Shown here: positions 1 through 64,000 of the stretch, in pieces
How the letters are laid out: the number at the start of each line of letters is the position of its first letter
Position numbering within the stretch: position 1 is the first letter of the stretch
NCBI GenBank assembly: GCA_050011835.1
Contig: JBEKII010000001.1
Span: 86,473-150,472, forward strand
Source of the DNA: Minisyncoccia bacterium
GTDB lineage: Bacteria > Patescibacteriota > Minisyncoccia > Phycocordibacterales > Phycocordibacteraceae
Direction of reading: 5' to 3'
DNA length: 64,000 nt
The notes under the pieces: generated by a model
Databases searched by the model: none
What the model was told of the DNA's origin: nothing
Seen by the model: only the letters and a program-made list of their open reading frames with translations
Made by a program: the position numbers and the translations under genes

Positions 1-431
1 GCATCGTAAAGCAAAATGTCCGCCGCCATCAGCATGGGATAATTAAATACGCCGGCATTAATTTCTTTATTTTTCGCTTCTGCATCTTTGTATGCGTGCG
101 CGCGCATCAAATATGGCACAGTGGTAATCGTGTCAAAAATCCACGCGAGTTCGGTATGCGCGGGCACGTCCGATTGTTTGAAGAATACGACGTCTTCTGG
201 ACTAAGACCGATAGCGAGATACGCCATAACAACCTCGCGGGTGCGCCGCCGCATTTCTTCGGCGTCTTTAATCGTCGTCATCGCGTGATAATCGGCGACA
301 AAAATAAACGGGCGATATTTTTCTGTTTGTATCAGCTCAACGAACTGGCGCATCGCGCCAAAATAATTCCCGATATGAATATCGCCGGTCGGCTTCACGC
401 CAGAAACGAGAACAGGTCTTGTGTCAGTCAT
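1..431 (-). CDS. trpS: tryptophan--tRNA ligase (N-terminal part; gene continues past window start)
   Basis: Minus-strand ORF with ATG at 429-431 that runs off the window edge. Translation MTDTRPVLVSGVKPTGDIHIGNYFGAMRQFVELIQTEKYRPFIFVADYHAM... shows the class-I HIGH-type motif (TGDIHIGNY) and a TrpRS-like N-terminus. It is absent from the ORF track because it is truncated by the window. Confidence 0.75.
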   Translation of the reverse strand, partial: MTDTRPVLVSGVKPTGDIHIGNYFGAMRQFVELIQTEKYRPFIFVADYHAMTTIKDAEEMRRRTREVVMAYLAIGLSPEDVVFFKQSDVPAHTELAWIFDTITTVPYLMRAHAYKDAEAKNKEINAGVFNYPMLMAADILLYD

Positions 432-459
432 GAAGATATAATATCACGCCTGTCTGCCG

Positions 460-1515
460 TCAGACAGGAAATTCTCTCGCGTAGCGTTCGCAAATTTCTT
501 TGATAAGTCCAGGGCCTTCAAAGACCATGCCGGAGATGAGTTGGATGAGATCGGCGCCGGTGGTGAATTTTTCTATTGCGTCGTCGGGAGTAAGGATACC
601 GCCCACGCCGATGATGGTGAAACGTTTGCCGTAGCGCTCGCGCGTTTTGCGGATAAGGTCGTTTGAAAGCGAAAAACAAGGCGCACCAGAGAGCCCACCG
701 CGAAATTCTTTCGGTGCATCTTCCGGATAGACGAGGTCGCCATACTTTTTATTAAGATTGCCGATAACCAATCCCTGAATCTTATTTTGGTCGGCGATGG
801 CGAGTAGCTCCGCGAACTGCTCCCATGGAACGCTGATGGGCATCTTCAGGTACACCGGTTTATTGCAGGGAACTTCTCGTAACCGCGGCAATAATTGCGC
901 GAGAAGTTTCGGGTCGGTGAATGTTTCGCCGGTGTACGCGTTCGGGCACGAAATATTGATAGTGTAATAATCGCCAATCCCTGCCGCATTTAATTTTTTA
1001 AATGACTCAACGTAGTCGCGTATACCCGCCTCAACGTCAACGGATGCGGCTTTTTCGTTCGTTCGTGCGATTGAGATACCGAGCACAAAACCCGGAACGC
1101 GTGGCGTATGTGAGAGTTTGGCAATGAGCGCATTAACGCCGCGATTGCGGAGTCCTTTGTAGACGACGATGCTTTTGTTGCGGATAAGCCGTATAAATCG
1201 CGGACGCAGATTGCCTTCGCAAACATGCGCCGTTATTGAACCAATTTCTTCGCCACCGAATGAGAGCGAAGGCAATATCTGCATAAGATGCCCATCGGGG
1301 TCAAACCCTGCCGCCAGCAGAATGGGTGTACGATAAGTTATGCCATCAACAACTTTGGAAATATTCCTGTCGTGGTAACTATAAAAAAGTCCGAGAAACC
1401 ATCTTGAAACAGCGAACCGTCCGGCGGTCTCGCCGACAGCCATAAAAAACGCGTGCACCGTATCGGGGCTAAATTTAAATAAAATCGGCTTGAGTAGGCG
1501 ACGGTACAGATTCAT
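460..1515 (-). CDS. pyrD: dihydroorotate dehydrogenase (quinone), class 2
   Basis: 354-aa ORF. The C-terminal motifs GLSGAP...IIGVGGI...GADLIQLISGMVFEGPGL and a hydrophobic N-terminus are typical of membrane-associated class-2 DHODH. The ATG at 1513-1515 (MNLYRRLL) is preferred over the upstream TTG. Confidence 0.8.
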   Translation of the reverse strand: MNLYRRLLKPILFKFSPDTVHAFFMAVGETAGRFAVSRWFLGLFYSYHDRNISKVVDGITYRTPILLAAGFDPDGHLMQILPSLSFGGEEIGSITAHVCEGNLRPRFIRLIRNKSIVVYKGLRNRGVNALIAKLSHTPRVPGFVLGISIARTNEKAASVDVEAGIRDYVESFKKLNAAGIGDYYTINISCPNAYTGETFTDPKLLAQLLPRLREVPCNKPVYLKMPISVPWEQFAELLAIADQNKIQGLVIGNLNKKYGDLVYPEDAPKEFRGGLSGAPCFSLSNDLIRKTRERYGKRFTIIGVGGILTPDDAIEKFTTGADLIQLISGMVFEGPGLIKEICERYAREFPV

Positions 1516-1526
1516 ATAAAACAAAA

Positions 1527-2081
1527 TTATTCAACCGAATACATTCCGGCGTGGCCAGGAATAATGAAATCGGCAAGTTGCAAAACTTTTTGGCGGCTTT
1601 CTTGAAGTTTCTTTGAGTCAGAAGCATAGGAGTCATTTTCTGGATAGTTTTTCCTCCAAAAGACATCACCACAAATGGCGATAGTGCCCTTTTTTGTCTT
1701 TACAAGAAGGGTGAGGCCATCGTAGTTATGGCCTGGAGTTTTAATGATTTTAATATCATCTGTAAAGTCCTCTTTCCAGTCCTTCACTCCTCCCCCATCC
1801 CAAATGCCAAAATATTCTAATGTTTTAGCGCCGGGGAACATCCCAATGTTTCTATAATGATCAACATGGGAATGAGTTATGAAAACGTAATTAACATCAT
1901 TTATTGTTAGTCCTTCTTTCTTTAGGGCATCAATTAAAATTTTTCGGTTATCTAATACGCCGGGATCACAGACCATCACGGTGTTTTTATCTCTAACAAG
2001 AGTAATTGTCGCGCAGGTCTTCTCATCTCCCGCGGAATCAGTGGTTGTATAACCTGGAACTAAAATTTTGACTTTTGCCAT
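1527..2081 (-). CDS. MBL-fold metallo-hydrolase
   Basis: Carries the HxHxDH zinc-binding motif (FITHSHVDH) and a later PGH. The ORF-track N-terminal extension to 2171 overlaps tRNA-Tyr, so the start is placed at the internal ATG (MAKVKILVPGY). Confidence 0.7.
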   Translation of the reverse strand: MAKVKILVPGYTTTDSAGDEKTCATITLVRDKNTVMVCDPGVLDNRKILIDALKKEGLTINDVNYVFITHSHVDHYRNIGMFPGAKTLEYFGIWDGGGVKDWKEDFTDDIKIIKTPGHNYDGLTLLVKTKKGTIAICGDVFWRKNYPENDSYASDSKKLQESRQKVLQLADFIIPGHAGMYSVE

Positions 2082-2093
2082 AATTATTTTTAG

Positions 2094-2177
2094 TGCGCCG
2101 GGTTGGATTCGAACCAACGTAGCCCAGAGGGCGACAGGTTTACAGCCTGTTGCAATTGACCGCTCTGCCACCGACGC
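2094..2177 (-). tRNA. tRNA-Tyr (anticodon GTA), long variable arm
   Basis: Manual fold: acceptor GCGTCGG/CCGGCGC with one G-U pair; D stem GCAG/TTGC; anticodon stem ACAGG/CCTGT with loop CTGTAAA; variable arm GCCC-TCT-GGGC; T arm GTTGG-TTCGAAT-CCAAC; discriminator A. CCA is not encoded. Confidence 0.8.
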
Positions 2178-2217
2178 AATCCGCCTGATTATATCAGTTT
2201 TTTGCTAGAATACACCC

Positions 2218-2718
2218 GTGACTTCAAAAGATATCGCCATAGGCCCGCTTCTTTTCAGGGACATTGAAGAAGTGGTTCATATATATGCGGAAGTGACAAA
2301 TAACATCTATATCGCTTATGGAGAAGTGGCGGAAGGACTGGCGACCCCGACATCTTTCTCAATTAAGGCACCAAAATTATTTCATCAGGAAATGCGTAGG
2401 TCAATTAAGAATAAAGTACGTAAAGTTTATGTTGCTCGGTACGAAGATGCGACGGTTGGCTTCATCTCCTTGGAGATAAAGGAAGCGCCTGCCGGGCATC
2501 GTGAATGCTGGATACGTGACCTCGGCGTTAAAAAACACTTTCGCCGAATGGGAATAGCAAAGCAATTTATGCGTGAGGCATACGCTTTTGGCAAGCGGCA
2601 CAAAGTAAGATATTTCTTCCTTGAATCAGGCGAGCGTAATACGGGAGCGCATCAGTTTTTTAACCGAGAAGGATTTTCTCCTCTCTCAACTATTTTTGTT
2701 AAAAAAGTTGTTAATTGA
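2218..2718 (+). CDS. GNAT family N-acetyltransferase
   Basis: 166-aa plus-strand ORF (GTG start) lying convergent with tyrS. It has an acetyl-CoA-binding-like segment RDLGVKKHFRRMGIAKQFM, fitting the R/Q-x-x-G-x-G/A pattern of GNAT enzymes. Confidence 0.6.
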   Translation: MTSKDIAIGPLLFRDIEEVVHIYAEVTNNIYIAYGEVAEGLATPTSFSIKAPKLFHQEMRRSIKNKVRKVYVARYEDATVGFISLEIKEAPAGHRECWIRDLGVKKHFRRMGIAKQFMREAYAFGKRHKVRYFFLESGERNTGAHQFFNREGFSPLSTIFVKKVVN

Positions 2719-3972
2719 TTATTTTAAAACGAGAATAAGCACGTTTTGCTTGCCTTTGCGCACGAGCGCGTAGCCGCCGGGCAAGTCACCCGGAAAAAGT
2801 TTTTGGTCGGGATTTTCTATCGGGAAGCCGGAGAGCGTAATGCCCTTCCCTTCTATCAAGCGGCGCGCATCTGATTTGGAGGATGCAAGGCCTCCTGCTA
2901 CGAGCGCTTCGGCGAGCGGAGAACCCTTTTCAAGTTCTTGCCGTGTAAATTTCACTGTCGGCGCTTCGGCGAATGCGACGGTGCGCGCTTCGTGCGAAAG
3001 TTCTCTGAAAGACGTATCACCAAAAAGCGCATCGCTCGCGGCGGCAATTTGGGCGGCGGCCGCAGGTCCATGTACGATTTCCGTCACTAGCCGCGCGAGC
3101 GTTTCTTGCGCCTGTCGTTCATCTGGACTGCGGCGATGCAGTTCCATGAGCGCGTCAATTTCGGAAAGCGGCAAAAAAGTATAAACTTCAAGGTATTTTT
3201 CAATATCCGTATCCGGAAGATGCATCCAAAATTGGTAAAAACGAAATGGCGAGGTTTTCTTCGGGTTAAGCCATATTGCGTTTCCTTCTGATTTGCCGAA
3301 TTTCTTGCCGGTTAAATCGGTGATGAGCGGCATGGTGAACGCATACACATTTTTACCTAGCTTTTTATGAATTAAATCAACACCTGACAGAATGTTCGTC
3401 CATTGGTCGGAGGCGCCTACTTGAAGATTGCATCCGTATTTTTGATACAATGTCAAATAATCAAATCCTTGCAAAAGCGCGTAAGTAAATTCAGCATGCG
3501 AAATGCTTTCATCCGGCGTTTCAAGGCGCTTCTTAATAAGGTCGCGTTTAATCAGATCATTGACGGTAAAATACTTGCCAACATCGCGCAGAAATGGCAC
3601 AAGCTTTTCTTTCAAGAGCCAGTCGGCATTGTCAACAATCTTGAATGGCGTGGTGCCGAGAATTTTTTTGAATTGTGCTTTAATCGCTCGAGTATTTTTG
3701 GCGACGGTCTTTTCATCAAGCATCGGACGCTCGCCTTTTTCCTTCGGATCTCCGATCATTCCAGTGCCACCGCCGACGAGAAAGATGAGCTTATGTCCGG
3801 CATCGCCGAGCCGTTTCATCAGAAGAATGGCAGCTAAATTTCCTATTTGCAATGAATCGGCGCTTGGGTCAAATCCGTTGTACACTGTCCGCGGAGCGGA
3901 AAGGATTTGTTCTATTGGTGCGGAGGAGAACTCAACGAGCCCACGCTTTTTCAATTCTTCAGCAAGAGTCAT
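2719..3972 (-). CDS. tyrS: tyrosine--tRNA ligase
   Basis: 417-aa ORF with N-terminal HIGH-region G-FDPSADSLQIGNL, KMSKS-equivalent KFGKS, and a C-terminal S4-like domain (ARRLIEGKGITLSG). Confidence 0.9.
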   Translation of the reverse strand: MTLAEELKKRGLVEFSSAPIEQILSAPRTVYNGFDPSADSLQIGNLAAILLMKRLGDAGHKLIFLVGGGTGMIGDPKEKGERPMLDEKTVAKNTRAIKAQFKKILGTTPFKIVDNADWLLKEKLVPFLRDVGKYFTVNDLIKRDLIKKRLETPDESISHAEFTYALLQGFDYLTLYQKYGCNLQVGASDQWTNILSGVDLIHKKLGKNVYAFTMPLITDLTGKKFGKSEGNAIWLNPKKTSPFRFYQFWMHLPDTDIEKYLEVYTFLPLSEIDALMELHRRSPDERQAQETLARLVTEIVHGPAAAAQIAAASDALFGDTSFRELSHEARTVAFAEAPTVKFTRQELEKGSPLAEALVAGGLASSKSDARRLIEGKGITLSGFPIENPDQKLFPGDLPGGYALVRKGKQNVLILVLK

Positions 3973-4011
3973 GTGAGAATTATACCATTTATGGTGAACA
4001 AAATTGAGTCA

Positions 4012-4533
4012 TTAATGCGCGAAAAATAAGAGACCGACAGCAGGTCCAGAAAACCACCAGAAGAAATACTTCTCCGGCGTAAAGAGCGCGGCGACGGCTG
4101 GGGTAAATTGATATATTGGGGATAGAGAGAAAACATGATATGCAATCGCAATGAGAAAAGCCGCGCCGAGGAACGAAAGCGCGGCGAGTCCAATTTTTCC
4201 AATGTAAAGAAAATCAGAAATAATAACGTGCCGCAAAATTATGAAGAATATAAGCACAAAGGCGATATAAAGGCCAGCATGCGCGAGAAAGGCGGTAAGA
4301 GCGGGCGTTACTGGAAGAAGTGATGTATAGGGAAATGTGACATAGATTGCATATGCGGCGTAGAACGCGAAGAGGAGCCCGACAAACGGACCGTGCCCGA
4401 TATACCATGCAAAAAGAAAAAGAATAACAAGTAGCACGAGCACGATAAAGAAATCGTTTGCCATCGCCCACGCCGAAAGCGCCGTGTGCGTTGCGAGCGT
4501 GCTTATATGTGTGATGCTATCAGTAGTAGTCAT
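4012..4533 (-). CDS. hypothetical polytopic membrane protein
   Basis: 173-aa ORF with 5-6 predicted hydrophobic helices, in an operon position between the HAD hydrolase and tyrS. No recognisable motif. Confidence 0.5.
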   Translation of the reverse strand: MTTTDSITHISTLATHTALSAWAMANDFFIVLVLLVILFLFAWYIGHGPFVGLLFAFYAAYAIYVTFPYTSLLPVTPALTAFLAHAGLYIAFVLIFFIILRHVIISDFLYIGKIGLAALSFLGAAFLIAIAYHVFSLSPIYQFTPAVAALFTPEKYFFWWFSGPAVGLLFFAH

Positions 4534-4546
4534 GTTAATAACAGTA

Positions 4547-5155
4547 TCATAAGGATATCCCGATATTTTTCAGGTCTGCGACAAGTTGTTCATTATTTTT
4601 GAATAAGACAGAAACATAACCGATTTCACTCGCTTTCTCTAAACTCCTGGATGAATCGTCAATAAAAATTACTTCTTCAGGCTGAAGATCAAGTTTTTCA
4701 AATAATACTTGAAATGCTTCTTTGTGAGGTTTTTGAAATCCTATTTCGCCGGAAATAACGATAACATCTACTAATTCGGCTATCCCGTTCAGATTTAATT
4801 TTTCTCTTAATTCTGAAGTCGCGTTACTTAAAATCCCAATCTTCAATCCCAATTGTCGTAATTTCGGGAATAAAGCGATTAAACCGGTGTTAATTTTTCC
4901 TTCTGAATGATGCGCCCGCACCATTGAAATGATTTCATTTTCCTTTTCTGTACTGACATTAAAAACTGATAGAACTTTTCGAAACATCTCGTACCAGTCA
5001 AGATTCATCACATTTGCGAGATGGTTGTGCTGAAAATAGACATTTTTAAATTCGTCATGCGGAACACCTAACAATTTAGCAGTGCTTTTCAAAGCTCCTT
5101 CATTTTCATACAGTTCTATGACACCACCAAAATCAAAAACTATTGCTTTTATCAT
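4547..5155 (-). CDS. HAD family hydrolase
   Basis: N-terminal DxG motif (IVFDFGGVI), a later SNA...K...IDDS pattern (ILSNATS, FIDDSSRSL). ~200 aa, typical HAD-IA phosphatase architecture. Confidence 0.75.
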   Translation of the reverse strand: MIKAIVFDFGGVIELYENEGALKSTAKLLGVPHDEFKNVYFQHNHLANVMNLDWYEMFRKVLSVFNVSTEKENEIISMVRAHHSEGKINTGLIALFPKLRQLGLKIGILSNATSELREKLNLNGIAELVDVIVISGEIGFQKPHKEAFQVLFEKLDLQPEEVIFIDDSSRSLEKASEIGYVSVLFKNNEQLVADLKNIGISL

Positions 5156-5163
5156 GAGTTATT

Positions 5164-6255
5164 CTAGAGCCCTTCGGTTTTTAAATCCTCAACTGCTTTT
5201 TTCGCCTTGCCCGAAAGTTTCTGTGGGAATGCGGTTTCCAAACGGATAATGAGATCGCCGCGGCCGCTTTCGCTCGGAATACCTTTTCCCGCGATACGCA
5301 AAAGTTCTTCCGCGCGCTTCATCGGCGGAATTTTTACTTCCAACATTTTCCCCTCCAATGTTTCAATAGAAGCAATAGTGCCGAGAAGCGCATCGGTAAG
5401 CTTCAGCGGCAATCGCATAACCAGATTTAATCCTTCGCGGCGGAAAACTGAATGCGGCTTCACATGGACTTTCACATACAAATCGCCGGCGACGCCTGTT
5501 TTGACCGCTTCTCCCTGCTGCGGCAGACGTATCATTCCACCATTATCAATTCCCGCCGGGATGTTTATATGGATTTCCTCTTCTTTACGCCGTGTGCCAC
5601 GGCCCTTGCATTCCGGACACTTTTCTTTCGGCACTTTACCTTTTCCATCGCAGGCGGTGCAGACGCGCACAGAGGTAAATTGCCCGAGGATGGAGTTACG
5701 CGTTTCGTGGACACGGCCACTACCGTTACAAATTGCGCACGTTTCAAACTCGGTGTCGGATTTTGCTCCGGTACCGCGGCAGAGAGGACACGTTGAGATT
5801 TTCGCGATTAAGACATTTCGCATTGTGCCAAATGCTGCTTCCTTGAATGAAATTTCCAGGTCAAGGGAAATATCGCGGCCCCTCGTTGCCGCTCGGGACG
5901 TTCCGCCGCGCCTACCGCCGAATATATCGCCAAAAATATCGCCGAAATCAAACTCCATTCCTCCTTGTCCGAAACCTTGTTGGAACTGAGAGAAATCAAA
6001 TCCCGAGAATGGACTACCTTGCCCTCCCGAAGGCCCTGAGGCTCCTGCAAAGGACTGACCATACATGTCATACTCGCGACGCTTCTTGTCATCGCTTAAG
6101 ACCGCATAGGCCTCGGTGATTTCTTTAAACTTTGATTCGTCCGTACCGCCTTTGTCGGGATGATATTTGAGCGCAAGACGCCGGAACGCTTTTTTAATAT
6201 CGTCCTTAGTCGCCTTCTTATCAACGCCCAATACGTTGTAATAATCTTTCGCCAT
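5164..6255 (-). CDS. dnaJ: molecular chaperone DnaJ
   Basis: J-domain with HPD (KYHPDKGG), G/F-rich linker, four CxxCxGxG zinc-finger repeats ([32 protein letters not shown]) and a C-terminal substrate-binding domain. An AGGAGG RBS lies upstream. Confidence 0.9.
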
Positions 6256-6286
6256 AATTTACAATTATACGCCTCCTGCTTTTTGT

Positions 6287-6330
6287 ATGCAAAACAAAAG
6301 TTCCAGGCGCTATCTGCTTGCGCCTGGAAC
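6287..6330 (-). terminator. rho-independent terminator/attenuator between small ORF and dnaJ
   Basis: Perfect 11-bp stem GTTCCAGGCGC/GCGCCTGGAAC with a 9-nt loop. Read on the minus strand it is followed by TTTTGTTTTG, then the AGGAGG RBS of dnaJ. Confidence 0.55.
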
Positions 6331-6349
6331 TCGACACCCCCCTCGTCAA

Positions 6350-6493
6350 TTATTGTCCAAGATGACGACGAAGCCAAGCCTGACCACCCTTAATGATCTT
6401 TGACTGTTGGTAAGAAGCGTAGCTAGAGAACACAAATGCTAATCCGCATACTACAACACCAACGACAACAAGAGTTTTCAATAACGTATCCAT
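6350..6493 (-). CDS. small hypothetical membrane protein (47 aa)
   Basis: MDTLLKTLVVVGVVVCGLAFVFSSYASYQQSK..., a single TM helix. GGAAG lies upstream of the ATG. It sits between dnaK and dnaJ. Confidence 0.35.
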   Translation of the reverse strand: MDTLLKTLVVVGVVVCGLAFVFSSYASYQQSKIIKGGQAWLRRHLGQ

Positions 6494-6568
6494 ATGAACT
6501 TCCTTTCTTTTAACGGAATATTTGATCTGTCTGCTTACATTATATATACAAACCAATTAAACTGTCAA

Positions 6569-6607
6569 GCCCCCGCGGCGCGAAGCGCTGCGGGGGCTTA
6601 TTTTCCT
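6569..6607. terminator. GC-rich hairpin terminator downstream of dnaK
   Basis: GCCCCCGC-GGCGCGAAGCGC-TGCGGGGGC stem-loop, followed on the plus strand by TTATTTT and on the minus strand by a T-containing run. It lies between the dnaK 3' end (6621) and the small ORF. Confidence 0.5.
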
Positions 6608-6620
6608 ATTGTTTTGATGA

Positions 6621-8484
6621 TTACGGTTTTTCTTTAAATTCCGCATCCACAGGCCCGGTGGATTCAGGAGGATTTTGTCCACCACTATCGCCCGAAGGCG
6701 GAGTTTGGTTCTTCATCATCGCCTCGCCGATTTTCATAAGCATTTGCGAGAGCGCGTCAGTCGCGCCTTTAATCGTTGACGGATCTTCGCTATTGCGTGC
6801 CGTCTTCAGAGCGTCAATTTTATCCTGCACCTCCTTCACCACTTCGGCACCGGCCTTTGCGCCATTTTCTCTTATCGCCTTTTCGGCTGCATAAATAGCT
6901 TGGTCGGCAATGTTGCGCGCTTCAACAAGTTCTTTACGTTTCTCATCGTCCGCCGTATGCGCTTCGGCATCGGCTTTCATTTTTTCAATATCGTCTTTAG
7001 AAAGTCCAGTTGAGCCGGTAATCTTTATTGATTGTTCTTTGCCGGTCGTTTTTTCTTTTGCTTTCAATGTCAAACGTCACTTCAATTTGCGGCATGCCGC
7101 GCGGCGCCGGCGGTATTCCATCCAACATAAATTTCCCGAGCGATTTGTTATCGGCGCTCATGGCGCGCTCGCCCTGCGTGATGTGAATCTCAACCGAGGG
7201 CTGATTATCTGCCGCGGTGGAAAAAGTTTGCGTGCGACTGGTTGGGATCGCCGTGTTGCGCTCAATGATTTTCGTCGCAACGCCACCCATTGTCTCTATG
7301 GCGAGCGAGAGCGGAATGACATCCACGAGCAAAATATCTTTGACATCGCCCTGGAGAATGCCCGCCTGAATGGCGGCGCCGACGGCGACCACTTCGTCCG
7401 GATTGACGCTCATATTCGGCTTCTTGCCGAAGAACTTCTCAACCTGCGCCTGGATCGCGGGCATACGCGTTTGGCCGCCAACGAGAATAACTTCGTTAAT
7501 TTCTCCTATTTTAAAAGGTGAGGCCTCCATCGCGCGCCTCGTGATAGTCATTGCGCGTTCAATGAATTCGCCCGCGAGGTCTTCAAGTTTCGCACGTGTC
7601 ATCTTAATGAGCATGTGGCGCGGGCCGGAGGCGTCGCTCGTGAGGAATGGAATATTAATTTCCGTTTCCATCGCACTAGAGAGTTCTATCTTCGCCTTTT
7701 CGGCGGCTTCGTCCAAGCGCTGGCGCGCGAGCGCGTCGGAACGCACATCAATGCCGCTTTCCCTTTTAAACTCATCCGCGAGCCAGTTGATAATTTTTTG
7801 GTCAATGTCCTTGCCGCCCAGATGCGCATCACCGTCGGTACTTTTCACTTCAATCACGTCACCGCCCACATCAAGCACGGAGATGTCAAACGTGCCGCCG
7901 CCGAAATCAAAGACCGCGATTTTCTCATCTTTTTTCTTGTTGAAACCGTACGCGAGCGCGGCCGCCGTCGGCTCATTAATAATGCGCTTGACTTCAAGGC
8001 CGGCAATCTGCCCCGCGGCCTTGGTCGCGCTGCGCTGGTCGTCGTTAAAATATGCAGGAACAGTGATGACCGCCTCGGTTATTTTTTCGCCCAGTTTCGC
8101 TTCGGCATCGGTTTTTAATTTTCCGAGGATCATCGCCGAAATTTCTTCGGGGCGGTACCATTTGTCCGTCATTTTTACTTCAATGCCGCCGTTGTCGGTC
8201 TTGCGCATTTCAAAAGGAACTGCAGCCCTATCCTTCTGGACCGCCGGCTCATCAAAACGATGGCCAATAAAGCGCTTGATTTGATAGATGGTGTTGAGCG
8301 GATTCGTAACCGATTGTCGCTTGGCAAGCGTGCCGACGATGCGCTCGCTATTCTTCCCTACCGCGACGATAGAAGGAGTCGTGCGCGCGCCCTCGGCATT
8401 CTCCAGGACACGCGGCTCGCCGCCTTCCACAATCGCCATCGCAGAATTCGTCGTGCCTAAATCAATGCCAAGAATTTTTGCCAT
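6621..8484 (-). CDS. dnaK: molecular chaperone DnaK, split by an apparent 1-nt frameshift (ORF pieces 6997..8484 and 6621..7073)
   Basis: The N-terminal piece reads [24 protein letters not shown]... through ...[16 protein letters not shown]. The C-terminal piece continues [33 protein letters not shown]... The frames switch inside the minus-strand A-rich run GAAAGCAAAAGAAAAAACG around 7047-7060. Confidence 0.85.
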
Positions 8485-8509
8485 ATGTTTTTAAAGTTAT
8501 AGATATATT

Positions 8510-9055
8510 TTACGCCTTTTGTTCATCACTTGCAAAGTGTGCGATGCGGACTTTTGCAGGACGAATAACAAAATCGCCTACTTCCCATCCCTTCTCTAAT
8601 ACGGCGGTAATGGTATCGTCTGTTTCAGCATTTTCTGTCGGGTCCTGCGCGAACGCTTCGTGCAATGCGGGATCAAACGGTTCGCCAACTTTCCCTATTT
8701 CCTTCAATCCAAGTGTTGCGAATGCGTTTTCAATCTGTCGGGCAATCGCCAAGAACCCTTCCGGGATTTCGCCGTGCTCCTTTGCCCTTTCTAGCGCATC
8801 AAACGCTGGCAGAAGCGTTTCCACTGCTTTTATTTTCCCGCGCAACTCCGACGCTTTAGCGTCTCCCTCAAATCTTTTCAGCGCATTCACATAATCCGCT
8901 TTCGCCCTCTGCCAACCATCCATATACTCCTGCTTCTCCTTCCGGCACACATTCAGCTCTTCCCGCATCTTCGCGATTTTTTGTTCCGGCTTTTCTTCCG
9001 CGCCCTCCTCTTCGTGTTCCGGCTCTACGACAACATCATCTTTTTCTTCACCCAT
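8510..9055 (-). CDS. grpE: nucleotide exchange factor GrpE
   Basis: 181-aa ORF with an acidic N-terminus, a coiled-coil region and a C-terminal beta domain (LEKGWEVGDFVIRPAKV). It lies immediately upstream of dnaK on the same strand. Confidence 0.85.
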   Translation of the reverse strand: MGEEKDDVVVEPEHEEEGAEEKPEQKIAKMREELNVCRKEKQEYMDGWQRAKADYVNALKRFEGDAKASELRGKIKAVETLLPAFDALERAKEHGEIPEGFLAIARQIENAFATLGLKEIGKVGEPFDPALHEAFAQDPTENAETDDTITAVLEKGWEVGDFVIRPAKVRIAHFASDEQKA

Positions 9056-9169
9056 CTTTCCAGTATGCCTGAAAATATTTTGTTAGTCAAAACACAAAGG
9101 CCACGGAATACCTTTCAACATCCGCGGCCTGTTCTACTTAGCTAAACTTATAACCGAGGGGGAAATATA

Positions 9170-9424
9170 TCATCTCGGGGTACAAACCACTTCTTCTACG
9201 GGATATACAGGCTGTACCAAGGCATTTAGATGGATTGCGGTTATTCGGTTACCACAAAACGAGAGTTCCATTTGGCCCCGCGTCCGCAACCAAAAATTCG
9301 GTCGTCCAAAGAATTCAAAACCGTTTTCCTTAAGCCACTGTCCCGCAAGATCTGGGGATTTAAACGGCCCAACATTCCCGTGATGCTCACGAGTTATTCC
9401 GTCCTCAATATATATGATGTGCAT
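9170..9424 (-). CDS. hypothetical protein (84 aa)
   Basis: A strong RBS AAAGGAGGAG sits 5 nt upstream of the ATG. It lies downstream of rpsI. No recognisable motif. Confidence 0.55.
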   Translation of the reverse strand: MHIIYIEDGITREHHGNVGPFKSPDLAGQWLKENGFEFFGRPNFWLRTRGQMELSFCGNRITAIHLNALVQPVYPVEEVVCTPR

Positions 9425-9491
9425 GTCTCTCCTCCTTTCTTCGTTTTTCTTCGTCTATTTATATTTAATAACACTTATAAATAAAAAGCAA

Positions 9492-9887
9492 CTAGCGTTT
9501 GCTCCACTGTGGTGCCTTCCTTGCTTTCTTGAGGCCCGGCTTTTTGCGTTCCTTAGCGCGCGGGTCGCGCTTGAGGAAATGAGCGGCCTTGAGAACCGCG
9601 CGCGTTTTCGGTTCCGCTTTAATTAACGCGCGAGAAATAGCGTGGCGTAGCGCATCAGCTTGCGCGGCAACGCCACCGCCCTCCACATGCGCGATGACCA
9701 CATAATGTTCGGCGCTTTCGGCTATTGAAAGCGCTTCTTCGGCGACTTTCGCGCGCTCATTCGTTCTGAAATAATCCTTTGCACTTTTCCCGTTTACTAA
9801 AACGCTATTCTTCTCGGCAGGAATCATGCGCACGCTTGCGATGGCGGCCTTCCGGCGTCCGACGGCGGTGATAAAGTTCGTTGCCAT
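9492..9887 (-). CDS. rpsI: 30S ribosomal protein S9
   Basis: MATNFITAVGRRKAAIASV...GGGVAAQADALRHAISRAL...PQWSKR, the canonical S9 C-terminus. Confidence 0.9.
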   Translation of the reverse strand: MATNFITAVGRRKAAIASVRMIPAEKNSVLVNGKSAKDYFRTNERAKVAEEALSIAESAEHYVVIAHVEGGGVAAQADALRHAISRALIKAEPKTRAVLKAAHFLKRDPRAKERKKPGLKKARKAPQWSKR

Positions 9888-9888
9888 A

Positions 9889-10260
9889 TTATTCTTTGAC
9901 GATGAGATTTTTCATTCGCGGGGTGCGGAGTTTATTGTGCGGAACCATCCCGTCTACCGTTTTCCTGACGACCTCGGTAATGCCTTTCTTCGCAATCATT
10001 TCTTCCATGCTGGTTTTATACAGCCCTCCCGGGTAACCGGTGTAACGCGTATAGATGGTGCCTTGCGTGCGACGCGTGGGAAGATGCAATTTACTCGCGT
10101 TGGTGATGGTGACCGTCACTGGTATTACTTGATTCTTCGCGAAATGTACCGAGCGCTTGCCCAAAAGCGCGTGCGCTGCCTCGCTCGCTACGCGCCCGAG
10201 GGTGCGGTCGGTCGCATCAATTGTGTATGTTGTCGGCTGCGGTTTTGTGTTGCTGGTCAT
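9889..10260 (-). CDS. rplM: 50S ribosomal protein L13
   Basis: TYTIDATDRTLGRVASEAAHALLGK...TGYPGGLYKTSMEEMIAKK... matches the L13 family. Its stop overlaps the rpsI start. Confidence 0.9.
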   Translation of the reverse strand: MTSNTKPQPTTYTIDATDRTLGRVASEAAHALLGKRSVHFAKNQVIPVTVTITNASKLHLPTRRTQGTIYTRYTGYPGGLYKTSMEEMIAKKGITEVVRKTVDGMVPHNKLRTPRMKNLIVKE

Positions 10261-10275
10261 ACGGAGATAGGGATA

Positions 10276-10626
10276 CTAGACAAAGGCGATATACGCAAGT
10301 TTTCGGGCGTCGTTGCTGCCTCGCTTGGCGCGCTTCACCACGCGTGTATATCCGCCGGCGCGCTTCTCGTATCGCGGCCCAATTGAGTCAAAAAGTTTTT
10401 TCACCGCGACGTCATCAACGAGATGCGCTTTCGCGAGACGGCGGCTCGCGAGCGTATTTTTCTTCGCGTACGTCACCAGACGTTCAACAAACGGGCGCAG
10501 TGCCTTCGCTTTTGCCTCGGTGGTTGAAATGCGCTCTTTTATTATCAACGAACGCGCGAGGGAACGCATAAGCGCCCGATACTGATTGCTCGGGCGGCTG
10601 AAACGTGCCTTACGGGCGAATGTCAT
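10276..10626 (-). CDS. rplQ: 50S ribosomal protein L17
   Basis: 116-aa basic protein reading RALMRSLARSLIIKERISTTEAKAKALRPFVERLVTYAK, lying directly downstream of rpoA. This is the canonical alpha-operon position. Confidence 0.85.
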   Translation of the reverse strand: MTFARKARFSRPSNQYRALMRSLARSLIIKERISTTEAKAKALRPFVERLVTYAKKNTLASRRLAKAHLVDDVAVKKLFDSIGPRYEKRAGGYTRVVKRAKRGSNDARKLAYIAFV

Positions 10627-10629
10627 ATG

Positions 10630-11586
10630 TTATTCGCTCTTGAGCGTGAGTCCGAAGCCGGCAAGCGCCTTAGAGATTTCCTCTACCGCCTTCTCGCCGA
10701 TTCCATCAATTTCTTTGAGCGCACTCGCCGACCTTCGCGCGATACCGGCGGCACTTTTAATACCGGCATCTTCCAGAGCCGAGGTGACGCGCGCTGAAAG
10801 ACCGAGTTCGGCGATTTTAATCTTCGCGGCGCCTGCATCAGGCGCCGCATCCTTCGTTGCTTTGGCAGAGGAGGACATATCTCCGTTTATTGGCGCGCTT
10901 TCCTGGAAACCGATAACCGCCCGAAGCTGGTGAATCATTGTTTCAATTGATTTTTCCAGAGCATCGCGCGGCGTCATGGTGCCGTTAGTTTCAATAAAAA
11001 TTCGCAGGCGATTAAAGTCGGTGCGGTCGCCGACGCGCATGTTTTCAACTTCGTAATTTACACGGCGGATAGGTGTGAATGTTGCATCAAGCGCGATCAT
11101 GCCAATGTCAACTTTTTCGTTGGTCAAAACCTCACGCGGAACGTATCCGAGACCGCGCTCAATCGTCGCTTCCAATTCTAGAGACGCTTTTCCTGAAAGG
11201 TCGGCGATATGCTGTTCCGGATTTTTTATTTCCACCTGGCTCGGAAGAGTGAAATTTTTCGCCGTCACTTCGGTCGTGCCTTTAGCTGTAAGTGATATGG
11301 TTTGCGGCTCGTCACCATGGAGAACGAAGTGGACGCGCTTGAGATTCAAAAGTATTTCCATTACCGTTTCGCGCACGCCATCAATAGTGGCGAATTCATG
11401 CGGAACGCCCTCAATTTTCACTCGTGTGACGGCCGCGCCGGGAAGCGAAGAAAGGATAATGCGGCGCAGAGAATTGCCGAGCGTGTGGCCGTATCCCGGA
11501 TAGAGCGAATCAATCTCGTACACGCCTTGCATATTTTCTTCAGAAACAATGCGGGGCTTACTGGGAAGTGTGATGTGGTATTCCAT
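10630..11586 (-). CDS. rpoA: DNA-directed RNA polymerase subunit alpha
   Basis: 318-aa ORF with an N-terminal dimerisation domain (GYGHTLGNSLRRILLSS-like: GYGHTLGNSLRRIILSSLPGAAV) and a C-terminal alpha-CTD helix-hairpin-helix (LSARVTSALEDAGIKSAAGIA). Confidence 0.9.
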   Translation of the reverse strand: MEYHITLPSKPRIVSEENMQGVYEIDSLYPGYGHTLGNSLRRIILSSLPGAAVTRVKIEGVPHEFATIDGVRETVMEILLNLKRVHFVLHGDEPQTISLTAKGTTEVTAKNFTLPSQVEIKNPEQHIADLSGKASLELEATIERGLGYVPREVLTNEKVDIGMIALDATFTPIRRVNYEVENMRVGDRTDFNRLRIFIETNGTMTPRDALEKSIETMIHQLRAVIGFQESAPINGDMSSSAKATKDAAPDAGAAKIKIAELGLSARVTSALEDAGIKSAAGIARRSASALKEIDGIGEKAVEEISKALAGFGLTLKSE

Positions 11587-11628
11587 AACTCAATCGTAAT
11601 TACCAATTAAATAAAACCGCGAATAATA

Positions 11629-12243
11629 TTATCTCGTATAGAACGAGAGCACCGCGACCAAGTCGCCCGCCGGGTCCGCGGAGGCCGCCGTCGGGCGTTC
11701 AATAACCGAACCCTCCATCGTTTTCGGATTCCACGAGAGCCATGATGGAAGTGGGCGCTCGTGGAAGCGCTCGGCAAATCCAACCAACACGCCATGTTCT
11801 TTTGAACCCTCGCGCACTTTAAGATGGTCGCCGACATGAAGCGTCTGTGAGGGAATACGACTTTTTTTGCCATCAACTTCTATGTGACCATGTGCGACCA
11901 TCTGACGCGCTGCGCGGCGGCTGGGAGCGAGGCCAAGCCGCCACACCACATTATCAAGTCGGAGTTCAAGAAGCTCGTGGAGATGCTCGGTCGGCCTTGC
12001 GTCGTGCGTGGCGGTAAGCGCCTTGCGCACATAATTGCGAAACTGACGCTCGGGAAGACCATACGTTATGCGGACTTTTTGTTTTTCCAACATTTGTTTT
12101 GCGTATTCGCTCTGACGACCGCGGGCGCGGCGCTTGTTTTTCGCACTGCGGTCGGCGGAAAGCGCAAACTTTTGCGTCTGCGCCTTTTCAAAAACGGATG
12201 CGCCGAGGCGTTTTGCTATTTTGTATCGCGGGCCAGTTTTCAT
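11629..12243 (-). CDS. rpsD: 30S ribosomal protein S4
   Basis: 204 aa with an S4 RNA-binding domain (RLDNVVWRLGLAPSRRAARQMVAHGHIEVDGKK). Confidence 0.9.
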   Translation of the reverse strand: MKTGPRYKIAKRLGASVFEKAQTQKFALSADRSAKNKRRARGRQSEYAKQMLEKQKVRITYGLPERQFRNYVRKALTATHDARPTEHLHELLELRLDNVVWRLGLAPSRRAARQMVAHGHIEVDGKKSRIPSQTLHVGDHLKVREGSKEHGVLVGFAERFHERPLPSWLSWNPKTMEGSVIERPTAASADPAGDLVAVLSFYTR

Positions 12244-12265
12244 GTCGTGTGCGGGGCTCGGCTCG

Positions 12266-12700
12266 TTACACTCGCCTCGGCTTGGGCGGACGCGGGCCGT
12301 TATGCGGCACTGGCGTCACGTCTTTAATTGAACGAATTTGGATGCCCTTGCCCGAAAAAGCGCGAAGTACCGACTCGCGACCGGCGCCGACACCGCAAAT
12401 AATGACCGAAACCTCTTTCAGTCCGATAAGAGCGCTTTTTTCGCCGAGAAATTCGCCGACCTTTGCCGCCGCATACGGCGTTGACTTTCGCGCACCGGAG
12501 AAACCGAGCGCTCCCGCGCTGGAGCTGACGACTGCATTCCCTTTCTCATCCGTAATAATGGCTTTCGTATTGTTGAAAGTCGCTTCAATACGAAGAACTC
12601 CCTTTTCCAAATGACGCTTGGTAACTTTTGAGAGTGCGCGTTCCTTTCTTCCGGGGTCAAGTCCTCGGCCGCTCTTTTTGATGATGCGTTTCTTTCCCAT
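12266..12700 (-). CDS. rpsK: 30S ribosomal protein S11
   Basis: GVLRIEATFNNTKAIITDEKGNAVVSSSAGALGFSGARKSTPYAAA... matches the S11 family. Confidence 0.9.
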   Translation of the reverse strand: MGKKRIIKKSGRGLDPGRKERALSKVTKRHLEKGVLRIEATFNNTKAIITDEKGNAVVSSSAGALGFSGARKSTPYAAAKVGEFLGEKSALIGLKEVSVIICGVGAGRESVLRAFSGKGIQIRSIKDVTPVPHNGPRPPKPRRV

Positions 12701-12703
12701 AGT

Positions 12704-13084
12704 TTATGTTTTCTCAAGAGTGCGACGGCCGGACGTCATCGTTTTCCGCACATTGCCGTGGCGCGTACGCGAATTTGTTTTAGTGCGTTGGCCGCGCACC
12801 GGCAAGCCGCGCGTATGACGTTCACCGCGAGCAGAACGAATATCTTTCAATCGCTTAATATTTTGCCCGATTTCGCGGCGCAACGCGCCTTCAATCACAA
12901 AAGATTCCGTGAGCGAACGGATCTTTTGTTCCTCATCGTTTGAGAGCTCGCTTCCTTTCTTGGCCACGGAGACGTTTGCTGTTTTCAGGATTTCTCGCGC
13001 ACGAGTCGGTCCAATGCCAAAAATAAGCGGCAGTGCATACGCGAGCTGCTTGTCATCGGGAATGGTGACGCCGGCGATGCGCAT
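12704..13084 (-). CDS. rpsM: 30S ribosomal protein S13
   Basis: MRIAGVTIPDDKQLAYALPLIFGIGPTRAREIL... is the canonical S13 N-terminus. Confidence 0.9.
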   Translation of the reverse strand: MRIAGVTIPDDKQLAYALPLIFGIGPTRAREILKTANVSVAKKGSELSNDEEQKIRSLTESFVIEGALRREIGQNIKRLKDIRSARGERHTRGLPVRGQRTKTNSRTRHGNVRKTMTSGRRTLEKT

Positions 13085-13091
13085 GCGAAAA

Positions 13092-13208
13092 TTAACCCTG
13101 ACGCGCCTTTCGGCGAGGGTTTTTCTTATTGATACGATACAAACGCCCGCCGCGACGGACGAGCTGATCTCCTTGCTGCTGTTTCTTTATGGAAGCGCGA
13201 ACTTTCAT
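13092..13208 (-). CDS. rpmJ: 50S ribosomal protein L36 (Cys-less, zinc-independent form)
   Basis: A 38-aa ORF missed by the ORF track: [38 protein letters not shown]. It aligns to the L36 consensus MKVRASVKK...KHKQRQG but lacks the Cys/His zinc ligands. It sits between infA and rpsM, the canonical position. Confidence 0.75.
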
Positions 13209-13224
13209 CAATGTGTGAATTATA

Positions 13225-13464
13225 TTATGTTAATCGGCGCACAATTCTCGCCCTCCCTCCATAGGGGTCAAGCACCATATCTACCTGGTCGCCGACCAGA
13301 ACGCGAATACGGTGTAAACGCATCTTGCCTGCAAGATAGGCGAGCACCAGCTCCCCTTCTTTCTCTCCCCCATTTGCCGTAAGACGAACGCGAAAAAGCG
13401 AACTCGGCAGCACCTCTTCAACAACACCAACCGCCGTTGTTTTCGTTTCTTCTCCTTCAGTCAT
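13225..13464 (-). CDS. infA: translation initiation factor IF-1
   Basis: 79 aa reading [66 protein letters not shown], matching the S1-like OB fold of IF-1. Confidence 0.9.
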
Positions 13465-13504
13465 GCAGATGCATATATCAATCTAGCAGGTGTCTGGAAA
13501 ATCG

Positions 13505-14734
13505 TCAATGCGCGGCAACCGTCACGACCGAGATGGCGGATGGGTCCTGCGGGAACGTCTGCCTCCAAAACGGTCGGAGGATGATAACGGCGCGTTTCAC
13601 TTCCGGATAATTTGTCAGTGTCACTTCGGCAGCAGACCGCGTCTCTCCCGCAACAGCCGCCGCGATGTGTACCGGGTCAACGGTATATACAAGCGAGGCC
13701 GTACCGGCAATGGTAAATGAAAATGTTGAAGCGCTTGAATCAGGAACACCGCCGCTGGCCGCGAGCAAAAGACCGTTTGCGGAAGTGAGCGTCAGTGGTT
13801 CTTCGTGGTAATTAAGACCCGTGACGGAAGAAGCGATTGCCTTGGCAAGCGCGGCATTCGGGAAAACAACCGCTGTCATCGTTCCTTGTTCCTTTACATC
13901 CACCATGCCGGTTGTTAAGGAAGGTGTTGGTGTAAGTTCTTGGTACGTTGTCGTCGCTGCGCCCGGCACCAGCACATAACCAGACGGAATTTGCGTTTGA
14001 ATACTTAAGGAAAGGTCCGAGCCGAGAGCAGCAATGAGAGCACTGACGGTCTTGGCTTCAGTCGCACTGTCTACAATCGGCACTGACCCAGAAGAGCCGC
14101 CGGTCATTGCTGTTGATGAACGCGCATATACTTTGTTTGCTTGTGGCATTCCGGCAAATCCCGGAATAATGAAAGACGTGGAGGCGACATTATACGAATC
14201 GCCCGCCTGGTCGGCAAAAACTTTCGCTGTTATACTACCGGGTTTTGAAGCAGTGCCACCCGGCACTGTTACCGCTGAATGAATGCGGAAAACGAGACCG
14301 GCGGAGGTCGCGAATCGAGTATTTGTGATAAGCCGTTGACTCTGATTTTGCGTGTTATAGATAGTAATGGTTCCGGAAGCGGAAGAATTTACTGTTTTGG
14401 TGCCGCTGCTGGTAACGCTCTGCGATGCCGTCTTTTGCGTTGCAATTATCTTGAAGGGCAAATTGCCATTGTTTTGATTCGCCGTGAATGAACTTTGAAC
14501 CGTTGCGGAAACAGTGCTCGGAGTTATTTCAATTTTAGCGCTGGAAAAATAAAAAAGCGCGCCGAGCGATACGACAATAATAAAGACAATCACACCGAGC
14601 GTTATGTACGGGAATCGAAATTGATGCGGCGGCTTCTGGACGGTTGGCCTATTGTTATTATTGTTAAGCGGCGGCGGAGTACCTGGCCCGTCCTTGCGGC
14701 GAGACGGTGGAATAATATCATCAAGTGTGTACAT
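13505..14734 (-). CDS. hypothetical membrane-anchored protein with Ser/Thr-rich extracellular domain
   Basis: 409 aa with an N-terminal Pro/Asn-rich cytoplasmic tail, one TM helix (ITLGVIVFIIVVSLGALFYF) and a long S/T/A-rich ectodomain. It follows 14753..15814 on the same strand. Confidence 0.5.
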   Translation of the reverse strand: MYTLDDIIPPSRRKDGPGTPPPLNNNNNRPTVQKPPHQFRFPYITLGVIVFIIVVSLGALFYFSSAKIEITPSTVSATVQSSFTANQNNGNLPFKIIATQKTASQSVTSSGTKTVNSSASGTITIYNTQNQSQRLITNTRFATSAGLVFRIHSAVTVPGGTASKPGSITAKVFADQAGDSYNVASTSFIIPGFAGMPQANKVYARSSTAMTGGSSGSVPIVDSATEAKTVSALIAALGSDLSLSIQTQIPSGYVLVPGAATTTYQELTPTPSLTTGMVDVKEQGTMTAVVFPNAALAKAIASSVTGLNYHEEPLTLTSANGLLLAASGGVPDSSASTFSFTIAGTASLVYTVDPVHIAAAVAGETRSAAEVTLTNYPEVKRAVIILRPFWRQTFPQDPSAISVVTVAAH

Positions 14735-14752
14735 AAGGAGAGTATATCATCA

Positions 14753-15814
14753 CTAAGATGATTTTTCTTTCAAACCGTGGTGTTGATAGTACAGCATCAT
14801 AAAAAGCAGTTGCAAATCCGGAGGCGCGACAGCCATCTGTCGTATTGAACCGGCAATATGGCTCGCGAGGACGGGAACAACCTTTGGCGGATTGTCCGAG
14901 AGCCAAAGTTGCCCGAAATGCGTCACATCAAGCGCATGATGAAGAGAAGAAATTTCTGATTCTCGTGCAAGCAAAAAGATGGTTCGCGGCAAGGGATAAT
15001 ACTTCGCGAGTTCGGCGAATTCGCCCGCCACTTTTTCTGTCCACAAATGGTCGTTGACAGTATACGGTGTCTCAATTTTAGAAAGCATGACGAGGAGACC
15101 CTTGCGTAAAAGTGCGATAGAGGTTAACGGCCCGGCCACATCAAGAATAAGTCCTTCGCGCTCGTGAGGAAACACGATGAGCATCGCCTGATAACGCAAG
15201 GAGTTGCCGACGATGAACAAGATATGCCTCGTATGAAAAAGTCCTCGGAGAGTAGACATGATGTTTTTGGAAACATTTTTATCAATGGATGACGTCAGAA
15301 TGACCAAGGCGGCGCGATGCACTTTTTTCCCATACGGATTATGTGTTTCATAACCGTTCAAGATGGTGCCGATAATGCTCTCGTCAACGAGGAGCTTTTC
15401 CGGCGGGATAACACTTGTCTTCTCCACTACTGAAGCAACAATGCTTTTGGTAAAGACGAAGGGATTTTCTCGTTCAAAATGCTCTGTGCGCACTCTTGTT
15501 TCTTGCCACGGCGTATCAACCGAAACGAAAATAGTTTCCACACTTCCGCTACCCGTCGTACGCATAAGAACTGGCGCGCCTTCACGAATAAGTTCATTGC
15601 CGAGCATGAGAAGCGTGCGCAACATGGCCTGCTCTTCTGGTTCGTCCTTTCGGATTTCTATGGGAAAGCGTCGCATATAGAGCAAAACGGGCGTTTTCTC
15701 TTCTTCAAAGCAAGCATAGGCGCCCGCAACTGAATCCGCGGCAATATCTATAAGTATGACTGATTCAGCATGTTTCTCTTTGTGAAAGATATTCAAAAAA
15801 CCCATTGATTTCAT
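14753..15814 (-). CDS. hypothetical protein (possible actin-like ATPase fold, PilM/FtsA-like N-terminus)
   Basis: The start is set at the internal ATG (MKSMGFLNIF), since the ORF-track extension lacks support. VILIDIAADSVAGAY resembles the first phosphate-binding motif of actin-fold ATPases. This is an unconfirmed guess. Confidence 0.4.
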   Translation of the reverse strand: MKSMGFLNIFHKEKHAESVILIDIAADSVAGAYACFEEEKTPVLLYMRRFPIEIRKDEPEEQAMLRTLLMLGNELIREGAPVLMRTTGSGSVETIFVSVDTPWQETRVRTEHFERENPFVFTKSIVASVVEKTSVIPPEKLLVDESIIGTILNGYETHNPYGKKVHRAALVILTSSIDKNVSKNIMSTLRGLFHTRHILFIVGNSLRYQAMLIVFPHEREGLILDVAGPLTSIALLRKGLLVMLSKIETPYTVNDHLWTEKVAGEFAELAKYYPLPRTIFLLARESEISSLHHALDVTHFGQLWLSDNPPKVVPVLASHIAGSIRQMAVAPPDLQLLFMMLYYQHHGLKEKSS

Positions 15815-15942
15815 TCTAGCATCGTACAAAACAGAAATGAGTAAGCGCGTGTATAAACAAAAACCGCGTGGGTTCCGTATTGCAAACCGAAGTTCGCAAG
15901 TTAGAACCGCACGCGGCTGAAAGATCTTTTGACTAAAAACCT

Positions 15943-16824
15943 TCACTTCGCCCTGGCAGAGACGAGCTTCAACCATTTAATCGAGACGACATTGTATTCA
16001 ACGCCGCCAACGATCGCCCCGATTATTGCGCCAGCGATGGGACTTCCGAAAAAGAAGCCGACCACAACGCCGATGAAAGCAGCGATGGAGCGAATCCTCC
16101 GCTTTTTGGAATGTGCATAGATGAACATTCTGGCGATAAATTGGCCAGCCGTCTTGGCTGCCACTACCAGCGCGGCAGTGCCGATGACCACTGCCGTCGG
16201 CACAAGAGGTACGACGTACCGCAGACCCTTTAGACTGTATTTCAGGGCGTAGTAAACGACACCCACCGGATTCCCTTTAAGAAGTTGCTCGAGGCCGTCT
16301 TTTTTCATTCGCAAGAGCATCTTCTTATATTCCTCATCCGAATGTTGTTTCGGTCGGCTGGTAGCCCCCAATGCTATGACTAGAGCCATTAGAAGAAGTA
16401 CTCCCGACAACGCTGAAATCAAGACAGGAACAGTGGCAGCGCTCGACGGAGCCTCTTTTCTGATGGGCACGATTTGAGGTTCCAAAGAAGAGGGGGACAA
16501 AAAAGAAACGAGATAGAAAAGGCCAAAAAAGCCTATATACATAGTGATTCCCAACGTCACAACGCCAAGAAAGGTTGCTCCGACCGTCTTCCAGTAGAGT
16601 AGATCGGGTTTCCAGGCGATGGTGTCGCGATATGCGTGTACAATACTAGCCCACAGTTGTTTGAATTCTCCCGCGCACCAGGCGATAGCGCCCCCTAAAA
16701 ACGCGCCAGAAATCCAAAGATACCCTCCATAAGCGAGACGCAACTGAATTTCGCGAGCGCATAAGCCGCCAATAAGCGCGCCAAAAGCGCATCCCAACAT
16801 AATTGACCACGTTTCTTTTTTCAT
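15943..16824 (-). CDS. hypothetical polytopic membrane protein
   Basis: A GGGGAGGAAAGG RBS sits 2 nt before the ATG (MKKETWSIML). Multiple Gly-rich TM helices (GAIIGAIVGG motifs) at both ends flank a charged central loop. Confidence 0.55.
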   Translation of the reverse strand: MKKETWSIMLGCAFGALIGGLCAREIQLRLAYGGYLWISGAFLGGAIAWCAGEFKQLWASIVHAYRDTIAWKPDLLYWKTVGATFLGVVTLGITMYIGFFGLFYLVSFLSPSSLEPQIVPIRKEAPSSAATVPVLISALSGVLLLMALVIALGATSRPKQHSDEEYKKMLLRMKKDGLEQLLKGNPVGVVYYALKYSLKGLRYVVPLVPTAVVIGTAALVVAAKTAGQFIARMFIYAHSKKRRIRSIAAFIGVVVGFFFGSPIAGAIIGAIVGGVEYNVVSIKWLKLVSARAK

Positions 16825-16893
16825 AACCTTTCCTCCCCTCAGATTTTTATGGCTCAATGACAAAGAGCCGATTTATACTCCGGATATATCTTA

Positions 16894-18711
16894 CTACATA
16901 TCTGTTTTATTTGTCAACACCGCTTTGATGCGACGGACGCCGGCAGAAGAGGCCTCTTCTTTAAGAATTTTGAAATGCCCAAGTTCTGAAGTGTTGGAAA
17001 CATGGGGGCCTCCGCAAAATTCTATAGAAAAAGCATTTTCTCGCGGGCCGATGAAATAGACGGAAACCGCATCCGGATATTTCGTCCCGAATTCATGTTC
17101 AGCGCCGAGTTTTTCTGCTTCTTCTTTCACCATAGCTACACGCTCTATCGGCAAGGCCTTTTCAATTTGCTCATTCACTATTTTTTCCACTCTCGCGATT
17201 TGTTCAGGCGTCATTTTCTGTCCATACGAAAAGTCAATGCGCAGGCGCTCGCTGGTGATATTGCTTCCCCGCTGGTGCACATCCGGCCCAAGCACCATCT
17301 GAAGCGCTTTTAAAAGCAGGTGATGTGCCGTGTGATACCGCACTGTTTGTTCTGTGCTATCGGCAAGTCCGCCCGCGAACTTTTGCGTCGCACCCGCGCG
17401 CGAGAGCGCCTGATGTTCTTTCATCTGCTTTTGTACTGCACTGAAATCAATCGATAGTCCGCGCTCTTTCGCAATTTCCGCGGTAAGCTCTATCGGAAAT
17501 CCGTAGGTTGTGAAGAGTTGAAACACGTCTTCTGCGGTAATAGTTCCACGAGCGAATAATCTTTCTAATTGGCGTAAACCACGATCTAGTGTCTTTCGGA
17601 ATTCATTTTCTTCTTCAAGAATTATCGCCGATATGCCAGGTGATCGTTCAAAATCATAAATACCTTTATACGTTTCCATAAACGCTTGGGCTACGAGATT
17701 TAGTCGTCCTTGTTCATACTCAATCTTGTCAGCAAATCGTATCGCACGACGTAAAAGTTTGCGTAGTACATAACCGCGTTCTTTGTTTGATGGAATTACA
17801 CCGTCTCGCATTAAAAATACTGCCGCACGCATGTGGTCAAGGATGATACGGAATGAACGAGCCGTCTTTTCTTCGCCATAGGACTTCCCTGAGTATCTTT
17901 CGAGTACCGCGCGGGCCGCGTCAAATATATCAATGAGAAAAATGTCGGGATTTCCGAGCGCCGCGATAGTCAAACGTTCCAGTCCGCCGCCAAAATCAAC
18001 ATTCTTCTTCGGCAATTCGCTAAAGGTTCCGTCCGCATTCTTGATAAACTGCATAAAAACCGAGTTGCCGATTTCAACGAAACGACCGCAGTCACAGTTC
18101 GGATGACATTCTTTCCCGAACCTTTCGTCATGCGGAGTTCCGAAATCGTAGAACACCTCGGAGTCCGGCCCGCCAATTTCTCCCGAAGGCATTTTACTCG
18201 GCTCGCCCGCCCTACTCCACCAGTTCTTTGCGGCGCCATAAGAAAAAATGCGTTCATCAGGAATGCCGATTTCTTTCCAAATTTCAGTTGATTCGGTATC
18301 CGCTTCCATTCCACTTTCTGTATCGCCGGAAAAAGTCGTCACATAAATTTTTTTCAGGTCAAGTCCTAAACCCTCGTCTTTTGAAGTAAGAAACTCAAAA
18401 AACCATGGTAATTGCTCGCGCTTAAAATAATCACCGAGCGACCAATTGCCGAGCATTTCAAAAAAAGTCGTGTGACGATTATCGCCGACTTCTTCAATAT
18501 CTTCAGCTCGAAATGAAGGTTGCGAATCGGCAAGGCGAGAGCCGCTCGGATGCGGCTGGCCGAGAAGATATGGCACGAGGGGCTGCATGCCGCTACCGGT
18601 AAAAAGTGTTGTCGGGTCGTTTTCGGGTACGAGTGGCGCAGGAGGAATAATCGCGTGCCCGCGTTTTTTGAAAAATTCCAGATAACGTCCCCGCACGTCA
18701 TTGACGGTCAT
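16894..18711 (-). CDS. alaS: alanine--tRNA ligase, short form lacking the C-Ala domain
   Basis: The class-II catalytic core is present (FTGSGMQP, GNWSLGDYFK, FGGGLERL), plus the editing-domain motifs HxxxH (TAHHLL) and CGGPHV. The protein is only ~605 aa and ends right after the editing domain. Confidence 0.85.
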   Translation of the reverse strand: MTVNDVRGRYLEFFKKRGHAIIPPAPLVPENDPTTLFTGSGMQPLVPYLLGQPHPSGSRLADSQPSFRAEDIEEVGDNRHTTFFEMLGNWSLGDYFKREQLPWFFEFLTSKDEGLGLDLKKIYVTTFSGDTESGMEADTESTEIWKEIGIPDERIFSYGAAKNWWSRAGEPSKMPSGEIGGPDSEVFYDFGTPHDERFGKECHPNCDCGRFVEIGNSVFMQFIKNADGTFSELPKKNVDFGGGLERLTIAALGNPDIFLIDIFDAARAVLERYSGKSYGEEKTARSFRIILDHMRAAVFLMRDGVIPSNKERGYVLRKLLRRAIRFADKIEYEQGRLNLVAQAFMETYKGIYDFERSPGISAIILEEENEFRKTLDRGLRQLERLFARGTITAEDVFQLFTTYGFPIELTAEIAKERGLSIDFSAVQKQMKEHQALSRAGATQKFAGGLADSTEQTVRYHTAHHLLLKALQMVLGPDVHQRGSNITSERLRIDFSYGQKMTPEQIARVEKIVNEQIEKALPIERVAMVKEEAEKLGAEHEFGTKYPDAVSVYFIGPRENAFSIEFCGGPHVSNTSELGHFKILKEEASSAGVRRIKAVLTNKTDM

Positions 18712-18732
18712 ATGGAGAAAAGATAGCACAAT

Positions 18733-20700
18733 TTACGCGCCAATGGACTTGATGAACGCTTTATTATTTGGTTTGCGGCCTAAGAATCCACGAACAAGAT
18801 TTATTTCTTTCATGCTAGAGCCTTTTTCCAGAATCCAACGGCGATAATCGCGGCCAGTTTTCGGATTACGCACGCCTTCTTTCTCAAATCGCGTGAACAT
18901 ATCCTGGGCGTAGACCTTGGACCATAAATAACTGTAATATCCGGCATCGTAGCCGCCTGCAATGTGCCCAAAGCCGGCAATCCAGAGTTGGCGCTTTGGC
19001 GGCGCGATGCCCATAAGGTTTTTGTCTAATTTCGCATACAATGCGACCGGGTCTTTCACATTTTTTGTATGAACAATGAGGTCAAGCGACGTGAGTATTA
19101 GCTGGCTGCGCACGCTCCAGGCCTCGCCGAAGAGGCGCGCATCAATCATCCGTTTGATGAGGTCTTTCGGCATCGGGTCGCCGGTTTTGTAATGGTGAGA
19201 AAAACGCGTGAGCATTTCCGCATCCCATACCCAATTCTCAAGCATCTGTGATGGCGCTTCCACGAAATCCATCGCGACGTTGAATCCCGACTGCGCTTTG
19301 TAGCGCGCCTTGGTAAGGGTGAAGTGCATAATATGTCCGAATTCATGAAAGAATGTCTCCACTTCTCCATGGCTCATAAGCGAAGGATTCGCGGCGCTCG
19401 GCTTTGGGAAATTAGCCATCATTGCGGCGAGCGGCGCGCGATACGAATTCCCTTCATGACGCCCGAAAGTTACTTCAACCACTGCCGCATGCCCGTATTT
19501 CCCCTCGCGCGGATACAAGTCAAGAATAAATGAAGAGAGATACTCGCCTGACGCATCATAGACGTCGTATAACTGGACATCCGGATGCCAGAACTTAACG
19601 TCAAAACGCCGTTTAAAAACAACCCCAAGCAGTTTCTGGTACGCATCCAATGTTGCCTGCTTCACACGTTCAAATGGGAAATATTCCTTAACAACATCGG
19701 AATCAATATCAAATTTCTCTTTGCGGATCTGCTTAAAAAGATACGAAACATCGTGCGCGCCGAGAATGGCTTTGGAGTTGCCGGTGCGGCGGCGCTTATC
19801 GGCTTTAAGCATCACAAGGTCGCGTGCCGCTTGTTTCTTAGTGCGTTTCTGAAGGTCTTTGACCAGACGCCATACATTTTTGGCCGATTTCGCCATTCGG
19901 AGTTCGGTCTGAAAGTCCGCATGAGTTTTGTAGCCAAGTAGTCGTGCGTTCTCGGCGCGGAGGCGGAACATTTTTTTAAGGATCTCGACATTTTTCAGGC
20001 CGCCCCTGCGAACAAATTTTTCAAGGAGCTCTTTGCGTCGCTCTTCATCGTGCGCACCGGCCATATAGGGGAAAACATCCGGGTATGCGAGCGTTACTTT
20101 ATATTTTTCCCCTGTCTTTGCCAAATTGACTTTGTAGCTCTGCGGCAGTCCGTCTAACTCGGCTTCAGTGACGAGAATGTGACCTTTGTATTCATTCAGA
20201 TTCCGATTAAATTCAAGAGAAAGTCTGCCGAGTGTTTTTATATTCGCTTTAAGCTTTGCGAATTTTGTTTTTGGCAGGTCAAAACCCATCCGCGCATATC
20301 CTTTCATCATATCTTCAAGGAGTAGTTTCTCCGGGCCGTGAAGTTTTTCTTTTTTCTTCGCATATTCCTTAAGCGCCCTGTACATCCGCGGGTCAAATTC
20401 AATTTCAACCAACTGCTTCTGCATTGATTCAAGCACTTTCCCGGCCGCGATGCGCACGTTCGGGTCGGGGCTTACCTCTTTGAGAAGCCCGATGCGATTC
20501 GTTTCATCTGACATCTGGTCATCAGATGATTCAAGCGCATATACCGTATTCTCAAATGTGCGCTCGGAAGCCGGAATTGAACGTATTTTGGCATGAGATT
20601 TTTTTTCTCGGCGAATGCCAGCCGCGGCGATGCGTTCAAAATCTTTTGCACCCCATTTTACCCATAAAAAATCCCTCTTTGTATATCGCTTGCGCTTCAT
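18733..20700 (-). CDS. M3 family zinc metallopeptidase (oligopeptidase A/Dcp-like)
   Basis: 655 aa with the HExxH zinc site (FHEFGHIMH) and a downstream E ligand (FVEAPSQMLENW). The overall length is typical of the M3 family. Confidence 0.8.
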   Translation of the reverse strand: MKRKRYTKRDFLWVKWGAKDFERIAAAGIRREKKSHAKIRSIPASERTFENTVYALESSDDQMSDETNRIGLLKEVSPDPNVRIAAGKVLESMQKQLVEIEFDPRMYRALKEYAKKKEKLHGPEKLLLEDMMKGYARMGFDLPKTKFAKLKANIKTLGRLSLEFNRNLNEYKGHILVTEAELDGLPQSYKVNLAKTGEKYKVTLAYPDVFPYMAGAHDEERRKELLEKFVRRGGLKNVEILKKMFRLRAENARLLGYKTHADFQTELRMAKSAKNVWRLVKDLQKRTKKQAARDLVMLKADKRRRTGNSKAILGAHDVSYLFKQIRKEKFDIDSDVVKEYFPFERVKQATLDAYQKLLGVVFKRRFDVKFWHPDVQLYDVYDASGEYLSSFILDLYPREGKYGHAAVVEVTFGRHEGNSYRAPLAAMMANFPKPSAANPSLMSHGEVETFFHEFGHIMHFTLTKARYKAQSGFNVAMDFVEAPSQMLENWVWDAEMLTRFSHHYKTGDPMPKDLIKRMIDARLFGEAWSVRSQLILTSLDLIVHTKNVKDPVALYAKLDKNLMGIAPPKRQLWIAGFGHIAGGYDAGYYSYLWSKVYAQDMFTRFEKEGVRNPKTGRDYRRWILEKGSSMKEINLVRGFLGRKPNNKAFIKSIGA

Positions 20701-20728
20701 AATCCGAAAAAGAGTACCATATTAAAAT

Positions 20729-20763
20729 AAATCACGCCCGTTGGATACTACTCCAATCCAACG
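20729..20763 (-). terminator. rho-independent terminator
   Basis: Perfect 12-bp stem CGCCCGTTGGAT/ATCCAACGGGCG with an 8-nt loop. Read on the minus strand it is followed by TGATTTATTTTAATAT. It lies between the 20781..21173 ORF and the M3 peptidase start. Confidence 0.6.
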
Positions 20764-20780
20764 GGCGCTCTAGATTGCTT

Positions 20781-21173
20781 CTAGTGAGTCACAAAGAGAT
20801 TGATTATCCGGGGATGATCACTAGCTAACCGGATAACCTGAACATCCATCTTTTTCTCATTTTCTTTCCGGTCTCCTTCTTTCCGGTTTCCAGTAATTCT
20901 TAGGACATCTCCGGGGCCTTTAACGTAATCGATGATTTTGGCAAGTAAGTCTTTTTGAATTTCTGTCGGCAATTTCACGAATTCTTCGGCAAAGAACCTT
21001 GCCGAAAATTCGGTGAACACCACAAATTCGGCGGAACGTTCTTTAAATGTATTGTCCCCGAAGAGCGTCATGTGGTATTCCAGATACCAATTACCCGACG
21101 CCGTTTTGCGGATTTTCTCCACGGTCGTACCCACAAAATTCAACAACTCCTTGGCTCCGACTTCTTTTCGCAT
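20781..21173 (-). CDS. hypothetical protein (130 aa)
   Basis: An AAAGGAGAAGG RBS sits 2 nt upstream of the ATG (MRKEVGAKELL). The longer ORF-track version overlaps ung and is rejected. Confidence 0.5.
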   Translation of the reverse strand: MRKEVGAKELLNFVGTTVEKIRKTASGNWYLEYHMTLFGDNTFKERSAEFVVFTEFSARFFAEEFVKLPTEIQKDLLAKIIDYVKGPGDVLRITGNRKEGDRKENEKKMDVQVIRLASDHPRIINLFVTH

Positions 21174-21276
21174 TTCCTTCTCCTTTCGTTTTTTTACTCG
21201 AGATTCGCGGAGGCGTGCCGGACCTCCTCTCGGAGTATTAAAGGTACATGGCACCATATCCAATATAGCATATGTG

Positions 21277-21951
21277 TTACAACCAGTCAATAGGTGTTTC
21301 ATCGTGCGCGATGAGGTAGTCGTTCGCTTTACTAAAATGTTTACAGCCAAAGAAGCCGGAATCAGCGGAGAAAGGCGAGGGGTGTGGCGCTTGGAGAACG
21401 AGGTGTTTGTTTCTATCAATGTGCGCGCCTTTCGCTTTTGCATAATTACCCCAGAGCATAAAAACGAGATGCTCCCGTTCTTCAGAAAGCGCTCGGATGG
21501 CGGCGTCGGTAAATAATTCCCACCCGCGCCCCTGATGCGAGCCGGCCATGTGCGCGCGAACGGTCAAGGTCGCATTCAACAAGAGAACGCCCTGCTCTGC
21601 CCAACGTGAAAGGTCTCCACTGCGGTGCACGAGCGGCTTTCCGAAATCGCTTTCAATTTCTTTAAAAATATTCTGAAGCGACGGCGGCACCGCTTCCCTC
21701 TCGGAGACAGCAAACGCGAGGCCGTTGGCCTGCCGCTGTCCATGATATGGATCTTGTCCAAGAATGACTACTTTTACTTTTTCAAACGGACAAAGGTCAA
21801 ATGCGCGGAAAATGTATTTCGGCGGCGGATACACCGTTTCATTTTGATATTCCTTCTTCACGAACGCGGCGAGCTCGGTGAAATATGGCTTCTCAAATTC
21901 CTCCGCGAGATATTTCTGCCACGATGGGTCGATCTTTACATTCGCCGTCAT
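21277..21951 (-). CDS. ung: uracil-DNA glycosylase, family 1
   Basis: Water-activating loop GQDPYH; an AF/AV (GLAFAVS) motif that in family 1 starts the GxxFSV catalytic region; a C-terminal HPSPFSA (HPSPLS-like) leucine-loop motif. Confidence 0.9.
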   Translation of the reverse strand: MTANVKIDPSWQKYLAEEFEKPYFTELAAFVKKEYQNETVYPPPKYIFRAFDLCPFEKVKVVILGQDPYHGQRQANGLAFAVSEREAVPPSLQNIFKEIESDFGKPLVHRSGDLSRWAEQGVLLLNATLTVRAHMAGSHQGRGWELFTDAAIRALSEEREHLVFMLWGNYAKAKGAHIDRNKHLVLQAPHPSPFSADSGFFGCKHFSKANDYLIAHDETPIDWL

Positions 21952-22208
21952 AATGCATTTTCTTTTCGGAGAAGTGTTCGTTTACGCGCCACGCCACGGT
22001 TGTAGCCGCCAATTCTTCCATCACTATAAATGACACGATGACACGGGATATAAGCGCGATAATTTGCGCGCAGGATTGCACCGACGGCGCGCGCGGCATA
22101 TGAATTTCCTGCACGCCGCGCCACTTCTTTATAGGATAAAACTTTCCCTCTCGGAATCTTTCTTACCACAGAAAGTACGCGCCCGCGGAATGGTTTAGCC
22201 AGCTTCAT
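21948..22208 (-). CDS. MGMT-family DNA-binding domain protein (O6-alkylguanine alkyltransferase C-terminal domain, active-site PCHRV present)
   Basis: 86 aa with helix-turn-helix and the alkyl-acceptor motif IPCHRVIYSDGRIGGY. It overlaps the ung start by 4 nt (ATGA). Confidence 0.75.
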   Translation of the reverse strand: MKLAKPFRGRVLSVVRKIPRGKVLSYKEVARRAGNSYAARAVGAILRANYRAYIPCHRVIYSDGRIGGYNRGVARKRTLLRKENAL

Positions 22209-22210
22209 AA

Positions 22211-23002
22211 TTAATTATTCTTCTGGCACAGTTCAAGAAATTTTTTGCCCGCATTCTCTCGATAGGTGCAGTACTCGCAAGGGCCGCCGCCAAATGCGGT
22301 CCCGATAGGCGGAATCTCATCGCTCACCAGCATTTTTTTCATATCAAAAATCATTGGTTCAATCCACGCATCACTGCCGGCATACGGAATAAGTTCCACA
22401 TCAAATTCAAGTTTTCCATCAAAGGCCCTCGCATCGGACTTCCCGTTCACATAAACGAAATAGCCCGTCGGCGAGACTGCGAATCCGTTCTTGCGGAATA
22501 ACCATTGGTAAATTTCCATCTGCCGCTTATACGAATCATACAAATCCTCTTCAGAGTTCGGGCCTTCTTTTTTGCTGGTCGCTTTATAGTCAACAATGAT
22601 AAACTCCCCGGCAGAATTCACCCATACGTCATCAATGCCGCCATGCACCAAGATATGCGTCGGCTCATGAAGATAGCTGATGCCGCGGCGCAGCGCATCG
22701 CGCCACTCGGATATTCGCTCATCAGCAAGTGGCACGGCATCAAGACCGAAACGCTCCATAAGCGGATGACGGCTGCCGCGGGCGCGATGAATATCGAACT
22801 CGCGTTTTAAGAGCTCATCAACGGCGTTATTGAGCGTGAATGCGGGCATAGAAGGCCGCTTGACACCAAGGCGAAGGTCGAGATAGGCGCAGCGCGGACA
22901 TTCAGAAAAGAGGTCTATTTTTGAACGACTTACCATAAATGGTTCGGCTGACGACGAATTAAACTGCCCACGTGCTTTCATTTTGGAATTAATCGTCGCC
23001 AT
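22211..23002 (-). CDS. PD-(D/E)xK nuclease family protein, Cas4/RecB-like with 4-Cys cluster
   Basis: An N-terminal Cys (SECPRCAYL) plus a C-terminal CEYCTY give the Cas4/AddB-type Fe-S arrangement. D..E-x-K core: GGIDDV...IIVDYKAT. There is no CRISPR array nearby. Confidence 0.65.
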   Translation of the reverse strand: MATINSKMKARGQFNSSSAEPFMVSRSKIDLFSECPRCAYLDLRLGVKRPSMPAFTLNNAVDELLKREFDIHRARGSRHPLMERFGLDAVPLADERISEWRDALRRGISYLHEPTHILVHGGIDDVWVNSAGEFIIVDYKATSKKEGPNSEEDLYDSYKRQMEIYQWLFRKNGFAVSPTGYFVYVNGKSDARAFDGKLEFDVELIPYAGSDAWIEPMIFDMKKMLVSDEIPPIGTAFGGGPCEYCTYRENAGKKFLELCQKNN

Positions 23003-23009
23003 ATTTACA

Positions 23010-23492
23010 TTATTGCGCGGTCGTGAAGTATGCGATTACCGGCGCGCCGGTGGTAAAATCAACATACACACTATTGGAGGCAGGATCAAATGCGCCATTT
23101 CCGTCATCACGATACAATTCAACTGCATAGGAGTGGTTCGGCACGGTCGCTCGTAAAAGAGGAACAGAGATGGAGCTGCGAGGACCGCTCACGCGCACGG
23201 CGCCAAGAACGTTTCCCAAATCGTTGCCGCTCATCTCGCGCACGGCAATCCAAACGCCAGGCGGCGGCACGGTAACCGATTCAATAACGGCCGTATCGCC
23301 TGAGGGCTGGTCGGTTACAGAAATCGCACTGCTTTCTGATGATGTCGTCGCAGTCGCGGTATTTACCGTAGAGGATGAGGAAGATGGTGCGGGCGTAGAA
23401 GTAAAATTGCCGCCTAAAAACCATGCGCCAATAAGCAGAGCGCCGAGCATAAAGCCGCCGACAAATGAGTAGAGAGAAAAAGAATTTTTCAT
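23010..23492 (-). CDS. hypothetical secreted/membrane-anchored protein
   Basis: 160 aa with an N-terminal TM/signal helix, an S/T-rich linker and a beta-rich C-terminus. Its stop overlaps the start of the Cas4-like gene region. Confidence 0.45.
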   Translation of the reverse strand: MKNSFSLYSFVGGFMLGALLIGAWFLGGNFTSTPAPSSSSSTVNTATATTSSESSAISVTDQPSGDTAVIESVTVPPPGVWIAVREMSGNDLGNVLGAVRVSGPRSSISVPLLRATVPNHSYAVELYRDDGNGAFDPASNSVYVDFTTGAPVIAYFTTAQ

Positions 23493-24358
23493 AGGGAAAC
23501 AGCGTCGTGCAATGTATCAGGAAACGCGAGAAGACCTTCAATCTCCGCAAGGAGCTCGCCAACCCGCTCGGGAGAAAAACGAAAAGAATCAAGCAAGCGA
23601 TGGTCTCGCGCGATTTCATCTACTGCAATGATTCCCTGCTCAATGAAGAGACGCTTTTCGGTGCGAGAGAGCCCCGTAAGCGTCGTAATCGGATACACTT
23701 TTGCTCGGCTCATGCGCATAAAGAGATTGTCGTCTATCGGATAGCCCCACCCGAGAAGCTCTACGCCCGCGCACTCGGCATACGCAATTGCTTCAGAAGT
23801 AAACTTGGTATTAGTTACTAAAAGCCCGCGGTCAATCTGGCAAGTGCGCGTCGCGGCGTCGCAGGAAAAAACGTCATCAAAACGACTTTTCACATACAAG
23901 GCAACTTTCAAATCGGTTTTATAGCTCGGGTCGTTGTGATACTTCAGCTCGGCGGCAAGATAAACGCCCTGCTCCGGATGCGATGCGTAAAGGTCTATTT
24001 CGTGTGCCACGCATTTCCCTTGTAATATCTTGCGTGTTTCAACTTGCCATCCTTCTGCACGATAAAGATGCGAAACGAAGTCCTCAAATGGATGACCGGT
24101 GGGGCCAAGCTCTAGAAGAGCGCGTCGTAGCGCATAACGAGCCGCGATCGGGCGTCCTTCCTTACGCAAAAGCGTAAAAGCGCGCGCATAAATTTCTTTT
24201 GAAGACGCGCCCTGCGTAATTGTATTCGTAATCGTTTCAGCGATATGCTCCGCCGCATGTTTGCCCGCACCTGCTCTCATGAGCGAAATAACGAGACGTG
24301 TTCGGTCAAAAATTTCGTTTGACCCATCGGCTTTAACAATGGTCGGCGGCAACGTCAT
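23489..24358 (-). CDS. ATP-cone domain protein fused to Mrr-like restriction endonuclease domain
   Basis: The start is set at the internal ATG (MTLPPTIVKADGSNEIFDRTRLVISLMRAGAG), which forms an ATGA overlap with the upstream ORF. It has an ATP-cone (NrdR-like), then a PD-(D/E)xK Mrr-type core (HEIDLYAS...AELKYH). Confidence 0.65.
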   Translation of the reverse strand: MTLPPTIVKADGSNEIFDRTRLVISLMRAGAGKHAAEHIAETITNTITQGASSKEIYARAFTLLRKEGRPIAARYALRRALLELGPTGHPFEDFVSHLYRAEGWQVETRKILQGKCVAHEIDLYASHPEQGVYLAAELKYHNDPSYKTDLKVALYVKSRFDDVFSCDAATRTCQIDRGLLVTNTKFTSEAIAYAECAGVELLGWGYPIDDNLFMRMSRAKVYPITTLTGLSRTEKRLFIEQGIIAVDEIARDHRLLDSFRFSPERVGELLAEIEGLLAFPDTLHDAVSL

Positions 24359-24765
24359 AAAATGCTGGTGGACGCCACAGAACCGTTCACTGTTACGGTA
24401 AGCGGCAAATGCGCCGATGCTGAAATCGTTGCAGAAAAGTTCATAAGCGTGGGTAACTGAAGACACACGCCGATATCTTCGGGCATGGAAAGCGCCACGA
24501 GGATACCTCTCGTGCTTGACGCGTTACCCAAAAGTGTCGCTTGAGCAGTTACTATCGTGCATGCATTCGGCGCGTTCAATGATCCGGTAATTGTGTGGAG
24601 ACCCTTTTTGAATGAGTCGTGCGCGGTAACGAGTGGAATGCTTGCTGTCTCGGTTTGTGGCGGCGCATGAATGATGTCGCGCGTGTGCGGTACCGAAAGT
24701 GCAAAACTTGCGGCAAGGACAAGGGCGAGAATGGCCGCAGCAACCCAAAAGTGCTTGTAGCTCAT
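24355..24765 (-). CDS. hypothetical secreted protein
   Basis: Start at MSYKHFWVAAAILALVLAAS, a signal/anchor helix, with an ATGA overlap with the mnmA stop. The rest is S/T/A-rich. Confidence 0.4.
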   Translation of the reverse strand: MSYKHFWVAAAILALVLAASFALSVPHTRDIIHAPPQTETASIPLVTAHDSFKKGLHTITGSLNAPNACTIVTAQATLLGNASSTRGILVALSMPEDIGVCLQLPTLMNFSATISASAHLPLTVTVNGSVASTSIL

Positions 24766-25694
24766 ATGGCAATAATACCACCGCCCACAAGCCCGCCATC
24801 CCAATAAAAGACGAGGGACTGACCGGGCGCAGGAATTTCCGGCAATGGTTGCGCGCTTACAAAACGACTTCCCTCAATGCGTCCCGCGATACGCGGGCCG
24901 CGGTAACGATACTGCGCCTCGGTCACGCGCGCCGGTTCATCAAACCAGTTCGCGTCAGTAAAAAAAATTTCTCGCATGGAAGATACGCGCGTTTTTGAAA
25001 TCATCACTTCTTTCTTTTCGACATCTTTCTTAACCACATACCACGGTCCATGTGGAAACGGGATTCTTTGCCCCATTGTGTAGAGAAGTACCGGATTATC
25101 ATTCCCCAATTCTTTTCTTAAAAATTCTTCAACTGAAATGCTTCCAAGAAAACATACTCCTTGGCTGTCTTTTTTCTCCGCCACCGGCAAATTGAAATGC
25201 TTTGCGAGCTTGCGTACTTCGCCTTTCTCCATATTCCCTACCGGGAAAATCGTCCCCGTCAAAATATCCTTCGGCACTGCCCAGAGGAAATAACTCTGGT
25301 CTTTTTCTCCCGAACGATAGTGCCCCATGGCGATGGCGTCTGCCCCCGCTTCTCTAGCGAAACGATAGAACGCACCGAACTTCACTTCTTTATTGCACAT
25401 CACATCCGGATTCGGCGTCCGCCCGGCACGATATTCGGCGAGCACATAATCAATAACGCTTTTTTTATATTCGACGCTTGCATCAAGCGTGCGAAATGGA
25501 ATATGAAGTCGCGCCGCGACGTGCATCGCGTCGCGGCGTTCCTCCGCCCATGTGCACGGCATTTCCGGCGGATACCAGCCCTTAATGAACACACCGGTCA
25601 CTTCGGCGCCCGCCTCCTTTAGAAGCGCCGCCGACACGGCCGAGTCCACCCCGCCCGAGAGTCCAACAAATATCTTTTTCCCTCGTACGTTCAT
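24762..25694 (-). CDS. mnmA: tRNA 2-thiouridine(34) synthase MnmA
   Basis: PP-loop SGGVDS at the N-terminus, and catalytic cysteines in GVCFLG and ...DVMCNKEVKF, matching MnmA/TrmU. Confidence 0.9.
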   Translation of the reverse strand: MNVRGKKIFVGLSGGVDSAVSAALLKEAGAEVTGVFIKGWYPPEMPCTWAEERRDAMHVAARLHIPFRTLDASVEYKKSVIDYVLAEYRAGRTPNPDVMCNKEVKFGAFYRFAREAGADAIAMGHYRSGEKDQSYFLWAVPKDILTGTIFPVGNMEKGEVRKLAKHFNLPVAEKKDSQGVCFLGSISVEEFLRKELGNDNPVLLYTMGQRIPFPHGPWYVVKKDVEKKEVMISKTRVSSMREIFFTDANWFDEPARVTEAQYRYRGPRIAGRIEGSRFVSAQPLPEIPAPGQSLVFYWDGGLVGGGIIAI

Positions 25695-25778
25695 CGTTAT
25701 ATCTAAACATGATTTGACTTTTGTATATAGTGTTGATAGGATATTTTTAGATTATTTTGTAATAAAAAGGGGGTTCCG

Positions 25779-26024
25779 ATGTCACGTACAAACAACTTAG
25801 ATAAAGCCGTATCTCACATAAAAAGAAATCGTGAGATAAGGAGAGACCAACTTGATGCTCTAGGCGTTACTAGTGAGCAGTTGAGAAAAACCTTAAAAAG
25901 AGATGGGTTCGGATTCGTCACTAGAGATTATAGTGATGAATCATTTAGAGGTCATCCGGATGAAATCTTTTTAGATTTGATTCATATCGAAGAAGATGAC
26001 GGTCCGGGGGGCATCGATTACTAG
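25779..26024 (+). CDS. hypothetical small acidic protein (81 aa)
   Basis: One of only four plus-strand genes. A GGGGG RBS sits 6 nt before the ATG, a strong terminator follows immediately, and the gene is AT-rich relative to its neighbours. Confidence 0.5.
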   Translation: MSRTNNLDKAVSHIKRNREIRRDQLDALGVTSEQLRKTLKRDGFGFVTRDYSDESFRGHPDEIFLDLIHIEEDDGPGGIDY

Positions 26025-26039
26025 GAAGTCTCGACAAAA

Positions 26040-26076
26040 TTGCAGAAAGGTGATTAACCCTTTCTGCAATTTTTTT
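26040..26076. terminator. bidirectional rho-independent terminator
   Basis: Perfect 11-bp stem TTGCAGAAAGG/CCTTTCTGCAA followed by TTTTTTT on the plus strand. It lies between the convergent 25779..26024 (+) gene and mltG (-). Confidence 0.7.
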
Positions 26077-26081
26077 ATTCT

Positions 26082-27020
26082 CTAATCCAAATACTTTCGC
26101 AAATTCGCTTGGTGGCCGGCGTAGGTCGTTGCGTAATGCATCAAGCCGTCTTTACCGGTCAGATAATAGAGATACTTCGTTTTTGTCGGGTGCAGAGCGG
26201 CTTCAAGAGAATCAAGGCCGGGATTGCATATCGGTGCCGCCGGAAGTCCTATGTGCGTATACGTGTCACGCGACGCATCTACTTGAAGCGGCATATTGAT
26301 AGCGATGCGATTCCAAAGAATTCCGGCCACAATGCGTTTATCGGCGCTGGTGTGCGCTTCCTTTTCAATCAGGGATGCCATAATCACAATATCAGAAAGC
26401 GAATGCCCGGACGCGCTTATATCTGTGGAAAGCGCCGCCGTTTTCGCATTAAAATTCACGCGCATCGTTTTTACCATTGAACCGACGTCCGTGTCGGACG
26501 GAAAGAAATAGGTATCGGGGAAAAGATACCCCTCATAAGGCTTCCCTGCTTTCAAAAAATTGGTCGCGGATATTCCGGGCACGGTCTCCGCAATCTGTGT
26601 CGCCATATCCTCTACAGTCGTTCCCTCAGGAAAAGTGACGCGAGAGAGTGGGAGACCATAATTACCGGCAATAATCCTATATGCGACACTAAACAAATTC
26701 TGTGGTGTTTGGAAACGGTATGCGCCCGCTTGAATATGGTCACTCCTCCCGCTCACGCGCAAAATAAATTGTAAGAGTGTCGGAGACGCAATGACATGCG
26801 CATCAGCGAGCTCTTTCGCCACAAGAGGTGCGGACGTTCCTTGCGCGATGACAACAATGCTTCCCGAAGGGAAGTCCGCGGGAGGCGAAAATAATACATG
26901 ATATACGCCCAAAAGAATTATGGCGAGCGCGAATATTCCCGCCCACATTCGCCGATGGTGGAGCACGTGAGACCTAAACGCAAGGAGAACCGCCTTGATG
27001 CGTCTCACGAAAGAATTCAT
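26082..27020 (-). CDS. mltG: endolytic murein transglycosylase MltG (YceG family)
   Basis: N-terminal TM anchor and a YceG-like domain (GTTVEDMATQIAE, catalytic-region LTGKDGLMHYATTYAGHQ). Confidence 0.8.
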   Translation of the reverse strand: MNSFVRRIKAVLLAFRSHVLHHRRMWAGIFALAIILLGVYHVLFSPPADFPSGSIVVIAQGTSAPLVAKELADAHVIASPTLLQFILRVSGRSDHIQAGAYRFQTPQNLFSVAYRIIAGNYGLPLSRVTFPEGTTVEDMATQIAETVPGISATNFLKAGKPYEGYLFPDTYFFPSDTDVGSMVKTMRVNFNAKTAALSTDISASGHSLSDIVIMASLIEKEAHTSADKRIVAGILWNRIAINMPLQVDASRDTYTHIGLPAAPICNPGLDSLEAALHPTKTKYLYYLTGKDGLMHYATTYAGHQANLRKYLD

Positions 27021-27023
27021 ATA

Positions 27024-28412
27024 TTAAACAGGCAAATTCGCAGGAGCTTCGCCTGTCGCCGACTGAATACGCCCAAGAGTTGGCGTTTCAACCGCGCGAG
27101 AAGGAATATGGAAAATAGTCGCGATTTCCTCGGTGCTCATCACCATCGTATCGTCTCTGAATAAACCAAAAGAAAACGGATCATAGAAGAATTGACGGCG
27201 GCGATACGCTTCAACGAGTCCGCGACGGACTTTATTCTTGAGTTTTTCAACGCCGAATTCCCATGGAAAATCATCAAATTGCATCATCCATTTTGTCGCC
27301 TTTAAACTATTCCATCTTTCTTCCGATTTTTCTTCTACCTGCGAGCCAAACTGCCTAAAAAGGCCAATTAAACTGAAGATGCAACTGACATTGAAGCTCT
27401 CCTGCTTCGCGACATATACGGCGCGCGCGCCCACATCAAAACCGAGCTTGGATACATTGCGTTCAATGGAAGCGATTTTTTCCGTTTGACCTTTAGTCGG
27501 ATTCGGGAAGCCGGGTCGTTCTTCGCCGGTGACTGGGTCAATGTAAGGGTCGCGCGTTGTCTTACGAATTTCCTCCACAAGTTCTTTCGCTTTATGTTTC
27601 CAGGTATAGCCACTTCCCTTTTCCTTGCGGTATTTATCGCCTTTATGAACGCGAATGACGAACTGAAGCCAAAGGTATTCGCCCTTCCCGATAGAACCCA
27701 TGAACTCAATGAGGTTCGCGAGCGGGTCAACTTGTTCCGGCTCTTTCTGCACTTTGTCAAGCCCAAATTCAACATAAGTCTTTATCGGCACGGGGTCAGG
27801 GTTCGTATGTTTATAATCACAGCCCCAAATTGACCATTCCTCGGGTGTCGCACTGATGAATCGCGTATAATCAACCGCTTCAACGATTTGTACGCCCGGA
27901 TATTGCGCGTACATCTGCGCCTCAATGATGCGGCGGTACGCGGCGCGCGTCCATATAAAAAAATGCACCTGGCCCTCCAGAGAAGCGATCTCCAGGGAAT
28001 ACCACTGACGTACCGAACCGCCAAAATATACCTTGAACCAACTGGCTTCGCCTTGAGCGAGATGTATGCCGGAGAGAAACGCTTCCATTGCGAGTGGCGT
28101 CTTTATGATATTGCGCGGCGGTTTTATTTCAAGAAGAATATAGGTCTGCGAGGCGATGAATTCTGAACGTTTGAAAACGAGCCAGAGCGCCCATGCGCCT
28201 CCGACAAGAAGGAAGGGCAACCATACGGGCGCTAGAAAAAGCGCGAGAGAGAATGCGAACGCAACCGCGCCGGGGATGAGCAAAAGTGCAATGACAAGAA
28301 GAACGAGGCCGAGAATAAAAAGCGGCCACTCATCGGATCGAAAACCGAGTTTGTCCAAAAGTTTGTCCTGCAGTTTTTTTACCGCAGAGAGAAATGGGAG
28401 TTTAAGCTTCAT
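27024..28412 (-). CDS. hypothetical integral membrane protein (462 aa)
   Basis: Three or four N-terminal TM helices, then a large soluble domain with no motif I can name. It is co-directional with, and immediately downstream of, the sigma-70-r4-like protein. Confidence 0.55.
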   Translation of the reverse strand: MKLKLPFLSAVKKLQDKLLDKLGFRSDEWPLFILGLVLLVIALLLIPGAVAFAFSLALFLAPVWLPFLLVGGAWALWLVFKRSEFIASQTYILLEIKPPRNIIKTPLAMEAFLSGIHLAQGEASWFKVYFGGSVRQWYSLEIASLEGQVHFFIWTRAAYRRIIEAQMYAQYPGVQIVEAVDYTRFISATPEEWSIWGCDYKHTNPDPVPIKTYVEFGLDKVQKEPEQVDPLANLIEFMGSIGKGEYLWLQFVIRVHKGDKYRKEKGSGYTWKHKAKELVEEIRKTTRDPYIDPVTGEERPGFPNPTKGQTEKIASIERNVSKLGFDVGARAVYVAKQESFNVSCIFSLIGLFRQFGSQVEEKSEERWNSLKATKWMMQFDDFPWEFGVEKLKNKVRRGLVEAYRRRQFFYDPFSFGLFRDDTMVMSTEEIATIFHIPSRAVETPTLGRIQSATGEAPANLPV

Positions 28413-28482
28413 GAGTTTCAGTATAGCAATAAAAACAAACAGCGCTCGCCAGTTGGCGAGCGCTGTTTGTGTACAGTTTTAT

Positions 28483-29562
28483 TTACACAACCGTGTATCG
28501 TCCGTCTTTCAGCCGCTTGAAATAACGCGAATCGTTCAAATTAACGAGAATCGTGTTGTCTTTCACAAACCGTGCCTTTTTAACATGTTTGACTATCTCT
28601 TCTTTCTTCATCGGACCCTCTTTCTCAAGCGTCTCACGAATAACATCGCGCACGACACCCGGCGTATAGCCCCATTCAGTAAGCGCGTAAAGCCCGCGGC
28701 CAACGAGTACGAAACGCGGGTCTTTAATAAGTTCGTTATGCGTTGTCGCGACATGCGCTTTTTTTGAAAAGAGCGTGCTAATCGCTTTGGAGACCGCAGA
28801 AAAATGCATCGGAGAGCCATGTCGCTTGATGGCGAGGTAGGCATAATCGCGGACTCCCTTGATGCGGATAGCGGGCGTCGTGATACGGCCCCATTCGGCA
28901 AGCGGGTTGCTGCCAATATGCTTGGAGAGCGAAAGCCAGCGCTTCAAAATTTCTTCATTCTTATACGCGTCATTGACACCTTTCAGCTCGTCAAGGAAGC
29001 GGTCCAGAATCTGGCCTTCGGAAAATACTTTATTGTCGGGAAGCGAGCTGTACAGTCGTGAAAGCGCTTCGTGAATATTCTTCGCGGTCGCGGCATCCAC
29101 ATGCCAGCGTGCGATAAAATCATTCGTCTCGCGTTCGCGGAAGAATGCGGAATCAATTATAAGAAAAAAGCGAAATCGATTTCGGCTCTTTTCATCTTTC
29201 CCCAATGTGGAAAGGAGCGTCTCTTCGGGCACGATGGCGCCGAGCGAATCAATATAGCGTGCGAGTTCTCCAAACGCCGCGGATGCTTCTTTATAGACCT
29301 TGCTCCCGCGTATTGCATCAAGCCCGGCGGCTTCAATCTGTCGCACGCGTTCGCGCGTGATGCCGGAGTGGTCACCAATCGCTTCAAGGGTCTCGCGTTC
29401 CGGATTTGCGCCGAGACCAAAACGGCGGACGAGAACGTCGCGCGCACGCTCCGGCGCCGTGGCAAGGAGCCGTTTTACAAGTGCCGCGCTGTCAAAAGAG
29501 AACGAAACAGAATCAGCCGCTTTCGTTTTGCCGCGCTTCTTTGTTTTTGATGTATTATTCAT
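28483..29562 (-). CDS. sigma-70 region-4-like HTH domain protein
   Basis: The N-terminus ERETLEAIGDHSGITRERVRQIEAAGLDAIR is a classic sigma-70 region 4 / HTH signature. The remaining ~280 aa has no recognised domain. Confidence 0.55.
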   Translation of the reverse strand: MNNTSKTKKRGKTKAADSVSFSFDSAALVKRLLATAPERARDVLVRRFGLGANPERETLEAIGDHSGITRERVRQIEAAGLDAIRGSKVYKEASAAFGELARYIDSLGAIVPEETLLSTLGKDEKSRNRFRFFLIIDSAFFRERETNDFIARWHVDAATAKNIHEALSRLYSSLPDNKVFSEGQILDRFLDELKGVNDAYKNEEILKRWLSLSKHIGSNPLAEWGRITTPAIRIKGVRDYAYLAIKRHGSPMHFSAVSKAISTLFSKKAHVATTHNELIKDPRFVLVGRGLYALTEWGYTPGVVRDVIRETLEKEGPMKKEEIVKHVKKARFVKDNTILVNLNDSRYFKRLKDGRYTVV

Positions 29563-29609
29563 ATGGTGTAATTTATAGCAAATGTTCTAAAAAGAGTCAA
29601 TGGTCTGGA

Positions 29610-32438
29610 TTATACCACAAGGTTGACAATCTTGCCTGGAACATAGACCACGCGCGCTGGCTCCTTATCTCCAAGTGCGGCAATTACCGCGGGCAGTTTG
29701 AGGGCCGCGGCTAACGCTTCGGCTTCGCTTGCCTCGCTCGACAACCGAATGGTACCCCGCTTACGGCCAGCAACTTGTACGACAATTTCATTTTCAGTTG
29801 CAGCAGATAAAGAAGCGACTGGCCATGATTGTTGATGTACGCTTCCTTCCCCGCCAAGTTTTTCCCAGAAATATTCGGCGAGATGCGGTGCGAATGGCGC
29901 GAGCATAATAACGAATGATGGGAGCACGGCTTTCGGGACAATTTCTGTGGTTTCAAGTTCATTCACAAGAATCATCAAAGCCGCGATACTCGTATTGAAC
30001 TTAAATCGATCGCTGTCTTCGGCAATTTTAATGTTTGCGCGCGCAATGGCTTTTTGAATTGAGCCCGGTATCTCGGTCGTATCGTACGCGCGTCCGACGA
30101 GCCGTACGGTGCGGTCAAGAAATTTACGCATTGCGGCGACTCCTTCTAAATTCCATAGATAACTCCCCGATTCATTGTAAGGGCCAATGAACGCGAGATA
30201 CATGCGCACCGCATCGGCGCCATATTTCTGCACGAACTCATCGGGATTCACCACGTTTCCTTTGGACTTGCTCATTTTCCGGCCATCCGAGCCCATGATG
30301 AGCGCACGATTGAAACGCTCCGCGAACGGCTCTTCAACCGGCACGAGAGCGAGGTCATAAAGCGCGTGTGTGAAGAAACGCGAGTAGAGAACATGCATCG
30401 TTGTATGCTCGCTTCCTCCCGAGTAGCGATTTATCGGCAACCATTTTTCCATCAGCGCCGCATCAGAAAAATTGTACTTATCTTTTGAGTCAAGATATCG
30501 GAGAAAATACCATGAAGAGTCCACAAAGGTATCAAATGTGTCATATTCCGGCGTCCACCCTTCGCCGAAAATTTTTGTCACGCGCTTCCGCAATTCTTTT
30601 GAAGAAGCCAACGGGGCTTTGCCGGTCGGCTTAAAGTCAACATCGGTCGGCAAGAGCCAAGGTAAATGTTCGGCGGGAATCGCGTGCGGCTTCCCTTTTG
30701 GGTCATACACAATCGGTATTGGACAGCCCCAATAGCGCTGACGGCTCACGAGCCAATCGCGGATGCGGTATTGCGTTGCCTTCTCGCCCCCGACGGCTTC
30801 CACGATGTCCCATTTGGCTTCTTCGCTGTTGCGTCCGCTAAATTCACCTGAATCAATAAGAATGCCTTGCTCCGTATATACATCTATGCCGGTACGAATA
30901 CGATTGCGAATGAGCTCTATTTCAGAATGTTGGATGCGCACGGTCATAAATTCTTCGGCAGTAAGCCAGATGACTTCATGTTGCTCAGTTTCTTTCGCAG
31001 CGACAGGTTTGCGCGCATTGTCAACTAATTCAAACAAAAGCATTGAATTGCGGGCGATGCGGTTGACGCCTTTATGTGCCGCATAAAACTCGGCTTGCGC
31101 GTCACCGCCGAGTTTGCGCACAAAACGCACGTCTGTGTAGCCGGTCTCTTCGGCAATTTCGCGTTTAGCTGATGCAACAATATTTTCCCCTTCTTCAATG
31201 CCGCCCGTGACAAACGTTGTCCACGGTTGTTTTTTCCACTTCAGACAAAGATAGCGATTCGTTTTGGGATCAAAAACGACATCAATTGTTGCGCGACGAG
31301 GGACAACTTCCTTCCCGGGCTGATGCGGATTTGTCGGGTCCGGCAAGCGCGGCATAATGACATCCCGAATTGGCAGATTAAACTTTTTTGCGAATTCAAA
31401 GTCGCGTTCGTCGTGCGCGGGAACCGCCATCACCGCGCCGGCGCCGTAGGAGCCGAGAACGTAGTCGGCAACGTACACGGGAATTTTTTCCTTTGTTGCG
31501 GGGTTGATGGCTGAAATGCCTTCAAGACACACGCCGGTTTTTTCTTTATTCTCGCTACGCTCCCGTTCGGTTTTTTTATTCGTTGCGCTGACATATTCCT
31601 TAATCTGTTTTTTATTTGAAACAGCGGATAACAAAGATGAAACAAGCTGATGTTCAGGCGCGAGCACGACATACGTCGCGCCAAAGATAGTGTCTGGCCG
31701 TGTCGTGAACACTTTAATTTTCTCGTCACGACCAGCAATCGGGAATTCCAGATACGCACCTTCGCTCTTCCCGATCCATGCGCGCTGCGCTTCTTTTATC
31801 TCCTCACGCCACGGGAGCGTGTTCAAGCCGGCGAGAAGACGTTCGGCATAGTCGGTAATCTTAAGAAACCATTGTGTAAGCCGCTTCTCCTCCACCGCCG
31901 TACCGCACCGCTCGCAGCAACCGTCTATCACCTGCTCATTAGCAAGTACGGTTTGGTCTTTCGGACACCACTTGACCGGCGCCTCGCGACGCTCGGCGAG
32001 TCCATGCTCAAAAAGTTTTTCAAAGAGCCATTGTGTCCATTGATAAAAATTTGGATCGCACGTGACCACCTCTTTGCTCCAATCAAAAGATGCGCCCATT
32101 GTTGCGAGTTGCTCGCGCATCCGCGCCATATTCTTATACGTCCACTCTCTCGGATTGGCATTGTGCTTTATGGCGGCGTTTTCGGCAGGAAGACCGAAGG
32201 CGTCAAAACCAATTGGGAAAAGGACATTCTTCCCTCTCGCGCGCAACATCCGCGCATAAATATCAGTCACCGCGAAAGCATACCAATGCCCAATGTGGAG
32301 ATCTCCCGAAGGATACGGGAACTCAACGAGTAAATAATAACGCTCTCTTGATTCATCGGTAAGATTGGCCGAATAGAGACCGAGTTTTCTCCACTTCTCC
32401 CGAGCCGCTTTCTCAATTTTTGAATGATCGTATGTCAC
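29610..32438 (-). CDS. leuS: leucine--tRNA ligase with a NUDIX hydrolase domain inserted after the CP1 editing domain
   Basis: HIGH (PYPSGDLHIGHWY), the editing-domain T-rich region (TTRPDT), AHDERDFEFA and KMSKSKGN are all present. Between LPIRDVI and GILIDSGEF lies a ~160-aa insert with a textbook Nudix box GGIEEGENIVASAKREIAEETGY. Confidence 0.9.
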   Translation of the reverse strand: MTYDHSKIEKAAREKWRKLGLYSANLTDESRERYYLLVEFPYPSGDLHIGHWYAFAVTDIYARMLRARGKNVLFPIGFDAFGLPAENAAIKHNANPREWTYKNMARMREQLATMGASFDWSKEVVTCDPNFYQWTQWLFEKLFEHGLAERREAPVKWCPKDQTVLANEQVIDGCCERCGTAVEEKRLTQWFLKITDYAERLLAGLNTLPWREEIKEAQRAWIGKSEGAYLEFPIAGRDEKIKVFTTRPDTIFGATYVVLAPEHQLVSSLLSAVSNKKQIKEYVSATNKKTERERSENKEKTGVCLEGISAINPATKEKIPVYVADYVLGSYGAGAVMAVPAHDERDFEFAKKFNLPIRDVIMPRLPDPTNPHQPGKEVVPRRATIDVVFDPKTNRYLCLKWKKQPWTTFVTGGIEEGENIVASAKREIAEETGYTDVRFVRKLGGDAQAEFYAAHKGVNRIARNSMLLFELVDNARKPVAAKETEQHEVIWLTAEEFMTVRIQHSEIELIRNRIRTGIDVYTEQGILIDSGEFSGRNSEEAKWDIVEAVGGEKATQYRIRDWLVSRQRYWGCPIPIVYDPKGKPHAIPAEHLPWLLPTDVDFKPTGKAPLASSKELRKRVTKIFGEGWTPEYDTFDTFVDSSWYFLRYLDSKDKYNFSDAALMEKWLPINRYSGGSEHTTMHVLYSRFFTHALYDLALVPVEEPFAERFNRALIMGSDGRKMSKSKGNVVNPDEFVQKYGADAVRMYLAFIGPYNESGSYLWNLEGVAAMRKFLDRTVRLVGRAYDTTEIPGSIQKAIARANIKIAEDSDRFKFNTSIAALMILVNELETTEIVPKAVLPSFVIMLAPFAPHLAEYFWEKLGGEGSVHQQSWPVASLSAATENEIVVQVAGRKRGTIRLSSEASEAEALAAALKLPAVIAALGDKEPARVVYVPGKIVNLVV

Positions 32439-32461
32439 GGAGAAAAATTATACCATTTATT

Positions 32462-33589
32462 TTAACCGTGAAGGAAAATCATCACGTCGCCGTCTTTGAC
32501 GATGTAGTCCTTGCCTTCAGTGCGGATTTTTGCGCTCTCGCGCGCCGCGGTCCAGCTGCCGGCGGCAAGTAGGTCGTCGGTAGAAACGACTTCGGCGCGA
32601 ATAAATTTATTCGCGAAGTCGGTATGAATGGCGGCGCCCGCAACGGGCGCCGTGCTGCCTTTCTTAATCGTCCAGGCGCGCGTTTCATCAGCGCCAGTTG
32701 TAAAAAATGATATGAGGCCGAGTGTATCGTATGCGCTGCGAATAAATCCCGCAAGGCCGTCTTCTTGTACGCCGAATTCTTGACGGAATCTTTCACGGTC
32801 TTCGTCCGCAACATCATTCAGTTCCCGTTCAGTCGCGGCATCTAAAAACACATATCGTGAGCCGAGTGCGCGAATAAGCTCATACGCTCTTGCCGCACGA
32901 CCGTCGTGGAGTTCATCCAGATTATGTCCGCCATTTTTCTTATTAAGCGCGTAAAGAATCGGCTTCACAGTCAGAAGATTCAAATGGGCGATACGATTGC
33001 GTTCCTCGTCGCTTAGTCCGGCGTGGAGCGCGAGCTTTCCCGCCGCAAAACTTCGTTCAAGTTTGGCGAGTACGGCATCTTCGGCAATTGCATCTTTTCC
33101 TCCGGAGGCGGATCCGCCTTTGGCGGACACCCCTGCTTTAACATCGCGCACAAGCTTATCGCGCCGTTTTTTAACTTGTTCAACATCGGCAAGCATAAGC
33201 TCAAGATTGATAATTTCTATATCCTTGTAGGGCTCAATATTCTTCTCTATGTGCACGATGTTTGGGTCGTCAAAGAAACGTACAATCTGAAGAATCGCGT
33301 CGGCCTCACGAATATTCGCGAGAAATTGATTCCCCAATCCTTCGCCTTCCGCTGCGCCTTTCACCAAACCCGCGATGTCCACAAACTCTATCGCCGCCGG
33401 AATCGTTTTGGCTGATTTTGAAAGTTCTGCGAGCTTAAGGAGACGGGCATCCGGCACGCCGACCACTCCAACCGAAGGGTCAATCGTGCAGAATGGATAA
33501 TTCTCCGCCGGCACGGAGGCTTTCGTGAGCGCATTAAAAAGCGTGGACTTCCCCACGTTCGGCAATCCTACGATTCCGATTTTTAACAT
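32462..33589 (-). CDS. ychF: redox-regulated ATPase YchF (Obg-like)
   Basis: G1 GLPNVGKST at the N-terminus, G4 NKxD-like (LNKKNG), and a C-terminal TGS domain. Confidence 0.9.
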   Translation of the reverse strand: MLKIGIVGLPNVGKSTLFNALTKASVPAENYPFCTIDPSVGVVGVPDARLLKLAELSKSAKTIPAAIEFVDIAGLVKGAAEGEGLGNQFLANIREADAILQIVRFFDDPNIVHIEKNIEPYKDIEIINLELMLADVEQVKKRRDKLVRDVKAGVSAKGGSASGGKDAIAEDAVLAKLERSFAAGKLALHAGLSDEERNRIAHLNLLTVKPILYALNKKNGGHNLDELHDGRAARAYELIRALGSRYVFLDAATERELNDVADEDRERFRQEFGVQEDGLAGFIRSAYDTLGLISFFTTGADETRAWTIKKGSTAPVAGAAIHTDFANKFIRAEVVSTDDLLAAGSWTAARESAKIRTEGKDYIVKDGDVMIFLHG

Positions 33590-33593
33590 GTAT

Positions 33594-34325
33594 CTACCCT
33601 AGGTCTCCTTTATCTTTTATGCAAGATGGGAAATCAGATAACTCGCATATTTTTTCAACAATTTTTTGTAAAGAATCCGGTCGTTCATCGAGCCATTTTG
33701 CCAAGGAATGTGTCGCGCCTTCCACAATTACTATTTCCCTGGACTTTGCATTTTGAGCAGAATCATAAATTTCCTCAATCACCTCATGCGGAACAATTTG
33801 ATCTTTTTCAGCCTTATATATCAAAAGATTATTTTTATAATTTTCTAAAATTTTCCAAGCATCGGTTTCCCGCCAACTGAAAGAACTCCTAATTATTTCT
33901 GTAAATGACGGTCCGAATGGAACGCCATAGGCCTTCGTTGCATACACAGCAGGAGCTAACAATATTAGATTTTTGACCTTATATAATTCTGTTAATTTGA
34001 TCGCGACATAACTACCCATACTCGATGCAACTATTGAGAGTGGCTGCGACACTTTCTGTGAATCAATGATGGCCGATGCTTGAGCAACTCTACTTTCCAG
34101 GGAAAATCCAGCCAAATTGCCTCCCGTTTCCCCGTGACCGATGAAATCAAAAGAACATGATGTAATTCCTTTGTTTGCCAAAAGGTTTCTTAATTGCTCG
34201 AACCTCTTTCTATCGCCCGAACCGGCTCCGTGAAGAAAAAGCCATTGAGGTTGAGTATCCGTATGGATGGTGTCGCCAGCCAGCACCATCCCATTAAAAC
34301 TGACTTTGAAAGATTTCCTTTTCAT
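33594..34325 (-). CDS. alpha/beta hydrolase
   Basis: HGAGSG oxyanion region and nucleophile elbow ASSMGS (GxSxG), plus a later D and H (EGATHS). 243 aa. Confidence 0.7.
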   Translation of the reverse strand: MKRKSFKVSFNGMVLAGDTIHTDTQPQWLFLHGAGSGDRKRFEQLRNLLANKGITSCSFDFIGHGETGGNLAGFSLESRVAQASAIIDSQKVSQPLSIVASSMGSYVAIKLTELYKVKNLILLAPAVYATKAYGVPFGPSFTEIIRSSFSWRETDAWKILENYKNNLLIYKAEKDQIVPHEVIEEIYDSAQNAKSREIVIVEGATHSLAKWLDERPDSLQKIVEKICELSDFPSCIKDKGDLG

Positions 34326-35194
34326 TGACGTAAAAAGTCGGCAAGTATAGTTGCCGTGGTTCGTATACTGTCATTATCAACTACGTTTGCGCCTTCTGAT
34401 ATACCGATTCTTCGAAAATTATGAGCCACTCCAGGAATGGTAGTGAATTTTATATTCGCCCCTTCATCCGACAATCGTTGTGCAAAAGTCTTATAGAAAT
34501 CTTGTATGTGTTTAGGAATTGGCGGATCATCTGCCTCAAAGAAACTAATGAAAATCGAACCGTCATTTTTTATATATTTTTCAAGTACGGGGAAAACAGG
34601 CGACTCAGCAACATTCCAATCTTCACGAATAATTCTACTAAAGGATTCTCCATACGGTATATTCTCTATACTTTTTGGAAATGCTGCGGGAGAAAGTAGC
34701 ACTATTTTAGGAACTTTTATTTCCAAGTTTTCTAATTGCTCAAGCGCATTAATGGCCATGTAAGCTCCGGCACTTGTACCGATGAGCGAAAGATTTGAGG
34801 ATTTTGTACGGTCATAAAAATATTTTGATGTTTCTACAAGAACTTCCGTTCGAGACTGAAAAGTTTCTTTTTCCCATTTGCCGGTTGAGCCGCCCGTAGC
34901 AGGCTGATTATATAAAAGACTTGATTCGGCCTGGTCAAGCATTTTGAGAGCGAGATGGCCATACAACTTATTTATTAGAGGTAACTTTTTACGACGTTCA
35001 GGATCGCGAGGGACACCTCCTACCATAGTTATTAACGGAGAATATTCTGGTCCGCGTGCCAACGCACACCTTATTTCTCTTCCTCCAATTACAACCTTCT
35101 CAACCTCAAACTTCCCGGTTTTTAACCACTCTATTTCTGACTGAGGAAGGTAATCCGCTCTGTTTCCCCCCTTTTCGTGTTTAAATTTTTCCAT
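34322..35194 (-). CDS. alpha/beta hydrolase (paralogue of 33594..34325)
   Basis: Nucleophile elbow GTSAGA, and a C-terminal GVAHNF His. There is an ATGA overlap with the downstream paralogue. RBS AAGGGAGAC. Confidence 0.65.
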   Translation of the reverse strand: MEKFKHEKGGNRADYLPQSEIEWLKTGKFEVEKVVIGGREIRCALARGPEYSPLITMVGGVPRDPERRKKLPLINKLYGHLALKMLDQAESSLLYNQPATGGSTGKWEKETFQSRTEVLVETSKYFYDRTKSSNLSLIGTSAGAYMAINALEQLENLEIKVPKIVLLSPAAFPKSIENIPYGESFSRIIREDWNVAESPVFPVLEKYIKNDGSIFISFFEADDPPIPKHIQDFYKTFAQRLSDEGANIKFTTIPGVAHNFRRIGISEGANVVDNDSIRTTATILADFLRQ

Positions 35195-35206
35195 CCTATG
35201 TCTCCC

Positions 35207-35710
35207 TTATCCTTTATGCAGGGCGAGAAGGCGAACGTAATAAAGCACCGCGTAGATAACCGCCGTGAGCACCACATACAACGCAATAGCGGAAGCGAAA
35301 GAGAGCGCCGGCAGCTGGCCGAGTGTAAGATACGCAAGAAGCCACCATGCCGTGAGGGCGGCGGCGGAACCGAGCGCGAAGGAAATGTGCCGTCGCGAAA
35401 GCGCCCAAGAAATACCGATAATCAAAAGTGTAAACGCGATAAAAATCCAGTAACTCGTGGTCAGCGCTGGCTGCGGCGCTTCATGAAGCGCATATGAAAT
35501 AACGATGAGTACAAACGAAGCGAGCAGTGAAAGCGTCATGCCGAAACGCAGCCCCTTCCCGATGACGCGCAGGTGAGCGCGCTCGGCTGCATTTATATTA
35601 CCGTCGCGCATCGCATGAATATACGCGAGCTCGCCCCACACTGCCGTACACACGCCGACACACGCCCCGAGCGCCTGACAGAAAAAAAGAAAGAGGATGA
35701 GGGCAATCAT
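35207..35710 (-). CDS. hypothetical polytopic membrane protein
   Basis: Start at MIALILF, 1 nt after the TAA of the upstream small ORF. Five hydrophobic helices. Confidence 0.45.
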   Translation of the reverse strand: MIALILFLFFCQALGACVGVCTAVWGELAYIHAMRDGNINAAERAHLRVIGKGLRFGMTLSLLASFVLIVISYALHEAPQPALTTSYWIFIAFTLLIIGISWALSRRHISFALGSAAALTAWWLLAYLTLGQLPALSFASAIALYVVLTAVIYAVLYYVRLLALHKG

Positions 35711-35711
35711 A

Positions 35712-35978
35712 TTATTTCTGCCTGCTCGAACGACCGAAGTCATTCGGGCGGGCGGGCATAAGCGCGGCGAGCTCGGCGCGATGTTTCTTCATCACTTCCA
35801 TCGCCGCCTTCATTTCATTCTCGCCGCCTTTCTTCCGCCGCTCAATTTCCTCACCGATCATTTTAAAGAGCTTTGGGTCTTTAGAAATAAGTTCGGTCAT
35901 CTGCTCACGCTGCGCCTGCGGCATATCCTTCAGCTTCCATTTGGCGTATTGGTTGAAAAGAAAACTTTGTACAGACAT
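35712..35978 (-). CDS. hypothetical small charged helical protein (88 aa)
   Basis: Its ORF is in operon register between two membrane-protein genes. No SD is seen, so it is weakly supported. Confidence 0.3.
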   Translation of the reverse strand: MSVQSFLFNQYAKWKLKDMPQAQREQMTELISKDPKLFKMIGEEIERRKKGGENEMKAAMEVMKKHRAELAALMPARPNDFGRSSRQK

Positions 35979-35987
35979 ACAAAAATT

Positions 35988-36419
35988 TTAAGAAAAATCC
36001 GACCGTAAGAAGATACCGCGAATGGTCCGCGTCGTAAAGTAAAGTGCCATGAGCGAAAGAAGCATAAGTGCTTCAATAAAAACGAAAGACAAGTCAAAGA
36101 AACTCAACCCTGCACGATAATGCGCAACAGCGGCTGTACCGAAAAGAAGCGTTCCGATGATGGCGAGAAGCGCATTTATCCAGTGTATCCACGATTGTGT
36201 TGGATTTGTAATCCCCGCCGCAACCACAAGTATTACTGCCGAGATAACCGCACCGGTTGATGAAAGCGGAAGTTCAGCGCCTGTGGACTGACCAATAATA
36301 AGTACGAGCGCGCCGATGACGAAAAGCGCCCGAACGGCATCGCCGTGATAATGCGGTATTTCGCGGCGAGGCGGGACTTTTACTATACTGCCGTCGCCGT
36401 CACCACCATCTTCGGACAT
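35988..36419 (-). CDS. hypothetical membrane protein
   Basis: Start at MSEDGGDGDGSIVKV; three or four TM helices follow. Confidence 0.45.
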   Translation of the reverse strand: MSEDGGDGDGSIVKVPPRREIPHYHGDAVRALFVIGALVLIIGQSTGAELPLSSTGAVISAVILVVAAGITNPTQSWIHWINALLAIIGTLLFGTAAVAHYRAGLSFFDLSFVFIEALMLLSLMALYFTTRTIRGIFLRSDFS

Positions 36420-36527
36420 ACACTCTAAGTATACGCCCTGTGGACATTTGTGGGCAGGAGGCAAGACCCCTGTTTATAAGGTATACTAGACAAGCAGTTA
36501 GTATTAATACCATTATTTTATATTCAT

Positions 36528-36779
36528 ATGGCAATAAATTCAGCTTTATCAAAGCCGCTCAAGCTCTCTCCCGAACTTGAGGAGGTTGTGGGCAAGGGTC
36601 CGCTCCCCAGAACCGAAGTGGTTAAGAAGCTTTGGGAATACATCAAGAAGAACAACCTTCAAAATCCTAAAAATAAACGGAACATCCTCGCGGATGAGAA
36701 ATTGAAGGCGATATTCGGAGGCAAGAACGAAGTTACAATGTTTGAAATGACGAAGCTCGTCTCGGCACACTTGAAATAA
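36528..36779 (+). CDS. SWIB/MDM2 domain protein
   Basis: 83 aa: LSPELEEVVGKGPLPRTEVVKKLWEYIKKNNLQNPKNKRNI...DEKLKAIFG is the classic SWIB fold signature. Confidence 0.8.
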   Translation: MAINSALSKPLKLSPELEEVVGKGPLPRTEVVKKLWEYIKKNNLQNPKNKRNILADEKLKAIFGGKNEVTMFEMTKLVSAHLK

Positions 36780-36794
36780 GTATCGTTGTATTCC

Positions 36795-36825
36795 AAACCA
36801 ACCGGCTGCCTTATTGACGGCCGGT
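36795..36825. terminator. hairpin terminator between convergent genes
   Basis: AACCGGC-(13 nt)-GCCGGTT stem-loop immediately after the SWIB stop, followed by GTGACGTTATTG. Confidence 0.35.
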
Positions 36826-36832
36826 TGTGACG

Positions 36833-37615
36833 TTATTGATATTCGGATTTTAAGATACGTGATAGTCCGGAAAGTGGGATACGTAGTGTTTGAGGGCCGG
36901 CAGCATAAGGACCGACTTGATAAGGAGGAAAGAGAATACCAAAGTCTTGATTATCGAAGAAGAAGTTCTCAAAGTTCGAATCTTTTGGCGTTGTCCCGTT
37001 ATTAATAAAACTCATATCAGCACCGCTACCGATAACATTAGGAAGCCGAGCACGACTTATTGTTGAGAGAGTATCAAGGTAAGAAGTTCCTGGCATAAAG
37101 ATATCGGCGAGTGTGAGTAGAGCGCCAGTTGAAGTGTCAAAAGTGAATGTATGGAAGAGTATATTGCTGTGCACCCCGCCGGTATCTTCATAGATAGTGA
37201 AAATATACGAGACTGTATGAGGTGACGACCCAATCAGGTAGTTAATTTGGAGAGCCTCTTTGTTACTTTGGCTAAGACCCGCTGTCTTTATTTCATCTGG
37301 CGTAAGGTTTGCGAAATTACCATCGGTTTTAAACTGCACGATTGTGTCGCTCACAAACTTCTTCATTAATGCAACGGCGGCTGCGTTTGCCGAGGATCCA
37401 ACATCAAGAAGAAGTGCCGTACTTGAAGCATAATTGACGGCAATATCATAATACGTACCGTGTTCAGTGTAGCTGGTCGCTTCTAATGCGGGAGCTTTGA
37501 TTGCCCCATTATTTTCCCCGACAGATGGCCTCATTGCTGCATAAAAAATAATTCCACAAAGAATTACAACGATAAAAATTCCACCAAGAATCATTTTCTT
37601 TCCCATATACCACAT
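36833..37615 (-). CDS. DUF3298/DUF4163-like secreted protein (RsiV/PdaC-type fold)
   Basis: N-terminal anchor helix, and a C-terminal segment FPPYQVGPYAAGPQTLRIPLS characteristic of the DUF3298 family. Confidence 0.55.
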   Translation of the reverse strand: MWYMGKKMILGGIFIVVILCGIIFYAAMRPSVGENNGAIKAPALEATSYTEHGTYYDIAVNYASSTALLLDVGSSANAAAVALMKKFVSDTIVQFKTDGNFANLTPDEIKTAGLSQSNKEALQINYLIGSSPHTVSYIFTIYEDTGGVHSNILFHTFTFDTSTGALLTLADIFMPGTSYLDTLSTISRARLPNVIGSGADMSFINNGTTPKDSNFENFFFDNQDFGILFPPYQVGPYAAGPQTLRIPLSGLSRILKSEYQ

Positions 37616-37679
37616 AGTGTACCCTGTAACGAAATGAAATTCTAGAATATCCTTTCGCGAACCATTTCGGCAGATGAGT

Positions 37680-37766
37680 TGTGGACCTCAACGAAGCTGA
37701 TTGGAATCAGATTATCAATGAAATACGGTTATTAGCGGGACTCGCGGGGCAGTTTTAGTTCTACAA
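37680..37766. repeat. 87-bp intergenic repeat, copy A, containing palindrome CTGATTGGAATCAG (37697-37710)
   Basis: ~85% identical to 38406..38492 in direct orientation. Both copies lie just upstream of consecutive minus-strand genes. Confidence 0.8.
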
Positions 37767-37780
37767 AATATAAATGAAAA

Positions 37781-37815
37781 CAGCACCCTTGCGGATGCTG
37801 CTGTATCACCTCCTT
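37781..37815 (-). terminator. weak rho-independent terminator after 37835..38302
   Basis: CAGCA-(10 nt)-TGCTG hairpin, followed on the minus strand by TTTTCATTTATATTTTG. Confidence 0.35.
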
Positions 37816-37834
37816 CCTTTTTATTTTTACTCAT

Positions 37835-38302
37835 CTAAATGGCTAATGCGCAACCAAACTTCGGCGCACTCAGCATTTTGCAGAGTTCCGGCGGGAAGTT
37901 GTACAACCCCCTGCTCGTCATACCGATCGAAGCTGAAATACCGAAGCAGTCCATAGGTCCCTCTTTGTGGAGGATCATCCCGAGGAGTCCTTCGTTGCTA
38001 GCGCGGGTCTTTGGGTTGTTGTAGAAGTCCACCGCAAGTTCCACAATCATCGAGAAGAAAAAGCCGTATTCGTCCTTCGTGAGTTTGATGTTCGCGTTGT
38101 CACGCTTCACCGTGATTTGGAAGAGGCATCGGATTTCATTCTCGTCCTTGGCCAGCTCCATACTGTCGAGCTGTGCGATCGGAATCCCAAACACGAGCTC
38201 GTAGTCAAGTTTGGTGTCAGCGATCTTCACGTATCCTCTATAATGGCTTCCATTGCAAACTTGCTCGACGCGCAATTCAACCGAAACTTTTCTCGCTGTC
38301 AT
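37835..38302 (-). CDS. hypothetical protein (155 aa)
   Basis: An AAAGGAGAAGG RBS sits 3 nt upstream of the ATG (MTARKVSVEL). A sigma70-like promoter, the repeat, and a terminator all flank the gene. Confidence 0.55.
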   Translation of the reverse strand: MTARKVSVELRVEQVCNGSHYRGYVKIADTKLDYELVFGIPIAQLDSMELAKDENEIRCLFQITVKRDNANIKLTKDEYGFFFSMIVELAVDFYNNPKTRASNEGLLGMILHKEGPMDCFGISASIGMTSRGLYNFPPELCKMLSAPKFGCALAI

Positions 38303-38371
38303 AGCCTTCTCCTTTTTGCTTCGACTATCCGTCAAAGCAGTTTTTATTTGCGGGAACAACTCTCTGCAGCC

Positions 38372-38399
38372 AGTATACACAATGTAAGTTATTTGTCAA
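38372..38399 (-). promoter_or_regulatory. sigma70-type promoter: TTGACA (38394-38399) - 16 nt - TATACT (38372-38377)
   Basis: Near-consensus -35 and -10 boxes read on the minus strand, ~60 nt upstream of the 37835..38302 start, immediately downstream of repeat copy B. Confidence 0.55.
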
Positions 38400-38405
38400 C
38401 ACCTT

Positions 38406-38492
38406 TGTGGACCTCAACGAAGCTGATTGGAATCAGATCATCAAAGAAGTACGGATTTTCGCTAGCCTCGCGGGACAGCTTTAGTTTTACAG
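38406..38492. repeat. 87-bp intergenic repeat, copy B, with palindrome CTGATTGGAATCAG (38423-38436)
   Basis: Direct repeat of 37680..37766. On the minus strand it abuts the -35 box of the promoter, at the position expected for an activator or operator site. Confidence 0.8.
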
Positions 38493-38571
38493 AAAAAAGA
38501 AAGCCATTGGATAAGATCCAATGGCTTCAGTACTTGATACAAAAAATCTTTTGATGTCAGGCGACAAAAGA

Positions 38572-39066
38572 TTACTCTTGCGCCTCTTGTGCCGCCACCA
38601 TACCAGCGAGCAGGCCGAGCACTGCCTCGAAGAAATCTCTACGGCCATTGTCATCGTACGTAAGGACAATCTGGTGGCCGTGCCTCATCGCCAGGCCTGT
38701 GCTATTGGCCTCATCGAATTTAGCGAAGCGAGTCCTGATATTCTCCCGTACCAGGTTATCGGCTATTTTGTAACGACTCCGACAACTTTCAAGCTCTGTA
38801 TCCAGTTTGGCCCGTTCCTTAGAGTCGAGGGGCTCAATTCTTCTACGATGGAAACGATTAACAATCTTTTCTTCGGTCGCAGCATACTTTTCACACAGGG
38901 AATAGAGCGCCCTTTCCAGCTCATTCATTTCCCCGACTACCTTCTCACCAGGAGCTACTTGCTTCATGATGTCGGTAAATTGCCCGCTCCGCATAGCCTC
39001 AAAAAGCTCCTCAATGAAAGTACCTTTCAAAGCCTCGCTACCGAGAATTGCCAACTTTCCTTTCAT
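38572..39066 (-). CDS. hypothetical protein (164 aa)
   Basis: A GGAGAAAGGAG RBS precedes the ATG, and there is an upstream TTGACA-17-TTACAT promoter-like sequence. No motif recognised. Confidence 0.5.
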   Translation of the reverse strand: MKGKLAILGSEALKGTFIEELFEAMRSGQFTDIMKQVAPGEKVVGEMNELERALYSLCEKYAATEEKIVNRFHRRRIEPLDSKERAKLDTELESCRSRYKIADNLVRENIRTRFAKFDEANSTGLAMRHGHQIVLTYDDNGRRDFFEAVLGLLAGMVAAQEAQE

Positions 39067-39154
39067 TTCTCTGCTCCTTTCTCCTTACTTGATTTTTTGG
39101 GTCTGTTACAACATCTATCTAAATGTAAGCATAATGGCTAAAATATGTCAAGAT

Positions 39155-39230
39155 TGGTGGACCCGAGGGGCTTCGAACCCCTTGCCTCCGCAATGCCATC
39201 GCGGCGCTCTACCAAGTGAGCTACGGGCCC
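39155..39230 (-). tRNA. tRNA-Ala (anticodon GGC), CCA encoded
   Basis: Manual fold: acceptor GGGCCCG/CGGGTCC with the G3:U70 alanine identity pair; anticodon loop ATGGCAT; T arm AGGGG-TTCGAAG-CCCCT. Confidence 0.85.
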
Positions 39231-39264
39231 GTACTTTATTTCTACCGCGTTTTGTTTCCAAAAT

Positions 39265-40101
39265 CTACCCTTCCAATTTCAAATTCTTCCCTTCTGCGTT
39301 CAAACGGAAAAAATTTTCAAACAATTTTGCAACAAGAATTGGCCCGGTGCCGCCGGGAGTTGGCGTATAAAAAATAATGCGCTGGTCGTCAGGCACTAAT
39401 TGTTCGTAATCAAAATCCCCGTGCATATTATCATACCCAAAATCAATCACCGCAGCACCTGTCTTGAGCATTTCCGGCTTTATAATGCTCGCCCTGCCGA
39501 CTCCGGTAATCACAAGGTCGGCATGTCTAAGTAAAGAAAGGTCACTCGTGCTTCGAAAAAGAATTGTTTCTCTTGCCTTGCGCATTATCCAATTCGCAAT
39601 CGGCCGACCGACAAGAAGACCGAGACCGACCACAGCAACGCTATGCAAACTAAGGTCGTATTTTTGCATCTCACACACCGCCTTCACAACACCCACCGCC
39701 GGTGAAAACATATCGGATTGCCCCGTGTAAAACGTGCCGAGCGAGCGAGCGCCCAAAACGTCAACGTCTTTCTCTGGTGGAATAATATTCAAAATAGAAT
39801 GGCGGTTGAGATGGTTCGGCAATGGCAGCTGCACAATTACACCGCCGCAATTTTTATCCGTCGCAATTTCCTTGACTCCATCCTGAAGGACATCATTTTC
39901 TATTTTTTCAGGAAATCGATAGAGACGGAAATCGATACCGATTTTCTTCGCGATATTTTCTTTTTGTTTCAAAAAACTCATCGATGCCACATTGTCGCCC
40001 ACCAAAACCGCCGCACAAAATTTCTTCGGCTTCGGCAGTGCTGCGAGCTGCCTCACAATATCATTCGCTATTCCTTTCCCATCAATGATTTGGTCTTTCA
40101 T
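39265..40101 (-). CDS. folD: bifunctional methylenetetrahydrofolate dehydrogenase/cyclohydrolase FolD
   Basis: 278 aa with a Rossmann region VVGLGLLVGRPIANW and a C-terminal TPTPGGTGP motif, matching FolD. Confidence 0.9.
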   Translation of the reverse strand: MKDQIIDGKGIANDIVRQLAALPKPKKFCAAVLVGDNVASMSFLKQKENIAKKIGIDFRLYRFPEKIENDVLQDGVKEIATDKNCGGVIVQLPLPNHLNRHSILNIIPPEKDVDVLGARSLGTFYTGQSDMFSPAVGVVKAVCEMQKYDLSLHSVAVVGLGLLVGRPIANWIMRKARETILFRSTSDLSLLRHADLVITGVGRASIIKPEMLKTGAAVIDFGYDNMHGDFDYEQLVPDDQRIIFYTPTPGGTGPILVAKLFENFFRLNAEGKNLKLEG

Positions 40102-40109
40102 TTTTATTG

Positions 40110-40182
40110 TGGACCATAGCGGGCTCGAACCGCTGACCTCGTCAATGCGAATGACGCGCTCTACCAGCTGAGCTAATGGCCC
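40110..40182 (-). tRNA. tRNA-Ala (anticodon CGC)
   Basis: Acceptor GGGCCAT/ATGGTCC with G3:U70; anticodon stem CGTCA/TGACG with loop TTCGCAT; T arm AGCGG-TTCGAGC-CCGCT. CCA is not encoded. Confidence 0.8.
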
Positions 40183-40219
40183 GTGCGAGATATGCTACCA
40201 CGTGTAAAAGTTATTTTCA

Positions 40220-40290
40220 TCGGGCCGCCGGGAATTGAACCCGGTCTACATCCACCCCATGGATGCGTACTACCGACATACTCCGGCCCG
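40220..40290 (-). tRNA. tRNA-Pro (anticodon GGG)
   Basis: Acceptor CGGGCCG/CGGCCCG (C1:G72); anticodon stem CATCC/GGATG with loop ATGGGGT; T arm CCGGG-TTCAATT-CCCGG; 4-nt variable loop. Confidence 0.75.
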
Positions 40291-40309
40291 TTTAAGGAGC
40301 TGCCTTCTG

Positions 40310-40380
40310 TCGGGCCGCCGGGAATTGAACCCGGTCTACACGCACCCGAAGCGTGCGTACTACCGGCATACTCCGGCCCG
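40310..40380 (-). tRNA. tRNA-Pro (anticodon CGG)
   Basis: Near-identical paralogue of the preceding tRNA-Pro, with anticodon arm CACGC-TTCGGGT-GCGTG. Confidence 0.75.
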
Positions 40381-40399
40381 ACACAGGACACCTCCTGAG

Positions 40400-40473
40400 T
40401 GCGCTCTATAGGATTCGAACCTATGACCTCTCGCGTGTGAAGCGAACGCTCTAACCAGCTGAGCTAAGAGCGC
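40400..40473 (-). tRNA. tRNA-Val (anticodon CAC)
   Basis: Acceptor GCGCTCT/AGAGCGC; anticodon arm TTCGC-TTCACAC-GCGAG; T arm ATAGG-TTCGAAT-CCTAT. Confidence 0.8.
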
Positions 40474-40502
40474 GCACACGACGTACCATAACAGATATCT
40501 GA

Positions 40503-41438
40503 TTAGATTCCCAGATTTGCAAGTGCGCGCGTCACTTCATTAATCGGCAACGAGAAGCCGATATTCTCCGAGCCCTGCACCATCGCGACATTGATGCCAA
40601 TCGCTTCGCCTGTAAGATCTACCAGCGGACCGCCGGAATTCCCTGGATTGATAGCGGCATCGGTCTGTATCACTCCCGTTAAGGTTTCCGCGTTGCCCTG
40701 ATTATCTGACGCAGTGATACTTCGATTAAGACCGGATATGACACCGACAGAAACTGAATTGTTGTACTGCCCAAGTGCGTTCCCAACTGCAAAAACTGAT
40801 TGCGCGAGTTGGAGTGTTGAAGAATCGCCAAGCGGGACGACAGGATAACCGCTTCCGGCAATTTTTACTACAGCGAGGTCTTCTGTAGAGGAGCGCCAGA
40901 TGACAGTGCCTGTTTTCTGTGCTCCGCTAGCGAGCAATACGGTATATGTTGCGTTTTCATCCGGCACGACGTGTTTGTTGGTTATGACATAGCCATTGCT
41001 GCGCACGAGGAAGCCGGTGCCGGCGGAAACCTGCTCGGTCGTTGTGCCTACTTGCTGATAGACAGGTATCTGCATCCCGAAGCCCTGGAAAAACGGGTCG
41101 TTGCCAAAAGGATTTTCATACGTTACTTGAAGCTTTGGCACCTCCTGGCTCTCCACGATAGAAACGACCGCGGGCGTTACCTGCGCGACGGCATCTTGGA
41201 GCGATTGTGTCTCAGATTTCTGCGCCACTTGTTCGCGCCGCGCAAGTTCAGCGATATTCGCCGCAGTGCTTGACGCAGTTACATTTGCACTGTTTGCAAC
41301 TTGAACGATTGAAGATTGGAGAGTTGCAACTGAATGTGAAAGACGCGAGATTTCTTGATTTTCATAGAAGAATCCAGCCACAAGTAGCAGAACCGCCAGC
41401 AATGTCACGAGCCAGAGTTTATCGGTCTTATTTTTCAT
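40503..41438 (-). CDS. S1C (HtrA/DegP-like) trypsin-fold serine protease without PDZ domain
   Basis: Signal/anchor helix; catalytic His (ITNKHVV), Asp, and the Ser motif TDAAINPGNSGGPL. It ends after the protease domain at 311 aa. Confidence 0.85.
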   Translation of the reverse strand: MKNKTDKLWLVTLLAVLLLVAGFFYENQEISRLSHSVATLQSSIVQVANSANVTASSTAANIAELARREQVAQKSETQSLQDAVAQVTPAVVSIVESQEVPKLQVTYENPFGNDPFFQGFGMQIPVYQQVGTTTEQVSAGTGFLVRSNGYVITNKHVVPDENATYTVLLASGAQKTGTVIWRSSTEDLAVVKIAGSGYPVVPLGDSSTLQLAQSVFAVGNALGQYNNSVSVGVISGLNRSITASDNQGNAETLTGVIQTDAAINPGNSGGPLVDLTGEAIGINVAMVQGSENIGFSLPINEVTRALANLGI

Positions 41439-41479
41439 ACTCTTAATATTACGCGGCTGAACTATATTTTGCTACGCGA

Positions 41480-41587
41480 GTGGGCCACGGTGGAGGACGT
41501 TCGAACTTTTCTCTTGGAAGAAAGGCACTCCCGCATGTTAACACGGCACGATTAGTCGTGCGACGATCTTTTCGATTTCCTCATAAG
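41480..41587. repeat. X-element copy 1 (~110 nt structured repeat, possible small RNA), in htrA 5' region
   Basis: ~90% identical to 44661..44782. On the minus strand it ends ...GTCCTCCACCGTGGCCCAC, and a 9-bp palindrome TTCATCTAG/CTAGATGAA sits at its distal end (41588-41611). Confidence 0.7.
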
Positions 41588-41679
41588 TTCATCTAGTGGG
41601 GTCTAGATGAAGCGTTGGATCTTTGACAGGCACAGTGATGGACTCAAAATTTGAAATGAGAGTATAATAATGCCCAAAC

Positions 41680-42156
41680 ATGGCAAGTATAACCTTCAGC
41701 AAAGAGGAATTTGATGCGGTAAAAGCAAAGGCAGAGGCAGACTACAAAAAAGTAGGGGAGGTACAATGTCCTTATCTGAACAGCAAAATTGCTTTCAATG
41801 CAAAAGGCTTGGATCATATAAAAATGAAAAAATGGAACCATGCTAGGAGTAAAGACGATCAATTCATGAGGCTTAAACTACTTCATTTGGCACCTAGTGT
41901 GCTTAAAGAATCTCATACTCTCCAGGGCATTGATCAAGGAAACAAAATGGAACGTATTAAAATTAATTCACGATGGGAATTTAAAATGGTTTTTGTTTCC
42001 TATTATGATTTCATAAGCGTCATATCTGGGTGCAGAATAAGAATTGTGGTTAAAAATATAGAAAATGGCCCCAATTACTTTTGGAGCATTATTCCTTATT
42101 GGAAACAAGGGAATTATCGTAGGGAAATGTTTGAGGGGAATCCAGAAGAGGATTAA
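41680..42156 (+). CDS. hypothetical protein (158 aa), low GC
   Basis: A plus-strand ORF inside the AT-rich island. TATAAT lies 12 nt upstream of the ATG, and a strong terminator follows the stop. Confidence 0.5.
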   Translation: MASITFSKEEFDAVKAKAEADYKKVGEVQCPYLNSKIAFNAKGLDHIKMKKWNHARSKDDQFMRLKLLHLAPSVLKESHTLQGIDQGNKMERIKINSRWEFKMVFVSYYDFISVISGCRIRIVVKNIENGPNYFWSIIPYWKQGNYRREMFEGNPEED

Positions 42157-42162
42157 CAAAAA

Positions 42163-42190
42163 ACCGCCACAACACGTGGCGGTTTTTCGG
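42163..42190. terminator. bidirectional rho-independent terminator
   Basis: AAAAA-ACCGCCAC-aaca-GTGGCGGT-TTTTT: a stem with A and T tracts on either side, lying between convergent 41680..42156 (+) and the SDR gene (-). Confidence 0.65.
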
Positions 42191-42403
42191 TGGCACCTGG
42201 CTACGGTTTATGTATTAACCGTGGGAGAACTAGGTCCTCACAAGTGCCTTGCCAGTATAACAAATATGGATGAGGATTTCAAGAAGTTGGGGATAATGAA
42301 AATATGCCTTAAAATAAGGCTCTCCGGTCTAGCTCAAAGTAGCTGCGGGTCTGCGGCTCTATCTTTTGCAAATTTTACGTCCTAGAATCTCATCACGGGT
42401 CAA

Positions 42404-43153
42404 TTAAGAACCCAACATTTCGGCTTCCTTCAAATAGATTTCTGTTGTTGCTGTATCACCACCGTCAATTGTGATCGTCGTCCCGTTTATGTAGCTTGAA
42501 TTATTGGAGAGGAGGAAAAAGACGAGCTGCGCGATATCCTCATAAGTTCCGTTCCTTTTAAGAGGATTCATATCAGCGGCTTCTTTGAGCAAATCTGGCG
42601 GAGCCTGCATGCCGTCTCCTATCCAGCCAGGAGCAATTGCATTCACACGTACCTTCTTTTTACTCAAGATAACCGCAAGACTCTTGGTGAGATTAAGAAG
42701 TGCTGCCTTGCTTGCGGCATAGGCGATGCCATCGATACCACCTACCATCGCGTCAATGCTTGATATGTTGACGATAGATGCCCCCTCAGCTAACTGATTC
42801 TTGAGGCCATGGACGATAATGAGTGGCGTATTGAAGTTGATCTCGATAGTCCTATCCCAATCTTCCATCTTGAGATTATCAAATTCGATGGGTACGAATA
42901 CTCCAGCACTATTCACAATACCGTCGAAGCTGACACTGGAAAGCTCTTTGAGTAGTCGCATCGTATTATGTCGATCTGAAAAGTCGCATTGGAACACCTT
43001 TATGTTCTTGAGTTCTTCAACAAGTTTGTTTGCTTCCGCTTTGTTTGTGTTGTACACGCCGTATACAAAAAAGCCTTTCTGCACGAGAAGTCTGGCTGTG
43101 GCTTCCCCCATGCCACGAGATACGCCTGTAACGAGGATGTTTTTCATGATCAA
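42404..43153 (-). CDS. SDR family oxidoreductase (FabG-like)
   Basis: TGVSRGMGEATARLL (TGxxxGxG), NSAG, and the catalytic YAASKAAL (YxxxK). Confidence 0.85.
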   Translation of the reverse strand: MIMKNILVTGVSRGMGEATARLLVQKGFFVYGVYNTNKAEANKLVEELKNIKVFQCDFSDRHNTMRLLKELSSVSFDGIVNSAGVFVPIEFDNLKMEDWDRTIEINFNTPLIIVHGLKNQLAEGASIVNISSIDAMVGGIDGIAYAASKAALLNLTKSLAVILSKKKVRVNAIAPGWIGDGMQAPPDLLKEAADMNPLKRNGTYEDIAQLVFFLLSNNSSYINGTTITIDGGDTATTEIYLKEAEMLGS

Positions 43154-43286
43154 AGTATAGCAGAGTTCGAATTCTTAGATGGGTACATTTCTTTAAGTCT
43201 CGAACCGATTTTTAAAATGGCTTAGAATATGATGCTCTTCGGAGTCCGAACCTATCTCAAGTTAGCTGGGAGTAAAGGAATCGAAT

Positions 43287-43369
43287 CTTTATTTGGCTTA
43301 TATTTATATAATTGATTTAAGAGTTTAAGAAGGGAGAATTTGCCCAAAAGCGCAATTTTACCTACCTAT
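43287..43369. repeat. S-element copy (~80 nt AT-rich intergenic repeat)
   Basis: CTTTATTTGGCTTATAT...TTAAGAGTTTAAGAAGGGAGAATTTGCCCAAAAG.GCAATTTTACCTAC, ~85-90% identical to 44585..44660 and 46732..46808. Confidence 0.75.
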
Positions 43370-43434
43370 ATGGTGGGCCACAGTAGAGGACGTTCGAACT
43401 TTTTATCGAGAAACAGAAAACCTTGCAATTTAGA
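43370..43434. repeat. X-element partial copy (3' ~35 nt conserved, ends ...CTGTGGCCCACCA on minus strand)
   Basis: TGGTGGGCCACAGTAGAGGACGTTCGAACTT matches the 3' end of the X elements. It begins 1 nt after the stop of the exonuclease gene. Confidence 0.65.
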
Positions 43435-43435
43435 A

Positions 43436-43942
43436 TTATAATATGATCTTTCGTAAAATATCAGCAGCAATCCTACAATCTTCTAGGGCATTATGAAGTT
43501 CTCTGGGTTTTGCTCCGAATTCCCTAAAGATCTCCTCTGAACGCAGACTGCCACTATACCCCTTTTTTAGCAGGTGGATATAGGCGACAGGCCAGATATC
43601 TAAAATATGATAATCATACTGCTCCCAGGTTATTCCCGCCGCATTTATAATTTTCTTAAAATGCGTTATGTCTAAAGTCGCCGCCCAGGATCCGATAAGA
43701 ATGTCTGTTCCGAACTTTTCAAAAATCAGTCGTCCAACTTCCGCTTGCGAGGGAGCACCCTTCAACGTATCTTGAGATATACCCGAGATAACATTAACTT
43801 CACCCTTGAGATCGGCAAAAATATACGAAGAGAAGTTATCTATTTCATTCAAGGTTTCTTTATCTAAAAGTACCGCTCCGATTTGATTCGGTTCCGGTCT
43901 ACCTTCAAAATCGATAAATAAAATGTTTTTTGCAAATTTCAT
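43436..43942 (-). CDS. DEDDh-type 3'-5' exonuclease (DnaQ-like)
   Basis: Exo I FIDFEG, Exo II-like region, and Exo III HNALEDCRIAA (H-x4-D). 168 aa and AT-rich. Confidence 0.65.
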   Translation of the reverse strand: MKFAKNILFIDFEGRPEPNQIGAVLLDKETLNEIDNFSSYIFADLKGEVNVISGISQDTLKGAPSQAEVGRLIFEKFGTDILIGSWAATLDITHFKKIINAAGITWEQYDYHILDIWPVAYIHLLKKGYSGSLRSEEIFREFGAKPRELHNALEDCRIAADILRKIIL

Positions 43943-43975
43943 ATGCTGGCTGCACAGTATAACACGAGAACTAAA

Positions 43976-44554
43976 TTAGGATTTCTCAAGCACACATAAC
44001 ACTTCATCAAAACCACCTTTAGAGATACCTTCGAAATGAGAGATGTGCCATTTCCCATTCTCAACTTCTCGGCGAAAACCATCTGAACTGAAGAAGCTTT
44101 GCCAATGTATGGGTGACTTTTGTTTCAGTCTGAAATTCACCCAGAAATCCAGTAGCGCAAGCTGTATTTTACCGAAGAAATTGTGGTATAACTCTTCGAC
44201 AAGAATAATGCGTTTTGAAGTAACGCGCCTCATTTCTTCTAAGAGCGCCTTCCGATCAAATGCGTGATGCAGCACATACGTGGCAATTGAAGTCTCGAAG
44301 GCATTGTCGTCGAAAGGCATTCGTCTCCCATCGTAGAGAATAAAATTCTTCACGTTGACGGCTTTTGGATGTTTAATGATTTCAAGCGACACAATTTTTA
44401 TCCCTGCCCTCTCTGCAAAAAATGAGAAGTGGCCCAAACCGCTACCAATATTCAGATTGGTATCGAGGAGATAAGGATGTATTCGTTCAAACCACTGTTT
44501 TTGATATTGCTGAATGAAGCTAGTTGCGTCCATTGGATGCAGTATATCTCCCAA
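43976..44554 (-). CDS. class I SAM-dependent methyltransferase
   Basis: Motif I LLDTNLNIGSGLGHF, post-I acidic residue (VSLEI), and motif IV-like DDNAFE. AT-rich. The start may be the internal ATG at MDATSF. Confidence 0.65.
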   Translation of the reverse strand: MGDILHPMDATSFIQQYQKQWFERIHPYLLDTNLNIGSGLGHFSFFAERAGIKIVSLEIIKHPKAVNVKNFILYDGRRMPFDDNAFETSIATYVLHHAFDRKALLEEMRRVTSKRIILVEELYHNFFGKIQLALLDFWVNFRLKQKSPIHWQSFFSSDGFRREVENGKWHISHFEGISKGGFDEVLCVLEKS

Positions 44555-44584
44555 AATATCCAGCTGGGGGTAAGGAGATCAAAC

Positions 44585-44660
44585 CTTTATTTTAGCTTAT
44601 ATAATTGATTTAAGAGTTTAAGAAGGGAGAATTTGTCCCAAAGTGCAATTTCTACCTACA
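44585..44660. repeat. S-element copy
   Basis: See 43287..43369. It is located between X-element copy 2 and the methyltransferase start. Confidence 0.75.
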
Positions 44661-44782
44661 TGGTGGGCCACAGTGGAGGACGTTCGAACTTTTCTCTTGG
44701 AAGAAAGGCACTCCCGCATGTTAGCACAGCACGATGAGTCGTGCGACGATCTGTTCGATTTCCTCACAGATTCATCATAAGG
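44661..44782. repeat. X-element copy 2 (full length, ends ...GTCCTCCACTGTGGCCCACCA on minus strand)
   Basis: ~120-nt element with an internal hairpin CACGA-CTCA-TCGTG and the palindrome GTTCGAAC, with a tRNA-like CCACCA terminus. Compensatory-looking changes relative to copy 1 occur in the hairpin region. Confidence 0.7.
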
Positions 44783-44894
44783 CTCACGAATGACGATACA
44801 AGAAAGGTAATTGTGCCTCATAAGGCAAAATTTAGTAAAACAAGATATCGGAGGAACTTCTCTATAATTAAAATAGCTTCCAACGTCGCACCCG

Positions 44895-45638
44895 CTATCG
44901 ACTGGCCGTTTCAGTCTTGGTATTCCATCTATAAAAATAATAGAACCAAAAATTCGTCCCGATTCTTTTAACAGAAAATCTATAATGAGAAAATTCTTTA
45001 ATCACTTTCTCTGAAAATGCAGAGGCAAAGGCGTAATCAGCCGACCGCTTCTTGGGATCCCATACGCCCCGCCTAACTCGGCCACGAGCAGTTGTATGGC
45101 AATTCGGGATTGCTATCAAGAGCTGCGATTCTCGTTTCAGTTTCTCATTTAAATCTTTTACAAAACGCTTAATTCCTTTACGCAGAGAGGTCGACGAAAT
45201 CGAAGTAATTGCAACAATTATATCAATGCTATTATTGCGAATCCTTCTTCTCTTTCCGGATACGACATCCTTCCCCTGAAATTTTCGGATGTCCCCTTTT
45301 ATGAATCGGATCTTCGGATAATCCTTATATGTATCAGCGGCATCCTTCAAAGAATCTTCGATGAGATCGCAGACAATAATATTCAAGTTTTTGAAAGGTT
45401 TCTTTCCGATCTTCTTTTGGATAAATTTAAGCTCGTAACCATTATTGACGCCAATATCGAGCAGGTGATCGCCTGGAGAAAATCGCATCCATTTGAGAGC
45501 TTGTTTCAAGCTCCGCTTTATGTCGGGGTTGGAATATAAAATCTTCTGGGCTTTCTGGTAATCGGATTCAGGACCGTATTTCTTCCTGTAATCCTCGGGT
45601 AAGCTTTTTTCCCTAATTATCTGCGATGTCCATTTCAT
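44895..45638 (-). CDS. SAM-dependent methyltransferase
   Basis: Motif I HLLDIGVNNGYE and an acidic post-I residue (IVCDLIED). 247 aa and AT-rich. Confidence 0.6.
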   Translation of the reverse strand: MKWTSQIIREKSLPEDYRKKYGPESDYQKAQKILYSNPDIKRSLKQALKWMRFSPGDHLLDIGVNNGYELKFIQKKIGKKPFKNLNIIVCDLIEDSLKDAADTYKDYPKIRFIKGDIRKFQGKDVVSGKRRRIRNNSIDIIVAITSISSTSLRKGIKRFVKDLNEKLKRESQLLIAIPNCHTTARGRVRRGVWDPKKRSADYAFASAFSEKVIKEFSHYRFSVKRIGTNFWFYYFYRWNTKTETASR

Positions 45639-45650
45639 AAAAAGATGAAA

Positions 45651-46634
45651 TTAATACATAGTAGTGCGGACGCGATGGAACGGGCGGGCAACGGCAGCTT
45701 TCTGCTTCGCGTCGAGCCAAAGATAATCGTTGATATCGATGGCATTTAATACTTTTTCTTTCTTGAAAAGATATCGCCTCATGTACTCAACAGCCCAAAT
45801 GGTCGTTGCCCGAATCTCGACTTCGTACGGCGAACCTGGCAAAATTTGCTTTTCTGAATCGACCAACGCGGAGAGCTCTTCGCTATAATGAAGAATCATA
45901 ATTTCACGCAATAATTGTGGCAATCGGTAATCGGCGGCGGCAGTAAGGCTGGAAACATTCTTCAAATTTCCAAGCGGCGGCTTCAACATCCTGCTTATGT
46001 CACCAATGAAAATCTGGGCTTTCTTCATGAAATACACTTTCTTTCCTTTGTAAGTCGCCTCATCCCGAAAAGCCGGAAAGGTCACGTATATATCTCCAAG
46101 AAGTTTTGCGGCATCATGATTTGCAGTTTCAATCATGCGAGCCAAAGAACCATCAAAGTTTCTACATATGATTTCGCAATTCTCCCTTAAGATACGGCAA
46201 CGTTCCGAAAAGATTGGAATTTCGACATCTTTGTTTATTATCTTATTGAGTTCTTCATCCGATATTTTGGAAAGATATTGCAAATTCAAAATTGGCAACT
46301 TGTTCTCGTAGGCGGCATATAGCGCCACATCTAGTCCCCATGAAGTCATATATTTCTTTCCTTTGTATTCAAAGAAATAATCCGGTGGACCCCAGTACGA
46401 GAAACTCAACGAGGAAAATACGAAGATGAAATTCAACAGCTCCATCTGGGTAAAAGCTGAGATGTCAGCCGGCCCAGCCAGGAGCCAAGGCTTAAGCTCG
46501 GCAATTTGTAGATTGTCCACGTATCGCTCGAGTTCTTTCTGATCAATAGAAACATGCTGGGCATGCTCAACGACAAATTTCGTTGATTCCAAGACTGAAT
46601 CGGATGCAAATGACTGGTGGGTATCTTGAGGCAT
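45651..46634 (-). CDS. DUF2419/Qng1-like protein (putative queuosine-salvage queuosine-5'-phosphate N-glycosylase/hydrolase)
   Basis: 327 aa. Segments FVFSSLSFSYW..YKGKKY.TSWGL, ERCRIL.EN, LFEGKKVYF.KKAQI and AADYRLPQ..R..L.YS match, from memory, the conserved blocks of eukaryotic Qng1 (C9orf64) family proteins. This needs an HMM check. Confidence 0.5.
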   Translation of the reverse strand: MPQDTHQSFASDSVLESTKFVVEHAQHVSIDQKELERYVDNLQIAELKPWLLAGPADISAFTQMELLNFIFVFSSLSFSYWGPPDYFFEYKGKKYMTSWGLDVALYAAYENKLPILNLQYLSKISDEELNKIINKDVEIPIFSERCRILRENCEIICRNFDGSLARMIETANHDAAKLLGDIYVTFPAFRDEATYKGKKVYFMKKAQIFIGDISRMLKPPLGNLKNVSSLTAAADYRLPQLLREIMILHYSEELSALVDSEKQILPGSPYEVEIRATTIWAVEYMRRYLFKKEKVLNAIDINDYLWLDAKQKAAVARPFHRVRTTMY

Positions 46635-46731
46635 AATGTTAAAAGAATTATAGCAAGATAAATAAATTAAAATCCATGAACCAAAAGCCCACCCAAGACA
46701 TCTCTAGCGCGTTTGGGAGAAGAGAATCGAA

Positions 46732-46808
46732 CCTTTATTTTGGCTTATATAATTGGTTTTAAAAGTTTAAGAGGGAGAATTTGCCCCAAAGTACAATTTT
46801 TACCTACG
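46732..46808. repeat. S-element copy immediately 3' of tRNA-Ala(TGC)
   Basis: The same ~78-nt element as at 43287 and 44585. Similarity extends ~10 nt into the tRNA 3' end (GTCCACCA versus GCCCACCA of the X elements). Confidence 0.75.
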
Positions 46809-46884
46809 TGGTGGACCCAAGCGGACTCGGACCGCTGACCCCCACATTGCAAATGTGGTGCTCTACCAGCTGAGCTATGGGCCC
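46809..46884 (-). tRNA. tRNA-Ala (anticodon TGC), CCA encoded; atypical T-loop (C at position 55)
   Basis: Acceptor GGGCCCA/TGGGTCC with G3:U70; anticodon arm CCACA-TTTGCAA-TGTGG; T arm AGCGG-TCCGAGT-CCGCT. The unusual T loop lowers confidence slightly. Confidence 0.7.
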
Positions 46885-46957
46885 TAAAACAAATCCTCCG
46901 GATTTGTTCGGGCGGACATTCCGTTGCGAAATGTTTTAGCCCTTCCTCTTTATCTTA

Positions 46958-47401
46958 TCATTTTTGACCAATTACTTGAAGTTGGATTAAGGCCTTAAAA
47001 GCATGTTCTGTTGCTTCGATAAGCGGAAACTTGGAATAATCTGAAATTGATACCCATTTGTAATCGTCATGATCCGTGCCAAGCTTAACTTCTGAATTTA
47101 TTGGTTCACACACAAAAAACATGCCGATTATCTGAATCTGTTCGCCCCTTACAACAGGTCTCCATTCGTCAACAAAAAATGGCCCGCCAATTTTTACTTT
47201 CATTCCAACTTCTTCCTTAGTTTCCCTTTCAATTGCTTGAGTAATAGATTCTCCAATTTTCACCTTACCACCAGGAAAGTCATACTTACCGTGGTTTGTC
47301 CCTCCATCATACTTATCGGATTCCTTAATAATTAAAACTTTGCCGTCTTTGATAATGACGGCGCGAACGGCAATAAATTGTTTTTGAATTGTTGGTTCCA
47401 T
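46958..47401 (-). CDS. NUDIX hydrolase
   Basis: Nudix box GGKVKIGESITQAIERETKEEVG. The start is placed at MEPTIQK; the 311-aa ORF-track version is an unsupported upstream extension into ddl. Confidence 0.8.
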   Translation of the reverse strand: MEPTIQKQFIAVRAVIIKDGKVLIIKESDKYDGGTNHGKYDFPGGKVKIGESITQAIERETKEEVGMKVKIGGPFFVDEWRPVVRGEQIQIIGMFFVCEPINSEVKLGTDHDDYKWVSISDYSKFPLIEATEHAFKALIQLQVIGQK

Positions 47402-47405
47402 ATGT

Positions 47406-48368
47406 TTACCTCTCAAAGGCGAGATTGACCAGATGCGAGAGGAAATCGGGAAATGAAACACCGACGGCGACGAGAGATTTAGGCAAGAGTGATTCGGTTG
47501 TGAGTCCCGGCAAGGTGTTGGTTTCCAGATAATACACACCCTTCGGCGCGACAATAAAATCGCTGCGCGAATAATGACGCAAACCGAGCGCACGATGCAT
47601 CGCCTTCGCCGCCAGCCGGAGCTCCTCGGTCGCAACACGGGAGAAATTTCCGGGGCAAATCTCGCGCGTTCCGCCAGAATATTTCGCATCGTACGAGAAG
47701 AAATCGTCTTCGGGAGGAATGATTTCAATAGCTGGAAGCGCGTACAACGCCTCGCCTCGCAATCTCTCAACGACGCCGGCCGTCGCCTCTTTCCCGCGAA
47801 TATATTCTTCAACGAGGACGCGTGGCGCGCCGTCTGTAAAAAGTTGTTCAATAGCGGCGAGCACGGATGCATAGCCGCCCACGATTGAAACACCGACTGA
47901 AGAACCCCAGCCGATGGGCTTCACGACAACTGGCTGATGGAAATTGCGAATAATCTCGCGCGCGATGTCCTCGCTATTCGCAACATTTTCCACATAATAA
48001 AATTCCGGTGTGAGCAATCCCACTTCTTTTGCACGCATTTTCGCCATAAGTTTATGCATCGCGAGATACGAACCGAAAGAATCTGCGCCCGCATACGGAA
48101 CGCCGAATCGCTCAAGAAGTTTCTGCACTTCCCCGTCCTCGCCATATTCGCCATGAAGCCCAATGAGAACGACGTCAACCTGACGCAGGACGCGTTCTGG
48201 TGATATTGGCTTACCGCGGTCGTGCCACGCACCATCTTTATTGATATAGATATCGCGCGCAACAAATCGTTCTTCGGGAAGATTCGCGAGAATCGCGGCG
48301 CCGGACTTCAGCGAGATCTCATGTTCTCGCGATGGCCCGCCTCGCAAAACTCCGACGATGGTTTGCAT
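47406..48368 (-). CDS. ddl: D-alanine--D-alanine ligase
   Basis: ATP-grasp fold with HGEYGEDGEVQ, the C-terminal catalytic region YDAKYSGG...ETNTLPG, and an N-terminus VGVLRGGPSREHEISLKSGAA. Confidence 0.85.
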   Translation of the reverse strand: MQTIVGVLRGGPSREHEISLKSGAAILANLPEERFVARDIYINKDGAWHDRGKPISPERVLRQVDVVLIGLHGEYGEDGEVQKLLERFGVPYAGADSFGSYLAMHKLMAKMRAKEVGLLTPEFYYVENVANSEDIAREIIRNFHQPVVVKPIGWGSSVGVSIVGGYASVLAAIEQLFTDGAPRVLVEEYIRGKEATAGVVERLRGEALYALPAIEIIPPEDDFFSYDAKYSGGTREICPGNFSRVATEELRLAAKAMHRALGLRHYSRSDFIVAPKGVYYLETNTLPGLTTESLLPKSLVAVGVSFPDFLSHLVNLAFER

Positions 48369-48463
48369 GTCGATAAGTATAGCAAGGAAGAAGACCCTGG
48401 AGTAAGGGAAAAGTCACCCTTGCAGGTGACTTTTTATGAAATTCGTTAAGCTGATGATTGATG

Positions 48464-48883
48464 CTATTCTTCCCCGAATACGATTCTTCTTTCCCGAATC
48501 GCCGATTTGACACTGTCTGAGCCATGAACTGTGTTGAATGGCCCTCCAGCACTCTGGAAATCATGCCGAATCGTTCCGGGAGCAGCGGACCGCGGATCGG
48601 TTGCACCGTTTAACTTGCGAACAAGCGCAACGGCGGATTCACCCTGTAGGAGCAGAGCTAACGACGGTCCGCTCGTTATTGCTAGCACAAGTCCCGGAAA
48701 ATAAAATTTTCCCGCATGTTCCAGATAAAATTCTCTGGCGGCGCTCTTGGCGAATCGAAGAAACTTGCTTTTCACAATACTGAGGCCGGAAGATTCATAC
48801 TTCTTCTTTATCCCATCGATTACGTCCGCCCCCATTTCAATTGCATCTGGCTTGAGAAGAACTAAAGTTGTTTCAATCGACAT
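48464..48883 (-). CDS. ndk: nucleoside diphosphate kinase
   Basis: Start at MSIETTLVLLKPDA, with a GGAGGTG RBS upstream. NGATDP...GTIRHDF and the active-site His in NTVHGSDS. Confidence 0.85.
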   Translation of the reverse strand: MSIETTLVLLKPDAIEMGADVIDGIKKKYESSGLSIVKSKFLRFAKSAAREFYLEHAGKFYFPGLVLAITSGPSLALLLQGESAVALVRKLNGATDPRSAAPGTIRHDFQSAGGPFNTVHGSDSVKSAIRERRIVFGEE

Positions 48884-48948
48884 TTCGCACCTCCATGCAT
48901 GATTTACTATTTTATCCAAATACTTTTTACAGGATTATTGTCATAAAG

Positions 48949-50190
48949 TCAACTTATATGCCGTTGGCGTGCCCGGCGATGCCGCGCGAGTGAGAAGCGA
49001 TGCGCTTCGCTATTGGCGAGCACGGCATCCGCTTCGGTAATGCCGGCGCGGAGCGCGCCAATGACTTCGCGCGGGCGATGTCGCTCATCTTTTACTACGG
49101 CAACAACGGGAATCTGCACCCCCCTTTCAGTGAGTATCGTTTCGGCGGCCCTTTTTTGCACTTTTCCGCCATCCACAACAATCGCTTCCGGGAAAGACCA
49201 TTCCGGATGCGTGAGCCGCCGCCAAAGAATCTCTTTAAGTGATGCGACGTCATCATTTTTCACAACGCCGCGAATGCGAAAAGTGCGATATGCCGATTTG
49301 ACTGGCGTACCGCCATCAATAACGGTCATAACGCCAATTGCGTCGGAGCCCAAGAGATGCGCCACGTCATACGCTTCAATGCGTTTACCGATAATTTCCC
49401 TCCGCGACTCCTCAAGATTTTCATCTTTAACGAGTGAAATATCTTGAATATGGTCCAGAGCGAAAAGCTGCCGACGAATGTCAACTGCATCTTCAAAACG
49501 TTCTTCTTTCGCCGCGCGTTCCATATCTTGAGCAAGCGCTTTCCGAAGTGCTTTAGCTCGACCGCTAAGAAAGAGCATCACGCGACGTATCGTGCGGTGG
49601 TATTCCGCCACATTGAATGCGCGCGGATACTGTTTGATTTGCGTATTAAATTCTATTCGGGCGAGATGGTGCGAATCGTATTCCCCTACGGGCTTTGGCG
49701 TGTCAAAAAAAGGAAAAATGCGCTGGATAAGCCGCAGTCCCTCCTTTAATTGCGCTCCTGACGGAAATGGTCCATAAAACGATTTCAATTTTTGTCCGTT
49801 ACTCATCTGTTTCGTTTTAAAATCAATGTCTTTCCCGCGCACCATAAGCACGCGCGGTATCGTCTCATCTGTAATAACCGCATAGAGAAATGTCCTGTCG
49901 TCCTTCCCTTCGCTGTTCGCTTTCGGCCGATATTTCTTAATGAGCACCGCTTCGCGTACTAATGCTTCAAGCACGGTCGGGGTTGTTTCAAAGGAGAGCC
50001 GATCCGCTTTCGTCACCATATCTACAATGCGTGGGCCACGCGTTGCGATAAGCTCGTCGTCAAAATAAGAACGCATGCGGTCGCGCAGAGAAGTCGCCTT
50101 GCCGACATACAGAACGGTGCGTCCTTGTTTGAAAAGGTACACGCCCGGTACGTCCGGCAAATTATATTTTTGCAGGTCGCTTTTTTGCAT
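48949..50190 (-). CDS. uvrC: excinuclease ABC subunit C, short form lacking C-terminal (HhH)2 domain
   Basis: N-terminal GIY-YIG (GVYLFKQGRTVLYVGKATSLRDRMRSYF), a UVR domain (FEDAVDIRRQLFAL) and an RNase H-like endonuclease domain. The protein ends at 413 aa. Confidence 0.8.
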   Translation of the reverse strand: MQKSDLQKYNLPDVPGVYLFKQGRTVLYVGKATSLRDRMRSYFDDELIATRGPRIVDMVTKADRLSFETTPTVLEALVREAVLIKKYRPKANSEGKDDRTFLYAVITDETIPRVLMVRGKDIDFKTKQMSNGQKLKSFYGPFPSGAQLKEGLRLIQRIFPFFDTPKPVGEYDSHHLARIEFNTQIKQYPRAFNVAEYHRTIRRVMLFLSGRAKALRKALAQDMERAAKEERFEDAVDIRRQLFALDHIQDISLVKDENLEESRREIIGKRIEAYDVAHLLGSDAIGVMTVIDGGTPVKSAYRTFRIRGVVKNDDVASLKEILWRRLTHPEWSFPEAIVVDGGKVQKRAAETILTERGVQIPVVAVVKDERHRPREVIGALRAGITEADAVLANSEAHRFSLARHRRARQRHIS

Positions 50191-52822
50191 GGCGTTGAAG
50201 GACTTTCTTTAAATATTCGCCCGTGTGGGAACCCTCGGTGTCAGCGATATCCTCGGGCGTGCCCTTCGCGACAATTTTACCCCCTGCGGCTCCGCCTTCG
50301 GGACCAAAGTCAATGACATAATCGGCGTTCTTGATGACATCAAGATTATGCTCAATGACGACGACTGTGTTGCCGCGCCGGACGAGTTCTTGCAAAATTT
50401 CAATAAGCTTGCGCACGTCCTCGTAGTGGAGACCGACTGTCGGTTCATCAAGCAAGAAAATGGTTTTCATCGGCATGGAGCGATAAAGTTCGCTCGCTAT
50501 CTTCACCCGCTGCGCTTCCCCGCCTGACAATGTCGTTGCGCTCTGCCCGAGCGTGAGATATTCAAGCCCCGTTGAATTCAAACTTGTTAAACGGTCGGAA
50601 ATCGCCGGAATATCGCCAAAAAATCTCTCTGCTTCTTCAATGGTCATCTGAAGCACTTCGTAAATATTTTTCCCGCGATACGTTACCTCCAGCGTTTCTT
50701 TCATAAAGCGCTTGCCTTCGCACACGTCGCACGTGACGTACACCGTCGGAAGAAAATGCATTTCCACCGCGAGGGAACCGTTGCCTTGACAGGCCTCGCA
50801 ACGGCCGCCGGGCACATTGAAAGAAAAACGGCCCGGCTTCCATCCGCGCGTGCGCGCCGCCGCAGTCGCGGCGAAAAGGTCGCGAATGTGGGTGAAAGCA
50901 CCCGTGTACGTCGCGGGATTGGAGCGCGGCGTACGGCCGATGGGCGATTGGTCAATAAGAACGGCGCGTCCGAGATACTCCGTCCCGGTAAGCGATGCGA
51001 CATGTTCAAGTTTCGCCTCTCGGCGAGCGAAGCGAGCCGAGATGTTGCGATGCAAGATGTCGTAAAGAAATGTTGACTTCCCGCTTCCTGAAACGCCCGT
51101 AACGCATATTAATTTCCCCAAAGGCACATCTATATTTTGATTCACCAGATTATGCAAAGTCGCGCCGCGCACTTTCAGCCAGCCCTTCTCGCTTGTGCGC
51201 CGCGCTTCAGGTATGGGAATTTCTTTTTCATGCCGCACATACGCAAGTGTGAGCGAATTATTTTGATTTTCTTTTGCCGTTAAAAGGTCATCAAGCCAGC
51301 CGGAGACGACGACTTCGCCGCCGTGAATGCCAGCGCCGGGACCGATATCCACGAGATAATCAGAAGAATAGATGGTGTCCTCATCGTGTTCAACGACAAT
51401 AATGGTGTTGCCGAGCTCTTTCAATGTCAGCAATGTTTTAATGAGACGGTCGTTGTCGCGTTGATGCAGGCCAATAGTCGGCTCATCAAGCACATATAAA
51501 GCGCCCGTGAGCCCGCTGCCCAGCTGCGAGGCGAGACGGATACGTTGGCTCTCTCCGCCGGAAAGTGTCGCGGCGGAACGGTTAAGGGTAAGATAATCAA
51601 GACCGACATTAAGCATAAACGTGAGGCGGCTCTCAATTTCTTTCAAAATGGGCGCCGCAATATCAAATTTCATTTCCGATAACTCAATAGAGTCAACAAA
51701 ATCTTTCGCCTCTCGTATAGACATGCTCGTAAAGTCAACAATGTTCACTCCGAGCCCTTTGGATTTCGTACCTTTCAAATACACACGCAGCGCTTCGGGG
51801 CGCAGACGCTTCCCTTCGCAGACGGGACACGGCTCGTCAGAAAAAAATGATTCCGTGCCGAGACCGTGGCATGCCGGGCACGCGCCGTAGGGTGAATTGA
51901 ACGAAAAGAGGCGCGGCTCAACTTCAGGGAAAGACGCGCCATCGTCCGGACAAATAAATTTTGAAGAGAGAGTTTCCAGCGTGCCGTCGGCATGCCGAAT
52001 TTTCACCAAGCCGTTTGTTTCTTTCAACGCGAGTTCAAGAGCGTCCGAGAGCCGCTCCCGTCCGCCTCTGGCGGACGCAAATTCAGAAACAGAAATGGTG
52101 TCAACGACAGCGTCAATGTCATGGCGCTTATTGCGGTCAAGCACGATTTTCTCGCGCAGTGATTGTAATTTTCCATCAATAACAACCTGCTCATATCCCT
52201 TGCCGAGAAGGTCGTAAAGCAGTTGGTAATATTCTCCCTTTCTCCCGACGACCACCGGCGCATAAACAGTAACCGCGCTTTTGTCCCTGGTGACAATGCG
52301 CGAGAATACCATCTTGATCATTTCTTCTTTTGACAGCCGCACGATGGGCACGTCGTGATGGATGCAATAGGGTTGGCCTGCACGCGCGTACAACACGCGC
52401 AGATAATCGTAAATCTCGGTAACGGTCGCCACCGTGGAACGCGGATTATTGGAACGGCCTTTTTGGTCTATGGAAATGGCGGGAGAGAGGCCAACGATCT
52501 CGTCCACATCTGGCTTCGCCATTTGGTTCAAAAATTGTCGGGCGTACGCCGAGAGCGACTCTACGTAGCGCCGTTGCCCTTCAGCAAAAATGGTGTCAAA
52601 CGCGAGCGAGGACTTCCCACTTCCCGAGATGCCAGTGATAACCGTCATCGCGCCGCGCGGCATCTTCACATCAATATTTTTCAAATTATGAGTGCGCGCG
52701 CCGCGCACGATGAGCCAACTTGCCCCGAGCGCTTGGCGCTTTTCGGGGTCGCTTCCGTGTTTAAAATTGTGTTCCCTGCCCCGAGCATCCCCGAGGGGTT
52801 CCTTTTTCGTTTGTTTTGGCAT
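50162..52822 (-). CDS. uvrA: excinuclease ABC subunit A
   Basis: 886 aa with two ABC ATPase modules: Walker A GISGSGKSS and GVSGSGKST, and signatures LSGGESQR and LSGGEAQR. Zinc-finger cysteines are present, e.g. CPACHG, CPVCEG and CEACQG. Confidence 0.9.
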   Translation of the reverse strand: MPKQTKKEPLGDARGREHNFKHGSDPEKRQALGASWLIVRGARTHNLKNIDVKMPRGAMTVITGISGSGKSSLAFDTIFAEGQRRYVESLSAYARQFLNQMAKPDVDEIVGLSPAISIDQKGRSNNPRSTVATVTEIYDYLRVLYARAGQPYCIHHDVPIVRLSKEEMIKMVFSRIVTRDKSAVTVYAPVVVGRKGEYYQLLYDLLGKGYEQVVIDGKLQSLREKIVLDRNKRHDIDAVVDTISVSEFASARGGRERLSDALELALKETNGLVKIRHADGTLETLSSKFICPDDGASFPEVEPRLFSFNSPYGACPACHGLGTESFFSDEPCPVCEGKRLRPEALRVYLKGTKSKGLGVNIVDFTSMSIREAKDFVDSIELSEMKFDIAAPILKEIESRLTFMLNVGLDYLTLNRSAATLSGGESQRIRLASQLGSGLTGALYVLDEPTIGLHQRDNDRLIKTLLTLKELGNTIIVVEHDEDTIYSSDYLVDIGPGAGIHGGEVVVSGWLDDLLTAKENQNNSLTLAYVRHEKEIPIPEARRTSEKGWLKVRGATLHNLVNQNIDVPLGKLICVTGVSGSGKSTFLYDILHRNISARFARREAKLEHVASLTGTEYLGRAVLIDQSPIGRTPRSNPATYTGAFTHIRDLFAATAAARTRGWKPGRFSFNVPGGRCEACQGNGSLAVEMHFLPTVYVTCDVCEGKRFMKETLEVTYRGKNIYEVLQMTIEEAERFFGDIPAISDRLTSLNSTGLEYLTLGQSATTLSGGEAQRVKIASELYRSMPMKTIFLLDEPTVGLHYEDVRKLIEILQELVRRGNTVVVIEHNLDVIKNADYVIDFGPEGGAAGGKIVAKGTPEDIADTEGSHTGEYLKKVLQRHAKKRPAKI

Positions 52823-52974
52823 TTGTTTTTACATCAAAATTCCCGCCCATGACGGGGCAGGTACGATACGAGTATATCACATTACTCACAAAACAAAAAA
52901 GTTAAAGGGCATCGCCATTTCTGACGATACCCTGTTATTCTATTCCTTTCTTCAACTAGACACACCTGGAGGTG

Positions 52975-53573
52975 TTAACTCCACAACTTGCACTGCGCTC
53001 GGAAATGCTTAAAAAGATCGTCGTGTGATTTCCATCGCCCGTAGAACTCCATCTGCTCTTCCAATTTTGGCATACCACCAGCGAACGGAACAAAAAGACG
53101 CCCATCGGTGACTACCAAAAAGGACAGCACATCGTCCCAGCTCAGACCAACTTCTTCCATTTCTTCCTTGGTAATGTTCTGCATGCACAAGAGATCTCTA
53201 GCCAATGATTGAAAAAAATTTTCACCAACATCAATCGGGCCTGTGTGCATCAACGTCTGAGCGCCGTTTTTCCAAAACGTGAGTGTCGGATTGACCCACA
53301 GCACGACCCTATCGGTCATTTTCCGCTTTCCCTCCTCAACATCCTTACGGAACCTATTGTATGCAACAGAAAAATCACCTAACGTGCATACCGCTTCGAC
53401 ATCGGCAACCTCGTTGCGGCAGAACTGCGGGCCGATTGCTTTCACCCTTGCTAAGATTTGCAAACGCCTTCGGCGAGTGGAAGTCTCTATTAATTTCCGT
53501 GCAATATGCACGAGTGCTATAACAAGGAATGCAACACCGGCAATCGTTCCCCAGACGTACATTGTCGTTGACA
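52975..53573 (-). CDS. hypothetical membrane-anchored protein
   Basis: A GGAGG RBS sits 6 nt before the ATG (MSTTMYVWGTIAGVAFLVIAL). One TM helix. It lies between uvrB and uvrA. Confidence 0.5.
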
Positions 53574-53670
53574 TTTTCAACCTCCAATTATCCTATGATC
53601 CACCATCTCCGGACATCTTAAAATGCCGTGAAGGGTCATGGACTCCGTGCTAAATATACACCTATCTATT

Positions 53671-55698
53671 TTATCTTGTCAAGGGCTTCTTACGCGAACT
53701 TTTCTTCAGTTCGTTCGCTTCCAATTTATAAATTTCATCGCGGATGAGGGCGGCGGTTTCGAAGTCAAGCTGCGACACGGCTTCTGACATTTCTTCCCTT
53801 TTACGTTTGATAAACGCGGCAGGGTTGTCTTTGTACGCAAGCGTGTCCAGCGCTAAAAGTTCATCAATCGTTTTTTGGTGTTCGGTGCGCATGGATGCCG
53901 CGATGTCATGAATCTCTTTGTGGATAGTTTTCGGCGTGATGTGATGCTTTTTATTATAAGCAAGCTGAAGTTCGCGGCGACGATTCGTTTCAAAAATCGC
54001 TTTTTCAAGCGAACCAGTCATCACATCAGCGTAGAGAATCACGCGGCCCAAGACATTTCGCGCCGCTCTACCGATAGTTTGAATAAGCGAAACTTCACTG
54101 CGCAGAAATCCTTCTTTATCGGCGTCTAAAATGCCGATGAGCTCTACTTCGGGTAAATCAAGCCCTTCGCGTAAAAGATTGACGCCCACCAAAATGTCAA
54201 AAACGCCTTTGCGGAAATTGGAAAGAATATCAATGCGCTCAATCGTCTTCACATCCGAGTGGAGATATTCCGCTTTTATACTGCGCTTACGCAAGAATGC
54301 GGCGAGATCTTCCGCCATTTTCTTGGTCAAAGTCGTTGCAAGCACGCGCCCGCCGTTTTTGATAACTTTTTCGGCCTCATTAATGAAATCGGAAATCTGA
54401 CCTTGATACTGTTCCGTTTCGCTCACTCCGCGCACAACAAGTTCCGGATCAACAAGGCCAGTCGGACGAATGACCTGTTCTACAATCTGCTCAGAATGCG
54501 CGCGCTCGTACGGGCCCGGCGTCGCGCTTGTATAAATAACCTGTCCAATGCGCTCCTCAAATTCTTCAAAGGTAAGCGGACGATTGTCGCGCGCCGAGGG
54601 AAGGCGGAAGCCATATTCAATAAGCACGTCCTTGCGCGATTTGTCGCCCGCGTACATACCGCCGATTTGCGGGATCGTGACATGCGACTCATCGATTATC
54701 GTGAGAAAATCTTTCGGAAAATAAGAAAGGAGTGTATCCGGCGGCTCGCCCGCCTTCCTCCCGTCAAAGTGGCGAGAATAATTTTCAATGCCGCTCGTAT
54801 AGCCAAGCTCGCGAATAAGCGCGAGGTCGTGGAGTGTGCGGCGTTTCAACCGCTCCGCTTCAAGGGGCTTTTCTTCGCGTTTAAACTTCGCGAGCTGTTC
54901 TTCTAATTCCACCTTGATGTCCTCTATCGCGCGATTGCGCTCATCCTCGCTCGTAATAAAATGTTTGGCTGGAAAAACAAAAATTGATTTCGGCTCCGCC
55001 ATTTTTGTGCGCGAGATCGGATCAAGTTGGTCAATGCGTGCGATAGTGTCATTTTCAAATGTTATGCGATACAAAACGCGTTCATTGACCGGCATAAACT
55101 CAAGCGAGTTGCCGATGGCGCGTAATTGTCCCGGTTCAAGGTCGGCATTCGTCCGTTCAAAATAAATGTTAATAAGTTTTCGTATCAATGCCGCGCGACT
55201 TTCAATATTTCCCTTGGCAATTTTTACATGAACCTTCTCGTATTCCTCAGGCGAGCCGAGGCCGTAAATAGCCGAGACAGAGGCAACGATGATAACGTCC
55301 TTGCGCGTGAGAAGCGCCTGTGTTGCCGCGTGGCGCAAACGGTCAATCTCAGCATTTATCATCGCCTCTTTCTCAATATAGGTATCAGATTGCGCAATAT
55401 AGGCCTCCGGCTGATAGTAGTCGTAGTACGAAACGAAATAGTGTACCGCGTTCTCGGGGAAAAACTCCCGATATTCCTGCGCGAGCTGGGCTGCAAGCGT
55501 TTTGTTATGCGCGAGCACAAGCGTTGGCTTATCATACTTCGCAATAACATTGGCCATCGTAAATGTTTTCCCACTTCCGGTCACACCAAACAATGTCTGG
55601 TGTCGCGATCCGCGCGTGAGTCCTTCTTCAAGTTTAGAAATCGCCTGTGGCTGGTCCCCCGCTGGCGGGAAAGGAGTATGGAGTTTGAAATTAGCCAT
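53671..55698 (-). CDS. uvrB: excinuclease ABC subunit B
   Basis: Start at MANFKLHTPF. Walker A GVTGSGKTFT, helicase motifs, a beta-hairpin region (YYDYYQPEAY), and a C-terminal UVR domain (AALIRDEIYKL). Confidence 0.9.
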   Translation of the reverse strand: MANFKLHTPFPPAGDQPQAISKLEEGLTRGSRHQTLFGVTGSGKTFTMANVIAKYDKPTLVLAHNKTLAAQLAQEYREFFPENAVHYFVSYYDYYQPEAYIAQSDTYIEKEAMINAEIDRLRHAATQALLTRKDVIIVASVSAIYGLGSPEEYEKVHVKIAKGNIESRAALIRKLINIYFERTNADLEPGQLRAIGNSLEFMPVNERVLYRITFENDTIARIDQLDPISRTKMAEPKSIFVFPAKHFITSEDERNRAIEDIKVELEEQLAKFKREEKPLEAERLKRRTLHDLALIRELGYTSGIENYSRHFDGRKAGEPPDTLLSYFPKDFLTIIDESHVTIPQIGGMYAGDKSRKDVLIEYGFRLPSARDNRPLTFEEFEERIGQVIYTSATPGPYERAHSEQIVEQVIRPTGLVDPELVVRGVSETEQYQGQISDFINEAEKVIKNGGRVLATTLTKKMAEDLAAFLRKRSIKAEYLHSDVKTIERIDILSNFRKGVFDILVGVNLLREGLDLPEVELIGILDADKEGFLRSEVSLIQTIGRAARNVLGRVILYADVMTGSLEKAIFETNRRRELQLAYNKKHHITPKTIHKEIHDIAASMRTEHQKTIDELLALDTLAYKDNPAAFIKRKREEMSEAVSQLDFETAALIRDEIYKLEANELKKSSRKKPLTR

Positions 55699-56893
55699 AG
55701 GAGTAATCGCGAACGAAATTTTCGCGGAATTCGTCAAACCGCTCCTCAAGAATAGCTTGGCGCGCGCCGGCAACGAGATTCAAAATAAAACCGACATTGT
55801 GCATAGAAGCGATAATGGGACCAAGCATTTCACCGCTCCGTAGAAGATGCGCGACATAGGCACGAGTAAATTCTTCAACGCCAATAACGGACATTTCGGG
55901 ATCAAGAGGCGAAAAATCGCTGCGATATTTCTCGCCCTTGAGATGGATTAAACCGTACCTCGTGTAGATGGATCCGTGGCGGCCGAGTCGTGTCGGTGCA
56001 ACACAATCAAAAAGGTCCACGCCCGCTGCGATACTCGCGAGCATATCGCCTGGCTCGCCAATACCGAGACCATGTACCGGCATTTCTTCTGGCAATTCTT
56101 TCAACATAGCAAGTGCCGAATCTAATGAGTCGTCGCCATATTTCTTGCTGAACGAACCGCCAAGGCCGAAACCATCAAATCCCATGTCTGTTATCGTCTT
56201 CGCACTCAATCTACGCAAATCGTCAAACTGTCCTCCTTGCGCGATGCCGAAAATCGCCTGCTTCTTGTTCGCATTGATATTCTGCCGATGCACCTTCAGA
56301 GAACGCTGCGCCCAGCGATGAGTGCGTTCCATCGCCTCTTTCTGATACTCATACGATTCCGTCGGCGCGGTGCACTCATCAAAAGCAAAAAATATATCGG
56401 CACCGAGTGCGTGCTGAATCTCAACCGAGCGTTCAGGCGTGAAGCGATGCGGTGAACCGTCAAGATGCGAGGTGAATGAAACGCCTTCATCGTCAACGAC
56501 AGCGAGACGGCTGTGAGGAGTAATTATTTCATCTTCGCCATCGGCAGAAAATTTTGAAATGCCTTTCCCAAACGCGGCCCCAAGTGAAAAAACTTGGAAA
56601 CCGCCAGAATCGGTTATCGTCGAACCGCGCCAATTCATAAATTTCCCGAGGCCGCCGGCGTCTCGCACGATTTTTTCGCCCGGCTGGAGATACAGGTGAT
56701 AGGTGTTCGCGAGTACGACTTCGGCGCCGAGCTTTTTCAGTTCATCGGGAAGAATGCCCTTCACGCCCGCTTTGGTGCCTACCGGCGCGAAAGCGGGCGT
56801 ATGAATAACGCCGTGAGGAGTTTTGATAGCGCCGGCACGCGCACCGCTCCGCGGCACGCGCTTTTCTATGGTGAATGACATTGCGCCCATCAC
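55691..56893 (-). CDS. tgt: queuine tRNA-ribosyltransferase
   Basis: 400 aa. TIM-barrel QTR motifs: TDSGGFQV, the catalytic Asp in FAFDEC, and the C-terminal zinc-subdomain region around LGIGEPGDM...CVAPTRLGRHG. Confidence 0.85.
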   Translation of the reverse strand: MMGAMSFTIEKRVPRSGARAGAIKTPHGVIHTPAFAPVGTKAGVKGILPDELKKLGAEVVLANTYHLYLQPGEKIVRDAGGLGKFMNWRGSTITDSGGFQVFSLGAAFGKGISKFSADGEDEIITPHSRLAVVDDEGVSFTSHLDGSPHRFTPERSVEIQHALGADIFFAFDECTAPTESYEYQKEAMERTHRWAQRSLKVHRQNINANKKQAIFGIAQGGQFDDLRRLSAKTITDMGFDGFGLGGSFSKKYGDDSLDSALAMLKELPEEMPVHGLGIGEPGDMLASIAAGVDLFDCVAPTRLGRHGSIYTRYGLIHLKGEKYRSDFSPLDPEMSVIGVEEFTRAYVAHLLRSGEMLGPIIASMHNVGFILNLVAGARQAILEERFDEFRENFVRDYSYG

Positions 56894-56907
56894 TTCCTAC
56901 TATATCC

Positions 56908-57687
56908 TTACGACCCGAGAATTGTTACCGTCGCGGAGGCACTATTGTTATTCGTATTTGATTCTTCAACCGCGTGATCGAAGTTCGCGGTGACAGAAAT
57001 CATCTCATTGACTCCTCTGTTTGCCTGGTCGAAACCGAGAACGTAATCGATGCTATCGCCTGGATTTAGCGATTGCTGCGGTTGGGATTGATATATATAA
57101 GCGGTCTGTGTCGGAATGGATGCGCTAAAACGCCACGCGCCGCTCGCATTCGTGCCGATATTTTTTATGGTGAAACTCACTGCTGGACGGCTACCCGCGG
57201 GAACGGTAGAGCTCGCGACGAACGAATCCGCCGAAGCTGATTCAAGATATCCGACCGCGTTTATATTCACTATAAAATCAGGGAGGCCAAAGAATGCGGG
57301 CGTCGAAGTTGCACCACTTATTTGATAGATGGTGTCCGTCTTCGTGCCGGCAACTGTTTTGGTCGGTTTCGGCGAAGGGGTGGGGTGTTTTGGAGCTATG
57401 TTCGTTGATGCGGTTGAGCTTGCATCGCCGAAAGAAATCGTCGTTGGTGCAATTGGCGTAGAGACAATTGAGAGATGGGACGTGGATTCACGCGTGAAAA
57501 ACGAACCGAGGTAGACGGCCGCTGTGCCGGCATGATTTACCACGATGGGGACAAAACGCGTTGAGTAAACGGCGAGCCATATGCCCGCGGTGACAAGCGC
57601 AATGAAACCGACTACCGCGAGACCAGTCAATGTTTTGGAGCGGATTTGGGTGTTCGTTCGATCCATACGATATGTCATATATACCAC
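56908..57687 (-). CDS. hypothetical membrane-anchored extracellular protein (CARDB-like beta domain?)
   Basis: N-terminal TM anchor and an S/T/P-rich linker. The C-terminal FTIKNIGTNASGAWRF...NPGDSID resembles CARDB-type adhesion domains. Weakly supported. Confidence 0.45.
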   Translation of the reverse strand: MVYMTYRMDRTNTQIRSKTLTGLAVVGFIALVTAGIWLAVYSTRFVPIVVNHAGTAAVYLGSFFTRESTSHLSIVSTPIAPTTISFGDASSTASTNIAPKHPTPSPKPTKTVAGTKTDTIYQISGATSTPAFFGLPDFIVNINAVGYLESASADSFVASSTVPAGSRPAVSFTIKNIGTNASGAWRFSASIPTQTAYIYQSQPQQSLNPGDSIDYVLGFDQANRGVNEMISVTANFDHAVEESNTNNNSASATVTILGS

Positions 57688-57725
57688 GATGAACTTTTTA
57701 TGTCAAGCTTTTGCATAACGAATAT

Positions 57726-60575
57726 TTACGCGCCGAGAACTGCGAGCGCGCGGGTGAGCGCAAGTTTCGCGCCGGTTACTCCCGACGAGTAACTTGAATC
57801 GATCGCAATCGTGAGTGAGGCAATGAGCTTTTCCAGCGTTGGCGTCGTGAGGCGCGCGGTCAAGCGTGCGATATCTGCATCGCAAGCGGTGCCATCGATG
57901 CGGGCGCGGTACGCATCATCAAGAAGAAAGACAGCCGTAGAAATAAAATGTTCTGGGGCACCTCCACCGCGCACCTGTTGCCGCAATCCAGCAAAAACCG
58001 CCGTGCGATCGCCTTCAATAAGCGCGGCGGTAAAGCCGCGAACAGACGCGGGAATCTCTCCCGTTACGGCAACGGCGTTGGTTACGATCGGTTCAACGTT
58101 TTCATAAATTGGTTCTACGTTCTCATAAATCGGTTCGATGTTCGGTGGCAATTCCGTCTTGCGTTCGGCATTCGCTGCGGGATGTTCTCGCGACAAACTC
58201 TTTACGATGTCTTCAATGGAGAGCGCATCCTTATGCGCGAATGATTTAAACCCATCATACGATGAATACCCGCGAGGCGCTTCCGACAATTCCCGTTCCG
58301 CGACAGAGGAATGGACCGCAGGTGAAGGCGTTGCGGACGCAAATTTTGGCATGTTAAGTGTAGCCGAGACACGAACACCGAGATTGCGCGCGCGGCGATT
58401 CACGAATGGTACTGCGCCAAAGAGTACGAAATATGCAAGCGCGAGCGCCCAGACAATAAGCGCGATCCAATAGACCACAGTGCCAAAGGTCCCCAGGTCA
58501 AGACCGGTGTAAGGAATTTGCGAGAGATAGAGAAATGCGAGCGGCTGTGTACTCACATGCGGAAGTACCGAAAGCGTGATTGTTGGTACAAGTGAGCCGC
58601 CACCGCCGCCTCCACCTCCACCACCGCCACCTCCACCGCCGCCGCCTCCACCGCCGCCGCCTCCACCGCCGGTATTTACGGTGACGGTCGTAGAACACGT
58701 AATAGAATTTCCTGCGTTTGTGGCGGTACCGGTATAGGTAGTAGTCGTTGTCGGCGAAACAGATATCGTGCTTGACGCAACGGGCGTGGTCGTGCCAATA
58801 CCGTTGTCAATGGAGAAAGTATTGGCATTCGCCGTGGTCCAAGAGAGAATTGATGAATCACCCGAATTCACCGAAGTCGGATCCGCAGAAAGCGTACAAG
58901 TTGGCACTTCTGGTGGAGGAGGTGTCGGGTACGTACACGTCACGCCCGTTTGGCTCGTTGCGTTCGGGTTGTAATTGGTTGCGGTAGGGTCCATGCAACC
59001 GTAGATGGTGGTGGGTGGAGTTGGGTACGTACACGTCACGCCCGTTTGGCTCGTTGCGTTCGGGTTGTAATTGGTTGCGGTAGGGTCCATGCAACCGTAG
59101 ATAGGTTGCGAAACCGGAGTACAACTATCATAGGTTTGATTACCTGCTACGATACCGCAGGAGAGATCGCAAGAGTAGACAATATTGAAGGGCTTGCTGC
59201 AGTCGGTACTGGCTGACTGGAACGTGGCGTTCGTATAATTATACAAAGTGCTACATCTGCTACAGGTCTGGGGCACGGTCGAACAGAGAGCGGCTGTCCC
59301 GCCATAAACTCCAGAACAGGTCCAAGACCATGGACCACTGCCGCTGACCGGAGAAGCGAGCCCCGGATTGCAGAGAGTTGGCGGACCGGGGTATTGAGGA
59401 TTGGAAGGAATGGTGTTAGAGACGGGAGCAATTCCATTAAAAGAACCGCAAGAGCCGTTGATTGGCGCAGGAGTAGTACTTTCGTTACCACTACCTCCAC
59501 TGTCCCCGGCGGAATCGCCCGCGCCAGCACCGGTACTTGTTCCGTCACCTGCGCCAGTTCCGGCACTGCCTCCATCACCTGCGCCAGCTCCGGCGCTACT
59601 ACCATCTCCTGCGCCAGCTCCGGCACTGCCTCCATCACCACCATCTCCTCCTCCGCCGCCGTCACCGCCGCCGCCATCCGTTCCGTAATATCTAATTTGA
59701 GATTGAATGTTTTGGCCATAGTTTGTTCCGATTTGGCTCAAAGGAATTGAAAACGAATACGTTTCGTGTTGCCAAGAAACTTTATTGGTGTAAGTAAAAT
59801 TCTCCGTTCCCCATTCGGTTTTAGGCGGAGTTATGAGAAACGTTTTCAGGCCGTTATTCGTCACGACACCAAGTTCAACCCAATCGCCGTCTTTGCCAGT
59901 GTCATATGTATTATCGGAAGTCCAATCAACGTAAACGTAAAGATTTTTTTTATCGGCACTGAAATACGCATACCGCGTGGAAAAAGGATGACTTGACACA
60001 GGAATCTCGGCAAATGTGTATGTTTGCGTATCGCCAATGGTATATGTCAGGTAACCAGCATCCGGCCAGCGATAGGGTACGCCCTTGAAATTCTCTGCAA
60101 CTCCGGTAATGGTGAGTGATGAACCCTTTTGATTCCAATAAAATTCTATGGTGCGATTCCATGCATCAACGACATCATAGTCGGCGTGCGCAAATTTTTG
60201 TGTTGGCAGTTGAATATTATCAGAAAGGTCTTGAGCCGAATTGGGTGTTTGGCCGTTGAGGACTACTTCATCAAGATGCGCGGATTGGGTACCGCCATTA
60301 TGTGTAATCCGAATGCGATCACTCGGCTCTGGCAAGGTAAAGGTCTTGGTCGTGTACCGATTGGGATATGGCTGGCCAGGGAAAGGCGAGCTCGCCACAA
60401 ATTGCCACGAGCCATTAACGTATTCCTCAATGGCAAACGAGTCCGCGGCGTTGGCGCTCTGCGCGTAAGACACATTAAACAATGTGTTCCAGTTAAATTG
60501 CAATGCAAAACCGCGTATAAACGCGATGAGAACAAAAAATATTGCTACTATAATGGTGTAATAACGTAAACGCAT
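57726..60575 (-). CDS. large Gly-rich cell-surface protein (949 aa), single-pass, with poly-Gly tract and tandem 32-aa repeats
   Basis: N-terminal signal/anchor; a Gly/Asp/Ser/Ala-rich low-complexity stretch; Cys-containing 32-aa repeat IYGCMDPTATNYNPNATSQTGVTCTYPTPP x2; a 25-Gly run; the motif LSQIPYTG followed by a TM helix and RRAR; and a ~230-aa cytoplasmic tail with EPIYENV x2. Confidence 0.7.
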   Translation of the reverse strand: MRLRYYTIIVAIFFVLIAFIRGFALQFNWNTLFNVSYAQSANAADSFAIEEYVNGSWQFVASSPFPGQPYPNRYTTKTFTLPEPSDRIRITHNGGTQSAHLDEVVLNGQTPNSAQDLSDNIQLPTQKFAHADYDVVDAWNRTIEFYWNQKGSSLTITGVAENFKGVPYRWPDAGYLTYTIGDTQTYTFAEIPVSSHPFSTRYAYFSADKKNLYVYVDWTSDNTYDTGKDGDWVELGVVTNNGLKTFLITPPKTEWGTENFTYTNKVSWQHETYSFSIPLSQIGTNYGQNIQSQIRYYGTDGGGGDGGGGGDGGDGGSAGAGAGDGSSAGAGAGDGGSAGTGAGDGTSTGAGAGDSAGDSGGSGNESTTPAPINGSCGSFNGIAPVSNTIPSNPQYPGPPTLCNPGLASPVSGSGPWSWTCSGVYGGTAALCSTVPQTCSRCSTLYNYTNATFQSASTDCSKPFNIVYSCDLSCGIVAGNQTYDSCTPVSQPIYGCMDPTATNYNPNATSQTGVTCTYPTPPTTIYGCMDPTATNYNPNATSQTGVTCTYPTPPPPEVPTCTLSADPTSVNSGDSSILSWTTANANTFSIDNGIGTTTPVASSTISVSPTTTTTYTGTATNAGNSITCSTTVTVNTGGGGGGGGGGGGGGGGGGGGGGGGGSLVPTITLSVLPHVSTQPLAFLYLSQIPYTGLDLGTFGTVVYWIALIVWALALAYFVLFGAVPFVNRRARNLGVRVSATLNMPKFASATPSPAVHSSVAERELSEAPRGYSSYDGFKSFAHKDALSIEDIVKSLSREHPAANAERKTELPPNIEPIYENVEPIYENVEPIVTNAVAVTGEIPASVRGFTAALIEGDRTAVFAGLRQQVRGGGAPEHFISTAVFLLDDAYRARIDGTACDADIARLTARLTTPTLEKLIASLTIAIDSSYSSGVTGAKLALTRALAVLGA
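58595..58669. repeat. (GGN)25 trinucleotide tract encoding 25 consecutive Gly
   Basis: An uninterrupted run of GCC/ACC/TCC codons on the plus strand (GGC/GGT/GGA on the coding strand), 75 bp. Confidence 0.9.
58923..59114. repeat. tandem duplication, 2 x 96 bp, inside the surface-protein gene
   Basis: GGGTACGTACACGTCACGCCCGTTTGGCTCGTTGCGTTCGGGTTGTAATTGGTTGCGGTAGGGTCCATGCAACCGTAGAT occurs twice with a 96-bp period. Confidence 0.85.
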
Positions 60576-60697
60576 GCGATTGTTTTCCTATTTCCGAAAC
60601 ACCTCCGAAGAGACGTGCCGGAAAAGGGATCCGTCGAGGAACATAAAGTGCATTCGCACCACGTTCCCCGACAGCCCCGAGCTCAAAGACCTTCCCA

Positions 60698-61786
60698 TCA
60701 CGGCCTATTCCTTTCCCAATAAGCCGCGTTGACCTGTCGCGTGCACCATCTTCCGCCATTTTCCTTTTCCCACGCTTCCGGAAAAACCAAAATGCGGCGA
60801 GACCCTCCCGACATAGTCGGAGAGGAAAACCAAGAAGGCCAGATTATTTGCTCAACCCTTGTCAGTTGGATTTCAGACAGAGGAATCGTGGCGATTCCGT
60901 CAACGAGACGGAAATTACCAAGATCCTCTATCACCGCCAACGTCGTTGGGTCCAGAAGCTGAACTCCGATGTCAGCATTGAGCGGTGCCCTGACGTTGAC
61001 AACACGAATAATCTCGTCTCCCAAACTCCCAGAGACATCGTCCGCTTTGTAGGCGCTGGGATCGCTAGCGTTCTTGGAGTCACGAGCCGCGGCTCTAACA
61101 ATCAACGTTTCTACCCTCTTGCCAAGTTTCTCCGAAGCATAATAGATCGACTCCATCGTCCAGGCGTTCGCGAATAGAACACGCCCTTTTGGACATCCAC
61201 TTGTCGGCATTGCAGGTGTAGGTGGTGGTGTAGTGAGCGGAGGAGAAGGTGGCGGCGCTATTAATCGAGGCGGAAGCGGTGTTTGGGGCCTGGTAGGAGC
61301 TGCTCCGATGACGTTGCCGCAATCGCCGGCGAGAATAAACTCGCCAGTGTTTGGGTCAGCCCAAACAGATTCGCCCTTAAGGAAGGCTCGATGCCATCCT
61401 CTCGCGTCGTACGTGTGTTTCTCTCCACGCACGAGCAATCTGCTAATTTGCCACTCACCGGTAGGAGCCGGCTGTTGCACTAGACTTTGCAGATACCGCG
61501 GAAGGTCCGCAATGTCGCCAAGTTTTGCACTAGGATGTGCGAGTTGGATGCCGTAGAAGTAATCGTGCGCGGTTGCACACGACCCGTCTTTCCTGCACCT
61601 CGCCGGGTTAAGCAGTTTATTTCCGGCCGGATCACTCGTGAGGGAACTTTCGACCAGTGCCGCGAGTTCGGTAGGATTCTTCAGCCCCTTCATCATTGGC
61701 ATACCCGTTCCAGCGGCATGCATTACATTCGCTAGCAGCGCGATTGCGAGCGCCAACACGACGACAATAACGATACTTTTCTTCAT
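60698..61786 (-). CDS. hypothetical secreted protein with Pro-rich linker
   Basis: A GAGGAGGAAG RBS, a signal peptide MKKSIVIVVVLALAIALLA, and a PPRLIAPPPSPPLTTPPPTP linker. Confidence 0.5.
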   Translation of the reverse strand: MKKSIVIVVVLALAIALLANVMHAAGTGMPMMKGLKNPTELAALVESSLTSDPAGNKLLNPARCRKDGSCATAHDYFYGIQLAHPSAKLGDIADLPRYLQSLVQQPAPTGEWQISRLLVRGEKHTYDARGWHRAFLKGESVWADPNTGEFILAGDCGNVIGAAPTRPQTPLPPRLIAPPPSPPLTTPPPTPAMPTSGCPKGRVLFANAWTMESIYYASEKLGKRVETLIVRAAARDSKNASDPSAYKADDVSGSLGDEIIRVVNVRAPLNADIGVQLLDPTTLAVIEDLGNFRLVDGIATIPLSEIQLTRVEQIIWPSWFSSPTMSGGSRRILVFPEAWEKENGGRWCTRQVNAAYWERNRP

Positions 61787-61871
61787 CACTTCCTCCTCGT
61801 GCCGCGCGAGCGGCTGTTTTATTGAAAGAACATTCTCTCCCTTTGCGGAGAGTCATCCCGACCTTTGAATT

Positions 61872-62540
61872 TCAAAGGGAGGGGTGACTTTCAACAAAAT
61901 CCGCGACAACAACAAAGCGATCGGTCTTCATGGTGAAGGAATCGCAAGTTGAAAGCGTCAACACCTTGCCGATGACCAAAAGCGGAATTATCGCATCGTT
62001 CGCGCTCTCCTTCGTGACGCTTTTCACCTGATAGGTATAGGCCATATCAGATGAGTACATCGTGACATCATCTCCCACCACGAGTTTCTGGATGCCATCA
62101 AAGGTCTTGTATGCTTGATTGCCGACAATCGGCAGATAACTTGAATGACCGAAGAGGACCACATTACCCTCCTCGCCAAGTTTCGCAGATGTCGGGTAAC
62201 GCACTGCGCCCGAGAGCAATGCGTGGTCAAGAATCGTCGCATCAGTCGTCGTTGGATTCGCGATGGTTGCCGAAAGATTGATGACGGGAATGACTATCTT
62301 TGTCGGCAATTCGGGAATCGTCGACATCGATGTGCTCACGCTCTCGGGATCAAGTTGATTCGTCATGTTTGACGTGCTCACTGAAACCTTTGTGGGAGAC
62401 GGCAAAAGGTCAAGTTGATTTAGCATTGCAATGCTCCCAAGAAATATAAAAACAAAAAGGCCCAGAAAAAGCCATTTCCTTGCGTAAATCCGCCTGCTGA
62501 CCCGGATGAGCCATACGATGAAATTAACAAACCCTCTCAT
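61872..62540 (-). CDS. sortase family transpeptidase
   Basis: N-terminal membrane anchor, the catalytic His in VVLFGHSSY, and the TLxTC active-site motif LTLSTCDSF. Confidence 0.75.
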   Translation of the reverse strand: MRGFVNFIVWLIRVSRRIYARKWLFLGLFVFIFLGSIAMLNQLDLLPSPTKVSVSTSNMTNQLDPESVSTSMSTIPELPTKIVIPVINLSATIANPTTTDATILDHALLSGAVRYPTSAKLGEEGNVVLFGHSSYLPIVGNQAYKTFDGIQKLVVGDDVTMYSSDMAYTYQVKSVTKESANDAIIPLLVIGKVLTLSTCDSFTMKTDRFVVVADFVESHPSL

Positions 62541-62585
62541 ATTGTCTTACTGATACGTACACCATGACAACAGTTCTGTCAAGAG

Positions 62586-62640
62586 AAACTACGGGCGCAG
62601 ACCGCTGCGGTCTGCGCCCGTTTTATTCTCTTCTTTTTTA
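62586..62640. terminator. GC hairpin with flanking T-runs
   Basis: GGGCGCAGACCGC-TGC-GGTCTGCGCCC followed by GTTTTATTCTCTTCTTTTTTATTTT on the plus strand. It lies between the FKBP gene end and the sortase start. Confidence 0.5.
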
Positions 62641-62642
62641 TT

Positions 62643-63164
62643 TTAGTGAGCTGCTTTTTGTACTTTCAAAAGTTCCACTTCAAAAATAAGTGTGGAGTTC
62701 GCCGGTATGACATTTCCGACTGCTTGGTCACCATAGGCAAGCGACGCGGGGATGATGAGATGGCGCTTCCCTCCTTCTTTCATGCCGACAATGCCTTCGT
62801 CCCAACCCTTGATTACTTGCCCCGCTCCAAGAATGAAAGTGAAGCCTGACGTACCGTGATTCGCCGAAGCATCAAAAACGGTACCGTCCGTGAGCGACCC
62901 GACATAATTCACCGTCACACTATCGCCCGCTTGGGCAGTTGCGCCCGTGCCGACAATTTCATCAGTTACTTGAAGTTGAGTTACGTTTTCGGTAGGCGTC
63001 GGCATAGCGGTTGGTGTGGTTTGAGTATTAGTGGTGGTAATTCCGGTCGGTGTTTCTTGCTGCGGAACCGGACTCGCGAAAATTGACATCCCATTAAATA
63101 TAAAGAAAAAGGCAACGACGGCGAGCGCGAGTGCAACGGCGATACCGGTCTGGGTTGGTTTCAT
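62643..63164 (-). CDS. FKBP-type peptidyl-prolyl cis-trans isomerase, secreted/anchored
   Basis: Signal/anchor helix, a T/P-rich linker, and an FKBP domain (VTVNYVGSLTDGTVFDAS...FILGAGQVIKGWDEGIVGMKEGGKR..IPA.LAYG). Confidence 0.8.
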   Translation of the reverse strand: MKPTQTGIAVALALAVVAFFFIFNGMSIFASPVPQQETPTGITTTNTQTTPTAMPTPTENVTQLQVTDEIVGTGATAQAGDSVTVNYVGSLTDGTVFDASANHGTSGFTFILGAGQVIKGWDEGIVGMKEGGKRHLIIPASLAYGDQAVGNVIPANSTLIFEVELLKVQKAAH

Positions 63165-63351
63165 ATGTGAATGATTATATTCAATATAACTGATATCATA
63201 CCATGAGTTATTCGGGTATACTTTTAATGAGTTCTTTTAACTTCTCATGCCATTCCTTTGGCGTGATCTCACTGACGGAGGCCCTTCGTTCATCTTCGCC
63301 AATCCCATTCTCGTCAATTTTTTCATTTCTCGGCGACCCTTCATTCATATG

Positions 63352-64000
63352 CTATTTCAAGAGATATCGTTCGCGAATCATATTTTCTACAGTAGCACGG
63401 TCGCGACCGTAGGTAAGAGACGAGAGGTGAATGAGGTCGTCCACCTGCGAAGGATTTCCGAGCGGATAATTGAGCGTTTTTATATCAAACGCTTTTTGCG
63501 GTACGCCACCCGCGAGAATCTTCACATACGCGTTGCGATTCTCTATATTAACGAAGTCCAGCGCTTCAAAGACCGGTGCAAATTGTTTGGCAAAATATTC
63601 CGCATCTTCTTCTCCGACACGGAAGACCACCATATTGCCCACGTTGCCAAAGATGGCGTCACGCGTCTTTTCTTCTATCTGGTTGAGGAACTGATGCGCC
63701 ATCGTGAGTGCAAGTTTATATTTGCGCGCTTCGGAGAGAATGCCGGGAATGGAATCGGTCGTTACGTTCTGAAATTCATCAATATACAAATAGAACGGCG
63801 GGTACGGCGTACGCGGATTATCTGCGCGCGAAAGTGCCGCCATAAAGAGTTTCCCGACGATAATGAGTCCCAAGAGATTTGCATTGCGTTCCCCCAAACG
63901 GCCCTTAGAAAGATTAATGAGGAGAATTTTCTTCGTGTCTATCATATCACGGAACTTGAACGATGATTCTTGCTGCCCCACGATCGGTCGAATGAAGTCG
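63352..64000 (-). CDS. TraG/VirD4/HerA-FtsK-superfamily ATPase-like protein, C-terminal part (gene continues past window end)
   Basis: Walker-B-like YLYIDEFQN, a downstream conserved Q (TMAHQFLNQI), and there is no stop before the window edge. The family assignment is tentative. Confidence 0.4.
   Translation of the reverse strand, partial: DFIRPIVGQQESSFKFRDMIDTKKILLINLSKGRLGERNANLLGLIIVGKLFMAALSRADNPRTPYPPFYLYIDEFQNVTTDSIPGILSEARKYKLALTMAHQFLNQIEEKTRDAIFGNVGNMVVFRVGEEDAEYFAKQFAPVFEALDFVNIENRNAYVKILAGGVPQKAFDIKTLNYPLGNPSQVDDLIHLSSLTYGRDRATVENMIRERYLLK

Follow-up and report, generated by a model that had tools for sequence, protein, structure and literature searches.

A 5.3-kb block behind tRNA-Ala(TGC) of an uncultured Kaiserbacteria has junctions consistent with tandem integration of three integrase-less modules

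The 64-kb stretch of DNA analysed here (the window) comes from an uncultured member of the Kaiserbacteria (candidate phyla radiation, CPR). Six small genes form an AT-rich block of 5.3 kb in it, directly behind a tRNA-Ala gene. Synteny with related genomes shows that this block was inserted behind tRNA-Ala(TGC). We consider it probable (about 0.6) that positions 46810 to 41480 constitute a tandem array of three cargo modules without an integrase, inserted serially at the extreme 3′ end of the tRNA by site-specific recombination.

The island (41439-46808) has a GC content of 0.412, against 0.492 in the remainder of the window, and is its lowest-GC 5.4-kb stretch: 2 of 587 sliding 5.37-kb segments are equally low, and both overlap it. 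This confirms a low-GC island bounded by tRNA-Ala(TGC), as proposed by the sequence-only reading, and the tRNA itself is recognized by ARAGORN and Rfam. The gene set given there was likewise recovered by Pfam (SDR, RNase_T/DEDDh, Methyltransf_11 and Q_salvage, with a weak Methyltransf_12 match below the cut-off). AT-rich genes had been placed between htrA and the tRNA; the six island genes do have GC contents of 0.36–0.45 (window mean 0.486, sd 0.048), but the NUDIX gene, which lies upstream of the tRNA, is AT-rich as well (0.378). The NUDIX gene is found in only some relatives and is probably a separate accessory insertion. NUDIX and Qng1 are neighbours in locus L097, too. Five of the six island genes read in the same direction as the tRNA. 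Module C also contains a well-supported candidate small RNA gene, with a promoter-like site (TTGAAA-17-TATACT with TG, 42282..42254) and a transcript of ~90 nt (42250..42158) that is predicted to fold into a three-way junction and to end in an intrinsic terminator.

Table 1 Features of the island and its flanks, in the direction of the tRNA.
Feature	Position	Strand	Remarks
NUDIX hydrolase gene	46958..47401	-	between ddl and tRNA
tRNA-Ala(TGC)	46809-46884	-	ARAGORN; Rfam tRNA model, 66 bits
S3 arm, P′-like arm of putative attL	46703..46810	-	begins at C75 of the tRNA's encoded CCA; ends ~70 nt ahead of the Qng1 start codon
Module A gene 1, Qng1-like queuosine salvage protein, 327 aa	45651..46634	-	Pfam Q_salvage, E = 5e-71
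Module A gene 2, methyltransferase-like protein, 247 aa	44895..45638	-	weak Methyltransf_12 match, below cut-off
X3, P-like arm and tRNA-end-like core ending ..GTGGCCCAC	44663..44780	-	module A right end; 91% identical to X1 over 118 nt
S2 arm, module B left end	44555..44662	-	with X3, a complete attP-like junction of ~226 nt
Module B gene 1, SAM methyltransferase, 185 aa	43976..44533	-	Pfam Methyltransf_11, E = 2e-9; start codon as called on the public contig
Module B gene 2, DEDDh (RNase_T) exonuclease, 168 aa	43436..43942	-	Pfam RNase_T
X2, short copy	43373..43417	-	X-like only in the last ~45 nt including the core, 83% identical to X3 there; begins 19 nt past the exonuclease stop codon
S1 arm, module C left end	43257..43372	-	
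Unique leader, 103 nt	43154-43256		between S1 arm and SDR gene
Module C gene 1, short-chain dehydrogenase/reductase (SDR), FabG-like, 247 aa	42404..43147	-	
Candidate small RNA gene	42158..42282	-	promoter-like site, folded transcript and terminator
Module C gene 2, 158-aa protein, function unknown	41680..42156	+	weakly related to LPD3; convergent with candidate small RNA
X1, P-like arm and core, left half of putative attR	41480..41597	-	no S behind
Spacer, 41 nt	41439..41479	-	breakpoint to htrA start codon
htrA-like serine protease gene	40503..41438	-	conserved flank, far side of island

Two repeat families punctuate the island. By direct matching, S is present in three copies (43274-43384, 44567-44677 and 46715-46825), with S3 76–81% identical to S2 and S1. 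X is present in two full copies (41480-41593 and 44663-44776), which are 93% identical without gaps, and as one short piece of 31–45 nt, X2 (43373-43403). Dinucleotide shuffles gave an expectation of 0 for such matches. The full arms are longer than first read from the sequence: S measures ~108–116 nt rather than ~78 nt, and X ~118 nt rather than ~110 nt. The CCACCA end ascribed to X was found in X2 and X3 only, while X1 ends in ..CCCACTCG. Repeats had been reported in every intergenic gap; they do occupy four junctions, but the gaps at 42157-42403, 43943-43975 and 45639-45650 are repeat-free. No further copy of S or X is present in the 64-kb window.

The four repeat junctions are tRNA/S3, X3/S2, short X2/S1, and X1 followed by the 41-nt spacer and htrA, all on the minus strand. 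S thus occurs without X at the tRNA, X is followed by S at both internal junctions, and X occurs without S at the htrA end. All four share one breakpoint, with the last shared base at 46811, 44663, 43373 and 41480; in each case it is the final C of ..CCAC, equivalent to C74 of the tRNA. The junctions that bear S all read CCACCA. The attR side has no encoded CCA (..CCAC TCG) and resembles most relatives in this, since only 16 of 69 encode CCA. The T-loop of the tRNA is TCCGAGT, with C at position 55. As had been noted, one S copy abuts a genuine tRNA-Ala and the S/X alignment reaches into the 3′ end of that tRNA. With the register set by S, X matches 11–12 of the last 20 tRNA bases; a 12/20 match is equalled by 0.07% (7e-4) of all 20-mers of the window. 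This imperfect core match argues against integration, as elements that target tRNA genes typically have a core identical to the tRNA end. As a whole, the sequence pattern of attL, internal attP-like sites and attR nevertheless supports site-specific integration, in tandem, of three modules with two genes each.

Across 80 related Ddl loci the order UvrC-Ddl-tRNA-Ala(TGC) is kept, and none of the 80 has any island gene within 10 kb of Ddl. After tRNA-Ala(TGC), the closest Kaiserbacteria MAGs continue with htrA or tRNA-Val at a distance of 25–374 nt, and htrA follows the tRNA directly in L006, L010, L013, L014, L021, L027 and L062. Removal of 46810..41480 leaves the tRNA, the 41-nt spacer and htrA, in agreement with the 34–124 nt spacers between tRNA-Ala(TGC) and htrA in relatives. 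The nearest homolog of Qng1 outside this population is only 57% identical, compared to 85% for Ddl. Module A has a counterpart in a further CPR genome (L095), where Qng1 (57% identical) and a 242-aa neighbour, 50% identical to the 247-aa methyltransferase-like protein, directly follow tRNA-Gly(CCC) and 2–3 partial 3′ copies of that tRNA. Footprints of this type are also seen at tRNA-Ala(TGC) of relatives: L051 and L059 have direct copies of the tRNA 3′ end, and in L059 two of them bracket a ~570-nt segment; across loci, 10 such copies are downstream of the tRNA and 1 upstream. S and X were not found in the relatives' loci, viral contigs, phages or plasmids, and in a JGI metagenome scan X matched this locus only. 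Two readings had been given earlier, serial site-specific integration at a tRNA gene and a modular region assembled through recombination at repeats, with a decayed island as a possible outcome. The integration reading is strengthened by synteny and by the single breakpoint at four junctions: relatives lack the block, and the repeats were found at no other locus.

We propose that module A (the Qng1-like and methyltransferase-like genes, 2148 nt), module B (methyltransferase and DEDDh exonuclease, 1290 nt) and module C (SDR, candidate small RNA and 158-aa protein, 1893 nt) each carried one attP-type site of ~226 nt, composed of an X arm, a tRNA-end-like core and an S arm. tRNA-Ala(TGC) would be the integration target (attB side) and contribute attL's left half. 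Each attP-type site would be cut at ..CCAC on recombining with the tRNA end, and because of this split the array would read tRNA/S3 (attL), X3/S2 and X2/S1 (attP-like sites re-formed between neighbours), and X1/original flank (attR), followed by htrA. The 41-nt spacer presumably represents the original flank of the tRNA (B′). The S arm precedes the leading gene of every module and is probably its promoter source. The modules may have been mobile and acquired one by one; since S and X were found nowhere else, membership in a mobile family cannot be claimed. The recombinase would have been lost, or be encoded elsewhere in the genome, and the array now appears fixed and partly decayed, with X2 truncated and the S copies 19–24% diverged.

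No integrase had been noted in the window before, and a search for tyrosine and serine recombinases through most, not all, of the window and of the 7–9 kb beyond each end found none. It drew on motif matching, on Pfam searches with chosen ORFs and on precomputed Pfam matches of the called genes. The only mobility gene in the vicinity encodes an rve-type DDE transposase; it lies ~1 kb past the left window edge and ~42 kb away from the island. Neither an island-free or shorter variant nor a circular junction was detected among the few independent contigs of the population.

Local duplication and homologous recombination could have produced the repeats without a dedicated site-specific recombinase, if S were a native promoter region downstream of the tRNA that was copied before relocated genes. 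S is always upstream of a unit's first gene, and its AT-rich, -10-element-like stretch (AATTATATAAG) is kept in three of three copies. The exonuclease (many homologs of 60–83% identity across Parcubacteria, in unrelated contexts) and the 158-aa protein (widespread in Parcubacteria, in other contexts) are ordinary genes that could have been relocated, and modules B and C are not conserved as units elsewhere. The tRNA cluster is also rearranged and inverted in many relatives, and in more distant ones the inter-tRNA gaps hold housekeeping genes (gyrB, glyA, folD) as well; ordinary rearrangement may account for part of the variability. We nonetheless find this origin unlikely for the island. It explains neither the X arm standing alone at the distal end, nor the single base of the tRNA end at which 4/4 junctions break, nor the relative-like spacer left by removal of the block. 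The genes behind the S copies are not paralogs of each other, and S gave no hit in a simple promoter scan.

A still less probable reading is that the locus is a working platform, at which promoter-bearing cassettes with an X-core-S site are shuffled at tRNA-Ala by an unlinked, trans-acting recombinase; it would be integron-like in function but anchored on a tRNA gene. The internal X3/S2 junction appears to be a complete site, five of six genes are oriented as the tRNA, and S stands before the leading gene of every module. In L095, module A is met again behind a different tRNA. The inter-tRNA gaps of relatives are very diverse in content, with 149 ORFs in 101 clusters. However, the cassette content is invariant among independent assemblies, and the diverged S copies and truncated X2 do not suggest a site in use. 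Neither the recombinase, within the range searched, nor S/X copies outside the locus were found, and the X-core-S site has no attC-like palindrome.

It is very unlikely that X, S or both are selected functional RNA elements, whether as small RNA genes or as tRNA-like signals for the processing of a long transcript, which they would punctuate. Although the ..CCCACCA end of X2 and X3 resembles that of a tRNA, and the elements are found between coding units on the coding strand, they match no Rfam family and fold no better than shuffled sequence on either strand (z -0.8 to +1.3). The acceptor-like 3′ end has no complementary 5′ strand, the X body has no detectable tRNA similarity, X1 lacks the CCA, and relatives lack the elements. 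An assembly artefact or repeat-caused chimera is the least likely reading of all: while short-read contigs of some samples end inside S copies (L087, L090), the island order was assembled independently from several samples, with both internal junctions spanned, in the same order, by a 277-kb contig and, from another sample, by an independent contig of 10.8 kb, and with several more in agreement.

Serial integration of three modules at the tRNA end, the reading we prefer, has partial counterparts among known systems. The island resembles classical tRNA-linked genomic and pathogenicity islands, and prophages with a tyrosine integrase, in its low GC, its insertion at a tRNA 3′ end, its absence from relatives and its flanking direct repeats that include the tRNA end. 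It differs in being very small, in having no integrase beside the tRNA and in its internal att-like junctions. Like an integron cassette array, it is a row of small, mostly co-oriented units, each bounded by one family of recombination sites, and excision would in principle restore one site per free cassette. Unlike an integron, it has no intI or attI, its ~226-nt site has no attC-type imperfect palindrome, its anchor is a tRNA gene, and each cassette has two genes and probably its own promoter. Tandem integrations separated by partial tRNAs have been described for tycheposons (10.1101/2020.12.28.424599). Their arrays in Prochlorococcus genomic islands likewise place cargo modules at tRNA genes of a streamlined genome, with partial tRNA copies between successive integrations and degenerate remnants further in. 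However, tycheposons are defined by a tyrosine recombinase and replication genes, neither of which is present here, and the repeated unit of the island extends past the tRNA-like core by ~110 nt in both directions. Integrase-less elements that keep att sites are known as cis-mobilizable elements (CIMEs), which accrete in tandem at tRNA 3′ ends in ICESt1-related streptococcal islands (PMC5704250). The island shares with them att-type sites at both module ends without an integrase, modules arranged head to tail behind one target gene, and an intact target gene at one end, matched at the opposite end by a partial copy of the gene's 3′ end. In contrast to CIMEs, its modules are only 1.3–2.1 kb with two genes each, remains of transfer or integration genes are absent, the core is only ~60% identical to the tRNA end, and the host is a CPR bacterium without a known conjugative partner element. 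We regard the island as a decayed, integrase-less tandem of an already known kind.

The six genes between the htrA-like protease gene and tRNA-Ala(TGC) constitute an insertion behind this tRNA gene that is missing from the same position in relatives. All of them but one lie on the minus strand, on which the island (46810..41480) is read here. The GC content of 41439-46808 is 0.412, compared to 0.492 in the remainder. In sliding windows this is the lowest 5.4-kb stretch of the window, and all six genes fall below the window mean of 0.486. The AT-rich block behind tRNA-Ala(TGC) described in the sequence-only reading is confirmed by the GC scan, ARAGORN, Rfam and Pfam. Homologs of the exonuclease and the 158-aa protein elsewhere are likewise more AT-rich than their own host loci, so low GC is partly a trait of these gene families. 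Scans of the island proteins against Pfam, PHROGs and NCBIfam returned small enzymes only, and no tyrosine recombinase or replication-module hallmark genes. An identity of the cargo as phage or defence genes was rejected, as the PHROGs and PADLOC matches are generic enzymes only.

Features of the island and its junctions (window coordinates unless a locus from another genome, L104 or L115, is named; junctions run from the tRNA end to the htrA end)
Feature	Position or junction sequence	Strand	Basis
tRNA-Ala(TGC)	46809-46884	-	ARAGORN and Rfam
Qng1-like Q_salvage protein	45651-46634	-	Pfam
247-aa methyltransferase-like protein	44895-45638	-	weak Pfam match
Methyltransf_11 protein (185 aa)	43976-44533	-	Pfam
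RNase_T/DEDDh exonuclease	43436-43942	-	Pfam
Short-chain dehydrogenase (SDR)	42404-43147	-	Pfam
Candidate small RNA gene	42158-42282; L104 7478-7615; L115 3484-3622	- (window copy)	promoter-like site, fold, terminator
158-aa protein	41680-42156	+	without Pfam match
htrA-like protease	40503-41438	-	Pfam
Junction JL	left: tRNA ..GGGTCCAC; right: CACGTAGGTAA.. (S3)		minus-strand alignment
Junction J1	left: ..GTGGCCCAC (X3); right: CATGTAGGTAG.. (S2)		minus-strand alignment
Junction J2	left: ..GTGGCCCAC (short X2); right: CATATAGGTAG.. (S1)		minus-strand alignment
Junction JR	left: ..GTGGCCCAC (X1); right: TCGCGTAGCAAAATATAG.., htrA ATG 41 nt past the break		minus-strand alignment

Other low-GC genes of the window lie at 1527-2090, 2218-2718, 4547-5155 and 33594-35194. 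A metallo-beta-lactamase-fold gene immediately downstream of tRNA-Tyr has a GC content of 0.41, and further low-GC genes encode an acetyltransferase (0.43), a HAD hydrolase (0.35) and two neighbouring alpha/beta hydrolases (0.40). No repeats were seen around these genes, which may be additional small accessory insertions. Repeats of other kinds occur at two places in the window. A 90-nt direct repeat is present in two copies (37679-37768 and 38405-38494; 86% identical, 726 nt apart) that lie close to small genes without known function. The gene for a 949-aa protein (57726-60575, minus strand; no Pfam match on record) encodes a run of about 26 glycines and Gly/Ser/Ala/Asp-rich tracts; it contains a 96-nt tandem duplication (97% identical) and repeats at 58583-58688, 58918-59102 and 59522-59684.

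The sequence-only reading had proposed a synteny comparison with relatives. We located the flanking genes, island genes and tRNAs in the surroundings of 80 Ddl homologs from species-representative genomes. The window belongs to a metagenomic contig of 277 kb (JGI 3300037993 Ga0427919_0000068). Its Ddl is 73-85% identical to that of MAGs labelled Candidatus Kaiserbacteria or Paceibacterota, which places the organism among the Patescibacteria. The order Ddl then tRNA-Ala(TGC) is kept across the clade, usually continuing as (htrA)-tRNA-Val-tRNA-Pro-tRNA-Pro-tRNA-Ala-tRNA-Ala. The closest relatives, with a Ddl of 79-85% identity, have htrA or tRNA-Val 25-374 nt past tRNA-Ala(TGC). The six island genes are absent within 10 kb of Ddl in 80/80 loci. 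Removal of 46810..41480 leaves the tRNA, a 41-nt spacer and htrA; the relatives' spacers measure 34-124 nt. All contigs bearing flanking or island proteins (4-8 per protein) show the full array, and the agreement in gene order among independent contigs of this population makes an assembly artefact very unlikely.

Behind htrA, the Val-Pro-Pro-Ala(CGC)-Ala(GGC) tRNA array (39155-40473 in the window) occurs in inverted or reshuffled form in many relatives; across the window and the relatives' Ddl loci, its inter-tRNA gaps measure between about 20 nt and 7 kb. The gene folD (39265-40101) is located between tRNA-Ala(CGC) and tRNA-Ala(GGC) in the window, and beside tRNA-Ala(TGC) in one relative (L007). 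The resident tRNA-Ala(TGC) itself has the T-loop TCCGAGT, with C for the near-universal U at position 55; TCC at that position occurs in only 3-4 of about 70 related tRNA-Ala(TGC) genes.

The island contains two families of repeats: S, a repeat arm (S1-S3), and X, a repeat arm with a tRNA-end-like core (X1-X3). Both families, which the sequence-only reading had described, are real and, within the window, restricted to the island region; shuffles predict zero matches. Details of that reading are revised: repeats are found at four junctions and not in each intergenic gap, S measures about 110 nt instead of about 78, and the CCACCA end ascribed to X holds except in X1. Over about 110 nt the three S arms share 76-81% identity, and X1 is 91% identical to X3 over 118 nt, while X2 is similar to the other X copies over the last ~45 nt only. 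The complete X-core-S site spans about 226 nt.

Alignment of the four repeat-bearing intergenic regions shows that each consists of two of four sequence kinds meeting at a single point. The last common base is at 46811 (C74 of the tRNA, JL), 44663, 43373 and 41480, and every break follows ..CCAC. The internal junctions are hybrids, X3/S2 at 44663/44662 and X2/S1 at 43373/43372. A core resembling the end of the tRNA recurs at both internal junctions and at the distal end, but its identity to the tRNA is partial: with the register set by S, X agrees with the final 20 tRNA bases at 11-12/20 positions, a level equalled by 0.07% of window 20-mers (7e-4). Three modules are delimited in this way, A (Qng1-like protein and 247-aa methyltransferase-like protein), B (185-aa methyltransferase and DEDDh exonuclease) and C (SDR, candidate small RNA and 158-aa protein), with lengths of 2148, 1290 and 1893 nt from the breakpoint spacing. 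Each has an S arm on one side, an X arm with core on the other, and cargo genes alone between. Within X-core-S, only weak 8-mer repeats (CACTGTGG and CACTTTGG) flank the breakpoint; as arm-type or core-type recombinase-binding repeats they are not convincing.

We consider it probable, at about 0.6, that the island is a decayed, integrase-less array of three two-gene modules accreted at tRNA-Ala(TGC) by tandem integration. The insertion and the arrangement of its junctions support the earlier suggestion of serial site-specific integration at a tRNA gene, or of a decayed island. Circular elements, each with one P-O-P' attachment site, would have recombined successively with the chromosomal site. 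One end of the array would then consist of the intact target and P' (attL), P-O-P' would be re-formed between neighbours, and P and the original flank would make up the other end (attR). P would correspond to the X arm, O to the ..CCAC region at the tRNA end and P' to the S arm; the predicted empty site is tRNA ..CCAC directly joined to TCGCGTAGC. All S-bearing junctions read CCACCA and the attR-side flank has no encoded CCA, as in 53/69 relatives, so the encoded CCA of this tRNA would derive from the incoming element. Only 16/69 of the relatives' tRNA-Ala(TGC) genes encode CCA. We infer the recombinase family; arm-containing attP sites of tyrosine integrases have a size range like the ~226 nt measured here. 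The same logic applies to tandem tycheposon integrations with partial tRNAs between them (10.1101/2020.12.28.424599), and CIMEs (cis-mobilizable elements) have lost the integrase and kept the att sites (PMC5704250).

The main rival is an origin of the array by duplication and recombination. The gaps between these tRNAs contain ordinary genes in distant relatives, including gyrB, glyA and a P-type ATPase, so plain rearrangement adds to the variability around the tRNA array. The use of one breakpoint at four junctions, together with a related module behind a different tRNA elsewhere, suggests that the clade's flexible gene pool draws on tRNA-targeted recombination in addition to random rearrangement. 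That related module is found in another CPR (candidate phyla radiation, Patescibacteria) genome, at locus L095 (7470-9730), where the closest Qng1 homolog is followed by a 242-aa gene whose product is 50% identical to the 247-aa protein. The pair is located immediately behind tRNA-Gly(CCC) (7601-7673) and 2-3 partial 3' copies of that tRNA. Its 3' fragments are at 7756-7816 (diverged, as though donor-derived) and 7849-7916 (with a ~35-nt T-loop insertion), and a 5' fragment is at 7478-7495. Module A thus behaves as a two-gene unit tied to tRNA att debris at two tRNAs. Neither module B nor module C recurs as a conserved unit elsewhere, and the closest exonuclease and 158-aa homologs occur in unrelated surroundings without their window partners.

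The cargo is a mix of rare and common CPR genes: Qng1 reaches only 57% identity with its closest homolog beyond this population, a Nanoarchaeota MAG being among the next ones, and the exonuclease and the 158-aa protein have many Parcubacteria homologs of 60-83% identity in other contexts. One 544-aa Qng1 homolog (P0024) is a SAM methyltransferase fused to a Q_salvage domain, and in a Nanoarchaeota MAG (L097, 5160-6945) a NUDIX gene, a 137-aa gene and Qng1 are side by side. This fusion and this neighbourhood hint at a functional link between the NUDIX, Qng1 and methyltransferase genes of the window.

Footprints at tRNA ends are present in the relatives as well. Their Ddl loci contain ten duplications of a tRNA 3' end just downstream of the tRNA, and one upstream. 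In L051 (4315-4500) and L059 (1742-2600), the 3' ~55 nt of tRNA-Ala(TGC) are directly copied 100-144 nt downstream of the gene. A third copy in L059 (2558-2594; 37 nt, 100% identical) brackets, with the second, a ~570-nt segment with one small ORF. The copies in these two loci are classic att-type footprints without an integrase. Among relatives with insertions behind tRNAs no S/X-like repeated arms were found; only tRNAs and tRNA fragments repeat. Four relatives contain a unit of ~170 nt after tRNA-Ala(TGC) and a terminator hairpin (L016 7297-7545; L024 4913-5160; L041 10995-11260; L068 11340-11613, minus strand). The unit opens with the tRNA 3' end in reverse complement (GGGCCGTACAGGATTCGAAAGG..) and finishes with a direct copy, both arms co-vary with the resident tRNA, and the internal motif GAGCCGGGGTCG is conserved; Rfam gave no match. 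A recombination footprint is one possible explanation of the unit, an unknown RNA with an Ala-type acceptor helix another.

A cassette system that actively shuffles is less likely than duplication and recombination. Exact-protein look-ups of Qng1, the 185-aa methyltransferase, SDR, HtrA and NUDIX returned no island-free, partial or rearranged variants, and the order was the same throughout. It is a rather improbable extension that Paceibacteria/Kaiserbacteria use the conserved tRNA array (Ala-Val-Pro-Pro-Ala-Ala) as an integron-like cassette platform. Modules of 1-2 genes, each with its own promoter and a common attP-type site of ~226 nt, would be captured serially at a tRNA 3' end by an unlinked recombinase. 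Module C would add a possible stabilising pair, the small RNA convergent with the 158-aa protein, whose fold weakly resembles a toxin.

The candidate small RNA lies between the convergent SDR and 158-aa genes. Its 60-nt core (42192-42251) is 100% identical to a sequence in another genome (L104/L105), where it adjoins a 158-aa homolog that is only 73% identical; the terminator hairpin beside it carries compensatory differences. On the minus strand the core is preceded by a promoter-like site, TTGAAA-17-TATACT with TG, whose L104 counterpart, read off the alignment, is TTGAAT-17-TATCCT. The predicted transcript of ~90 nt (42250..42158) would form a three-way junction followed by an intrinsic terminator, with folding z of -5.9 including the terminator and -3.5 for the junction alone. 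A third locus, L115 from Sungbacteria (158-aa homolog 51% identical), has a promoter-like TGGACA-18-TATATT, read straight from the sequence, and also folds into a three-way junction and terminator. In L115, helices 1 and 3 as well as the terminator show two-sided base-pair changes. Overall, 94.7% of cells are paired, compared to 38-55% in slid controls. Rfam gave no match to the candidate. On these three sequences only, it is a good candidate for a small RNA family.

The sequence-only reading had noted that no integrase is present and suggested looking just outside the window. Scans that covered the island, most of the window and most of the 7-9 kb past either end turned up none. The only mobility gene is an rve-type DDE transposase past the left edge (329 aa; L114 14504-15493, ~0.5-1.5 kb outside window position 1). 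On the right lies a TraG/TrwB-like ATPase, a 921-aa DUF8128/DUF87/TraG-like protein that spans the window edge (L113 7048-9813; window about 63352 to beyond 64000). The search for S and X that had been proposed was extended to related loci, viral contigs, phages, plasmids and metagenomes and led to no other locus. No copies were found in the rest of the window, the 80 kb of contig read or the other loci; blastn against 114 loci returned nothing outside this population. Patterns of X-core and S gave no match in viral contigs, nor did the X3/S2 junction in phages and plasmids. A metagenome scan with the X core retrieved three short contigs, all from this same locus.

Several other identities of the repeats were rejected. 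Neither S nor X matches Rfam at gathering or permissive thresholds, and on both strands they fold no better than shuffles (z -0.8 to +1.3). X is not a decayed whole tRNA: its body scores no better than shuffles against tRNA-Ala(TGC) and six other window tRNAs, one ungapped register out of ten tried gives 21/52 matches, and an anticodon-loop-like CTTCCAA is without supporting stems. A 29-nt match (83%) of X to the SDR coding region was treated as chance; a stop codon just upstream closes the frame, and no coding pattern is seen where X1 and X3 differ. S carries a T-arm-like motif at its distal end (AAAGGTTCGATTC..), which is uninformative, as a loose T-arm scan gives ~48 matches per strand window-wide. 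MITEs and insertion sequences have terminal inverted repeats, target-site duplications and many dispersed copies; the ends of X-core-S are without inverted repeats, and no dispersed copies were seen in the sequence covered.

The genomes of CPR/Patescibacteria are tiny and contain few recognised mobile elements, and the gain of accessory genes in these bacteria is therefore poorly documented. The locus provides a nucleotide-resolved case of gene gain at a tRNA gene in a CPR organism, and the X-core-S site and the tRNA-Ala end are concrete substrates for tracing the recombinase. A by-product is the candidate small RNA family outside Rfam, which in two CPR classes has conserved promoter-like hexamers in corresponding positions, a three-way junction and a terminator. 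Should the array be no more than a fossil, it would be an ordinary decayed island of limited further interest.

Integrons combine intI, an adjacent attI and a Pc promoter, and their attC sites are imperfect palindromes of 57-141 nt with R''/L'' and L'/R' boxes. Here the anchor is a tRNA gene without an integrase, and the ~226-nt site has a 6-bp stem in X as its sole hairpin and no inverted-repeat pair; an integron was rejected, as there is no attC-like palindrome and no intI. Tycheposons carry a tyrosine recombinase and replication-module hallmark genes, whereas the island is without both. Like tRNA-linked integrative islands, the block is inserted at a tRNA 3' end and absent in relatives. Such islands contain an integrase, usually beside the tRNA, which is missing here, and their direct repeats hold the 3' part of the tRNA, while the core here matches it at 11-12/20. 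They also excise as circles and leave an empty site in part of a population; the 4-8 contigs per protein seen here all carry the full array. All three modules resemble CIMEs, with att sites on both sides and no integration or transfer genes, and the X3/S2 and X2/S1 junctions correspond to the hybrid att sites of head-to-tail tandem accretion. The array would thus be a genomic island of a known kind, from a lineage in which few such events have been documented.

Follow-up and report, generated by a model that had tools for sequence, protein, structure and literature searches.

A predicted Qng1-family N-glycosylase gene in a strain-specific genomic island of a Minisyncoccia bacterium belongs to a CPR/DPANN branch with an altered substrate pocket

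The stretch of DNA analysed here (hereinafter the window; 64,000 nucleotides of contig JBEKII010000001.1, positions 86,473 to 150,472) encodes a putative N-glycosylase of the Qng1 (Q_salvage/DUF2419) family (45651..46634, minus strand; 327 aa, ATG start) within an island located next to a tRNA gene. This arrangement is best explained, with a probability of roughly 0.6, by a functional Qng1-family nucleotide N-glycosylase that was gained horizontally together with a methyltransferase-like gene and that would salvage queuine to feed tRNA-guanine transglycosylase (TGT). Membership in the family, the fold, the intact catalytic residues, the structure of the island and its cassette, and the core status of tgt are established. 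The lineage, a Minisyncoccia (Patescibacteria/CPR) MAG, accords with the reduced-genome, symbiont-like organism envisaged in the initial annotation.

The 327-aa product was predicted identically by JGI and NCBI and matches the Pfam profile PF10343 (Q_salvage) far above chance (E 4.9e-71; 240.1 bits, gathering cutoff 25), covering profile positions 8-285 of 285, that is, its full length. The protein also aligns over its full length to the bacterial Qng1 structures 7uk3 and 7u07 (E ~1e-54) and end to end to human QNG1 (7ugk; E 4e-43), and is 34% identical to the Qng1 of Sphaerobacter thermophilus (StQng1). The AF2 model (pLDDT 95.2, pTM 0.92) is predicted to adopt the two-lobe, HhH-glycosylase-like fold of the solved Qng1 structures; in Foldseek searches, it superimposes on 7uk3 and 7u91 with TM scores of 0.90 and 0.92 (rmsd 2.2-2.3 A), and the next-best matches are HhH DNA glycosylases. 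The homology to DUF2419/Qng1 that had been claimed from the sequence at first sight, along with the Pfam search suggested as its check, is thus borne out by the profile match, by the comparison with solved structures and by the predicted fold. No NCBIfam model matches the protein; NCBI names it "queuosine salvage family protein", and the family annotation, being already public, is not new.

The residues implicated in catalysis by StQng1 are D231, K199, Y232, E267, H316, W302, I203 and the C-terminal Y323 (Hung et al. 2023, PMC9881137). All are conserved in the window protein, as D235, K204, Y236, E271, H320, W306, I208 and Y327, respectively, and there is little or no variation at these positions among 123 homologues and about 150 representatives. 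Thus, the Asp of the HhH motif (D235), the Lys (K204) and the ribose-stacking Tyr (Y236) are all kept, and the I203/W302 pair that sandwiches the 7-deazaguanine in StQng1 corresponds to I208/W306. In StQng1, the carboxylate of the C-terminal Tyr completes the active site together with E267 and H316, and the C-terminus has to be free (PMC9881137); in the window protein, Y327 is the final residue before the stop codon and its partners E271 and H320 are retained.

The gene for TGT (55691..56893, minus strand; PF01702, 413 bits) is located 9.06 kb from the Qng1 gene and is found in synteny in the relatives, in agreement with the earlier proposal of a core-encoded tgt about 9 kb away. Pfam scans of the approximately 50 ORFs across the 64-kb window detected no queA/G/H, queC/D/E/F, YhhQ/QPTR or QueT, which confirms that the window contains tgt and lacks queC/D/E/F, as initially stated. 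A tRNA-Tyr(GTA) gene (2093..2177, minus strand) has a GUN anticodon of the class modified by TGT. The TGT keeps the equivalents of the catalytic residues D102, D156 and D280 and of Cys158 (Z. mobilis numbering; motifs TDSGGF, AFDEC and LFDC). Published signatures are GG[LS][AS]G for queuine-type enzymes, with Val233 changed to Gly and often Cys158 to Val, and GGLAVG for preQ1-type enzymes (PMC11570991), the preQ1-type pocket being determined by the Leu231/Ala232 peptide switch, Val233 and Glu235 (PMC3660597, PMC11570991). Instead of the preQ1-type GGLAVGE, the window TGT has GGSFSKK, with Glu235 missing; nor is it of the queuine type, given the Ser at position 233, which is smaller than Val but is not Gly, and the retained Cys158. 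Judged by its sequence, the TGT pocket in this lineage matches neither of the specificity signatures published so far. The motif GGSF[S/E/N]K is found in the TGT of all relatives. The structural zinc site (CxCxxC...H) is absent, with MSVIGVE in its place; the zinc cysteines are kept in more distant relatives (L141, L146, L150 and L164) and have been lost, with indels, across the subclade of the window. A correlation of the odd TGT pocket with Qng1 was ruled out, all relatives that lack Qng1 at the locus sharing GGSF.K; since this TGT also occurs in close relatives that have no Qng1 at the locus, it is independent of Qng1.

By analogy with StQng1, the window Qng1 would take as its ligand the 5'-monophosphate of a 7-deazaguanine nucleoside, the likeliest candidate being queuosine-5'-phosphate that stems from the scavenging or turnover of tRNA, and would cleave the N-glycosidic bond via Asp235 of the HhH motif, Lys204 and the carboxylate of the C-terminal Tyr327. 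The released queuine would then be inserted by the core-encoded TGT at G34 of tRNA-Tyr, tRNA-His, tRNA-Asn and tRNA-Asp, and a DEDD exonuclease encoded in the same island (ExoT, see below) could supply 5'-NMPs. The link to TGT is supported by three other bacterial genomes (L042, L079 and L084) in which qng1 directly adjoins tgt, the Qng1 of L042 having the same N-D type of pocket as the window protein (see below), and by the core tgt and the GUN tRNA of the window, in which no other Q gene was found. The substrate and product named here, the functional link with TGT in this organism and the roles of the neighbouring methyltransferases and the exonuclease are predictions. Because the pockets of both Qng1 and TGT deviate from those of the characterised enzymes, queuine as the salvaged base is a matter on which we infer rather than observe.

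Several known systems resemble the proposed pathway. Queuosine is a tRNA micronutrient that is exchanged between organisms. S. thermophilus is likewise a bacterium expected to salvage, not make, the Q base, and its enzyme (PDB 7UK3, 7U1O, 7U91; Hung et al. 2023, PMC9881137) shares with the window protein the Pfam family, the two-lobe HhH fold (TM 0.9), a length of about 325 aa, the catalytic Asp/Lys/Tyr, the base-stacking pair, the Glu/His network and the C-terminal Tyr; unlike the gene for StQng1, the window gene shares a mobile cassette with a methyltransferase-like gene. The human (C9orf64; PDB 7UGK) and S. pombe Qng1 proteins share the family, the fold and the catalytic residues as well, and their presumed role, as that of the window enzyme, is to release the base for TGT insertion into tRNA. 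However, the eukaryotic enzymes have the canonical pocket and are partnered by the heterodimeric QTRT1/QTRT2 TGT with a Val/Gly pocket, whereas the window TGT is of the bacterial type, with Cys158 and a GGSFSK pocket. In salvage of the Clostridioides difficile type, by QueK/QueL, the logic is the same, in that a hydrolase acts on queuosine and the base set free becomes available to TGT again. QueK belongs to an unrelated nucleoside-hydrolase family and acts on the nucleoside, and QueL then turns queuine into preQ1; neither QueK nor QueL is found in the 64-kb window. Direct salvage of queuine by organisms that have only tgt is typified by Chlamydia trachomatis (Yuan et al. 2019, as summarised in PMC11570991). 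The window organism is similar in its reduced genome, in a tgt without enzymes for the conversion of preQ1 to Q (in the 64-kb window) and in the predicted use of exogenous Q-derived compounds. In contrast, TGTs of the Chlamydia type carry GG[LS][AS]G, unlike those of the window lineage, with their GGSFSK pocket and missing zinc cysteines, and organisms of that type import the queuine base via QPTR and do without Qng1, whereas no transporter was identified in the window. More broadly, the locus bears on the means by which ultra-small symbionts, bacterial or archaeal, maintain tRNA modification with next to no biosynthesis of their own, and work on it could refine the sequence rules that now predict 'Q makers and users' in microbiomes.

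Outside the catalytic set, the substrate pocket differs substantially from that of StQng1. The base-anchoring D298, which hydrogen-bonds the guanine-like edge and has been stated to be conserved throughout the family (PMC9881137), corresponds to Asn302, so that the anchoring Asp is missing. This assignment comes from an ungapped alignment with both StQng1 and human QNG1; the model places the residue on the helix 298-311, Asp303 follows, and the consensus of the clade around Asn302 is I-N-D-x-L-W. The aromatic cyclopentenediol pocket (W48, Y93, W94 and W299 in StQng1) is not intact, Y93 being replaced by Ser98 and W299 by Asp303; the equivalent of W94 is retained as W99, and a Trp (W50) is retained near the position of W48. 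The residues of the 5'-phosphate pocket (R80, K233 and Q306) correspond to Asp85, Arg237 and Lys310; the D/K combination at this site is confined to the subclade of the window (3 sequences), the remainder of the clade having K/Q, and a basic phosphate site is probably preserved, judging from these substitutions.

Most of these changes are not peculiar to the window. The window Qng1 belongs to a clade from CPR bacteria and DPANN archaea in which the pocket for the 7-substituent reads [S/T/A]-N-D as opposed to the canonical Y-D-W (Y-D-Y/W in the aligned eukaryotic enzymes). The joint replacement of Y93 by S/T/A, D298 by N and W299 by D was detected in ~96 of 123 homologues and in 66 of the ~150 nearest representatives, which together make up a single derived clade. 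The pattern scan used a 12-sequence alignment (A2), a 40-sequence alignment (A1) being too diverse for it. By sequence, then, the window protein is a member of a large, undescribed branch of the family with an altered substrate pocket. NUDIX and Methyltransf_11 domains recur as fusion partners or neighbours of members of this clade, and both are enriched as neighbours; the fusions include NUDIX-Qng1 (L011 and L032) and Methyltransf_11-Qng1 (P0024 and P0190). The literature searched contains no discussion of the remodelled pocket of this clade or of its NUDIX and methyltransferase fusions.

The remodelled pocket is a reason to consider, as a less likely alternative, a shift in specificity, whereby enzymes of this clade, with the same fold and chemistry, would free some other 7-deazaguanine base from a nucleoside 5'-monophosphate: preQ1, preQ0, an archaeosine-type base or a methylated derivative. 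The base would feed the Cys158-type TGT in the window organism, and the linked NUDIX and methyltransferase domains, the fusion and enrichment of which speak for this possibility, would catalyse earlier or later steps of this small pathway. The coordinated replacement of pocket residues in one derived clade is consistent with such a shift. So is the abundance of the clade in DPANN archaea, which are not generally known as queuine users and thus also count against the queuine reading. As for the ligand, preQ1 and preQ0 nucleotides are not known as abundant environmental substrates, which counts against the shift, and the residues that hold and stack the base and the ribose are unchanged. The acidic Asp303 occupies the place of an aromatic residue that in StQng1 makes cation-pi contacts to the 7-aminomethyl group (PMC9881137), but it is equally conceivable that an Asp close to the 7-amine recognises queuosine by its secondary amine. 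The TGT of the window retains Cys158, which favours preQ1 affinity in the Z. mobilis enzyme (PMC3660597); against this, in L042, a Qng1 of the N-D type is accompanied by a TGT with the eukaryote-like change Cys158Val. In favour of the shift, a transporter encoded beside an Acidobacteriota qng1 carries preQ0/preQ1 and not Q, a result that was unexpected to its authors (PMC11130926).

An extended version of this proposal, held slightly more tentatively still, is that the [S/T/A]-N-D clade provides the glycosylase step of an undescribed salvage module consisting of a NUDIX hydrolase, a Qng1-like glycosylase and a SAM methyltransferase and acting on a non-queuosine, or an additional, 7-deazapurine nucleotide. 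Repeated gene fusion and clustering in a clade shared horizontally between CPR bacteria and DPANN archaea suggest that such a three-enzyme module may exist, and its substrates may be preQ1-, preQ0- or archaeosine-type nucleotides or a methylated derivative. If so, the product of the module would go to non-canonical TGTs, the zinc-less GGSFSK enzyme of the window lineage being one example, the NUDIX partner would provide a kinase-independent route to the 5'-monophosphate substrate, and the locus could point to a new 7-deazapurine salvage route. The window does encode a NUDIX hydrolase (46958..47401, minus strand; 147 aa, GC 0.38), located between Ddl and tRNA-Ala and weakly similar to the Qng1-fused NUDIX domains of other genomes. 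A 73%-identical homologue occurs without Qng1 (L109), and therefore this NUDIX is probably a resident accessory gene; it was considered as a member of the Qng1 module, but its link with Qng1 is possibly coincidental.

It is improbable that the protein is instead a glycosylase for nucleotide salvage or house-cleaning in general, with no part in tRNA modification, which, with NUDIX and methyltransferase partners, would degrade modified purine nucleotides in nucleic-acid scavengers so as to recover ribose-5-phosphate or remove non-canonical nucleotides. The fusions to NUDIX hydrolases and the clustering with members of this family, for which house-cleaning is typical, the DEDD exonuclease in the same island, the sporadic and mobile character of the gene, which is not co-inherited with tgt, and the presence of the clade in archaeal MAGs would all fit this role. 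However, the base-stacking Trp and aliphatic residue and the full catalytic set of Qng1 are strictly conserved, qng1 adjoins tgt in the three genomes mentioned above, and all characterised members of the family are specific for queuosine nucleotides (PMC9881137).

The genomic context points to horizontal acquisition of a salvage gene. The island (41480..46808) extends from tRNA-Ala(TGC) (46809..46884, minus strand), a landmark conserved in the relatives whose 3' end faces the island, to the core gene for a Trypsin-like protease. It is absent from all 80 related contigs (Ddl 49-86% identical), which retain the backbone TGT-UvrB-UvrA-UvrC-Ddl-tRNA-Ala(TGC)-(Trypsin)-tRNA-Val and none of which encodes Qng1 or the other island proteins P247, MT192, ExoT and SDR; the earlier placement of Qng1 within an island thereby stands. 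The stretch that follows tRNA-Ala(TGC) is variable among the relatives, and in eight of these (L086-L088, L095, L101, L104, L110 and L111) tRNA-Val lies within ~200 nt of tRNA-Ala, at a distance of ~100-115 nt in seven. Apart from Qng1 and its partner, the cargo includes MT192, a Methyltransf_11 class-I methyltransferase (43976..44554, minus strand; 185 aa according to JGI) with weak similarity to the methyltransferase domain of Qng1 fusions elsewhere, the 168-aa ExoT with a DEDD/RNase_T-type 3'-5' exonuclease domain (43436..43942, minus strand), a FabG-like short-chain dehydrogenase/reductase (SDR; 42404..43153, minus strand) and a hypothetical protein (41680..42156, plus strand; 158 aa, GC 0.36). 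The GC content of the island genes is 0.36-0.45, whereas the genes of the window average 0.48 (sd 0.048), and equally low values occur elsewhere in the window (HAD, 0.35; 33.6-35.2 kb, 0.40; NUDIX, 0.38). The position directly 3' of a tRNA gene and the strain-specific cargo, replaced by other cargo in relatives, are shared with tRNA-adjacent genomic islands, as is, less distinctively, the lower GC, but, unlike typical islands of this kind, the present one has no integrase, transposase or other recombinase detectable in Pfam and PHROGs scans and no exact tRNA-derived att duplication at its flanks, and contains internal repeats between three modules. Misassembly of the island was ruled out by an independent assembly from another sample, which has the same gene order and confirms the distal junction.

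The partner of Qng1 is P247 (44895..45638, minus strand), a divergent class-I SAM-methyltransferase-like protein of 247 aa whose gene starts 12 nt past the Qng1 stop codon. Its family is tiny (8 clusters) and conserved at 37-50% identity with 43 invariant columns, and it is paired with Qng1 in three unrelated contexts, including one beside tRNA-Gly (L004) and one beside an IS110 transposase (L170/L171). This recurrence, together with the nearest homologues of Qng1, which are no more than 57% identical and are scattered across CPR bacteria and DPANN archaea, supports the horizontal acquisition originally proposed. The cassette of Qng1 and the SAM-methyltransferase-like gene would have entered at the hypervariable spot just 3' of tRNA-Ala(TGC), which suggests that, among CPR bacteria, the capacity for Q salvage can be mobile and specific to a strain instead of characterising a whole lineage. 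Given that PHROGs have no match for Qng1, P247 or MT192, there is no sign of phage origin. Structure searches with P247 retrieved generic class-I methyltransferases (TM 0.5-0.58) and nothing more specific. In hhalign comparisons, A4 reached 97% with A5 and 69% with MT192; a specific kinship of P247 or MT192 with the Qng1-fused methyltransferases was discarded, the similarity being at the level of the fold. That the gene is functionless cargo, hitch-hiking or decaying in a variable, low-GC region adjoining a tRNA gene and absent from all relatives, or else an assembly chimera, is highly improbable considering the intact, full-length ORF, in which no catalytic residue is missing and the obligatory C-terminal Tyr is present, the conservation of P247, the same gene order in the independent assembly and the fragments of the island found in three further datasets.

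The island also contains two families of internal repeats. Repeat A (~95 nt) is located directly upstream of Qng1 on the gene strand (46715..46808), upstream of MT192 (44567-44662) and upstream of SDR (43274-43372). Element B (114 nt; 44663..44776) has a 93%-identical copy at 41480-41593, which forms the distal border of the island, and a 31-nt copy at 43373-43403. Neither repeat is a copy of the 3' end of tRNA-Ala (~55% in alignment). The possibility that element B is a decayed tRNA, an att site or another RNA was rejected on this ground and with no Rfam match and a fold z-score of -0.84; repeat A was dismissed as a promoter cassette, not being flagged in a sigma-70 scan in which promoter-like sites were at chance level, and blastn found no copy of either repeat in any related locus, which eliminates a native spacer between tRNA-Ala and Trypsin. 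The ~95-nt and ~114-nt repeats set apart the three gene modules of the island, and element B holds the place that tRNA-Ala has beside the first copy of repeat A.

The initial annotation assigned an open reading frame to the Qng1/DUF2419 family and held that this salvage gene resides in an island and tgt in the core genome, an interpretation that is supported by the present analysis. The gene has the reported location (45651..46634, minus strand), starts with ATG and encodes a protein of 327 aa, which yields the anticipated DUF2419 match: Pfam PF10343 (Q_salvage) is aligned over nearly its full profile with 240.1 bits (E 4.9e-71; gathering cutoff 25 bits). Full-length alignments were obtained with the Sphaerobacter thermophilus Qng1 of known crystal structure (StQng1; 7uk3/7u07; E ~1e-54) and human QNG1 (7ugk; E 4e-43). 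The AlphaFold model of the protein, built with 40 homologues, is confident (pLDDT 95.2, pTM 0.92) and matches the crystal structures of StQng1 at TM 0.90-0.92 and an rmsd of ~2.2 A. The second-ranking folds are HhH DNA glycosylases, a resemblance already described for Qng1 (PMC9881137). The family assignment is correct yet not new because the protein is already public under the NCBI name 'queuosine salvage family protein' (MGD0328235.1, from a Minisyncoccia (Patescibacteria/CPR) MAG), the downstream gene being named 'class I SAM-dependent methyltransferase'; the gene family and its bacterial members are likewise known. The window lies on a JGI metagenome contig of 276,909 bp. The sequence itself is isolated, with 57% identity to its nearest full-length relative and at most 48% to others.

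In StQng1, the nucleophile is D231, the ribose is held by K199 and Y232, and the base stacks between I203 and W302, the active site being completed by E267, H316 and the carboxylate of the C-terminal Y323. Recognition relies on D298 as the anchor of the guanine-like edge, on a cyclopentenediol pocket lined by W48, Y93, W94 and W299, and on a phosphate site made up of R80, K233 and Q306 (PMC9881137). By alignment, the catalytic set of the window protein is intact (D235, K204, Y236, I208, W306, E271, H320 and the last residue, Y327), and three recognition positions are changed: D298 to Asn302, W299 to Asp303 and Y93 to Ser98. An alignment artefact can be dismissed, as human QNG1 aligns here without gaps and carries the canonical D, Y and Y at these positions. 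Asn302, Trp306 and Lys310 share one face of helix 298-311 in the model. The phosphate site is altered as well (R80 to Asp85, Q306 to Lys310), and among the ~150 nearest family representatives this pair is confined to a small subclade of 3 sequences that includes the window protein.

Throughout 123 homologues and these ~150 representatives, the nearest among 2,649 that were selected from 1.84 billion proteins, the catalytic residues are near-invariant and two kinds of pocket are seen. StQng1, human QNG1 and a basal grade share the canonical Y-D-W/Y; the carriers of the other kind, [S/T/A]-N-D, form a single large derived clade in a rough neighbour-joining tree. This N-D clade is carried by CPR bacteria and DPANN archaea. 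Relatives are encoded in at least 183 GTDB species genomes, the best 80 of which belong nearly all to Paceibacterota, Parcubacteria, Uhrbacteria, Saccharibacteria and similar lineages, or to Nano-, Woese-, Pace- and Iainarchaeota; in the rough tree, bacterial and archaeal sequences are interleaved, the nearest neighbour coming from the other domain for 14 of the 83 labelled sequences. The clade-wide variant lacks two of the recognition features that have been called conserved in Qng1, and it appears to be new.

At the 80 CPR/DPANN Qng1 loci, with the outer flanks as internal control, NUDIX genes are enriched within 2.5 kb of Qng1 (0.23 vs 0.03 per 10 kb; p 0.002), as are class-I methyltransferases (0.40 vs 0.06 per 10 kb; p 2e-4). 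Pfam scans of CPR/DPANN genomes reveal NUDIX-Q_salvage fusions (L011:9500-10960; L032:4541-6049), Methyltransf_11-Q_salvage fusions (L063:8307-9998, and the proteins P0024, P0189, P0190, P0197 and P0270), and the gene clusters MTase-NUDIX-Qng1-MTase (L012:8769-11890) and NUDIX-Qng1-MTase (L026:2710-4711). The same order is found in the window: NUDIX (probably a resident gene), tRNA-Ala, Qng1, an MTase-like gene, Methyltransf_11 and a DEDD exonuclease. No paper in the literature searched ties Qng1 to NUDIX or methyltransferase fusions, and Castelle et al. (2021) noted queA, queH and tgt in DPANN but not DUF2419; this recurrent fusion and clustering appears to be new. A NUDIX domain is also inserted in the window's 942-aa leucyl-tRNA synthetase (29610-32438, minus strand) at residues ~382-501, past the editing domain.

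The island was compared with 80 metagenome contigs whose Ddl is 49-86% identical to that of the window and which share the backbone TGT-UvrB-UvrA-UvrC-Ddl-tRNA-Ala(TGC)-[variable]-(Trypsin)-tRNA-Val(CAC)-tRNA-Pro. In 8 of them (L086-L088, L095, L101, L104, L110 and L111) at most ~200 nt lie between tRNA-Ala and the start of tRNA-Val, the distance being ~100-115 nt in 7 of these, and none of the 80 carries Qng1, its 247-aa partner P247, the Methyltransf_11 gene (MT192), the exonuclease (ExoT) or the dehydrogenase (SDR). The comparison thus identifies tgt as a core gene and the proposed island as a strain-specific insertion of ~5.3 kb (41480..46808) that occupies a hypervariable site 3' of tRNA-Ala(TGC). 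In relatives, this site holds unrelated cargo, such as a Peptidase_S74 (endosialidase-chaperone) tail-fibre-like protein, PhoH-PIN, NMO-like proteins and hypotheticals (L099:11632-13854; L106:8971-10413; L091:12392-13822). Base composition agrees with the island (GC 0.36-0.45 vs a mean of 0.48) but is not decisive, because low-GC genes also occur elsewhere in the window: an alpha/beta hydrolase with a hypothetical gene (33594-35194, GC 0.40) and a HAD hydrolase (4547-5155, GC 0.35), which may be further accessory insertions. The island contains no recombinase gene. An island-specific repeat A (~95 nt) lies upstream of each of 3 gene modules, and element B (~114 nt, copies 93% identical) stands in the position of tRNA-Ala and is found again at the distal border (repeat stretches 41480-41593, 43274-43403, 44567-44776 and 46715-46808); a 31-mer within the repeats occurs in 3 copies, with zero expected. 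Neither repeat gave an RNA-family, fold or promoter signal or has a copy in the relatives. An assembly chimera is ruled out by an independent assembly from another sample, in which the genes from Qng1 to Trypsin and FolD are identically ordered, and by island fragments in 3 more datasets.

P247 starts 12 nt past the end of Qng1 and belongs to a tiny family (8 clusters among 5.8 billion proteins) with a class-I methyltransferase fold, for which structural comparison returned no specific neighbour. The pair recurs in L004 (57% and 50% identity, 11 nt spacing), downstream of tRNA-Gly(CCC), and in two different arrangements flanked by an IS110-family transposase in L170/L171, direct evidence that it moves as a unit; some P247 relatives stand without Qng1. 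A mobile, strain-specific Qng1 in a CPR genome appears to be new.

As initially annotated, tgt lies at 55691..56893 (minus strand; PF01702, 413 bits) in the shared backbone, and Pfam scans of ~50 ORFs across the window detect no other queuosine gene. In three other genomes qng1 adjoins the TGT gene: a canonical-pocket Qng1 lies beside a GGSVG (Val233Gly-like) TGT in L079 and L084, and an N-D-type Qng1 is followed by an NYN RNase and a Cys158Val TGT in L042. This gene order lends independent support to the notion that bacterial Qng1 works with TGT. The full L042 arrangement (62-4725) is tyrosine integrase, DnaJ, Qng1 (A-N-D type), NYN-domain RNase and TGT (GGLSVGE), the RNase between the two Q genes paralleling the island's DEDD exonuclease. 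In the window TGT, the catalytic aspartates and Cys158 (Z. mobilis numbering) are retained, the pocket reads GGSFSKK, and a hypervariable, indel-rich stretch (MSVIGVE) stands in place of the CxCxxC zinc motif. Published signatures are GGLAVGE for preQ1-type and GG[LS][AS]G for queuine-type enzymes (PMC3660597, PMC11570991); the GGSF[S/E/N]K pocket of all relatives, without an equivalent of Glu235, fits neither class, and the zinc cysteines are lost in L086-L131 and kept only by more distant relatives (CGCYxCQ in L141, L146, L150 and L164). Because both traits are lineage-wide and the pocket resembles neither class, the pocket neither confirms nor excludes queuine as the substrate, and is independent of the presence of Qng1.

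We favour, with a probability of roughly 60%, the reading that the gene arrived on a mobile cassette and encodes a working nucleotide N-glycosylase of the Qng1 type. The enzyme would supply the core TGT with a 7-deazaguanine base, most probably queuine cleaved from Q-5'-phosphate; the island exonuclease is a plausible supplier of 5'-mononucleotides. The main rival, a distinctly more tentative proposition, is a change of specificity in the N-D clade, to nucleotides of the preQ1/preQ0/archaeosine type or methylated ones, as suggested by the remodelled, more acidic pocket, the abundance of the clade in archaea, the retention of Cys158 and the published finding that a transporter beside one Acidobacteriota qng1 carries preQ0/preQ1, not Q (PMC11130926). 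A general house-cleaning role is unlikely, and inert cargo highly improbable.

Elsewhere in the window, the DnaK ORF (6621-8484, minus strand) encodes just 495 aa, covering HSP70 profile positions 1-475 of 599, and overlaps a 150-aa ORF (6621-7073) in a different frame, which may reflect a frameshift or sequencing error in dnaK.

Follow-up and report, generated by a model that had tools for sequence, protein, structure and literature searches.

Arrangement of the array and its repeated elements

The window, as we call the whole 64,000-nucleotide stretch of DNA that was analyzed, comes from a 277-kb JGI metagenome contig (Ga0427919_0000068) of an uncultured, Kaiserbacteria-like bacterium of the Patescibacteria (CPR), listed publicly as "Minisyncoccia bacterium". 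It contains an array of small gene blocks directly downstream of a tRNA-Ala(TGC) gene. The blocks are bounded by two kinds of repeated element, referred to here as S and X (Table 1). Read from high to low coordinates (genes lie on the minus strand where no strand is given), the locus comprises, in order, Ddl, a NUDIX gene and tRNA-Ala(TGC), followed by S1, Q_salvage, the 247-aa methyltransferase-like gene and X2; then S2, the 185-aa methyltransferase, the 168-aa DEDD exonuclease and X3; then S3, the short-chain dehydrogenase, a terminator that works in both directions, ORF158 (158 aa, plus strand) and X4; and, beyond X4, a flank with an HtrA-like protease, tRNA-Val, two successive tRNA-Pro genes and tRNA-Ala. 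The units are 1.3–2.2 kb in size. Half-sites occupy the two ends of the array (tRNA/S1 and X4/flank), and joined sites (X2/S2 and X3/S3) lie inside it.

Table 1 Features of the array next to tRNA-Ala(TGC), in window coordinates and in the order in which the locus is read
Feature	Position	Strand	Description
tRNA-Ala(TGC)	46809..46884	-	Intact, encoded CCA; left anchor, attL-like junction with S1; ARAGORN; Rfam tRNA model, 66 bits
S1	46700..46808	-	Directly 3′ of the tRNA-Ala CCA; AT-rich 5′ part of ~65 nt, then tRNA-Gly-like 3′-half remnant of ~35 nt
Cassette 1 cargo	44895..46634	-	Q_salvage 45651-46634; 247-aa methyltransferase-like 44895-45638; Pfam
X2	44661..44776	-	Right-end element of cassette 1; ends ...GTGGCCCACCA; joined directly to S2, attP-like X/S junction
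S2	44555..44660	-	Directly after X2; repeat search, alignment, profile, junction table
Cassette 2 cargo	43436..44533	-	185-aa SAM methyltransferase 43976-44533; 168-aa DEDD/RNase_T-type exonuclease 43436-43942; Pfam, NCBIfam, PHROGs
X3	43371..43403	-	31-nt X stub; ends ...GTGGCCCACCA; joined directly to S3
S3	43262..43370	-	Directly after X3; 3-nt and 5-6-nt insertions relative to S1 and S2
Cassette 3 cargo	41680..43147	.	Short-chain dehydrogenase 42404-43147 (-); terminator ~42160-42200; LPD3-like 158-aa ORF 41680-42156 (+); Pfam
X4	41478..41593	-	Terminal X copy, no S after it; attR-like junction with the host flank

S was found by repeat search and alignment over the 64-kb window as three direct, AT-rich copies on the minus strand. 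Ungapped pairwise identity was 85% between S1 and S2 and 92% both between S1 and S3 and between S2 and S3, far beyond chance and in agreement with the ~85–90% given in an earlier note on this DNA. A profile built from the three copies matched those three alone in the window, the next match having an E value of 0.96, and it found no match in the extra ~5 kb of the source contig beyond the left end of the window. The ~78 nt that the note had assigned to S fell short: the copies are where it placed them, and their homology runs ~30 nt further, through GGTTCGATTC..CTCCCA, to about 46700, 44555 and 43262, giving S a length of ~105 nt. On the minus strand, all three copies start one base past CCACCA. 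In our junction table, tRNA-Ala ...GGGTCCACCA/CGTAGGTAAAAATTG marks the start of S1, X2 ...GTGGCCCACCA/TGTAGGTAGAAATTG that of S2, and X3 ...GTGGCCCACCA/TATAGGTAGG that of S3 (the stroke denotes the junction). Thus, apart from the one-base offset, each S does come right after a CCACCA end, either of tRNA-Ala or of an X, as had been claimed.

The AT-rich segment of S, ~65 nt long, includes two tandem TYTTAAA motifs, which we infer to be candidate protein-binding sites. S also has a conserved block, CAAATTCTCCCTTCTTAAAC, in a set of three copies whose conservation is inseparable from recent common descent. X3–S3 and its neighbors recur with 99.9–100% identity in contigs of at least six other samples, the sequence of S3 being identical in contigs from other samples; the structure is thus not an assembly artifact.

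X4, a fourth X that the first reading of the sequence had missed, is 93% identical to X2 over 114 nt. It leaves the X consensus right after ...GGCCCAC, with TC instead of CA, and is followed by unrelated host flank and the HtrA-like gene. Comparison of this flank with the start of S gave no significant similarity (p = 0.4–0.9), and no extended common core can be demonstrated. The last 17 nt of X match the 3′ end of tRNA-Ala(TGC) at 13 positions, which is the best score among the seven tRNAs of the window and modestly above background; two other Ala tRNAs match at 11–12 of the 17 positions, and the non-Ala tRNAs at 8–10. When the shared CCACCA is left out, 7 of the 11 further positions match, and beyond 17 nt the similarity is at background level. 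As far as these alignments tell, X is neither a faithful copy of the tRNA-Ala 3′ end nor a recognizable tRNA fragment. The sequence GTTCGAAC inside X lies outside the T-loop register and has no T-stem. We also considered the 5′ end of X as a remnant of a dehydrogenase C-terminus; the match (29 nt, 83% identity, E = 0.04) was too weak.

Among the genes of the array, ORF158 is the sole uncharacterized one. Its family, which comprises 496 clusters at 50% identity, consists of stand-alone proteins of ~160 aa with the invariant residues H46, R56 and Q82; the family is related to the LPD3 domain, a match to which was obtained for 17 of 53 members. LPD3 is a domain of polyvalent proteins of phages and conjugative elements (PMC5512222). 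We examined ORF158 as a hidden recombinase and rejected it as such, given a confident AlphaFold model (pLDDT 92.6) with no fold match in the PDB and its LPD3-related family. For Q_salvage, we found 46 homologs at E ≤ 1e-30, the best non-self one being 57% identical. Judging from sequence, the cargo is accessory and Q_salvage rare.

Two smaller observations concern the surroundings of these genes. The dehydrogenase gene and ORF158 converge on a strong bidirectional terminator hairpin (AAACCGCCACGTGTTGTGGCGGTTTTTT; window 42160–42282), and a promoter-like site, TTGAAA-17-TGTTATACT, is present on the minus strand ~60 nt upstream; together they could produce an ~80-nt small RNA, or they could simply be where transcription of the dehydrogenase gene ends. 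In the T-loop of tRNA-Ala(TGC), TCCGAGT, position 55 is a C, although U (pseudouridine) is almost universal there; in relatives the loop is TTCAAGT or TTCGAAT.

Foreign composition and distribution of the elements

The island as a whole (41478–46808, 5.3 kb) has a GC content of 0.412 versus 0.492 in the rest of the window. The cargo genes range from 0.36 to 0.45 (in cassette 1, 0.43 for Q_salvage and 0.40 for the 247-aa gene), as against 0.51–0.53 for the HtrA-like gene and Ddl. Since the GC content is low in every unit, import is indicated rather than local origin. Relatives whose Ddl is 80–87% identical have the same TGT-UvrB-UvrA-UvrC-Ddl synteny and the same tRNA set. The distance from tRNA-Ala(TGC) to tRNA-Val is at most 70 nt in two of them (L008 and L010) versus about 6.3 kb in the window, and neither S nor X was found in any of these relatives, the insertion being missing in L008, L010 and a third relative, L062.

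The Ala-Val-Pro-Pro-Ala tRNA cluster of the relatives holds insertions and tRNA fragments of its own (L062 5235–5250; L010 11396–14770; L006 12763–13609), for example, a 16-nt tRNA-Pro fragment 165 nt from the full gene and a block of 3.4 kb that encodes a two-component system and separates tRNA-Pro from tRNA-Ala. Insertions thus recur at this cluster, which is a hot spot for them in the lineage. Upstream of tRNA-Ala, the NUDIX gene that separates it from Ddl (46958–47401, minus strand) has a GC content of 0.378, is missing at this position in L008, L010 and L062, and is probably another small insertion. Elsewhere in the window, a NUDIX Pfam match occurs between the synthetase segments of a 942-aa class I aminoacyl-tRNA synthetase (tRNA-synt_1/Anticodon_1; 29610–32438, minus strand), an unusual domain insertion.

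The units might have spread locally by unequal or homologous recombination, with X–S being a duplicated intergenic segment or a "landing pad" for cassette exchange between strains, independently of any dedicated recombinase. That no recombinase was found would fit such a process, as would the confinement of the known copies to one 5.3-kb locus of one species and the fact that the Ddl–SWIB gene region is a general hot spot of variation in relatives. However, the cargo genes are mutually unrelated, so that simple tandem duplication fails; half-sites that abut the tRNA CCA exactly are not predicted by it; and the composition of every unit speaks for import. We consider local spread quite unlikely.

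An exact-pattern scan of 185,579 species genomes did not find the S pattern in any of them, and a scan of JGI metagenome contigs returned same-strain copies of S3 and two chance matches, nothing else. Four S/X patterns had no real match in IMG/VR, and blastn detected no S or X in INPHARED phages or PLSDB plasmids. The X core, by contrast with S, had one match in the species genomes, in the Patescibacteria MAG RA.bin35 (contigs L063/L064; 86% identity over 50 nt, nhmmer E = 9e-6), so it is not unique to the window. In L063, a 30-nt piece resembling the 5′ part of S (S′; a weak match, E = 0.06) lies immediately upstream of the X-like piece (X′), in the order S′ to X′ with nothing between them. 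The site is located between a histidine-phosphatase gene and an rve-family IS (~20 nt away), at the edge of a primase/HTH_17/DNA methylase/helicase block, and can be read either as the remains of an integrated element without cargo or as a small unit akin to a transposon. In RA.bin35, the motif GGGTGGGG(C/T)AAATTA, which the 5′ part of S also contains, follows each of two consecutive genes (L063 1309–1341 and 2558–2590) and is found once more, inverted, beside a terminator-like hairpin (L064 3801–3811).

The order S′ to X′ near an IS is what a cargo-less element would look like if S and X were the ends of a non-autonomous, cargo-carrying transposon family (MITE-like, or like IS200/IS605 or IS91) that targets ...CCAC(CA) and lands new copies beside the tRNA or beside the end of an earlier copy. 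The precise ends of each S...X unit in the window and the failure to find an integrase are also compatible with such an origin. On the other hand, comparison of the S start with the X end disclosed no terminal inverted repeats or consistent subterminal hairpins in any unit, target-site duplications are missing, the array contains no transposase, neither S nor X occurs near the rve gene that the source contig has outside the window, and the S′ match in L063 is weak. Transposon ends are therefore an unlikely explanation of S and X.

Relation of S and X to tRNA, RNA and promoter elements

The earlier note had described a T-loop-like tail on S. We confirm it: over its last ~35 nt, S aligns with the 3′ half of tRNA-Gly(CCC), from the 3′ strand of the anticodon stem to the acceptor end (p = 0.003–0.03 versus shuffles). 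In L053, a contig of another Patescibacteria genome, the first of several tRNA-Gly fragments shares 16 of 18 positions with the tail of S1 (p < 0.004). The T-loop-like end of S is best read as the decayed scar of a tRNA-Gly 3′ half carried within S. Additional T-loop-like fragments that had been noticed at 43200–43290, downstream of S3, dissolved on testing, with no significant similarity to S, X or tRNA (p = 0.1–0.99).

L053 also encodes the best relative of Q_salvage (57% identity), followed by a homolog of the 247-aa gene (50% identity). This pair is low in GC and lies directly after tRNA-Gly(CCC), which is itself surrounded by four partial copies. The fragments, at L053 9470–10000, comprise 18 nt of the tRNA-Gly(CCC) 5′ end upstream and three 3′-part pieces downstream, and a perfect 13-bp hairpin just before the Q_salvage pair takes in the end of the last tRNA-Gly fragment.

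It had been allowed at the outset that S might occur downstream of most tRNAs. It does not: one of the seven tRNAs in the window carries S, which is thus no general tRNA trailer. S, X or both could still act as RNA, be it as a CCA-ended signal that resembles a tRNA and serves for punctuation or processing, as a small RNA made on the same transcript as the tRNA, or as a pseudo-tRNA. X does have the CCACCA end of a tRNA, the S tail looks like a T-arm with an acceptor strand, and no terminator separates tRNA-Ala from S1. However, neither ARAGORN nor Rfam called a tRNA or pseudo-tRNA on S at default settings, there was none on S at E ≤ 10, and the calls of relaxed ARAGORN were inconsistent between the copies; at E ≤ 10, the Rfam families matching S/X were limited to the true tRNA and spurious antisense matches. 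The predicted fold of S was no better than that of shuffled sequences (z = +0.5 to +1.1). That of X was marginal (z = −0.9 to −1.4), the differences between X2 and X4 break predicted pairs, and X3 lacks the 5′ strand of the hairpin predicted in X2 and X4. We regard an RNA element as extremely improbable. X was likewise rejected as the 3′ end of a tmRNA, and X to S as a permuted tmRNA, because ARAGORN/Rfam reported no tmRNA and the candidate tag frame is unconserved between copies.

The earlier note had also proposed a conserved tRNA-linked promoter or processing module. As a shared promoter, 5′ leader or regulatory module, S would serve the gene downstream, and indeed it is always followed by a same-strand gene whose start codon is 20–110 nt away; it is also AT-rich, with a conserved TATAAT on the opposite strand. 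A promoter scan of both strands of S, however, gave no promoter-like site. Q_salvage, the exonuclease and the SDR gene (three of the four cassette genes checked) have their own extended −10 box, TGnTAtAmT, 6–13 nt before the start and outside S, an arrangement shared by Ddl and several other host genes. Also, the spacing between S and the start codon differs five-fold among the units, and a plus-strand ORF through S has no conserved start codon and shows substitutions that are all non-synonymous. With no fold and a single tRNA carrying S in addition, the proposed module finds no support; we consider it very unlikely, and S probably has no role in expressing the downstream genes. A plus-strand small protein spanning S to X was rejected as a present-day gene in view of the missing conserved start codon, the non-synonymous changes in S and an in-frame stop in X4. 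In the X core, where the plus strand reads WATVEDVRT, X2, X3 and X4 differ at three positions, all synonymous; across the whole 114 nt, substitutions of both kinds occur.

Proposed serial insertion at the tRNA-Ala(TGC) 3′ end

S is most likely a leftover attachment-site arm of a mobile element, a known kind of scar. The explanation that we favor, and to which we give somewhat better than an even chance, is that S and X are the left and right arms of a family of small integrative cassettes with site-specific insertion at the 3′ end of tRNA-Ala(TGC). We infer the recombination mechanism and the order of events to be as follows. S would be the left arm, conserved and next to the tRNA, and X the right arm, remote from it, and the cassettes would have been inserted serially by site-specific recombination at the extreme 3′ end of the tRNA gene, with a crossover within ...CCAC(CA)/. 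The first integration would have given tRNA/S...X/flank, and each later integration at the same site would have added one unit, creating hybrid, attP-like X/S joints inside the array and leaving attL (tRNA/S) and attR (X/flank) at its ends. Half-sites at the ends together with joined sites inside are a specific prediction of such accretion, a process defined, along with integrase-less CIMEs, in PMC5704250.

The empty site would then have been tRNA-Ala ...GGGTCCAC + TCGCGTAGCAAAAT. A 3′ CCA is encoded in two of the seven tRNAs of the window, tRNA-Ala(TGC) and tRNA-Ala(GGC), and is missing from the other five, which fits an ancestral ...GGTCCAC/TCGC flank to which the element brought the "CA". 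S itself is layered, consisting of an AT-rich segment and a decayed tRNA-Gly(CCC)-like 3′ half, the latter of which would be a relic of an earlier stage of the element family that targeted tRNA-Gly. The present units would be decayed, CIME-like remnants without a recombinase of their own, movable only by a recombinase acting in trans. We found no tyrosine or serine recombinase in the array or in window positions 1 to about 56,600 (Pfam, PHROGs and NCBIfam for the array ORFs, precomputed Pfam elsewhere). Also, at least six independent assemblies contained no empty site, single cassette or circular junction, and had the full array throughout. The suggestion made earlier, that the pattern reflects tRNA 3′ fragments and attachment-site duplications, stands in part: S and X bound three blocks, with half-sites at the ends, a tRNA-Gly-like remnant and empty relatives, but X cannot be taken for a clean tRNA fragment, an integrase is missing, and the additional T-loop fragments are insignificant.

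We compared the array with known systems of related design. Islander-type and tandem islands at tRNA or tmRNA genes, such as those at Dehalococcoides ssrA (PMC3146451; PMC4383910), likewise have an intact RNA gene at one end, head-to-tail blocks of deviant composition, boundary repeats at each joint and an empty site in relatives. The array has the intact target tRNA, the empty site in relatives and the deviant composition; it differs from such islands in that it contains no integrase, its units are very small (1.3–2.2 kb), and its boundary, instead of cleanly repeating the tRNA 3′ end, consists of a ~105-nt S plus a 31–114-nt X. CIMEs and accretion in the ICESt1/ICESt3 family (PMC5704250) resemble it in that integration and transfer genes have been lost and attL/attR-type ends kept: the junctions tRNA/S1, X2/S2, X3/S3 and X4/flank occur here without recombination genes. 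The differences are that mobility, like a cognate integrase in cis or in trans, is putative here, and that the host belongs to the Patescibacteria (CPR), with no known conjugative partner element.

Tycheposon arrays of Prochlorococcus (bioRxiv 10.1101/2020.12.28.424599) are similar in combining a streamlined genome with cargo elements located by tRNA genes, neighboring elements with nothing but partial tRNA copies between them, older remnants that have degenerated, and partial tRNAs at scattered places. They are, however, defined by a tyrosine recombinase and replication modules, none of which is present in the array, and there is no sequence relationship. Integron cassette arrays share with it small units of one or two genes in one orientation and a repeated site-like element, of which a circularized unit would carry one complete copy. 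In contrast to integrons, the array has no IntI in its surroundings (about 10 kb upstream, 45 kb downstream), is anchored by a tRNA gene instead of attI, and has genes with their own promoters; the genes upstream of tRNA-Ala are NUDIX, Ddl, NDK, UvrC and UvrA, with no integrase among them. X/S was rejected as an integron attC, as the single-strand DNA fold of X2–S2 gave z = −1.0 and −1.1 for the two strands with no imperfect palindrome or consistent inverted repeats, and as a dif/Xer (IMEX) site, as it has no dyad symmetry and no hairpin.

A more ambitious reading is that the array is an active gene-capture platform served by an integrase in trans, with self-promoted cassettes of 1.3–2.2 kb, X/S sites of ~140–240 nt and the tRNA 3′ end as the point of entry. 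We hold this to be decidedly unlikely. If true, the platform would be a functional analog of integrons built on tRNA-type attachment sites, and its recombinase would come from another genomic locus, a phage or an episome.

Returning to S and X as cassette arms, the kind of feature is known, and the sequence family and the host are new. The S/X junctions can be used as search handles and as PCR targets for excised circles, empty sites and the missing recombinase. At present, the locus is an ordinary-looking integration scar in an unusual host, and it would be of wider interest if the cassettes were mobile without an integrase of their own. How Patescibacteria, with their very small genomes, gain accessory genes is little documented here. 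The locus provides a precisely delimited example, in which three imported blocks (queuosine salvage plus methyltransferase, methyltransferase plus exonuclease, and dehydrogenase plus LPD3-like protein) lie one behind another at a tRNA cluster that varies in relatives as well.
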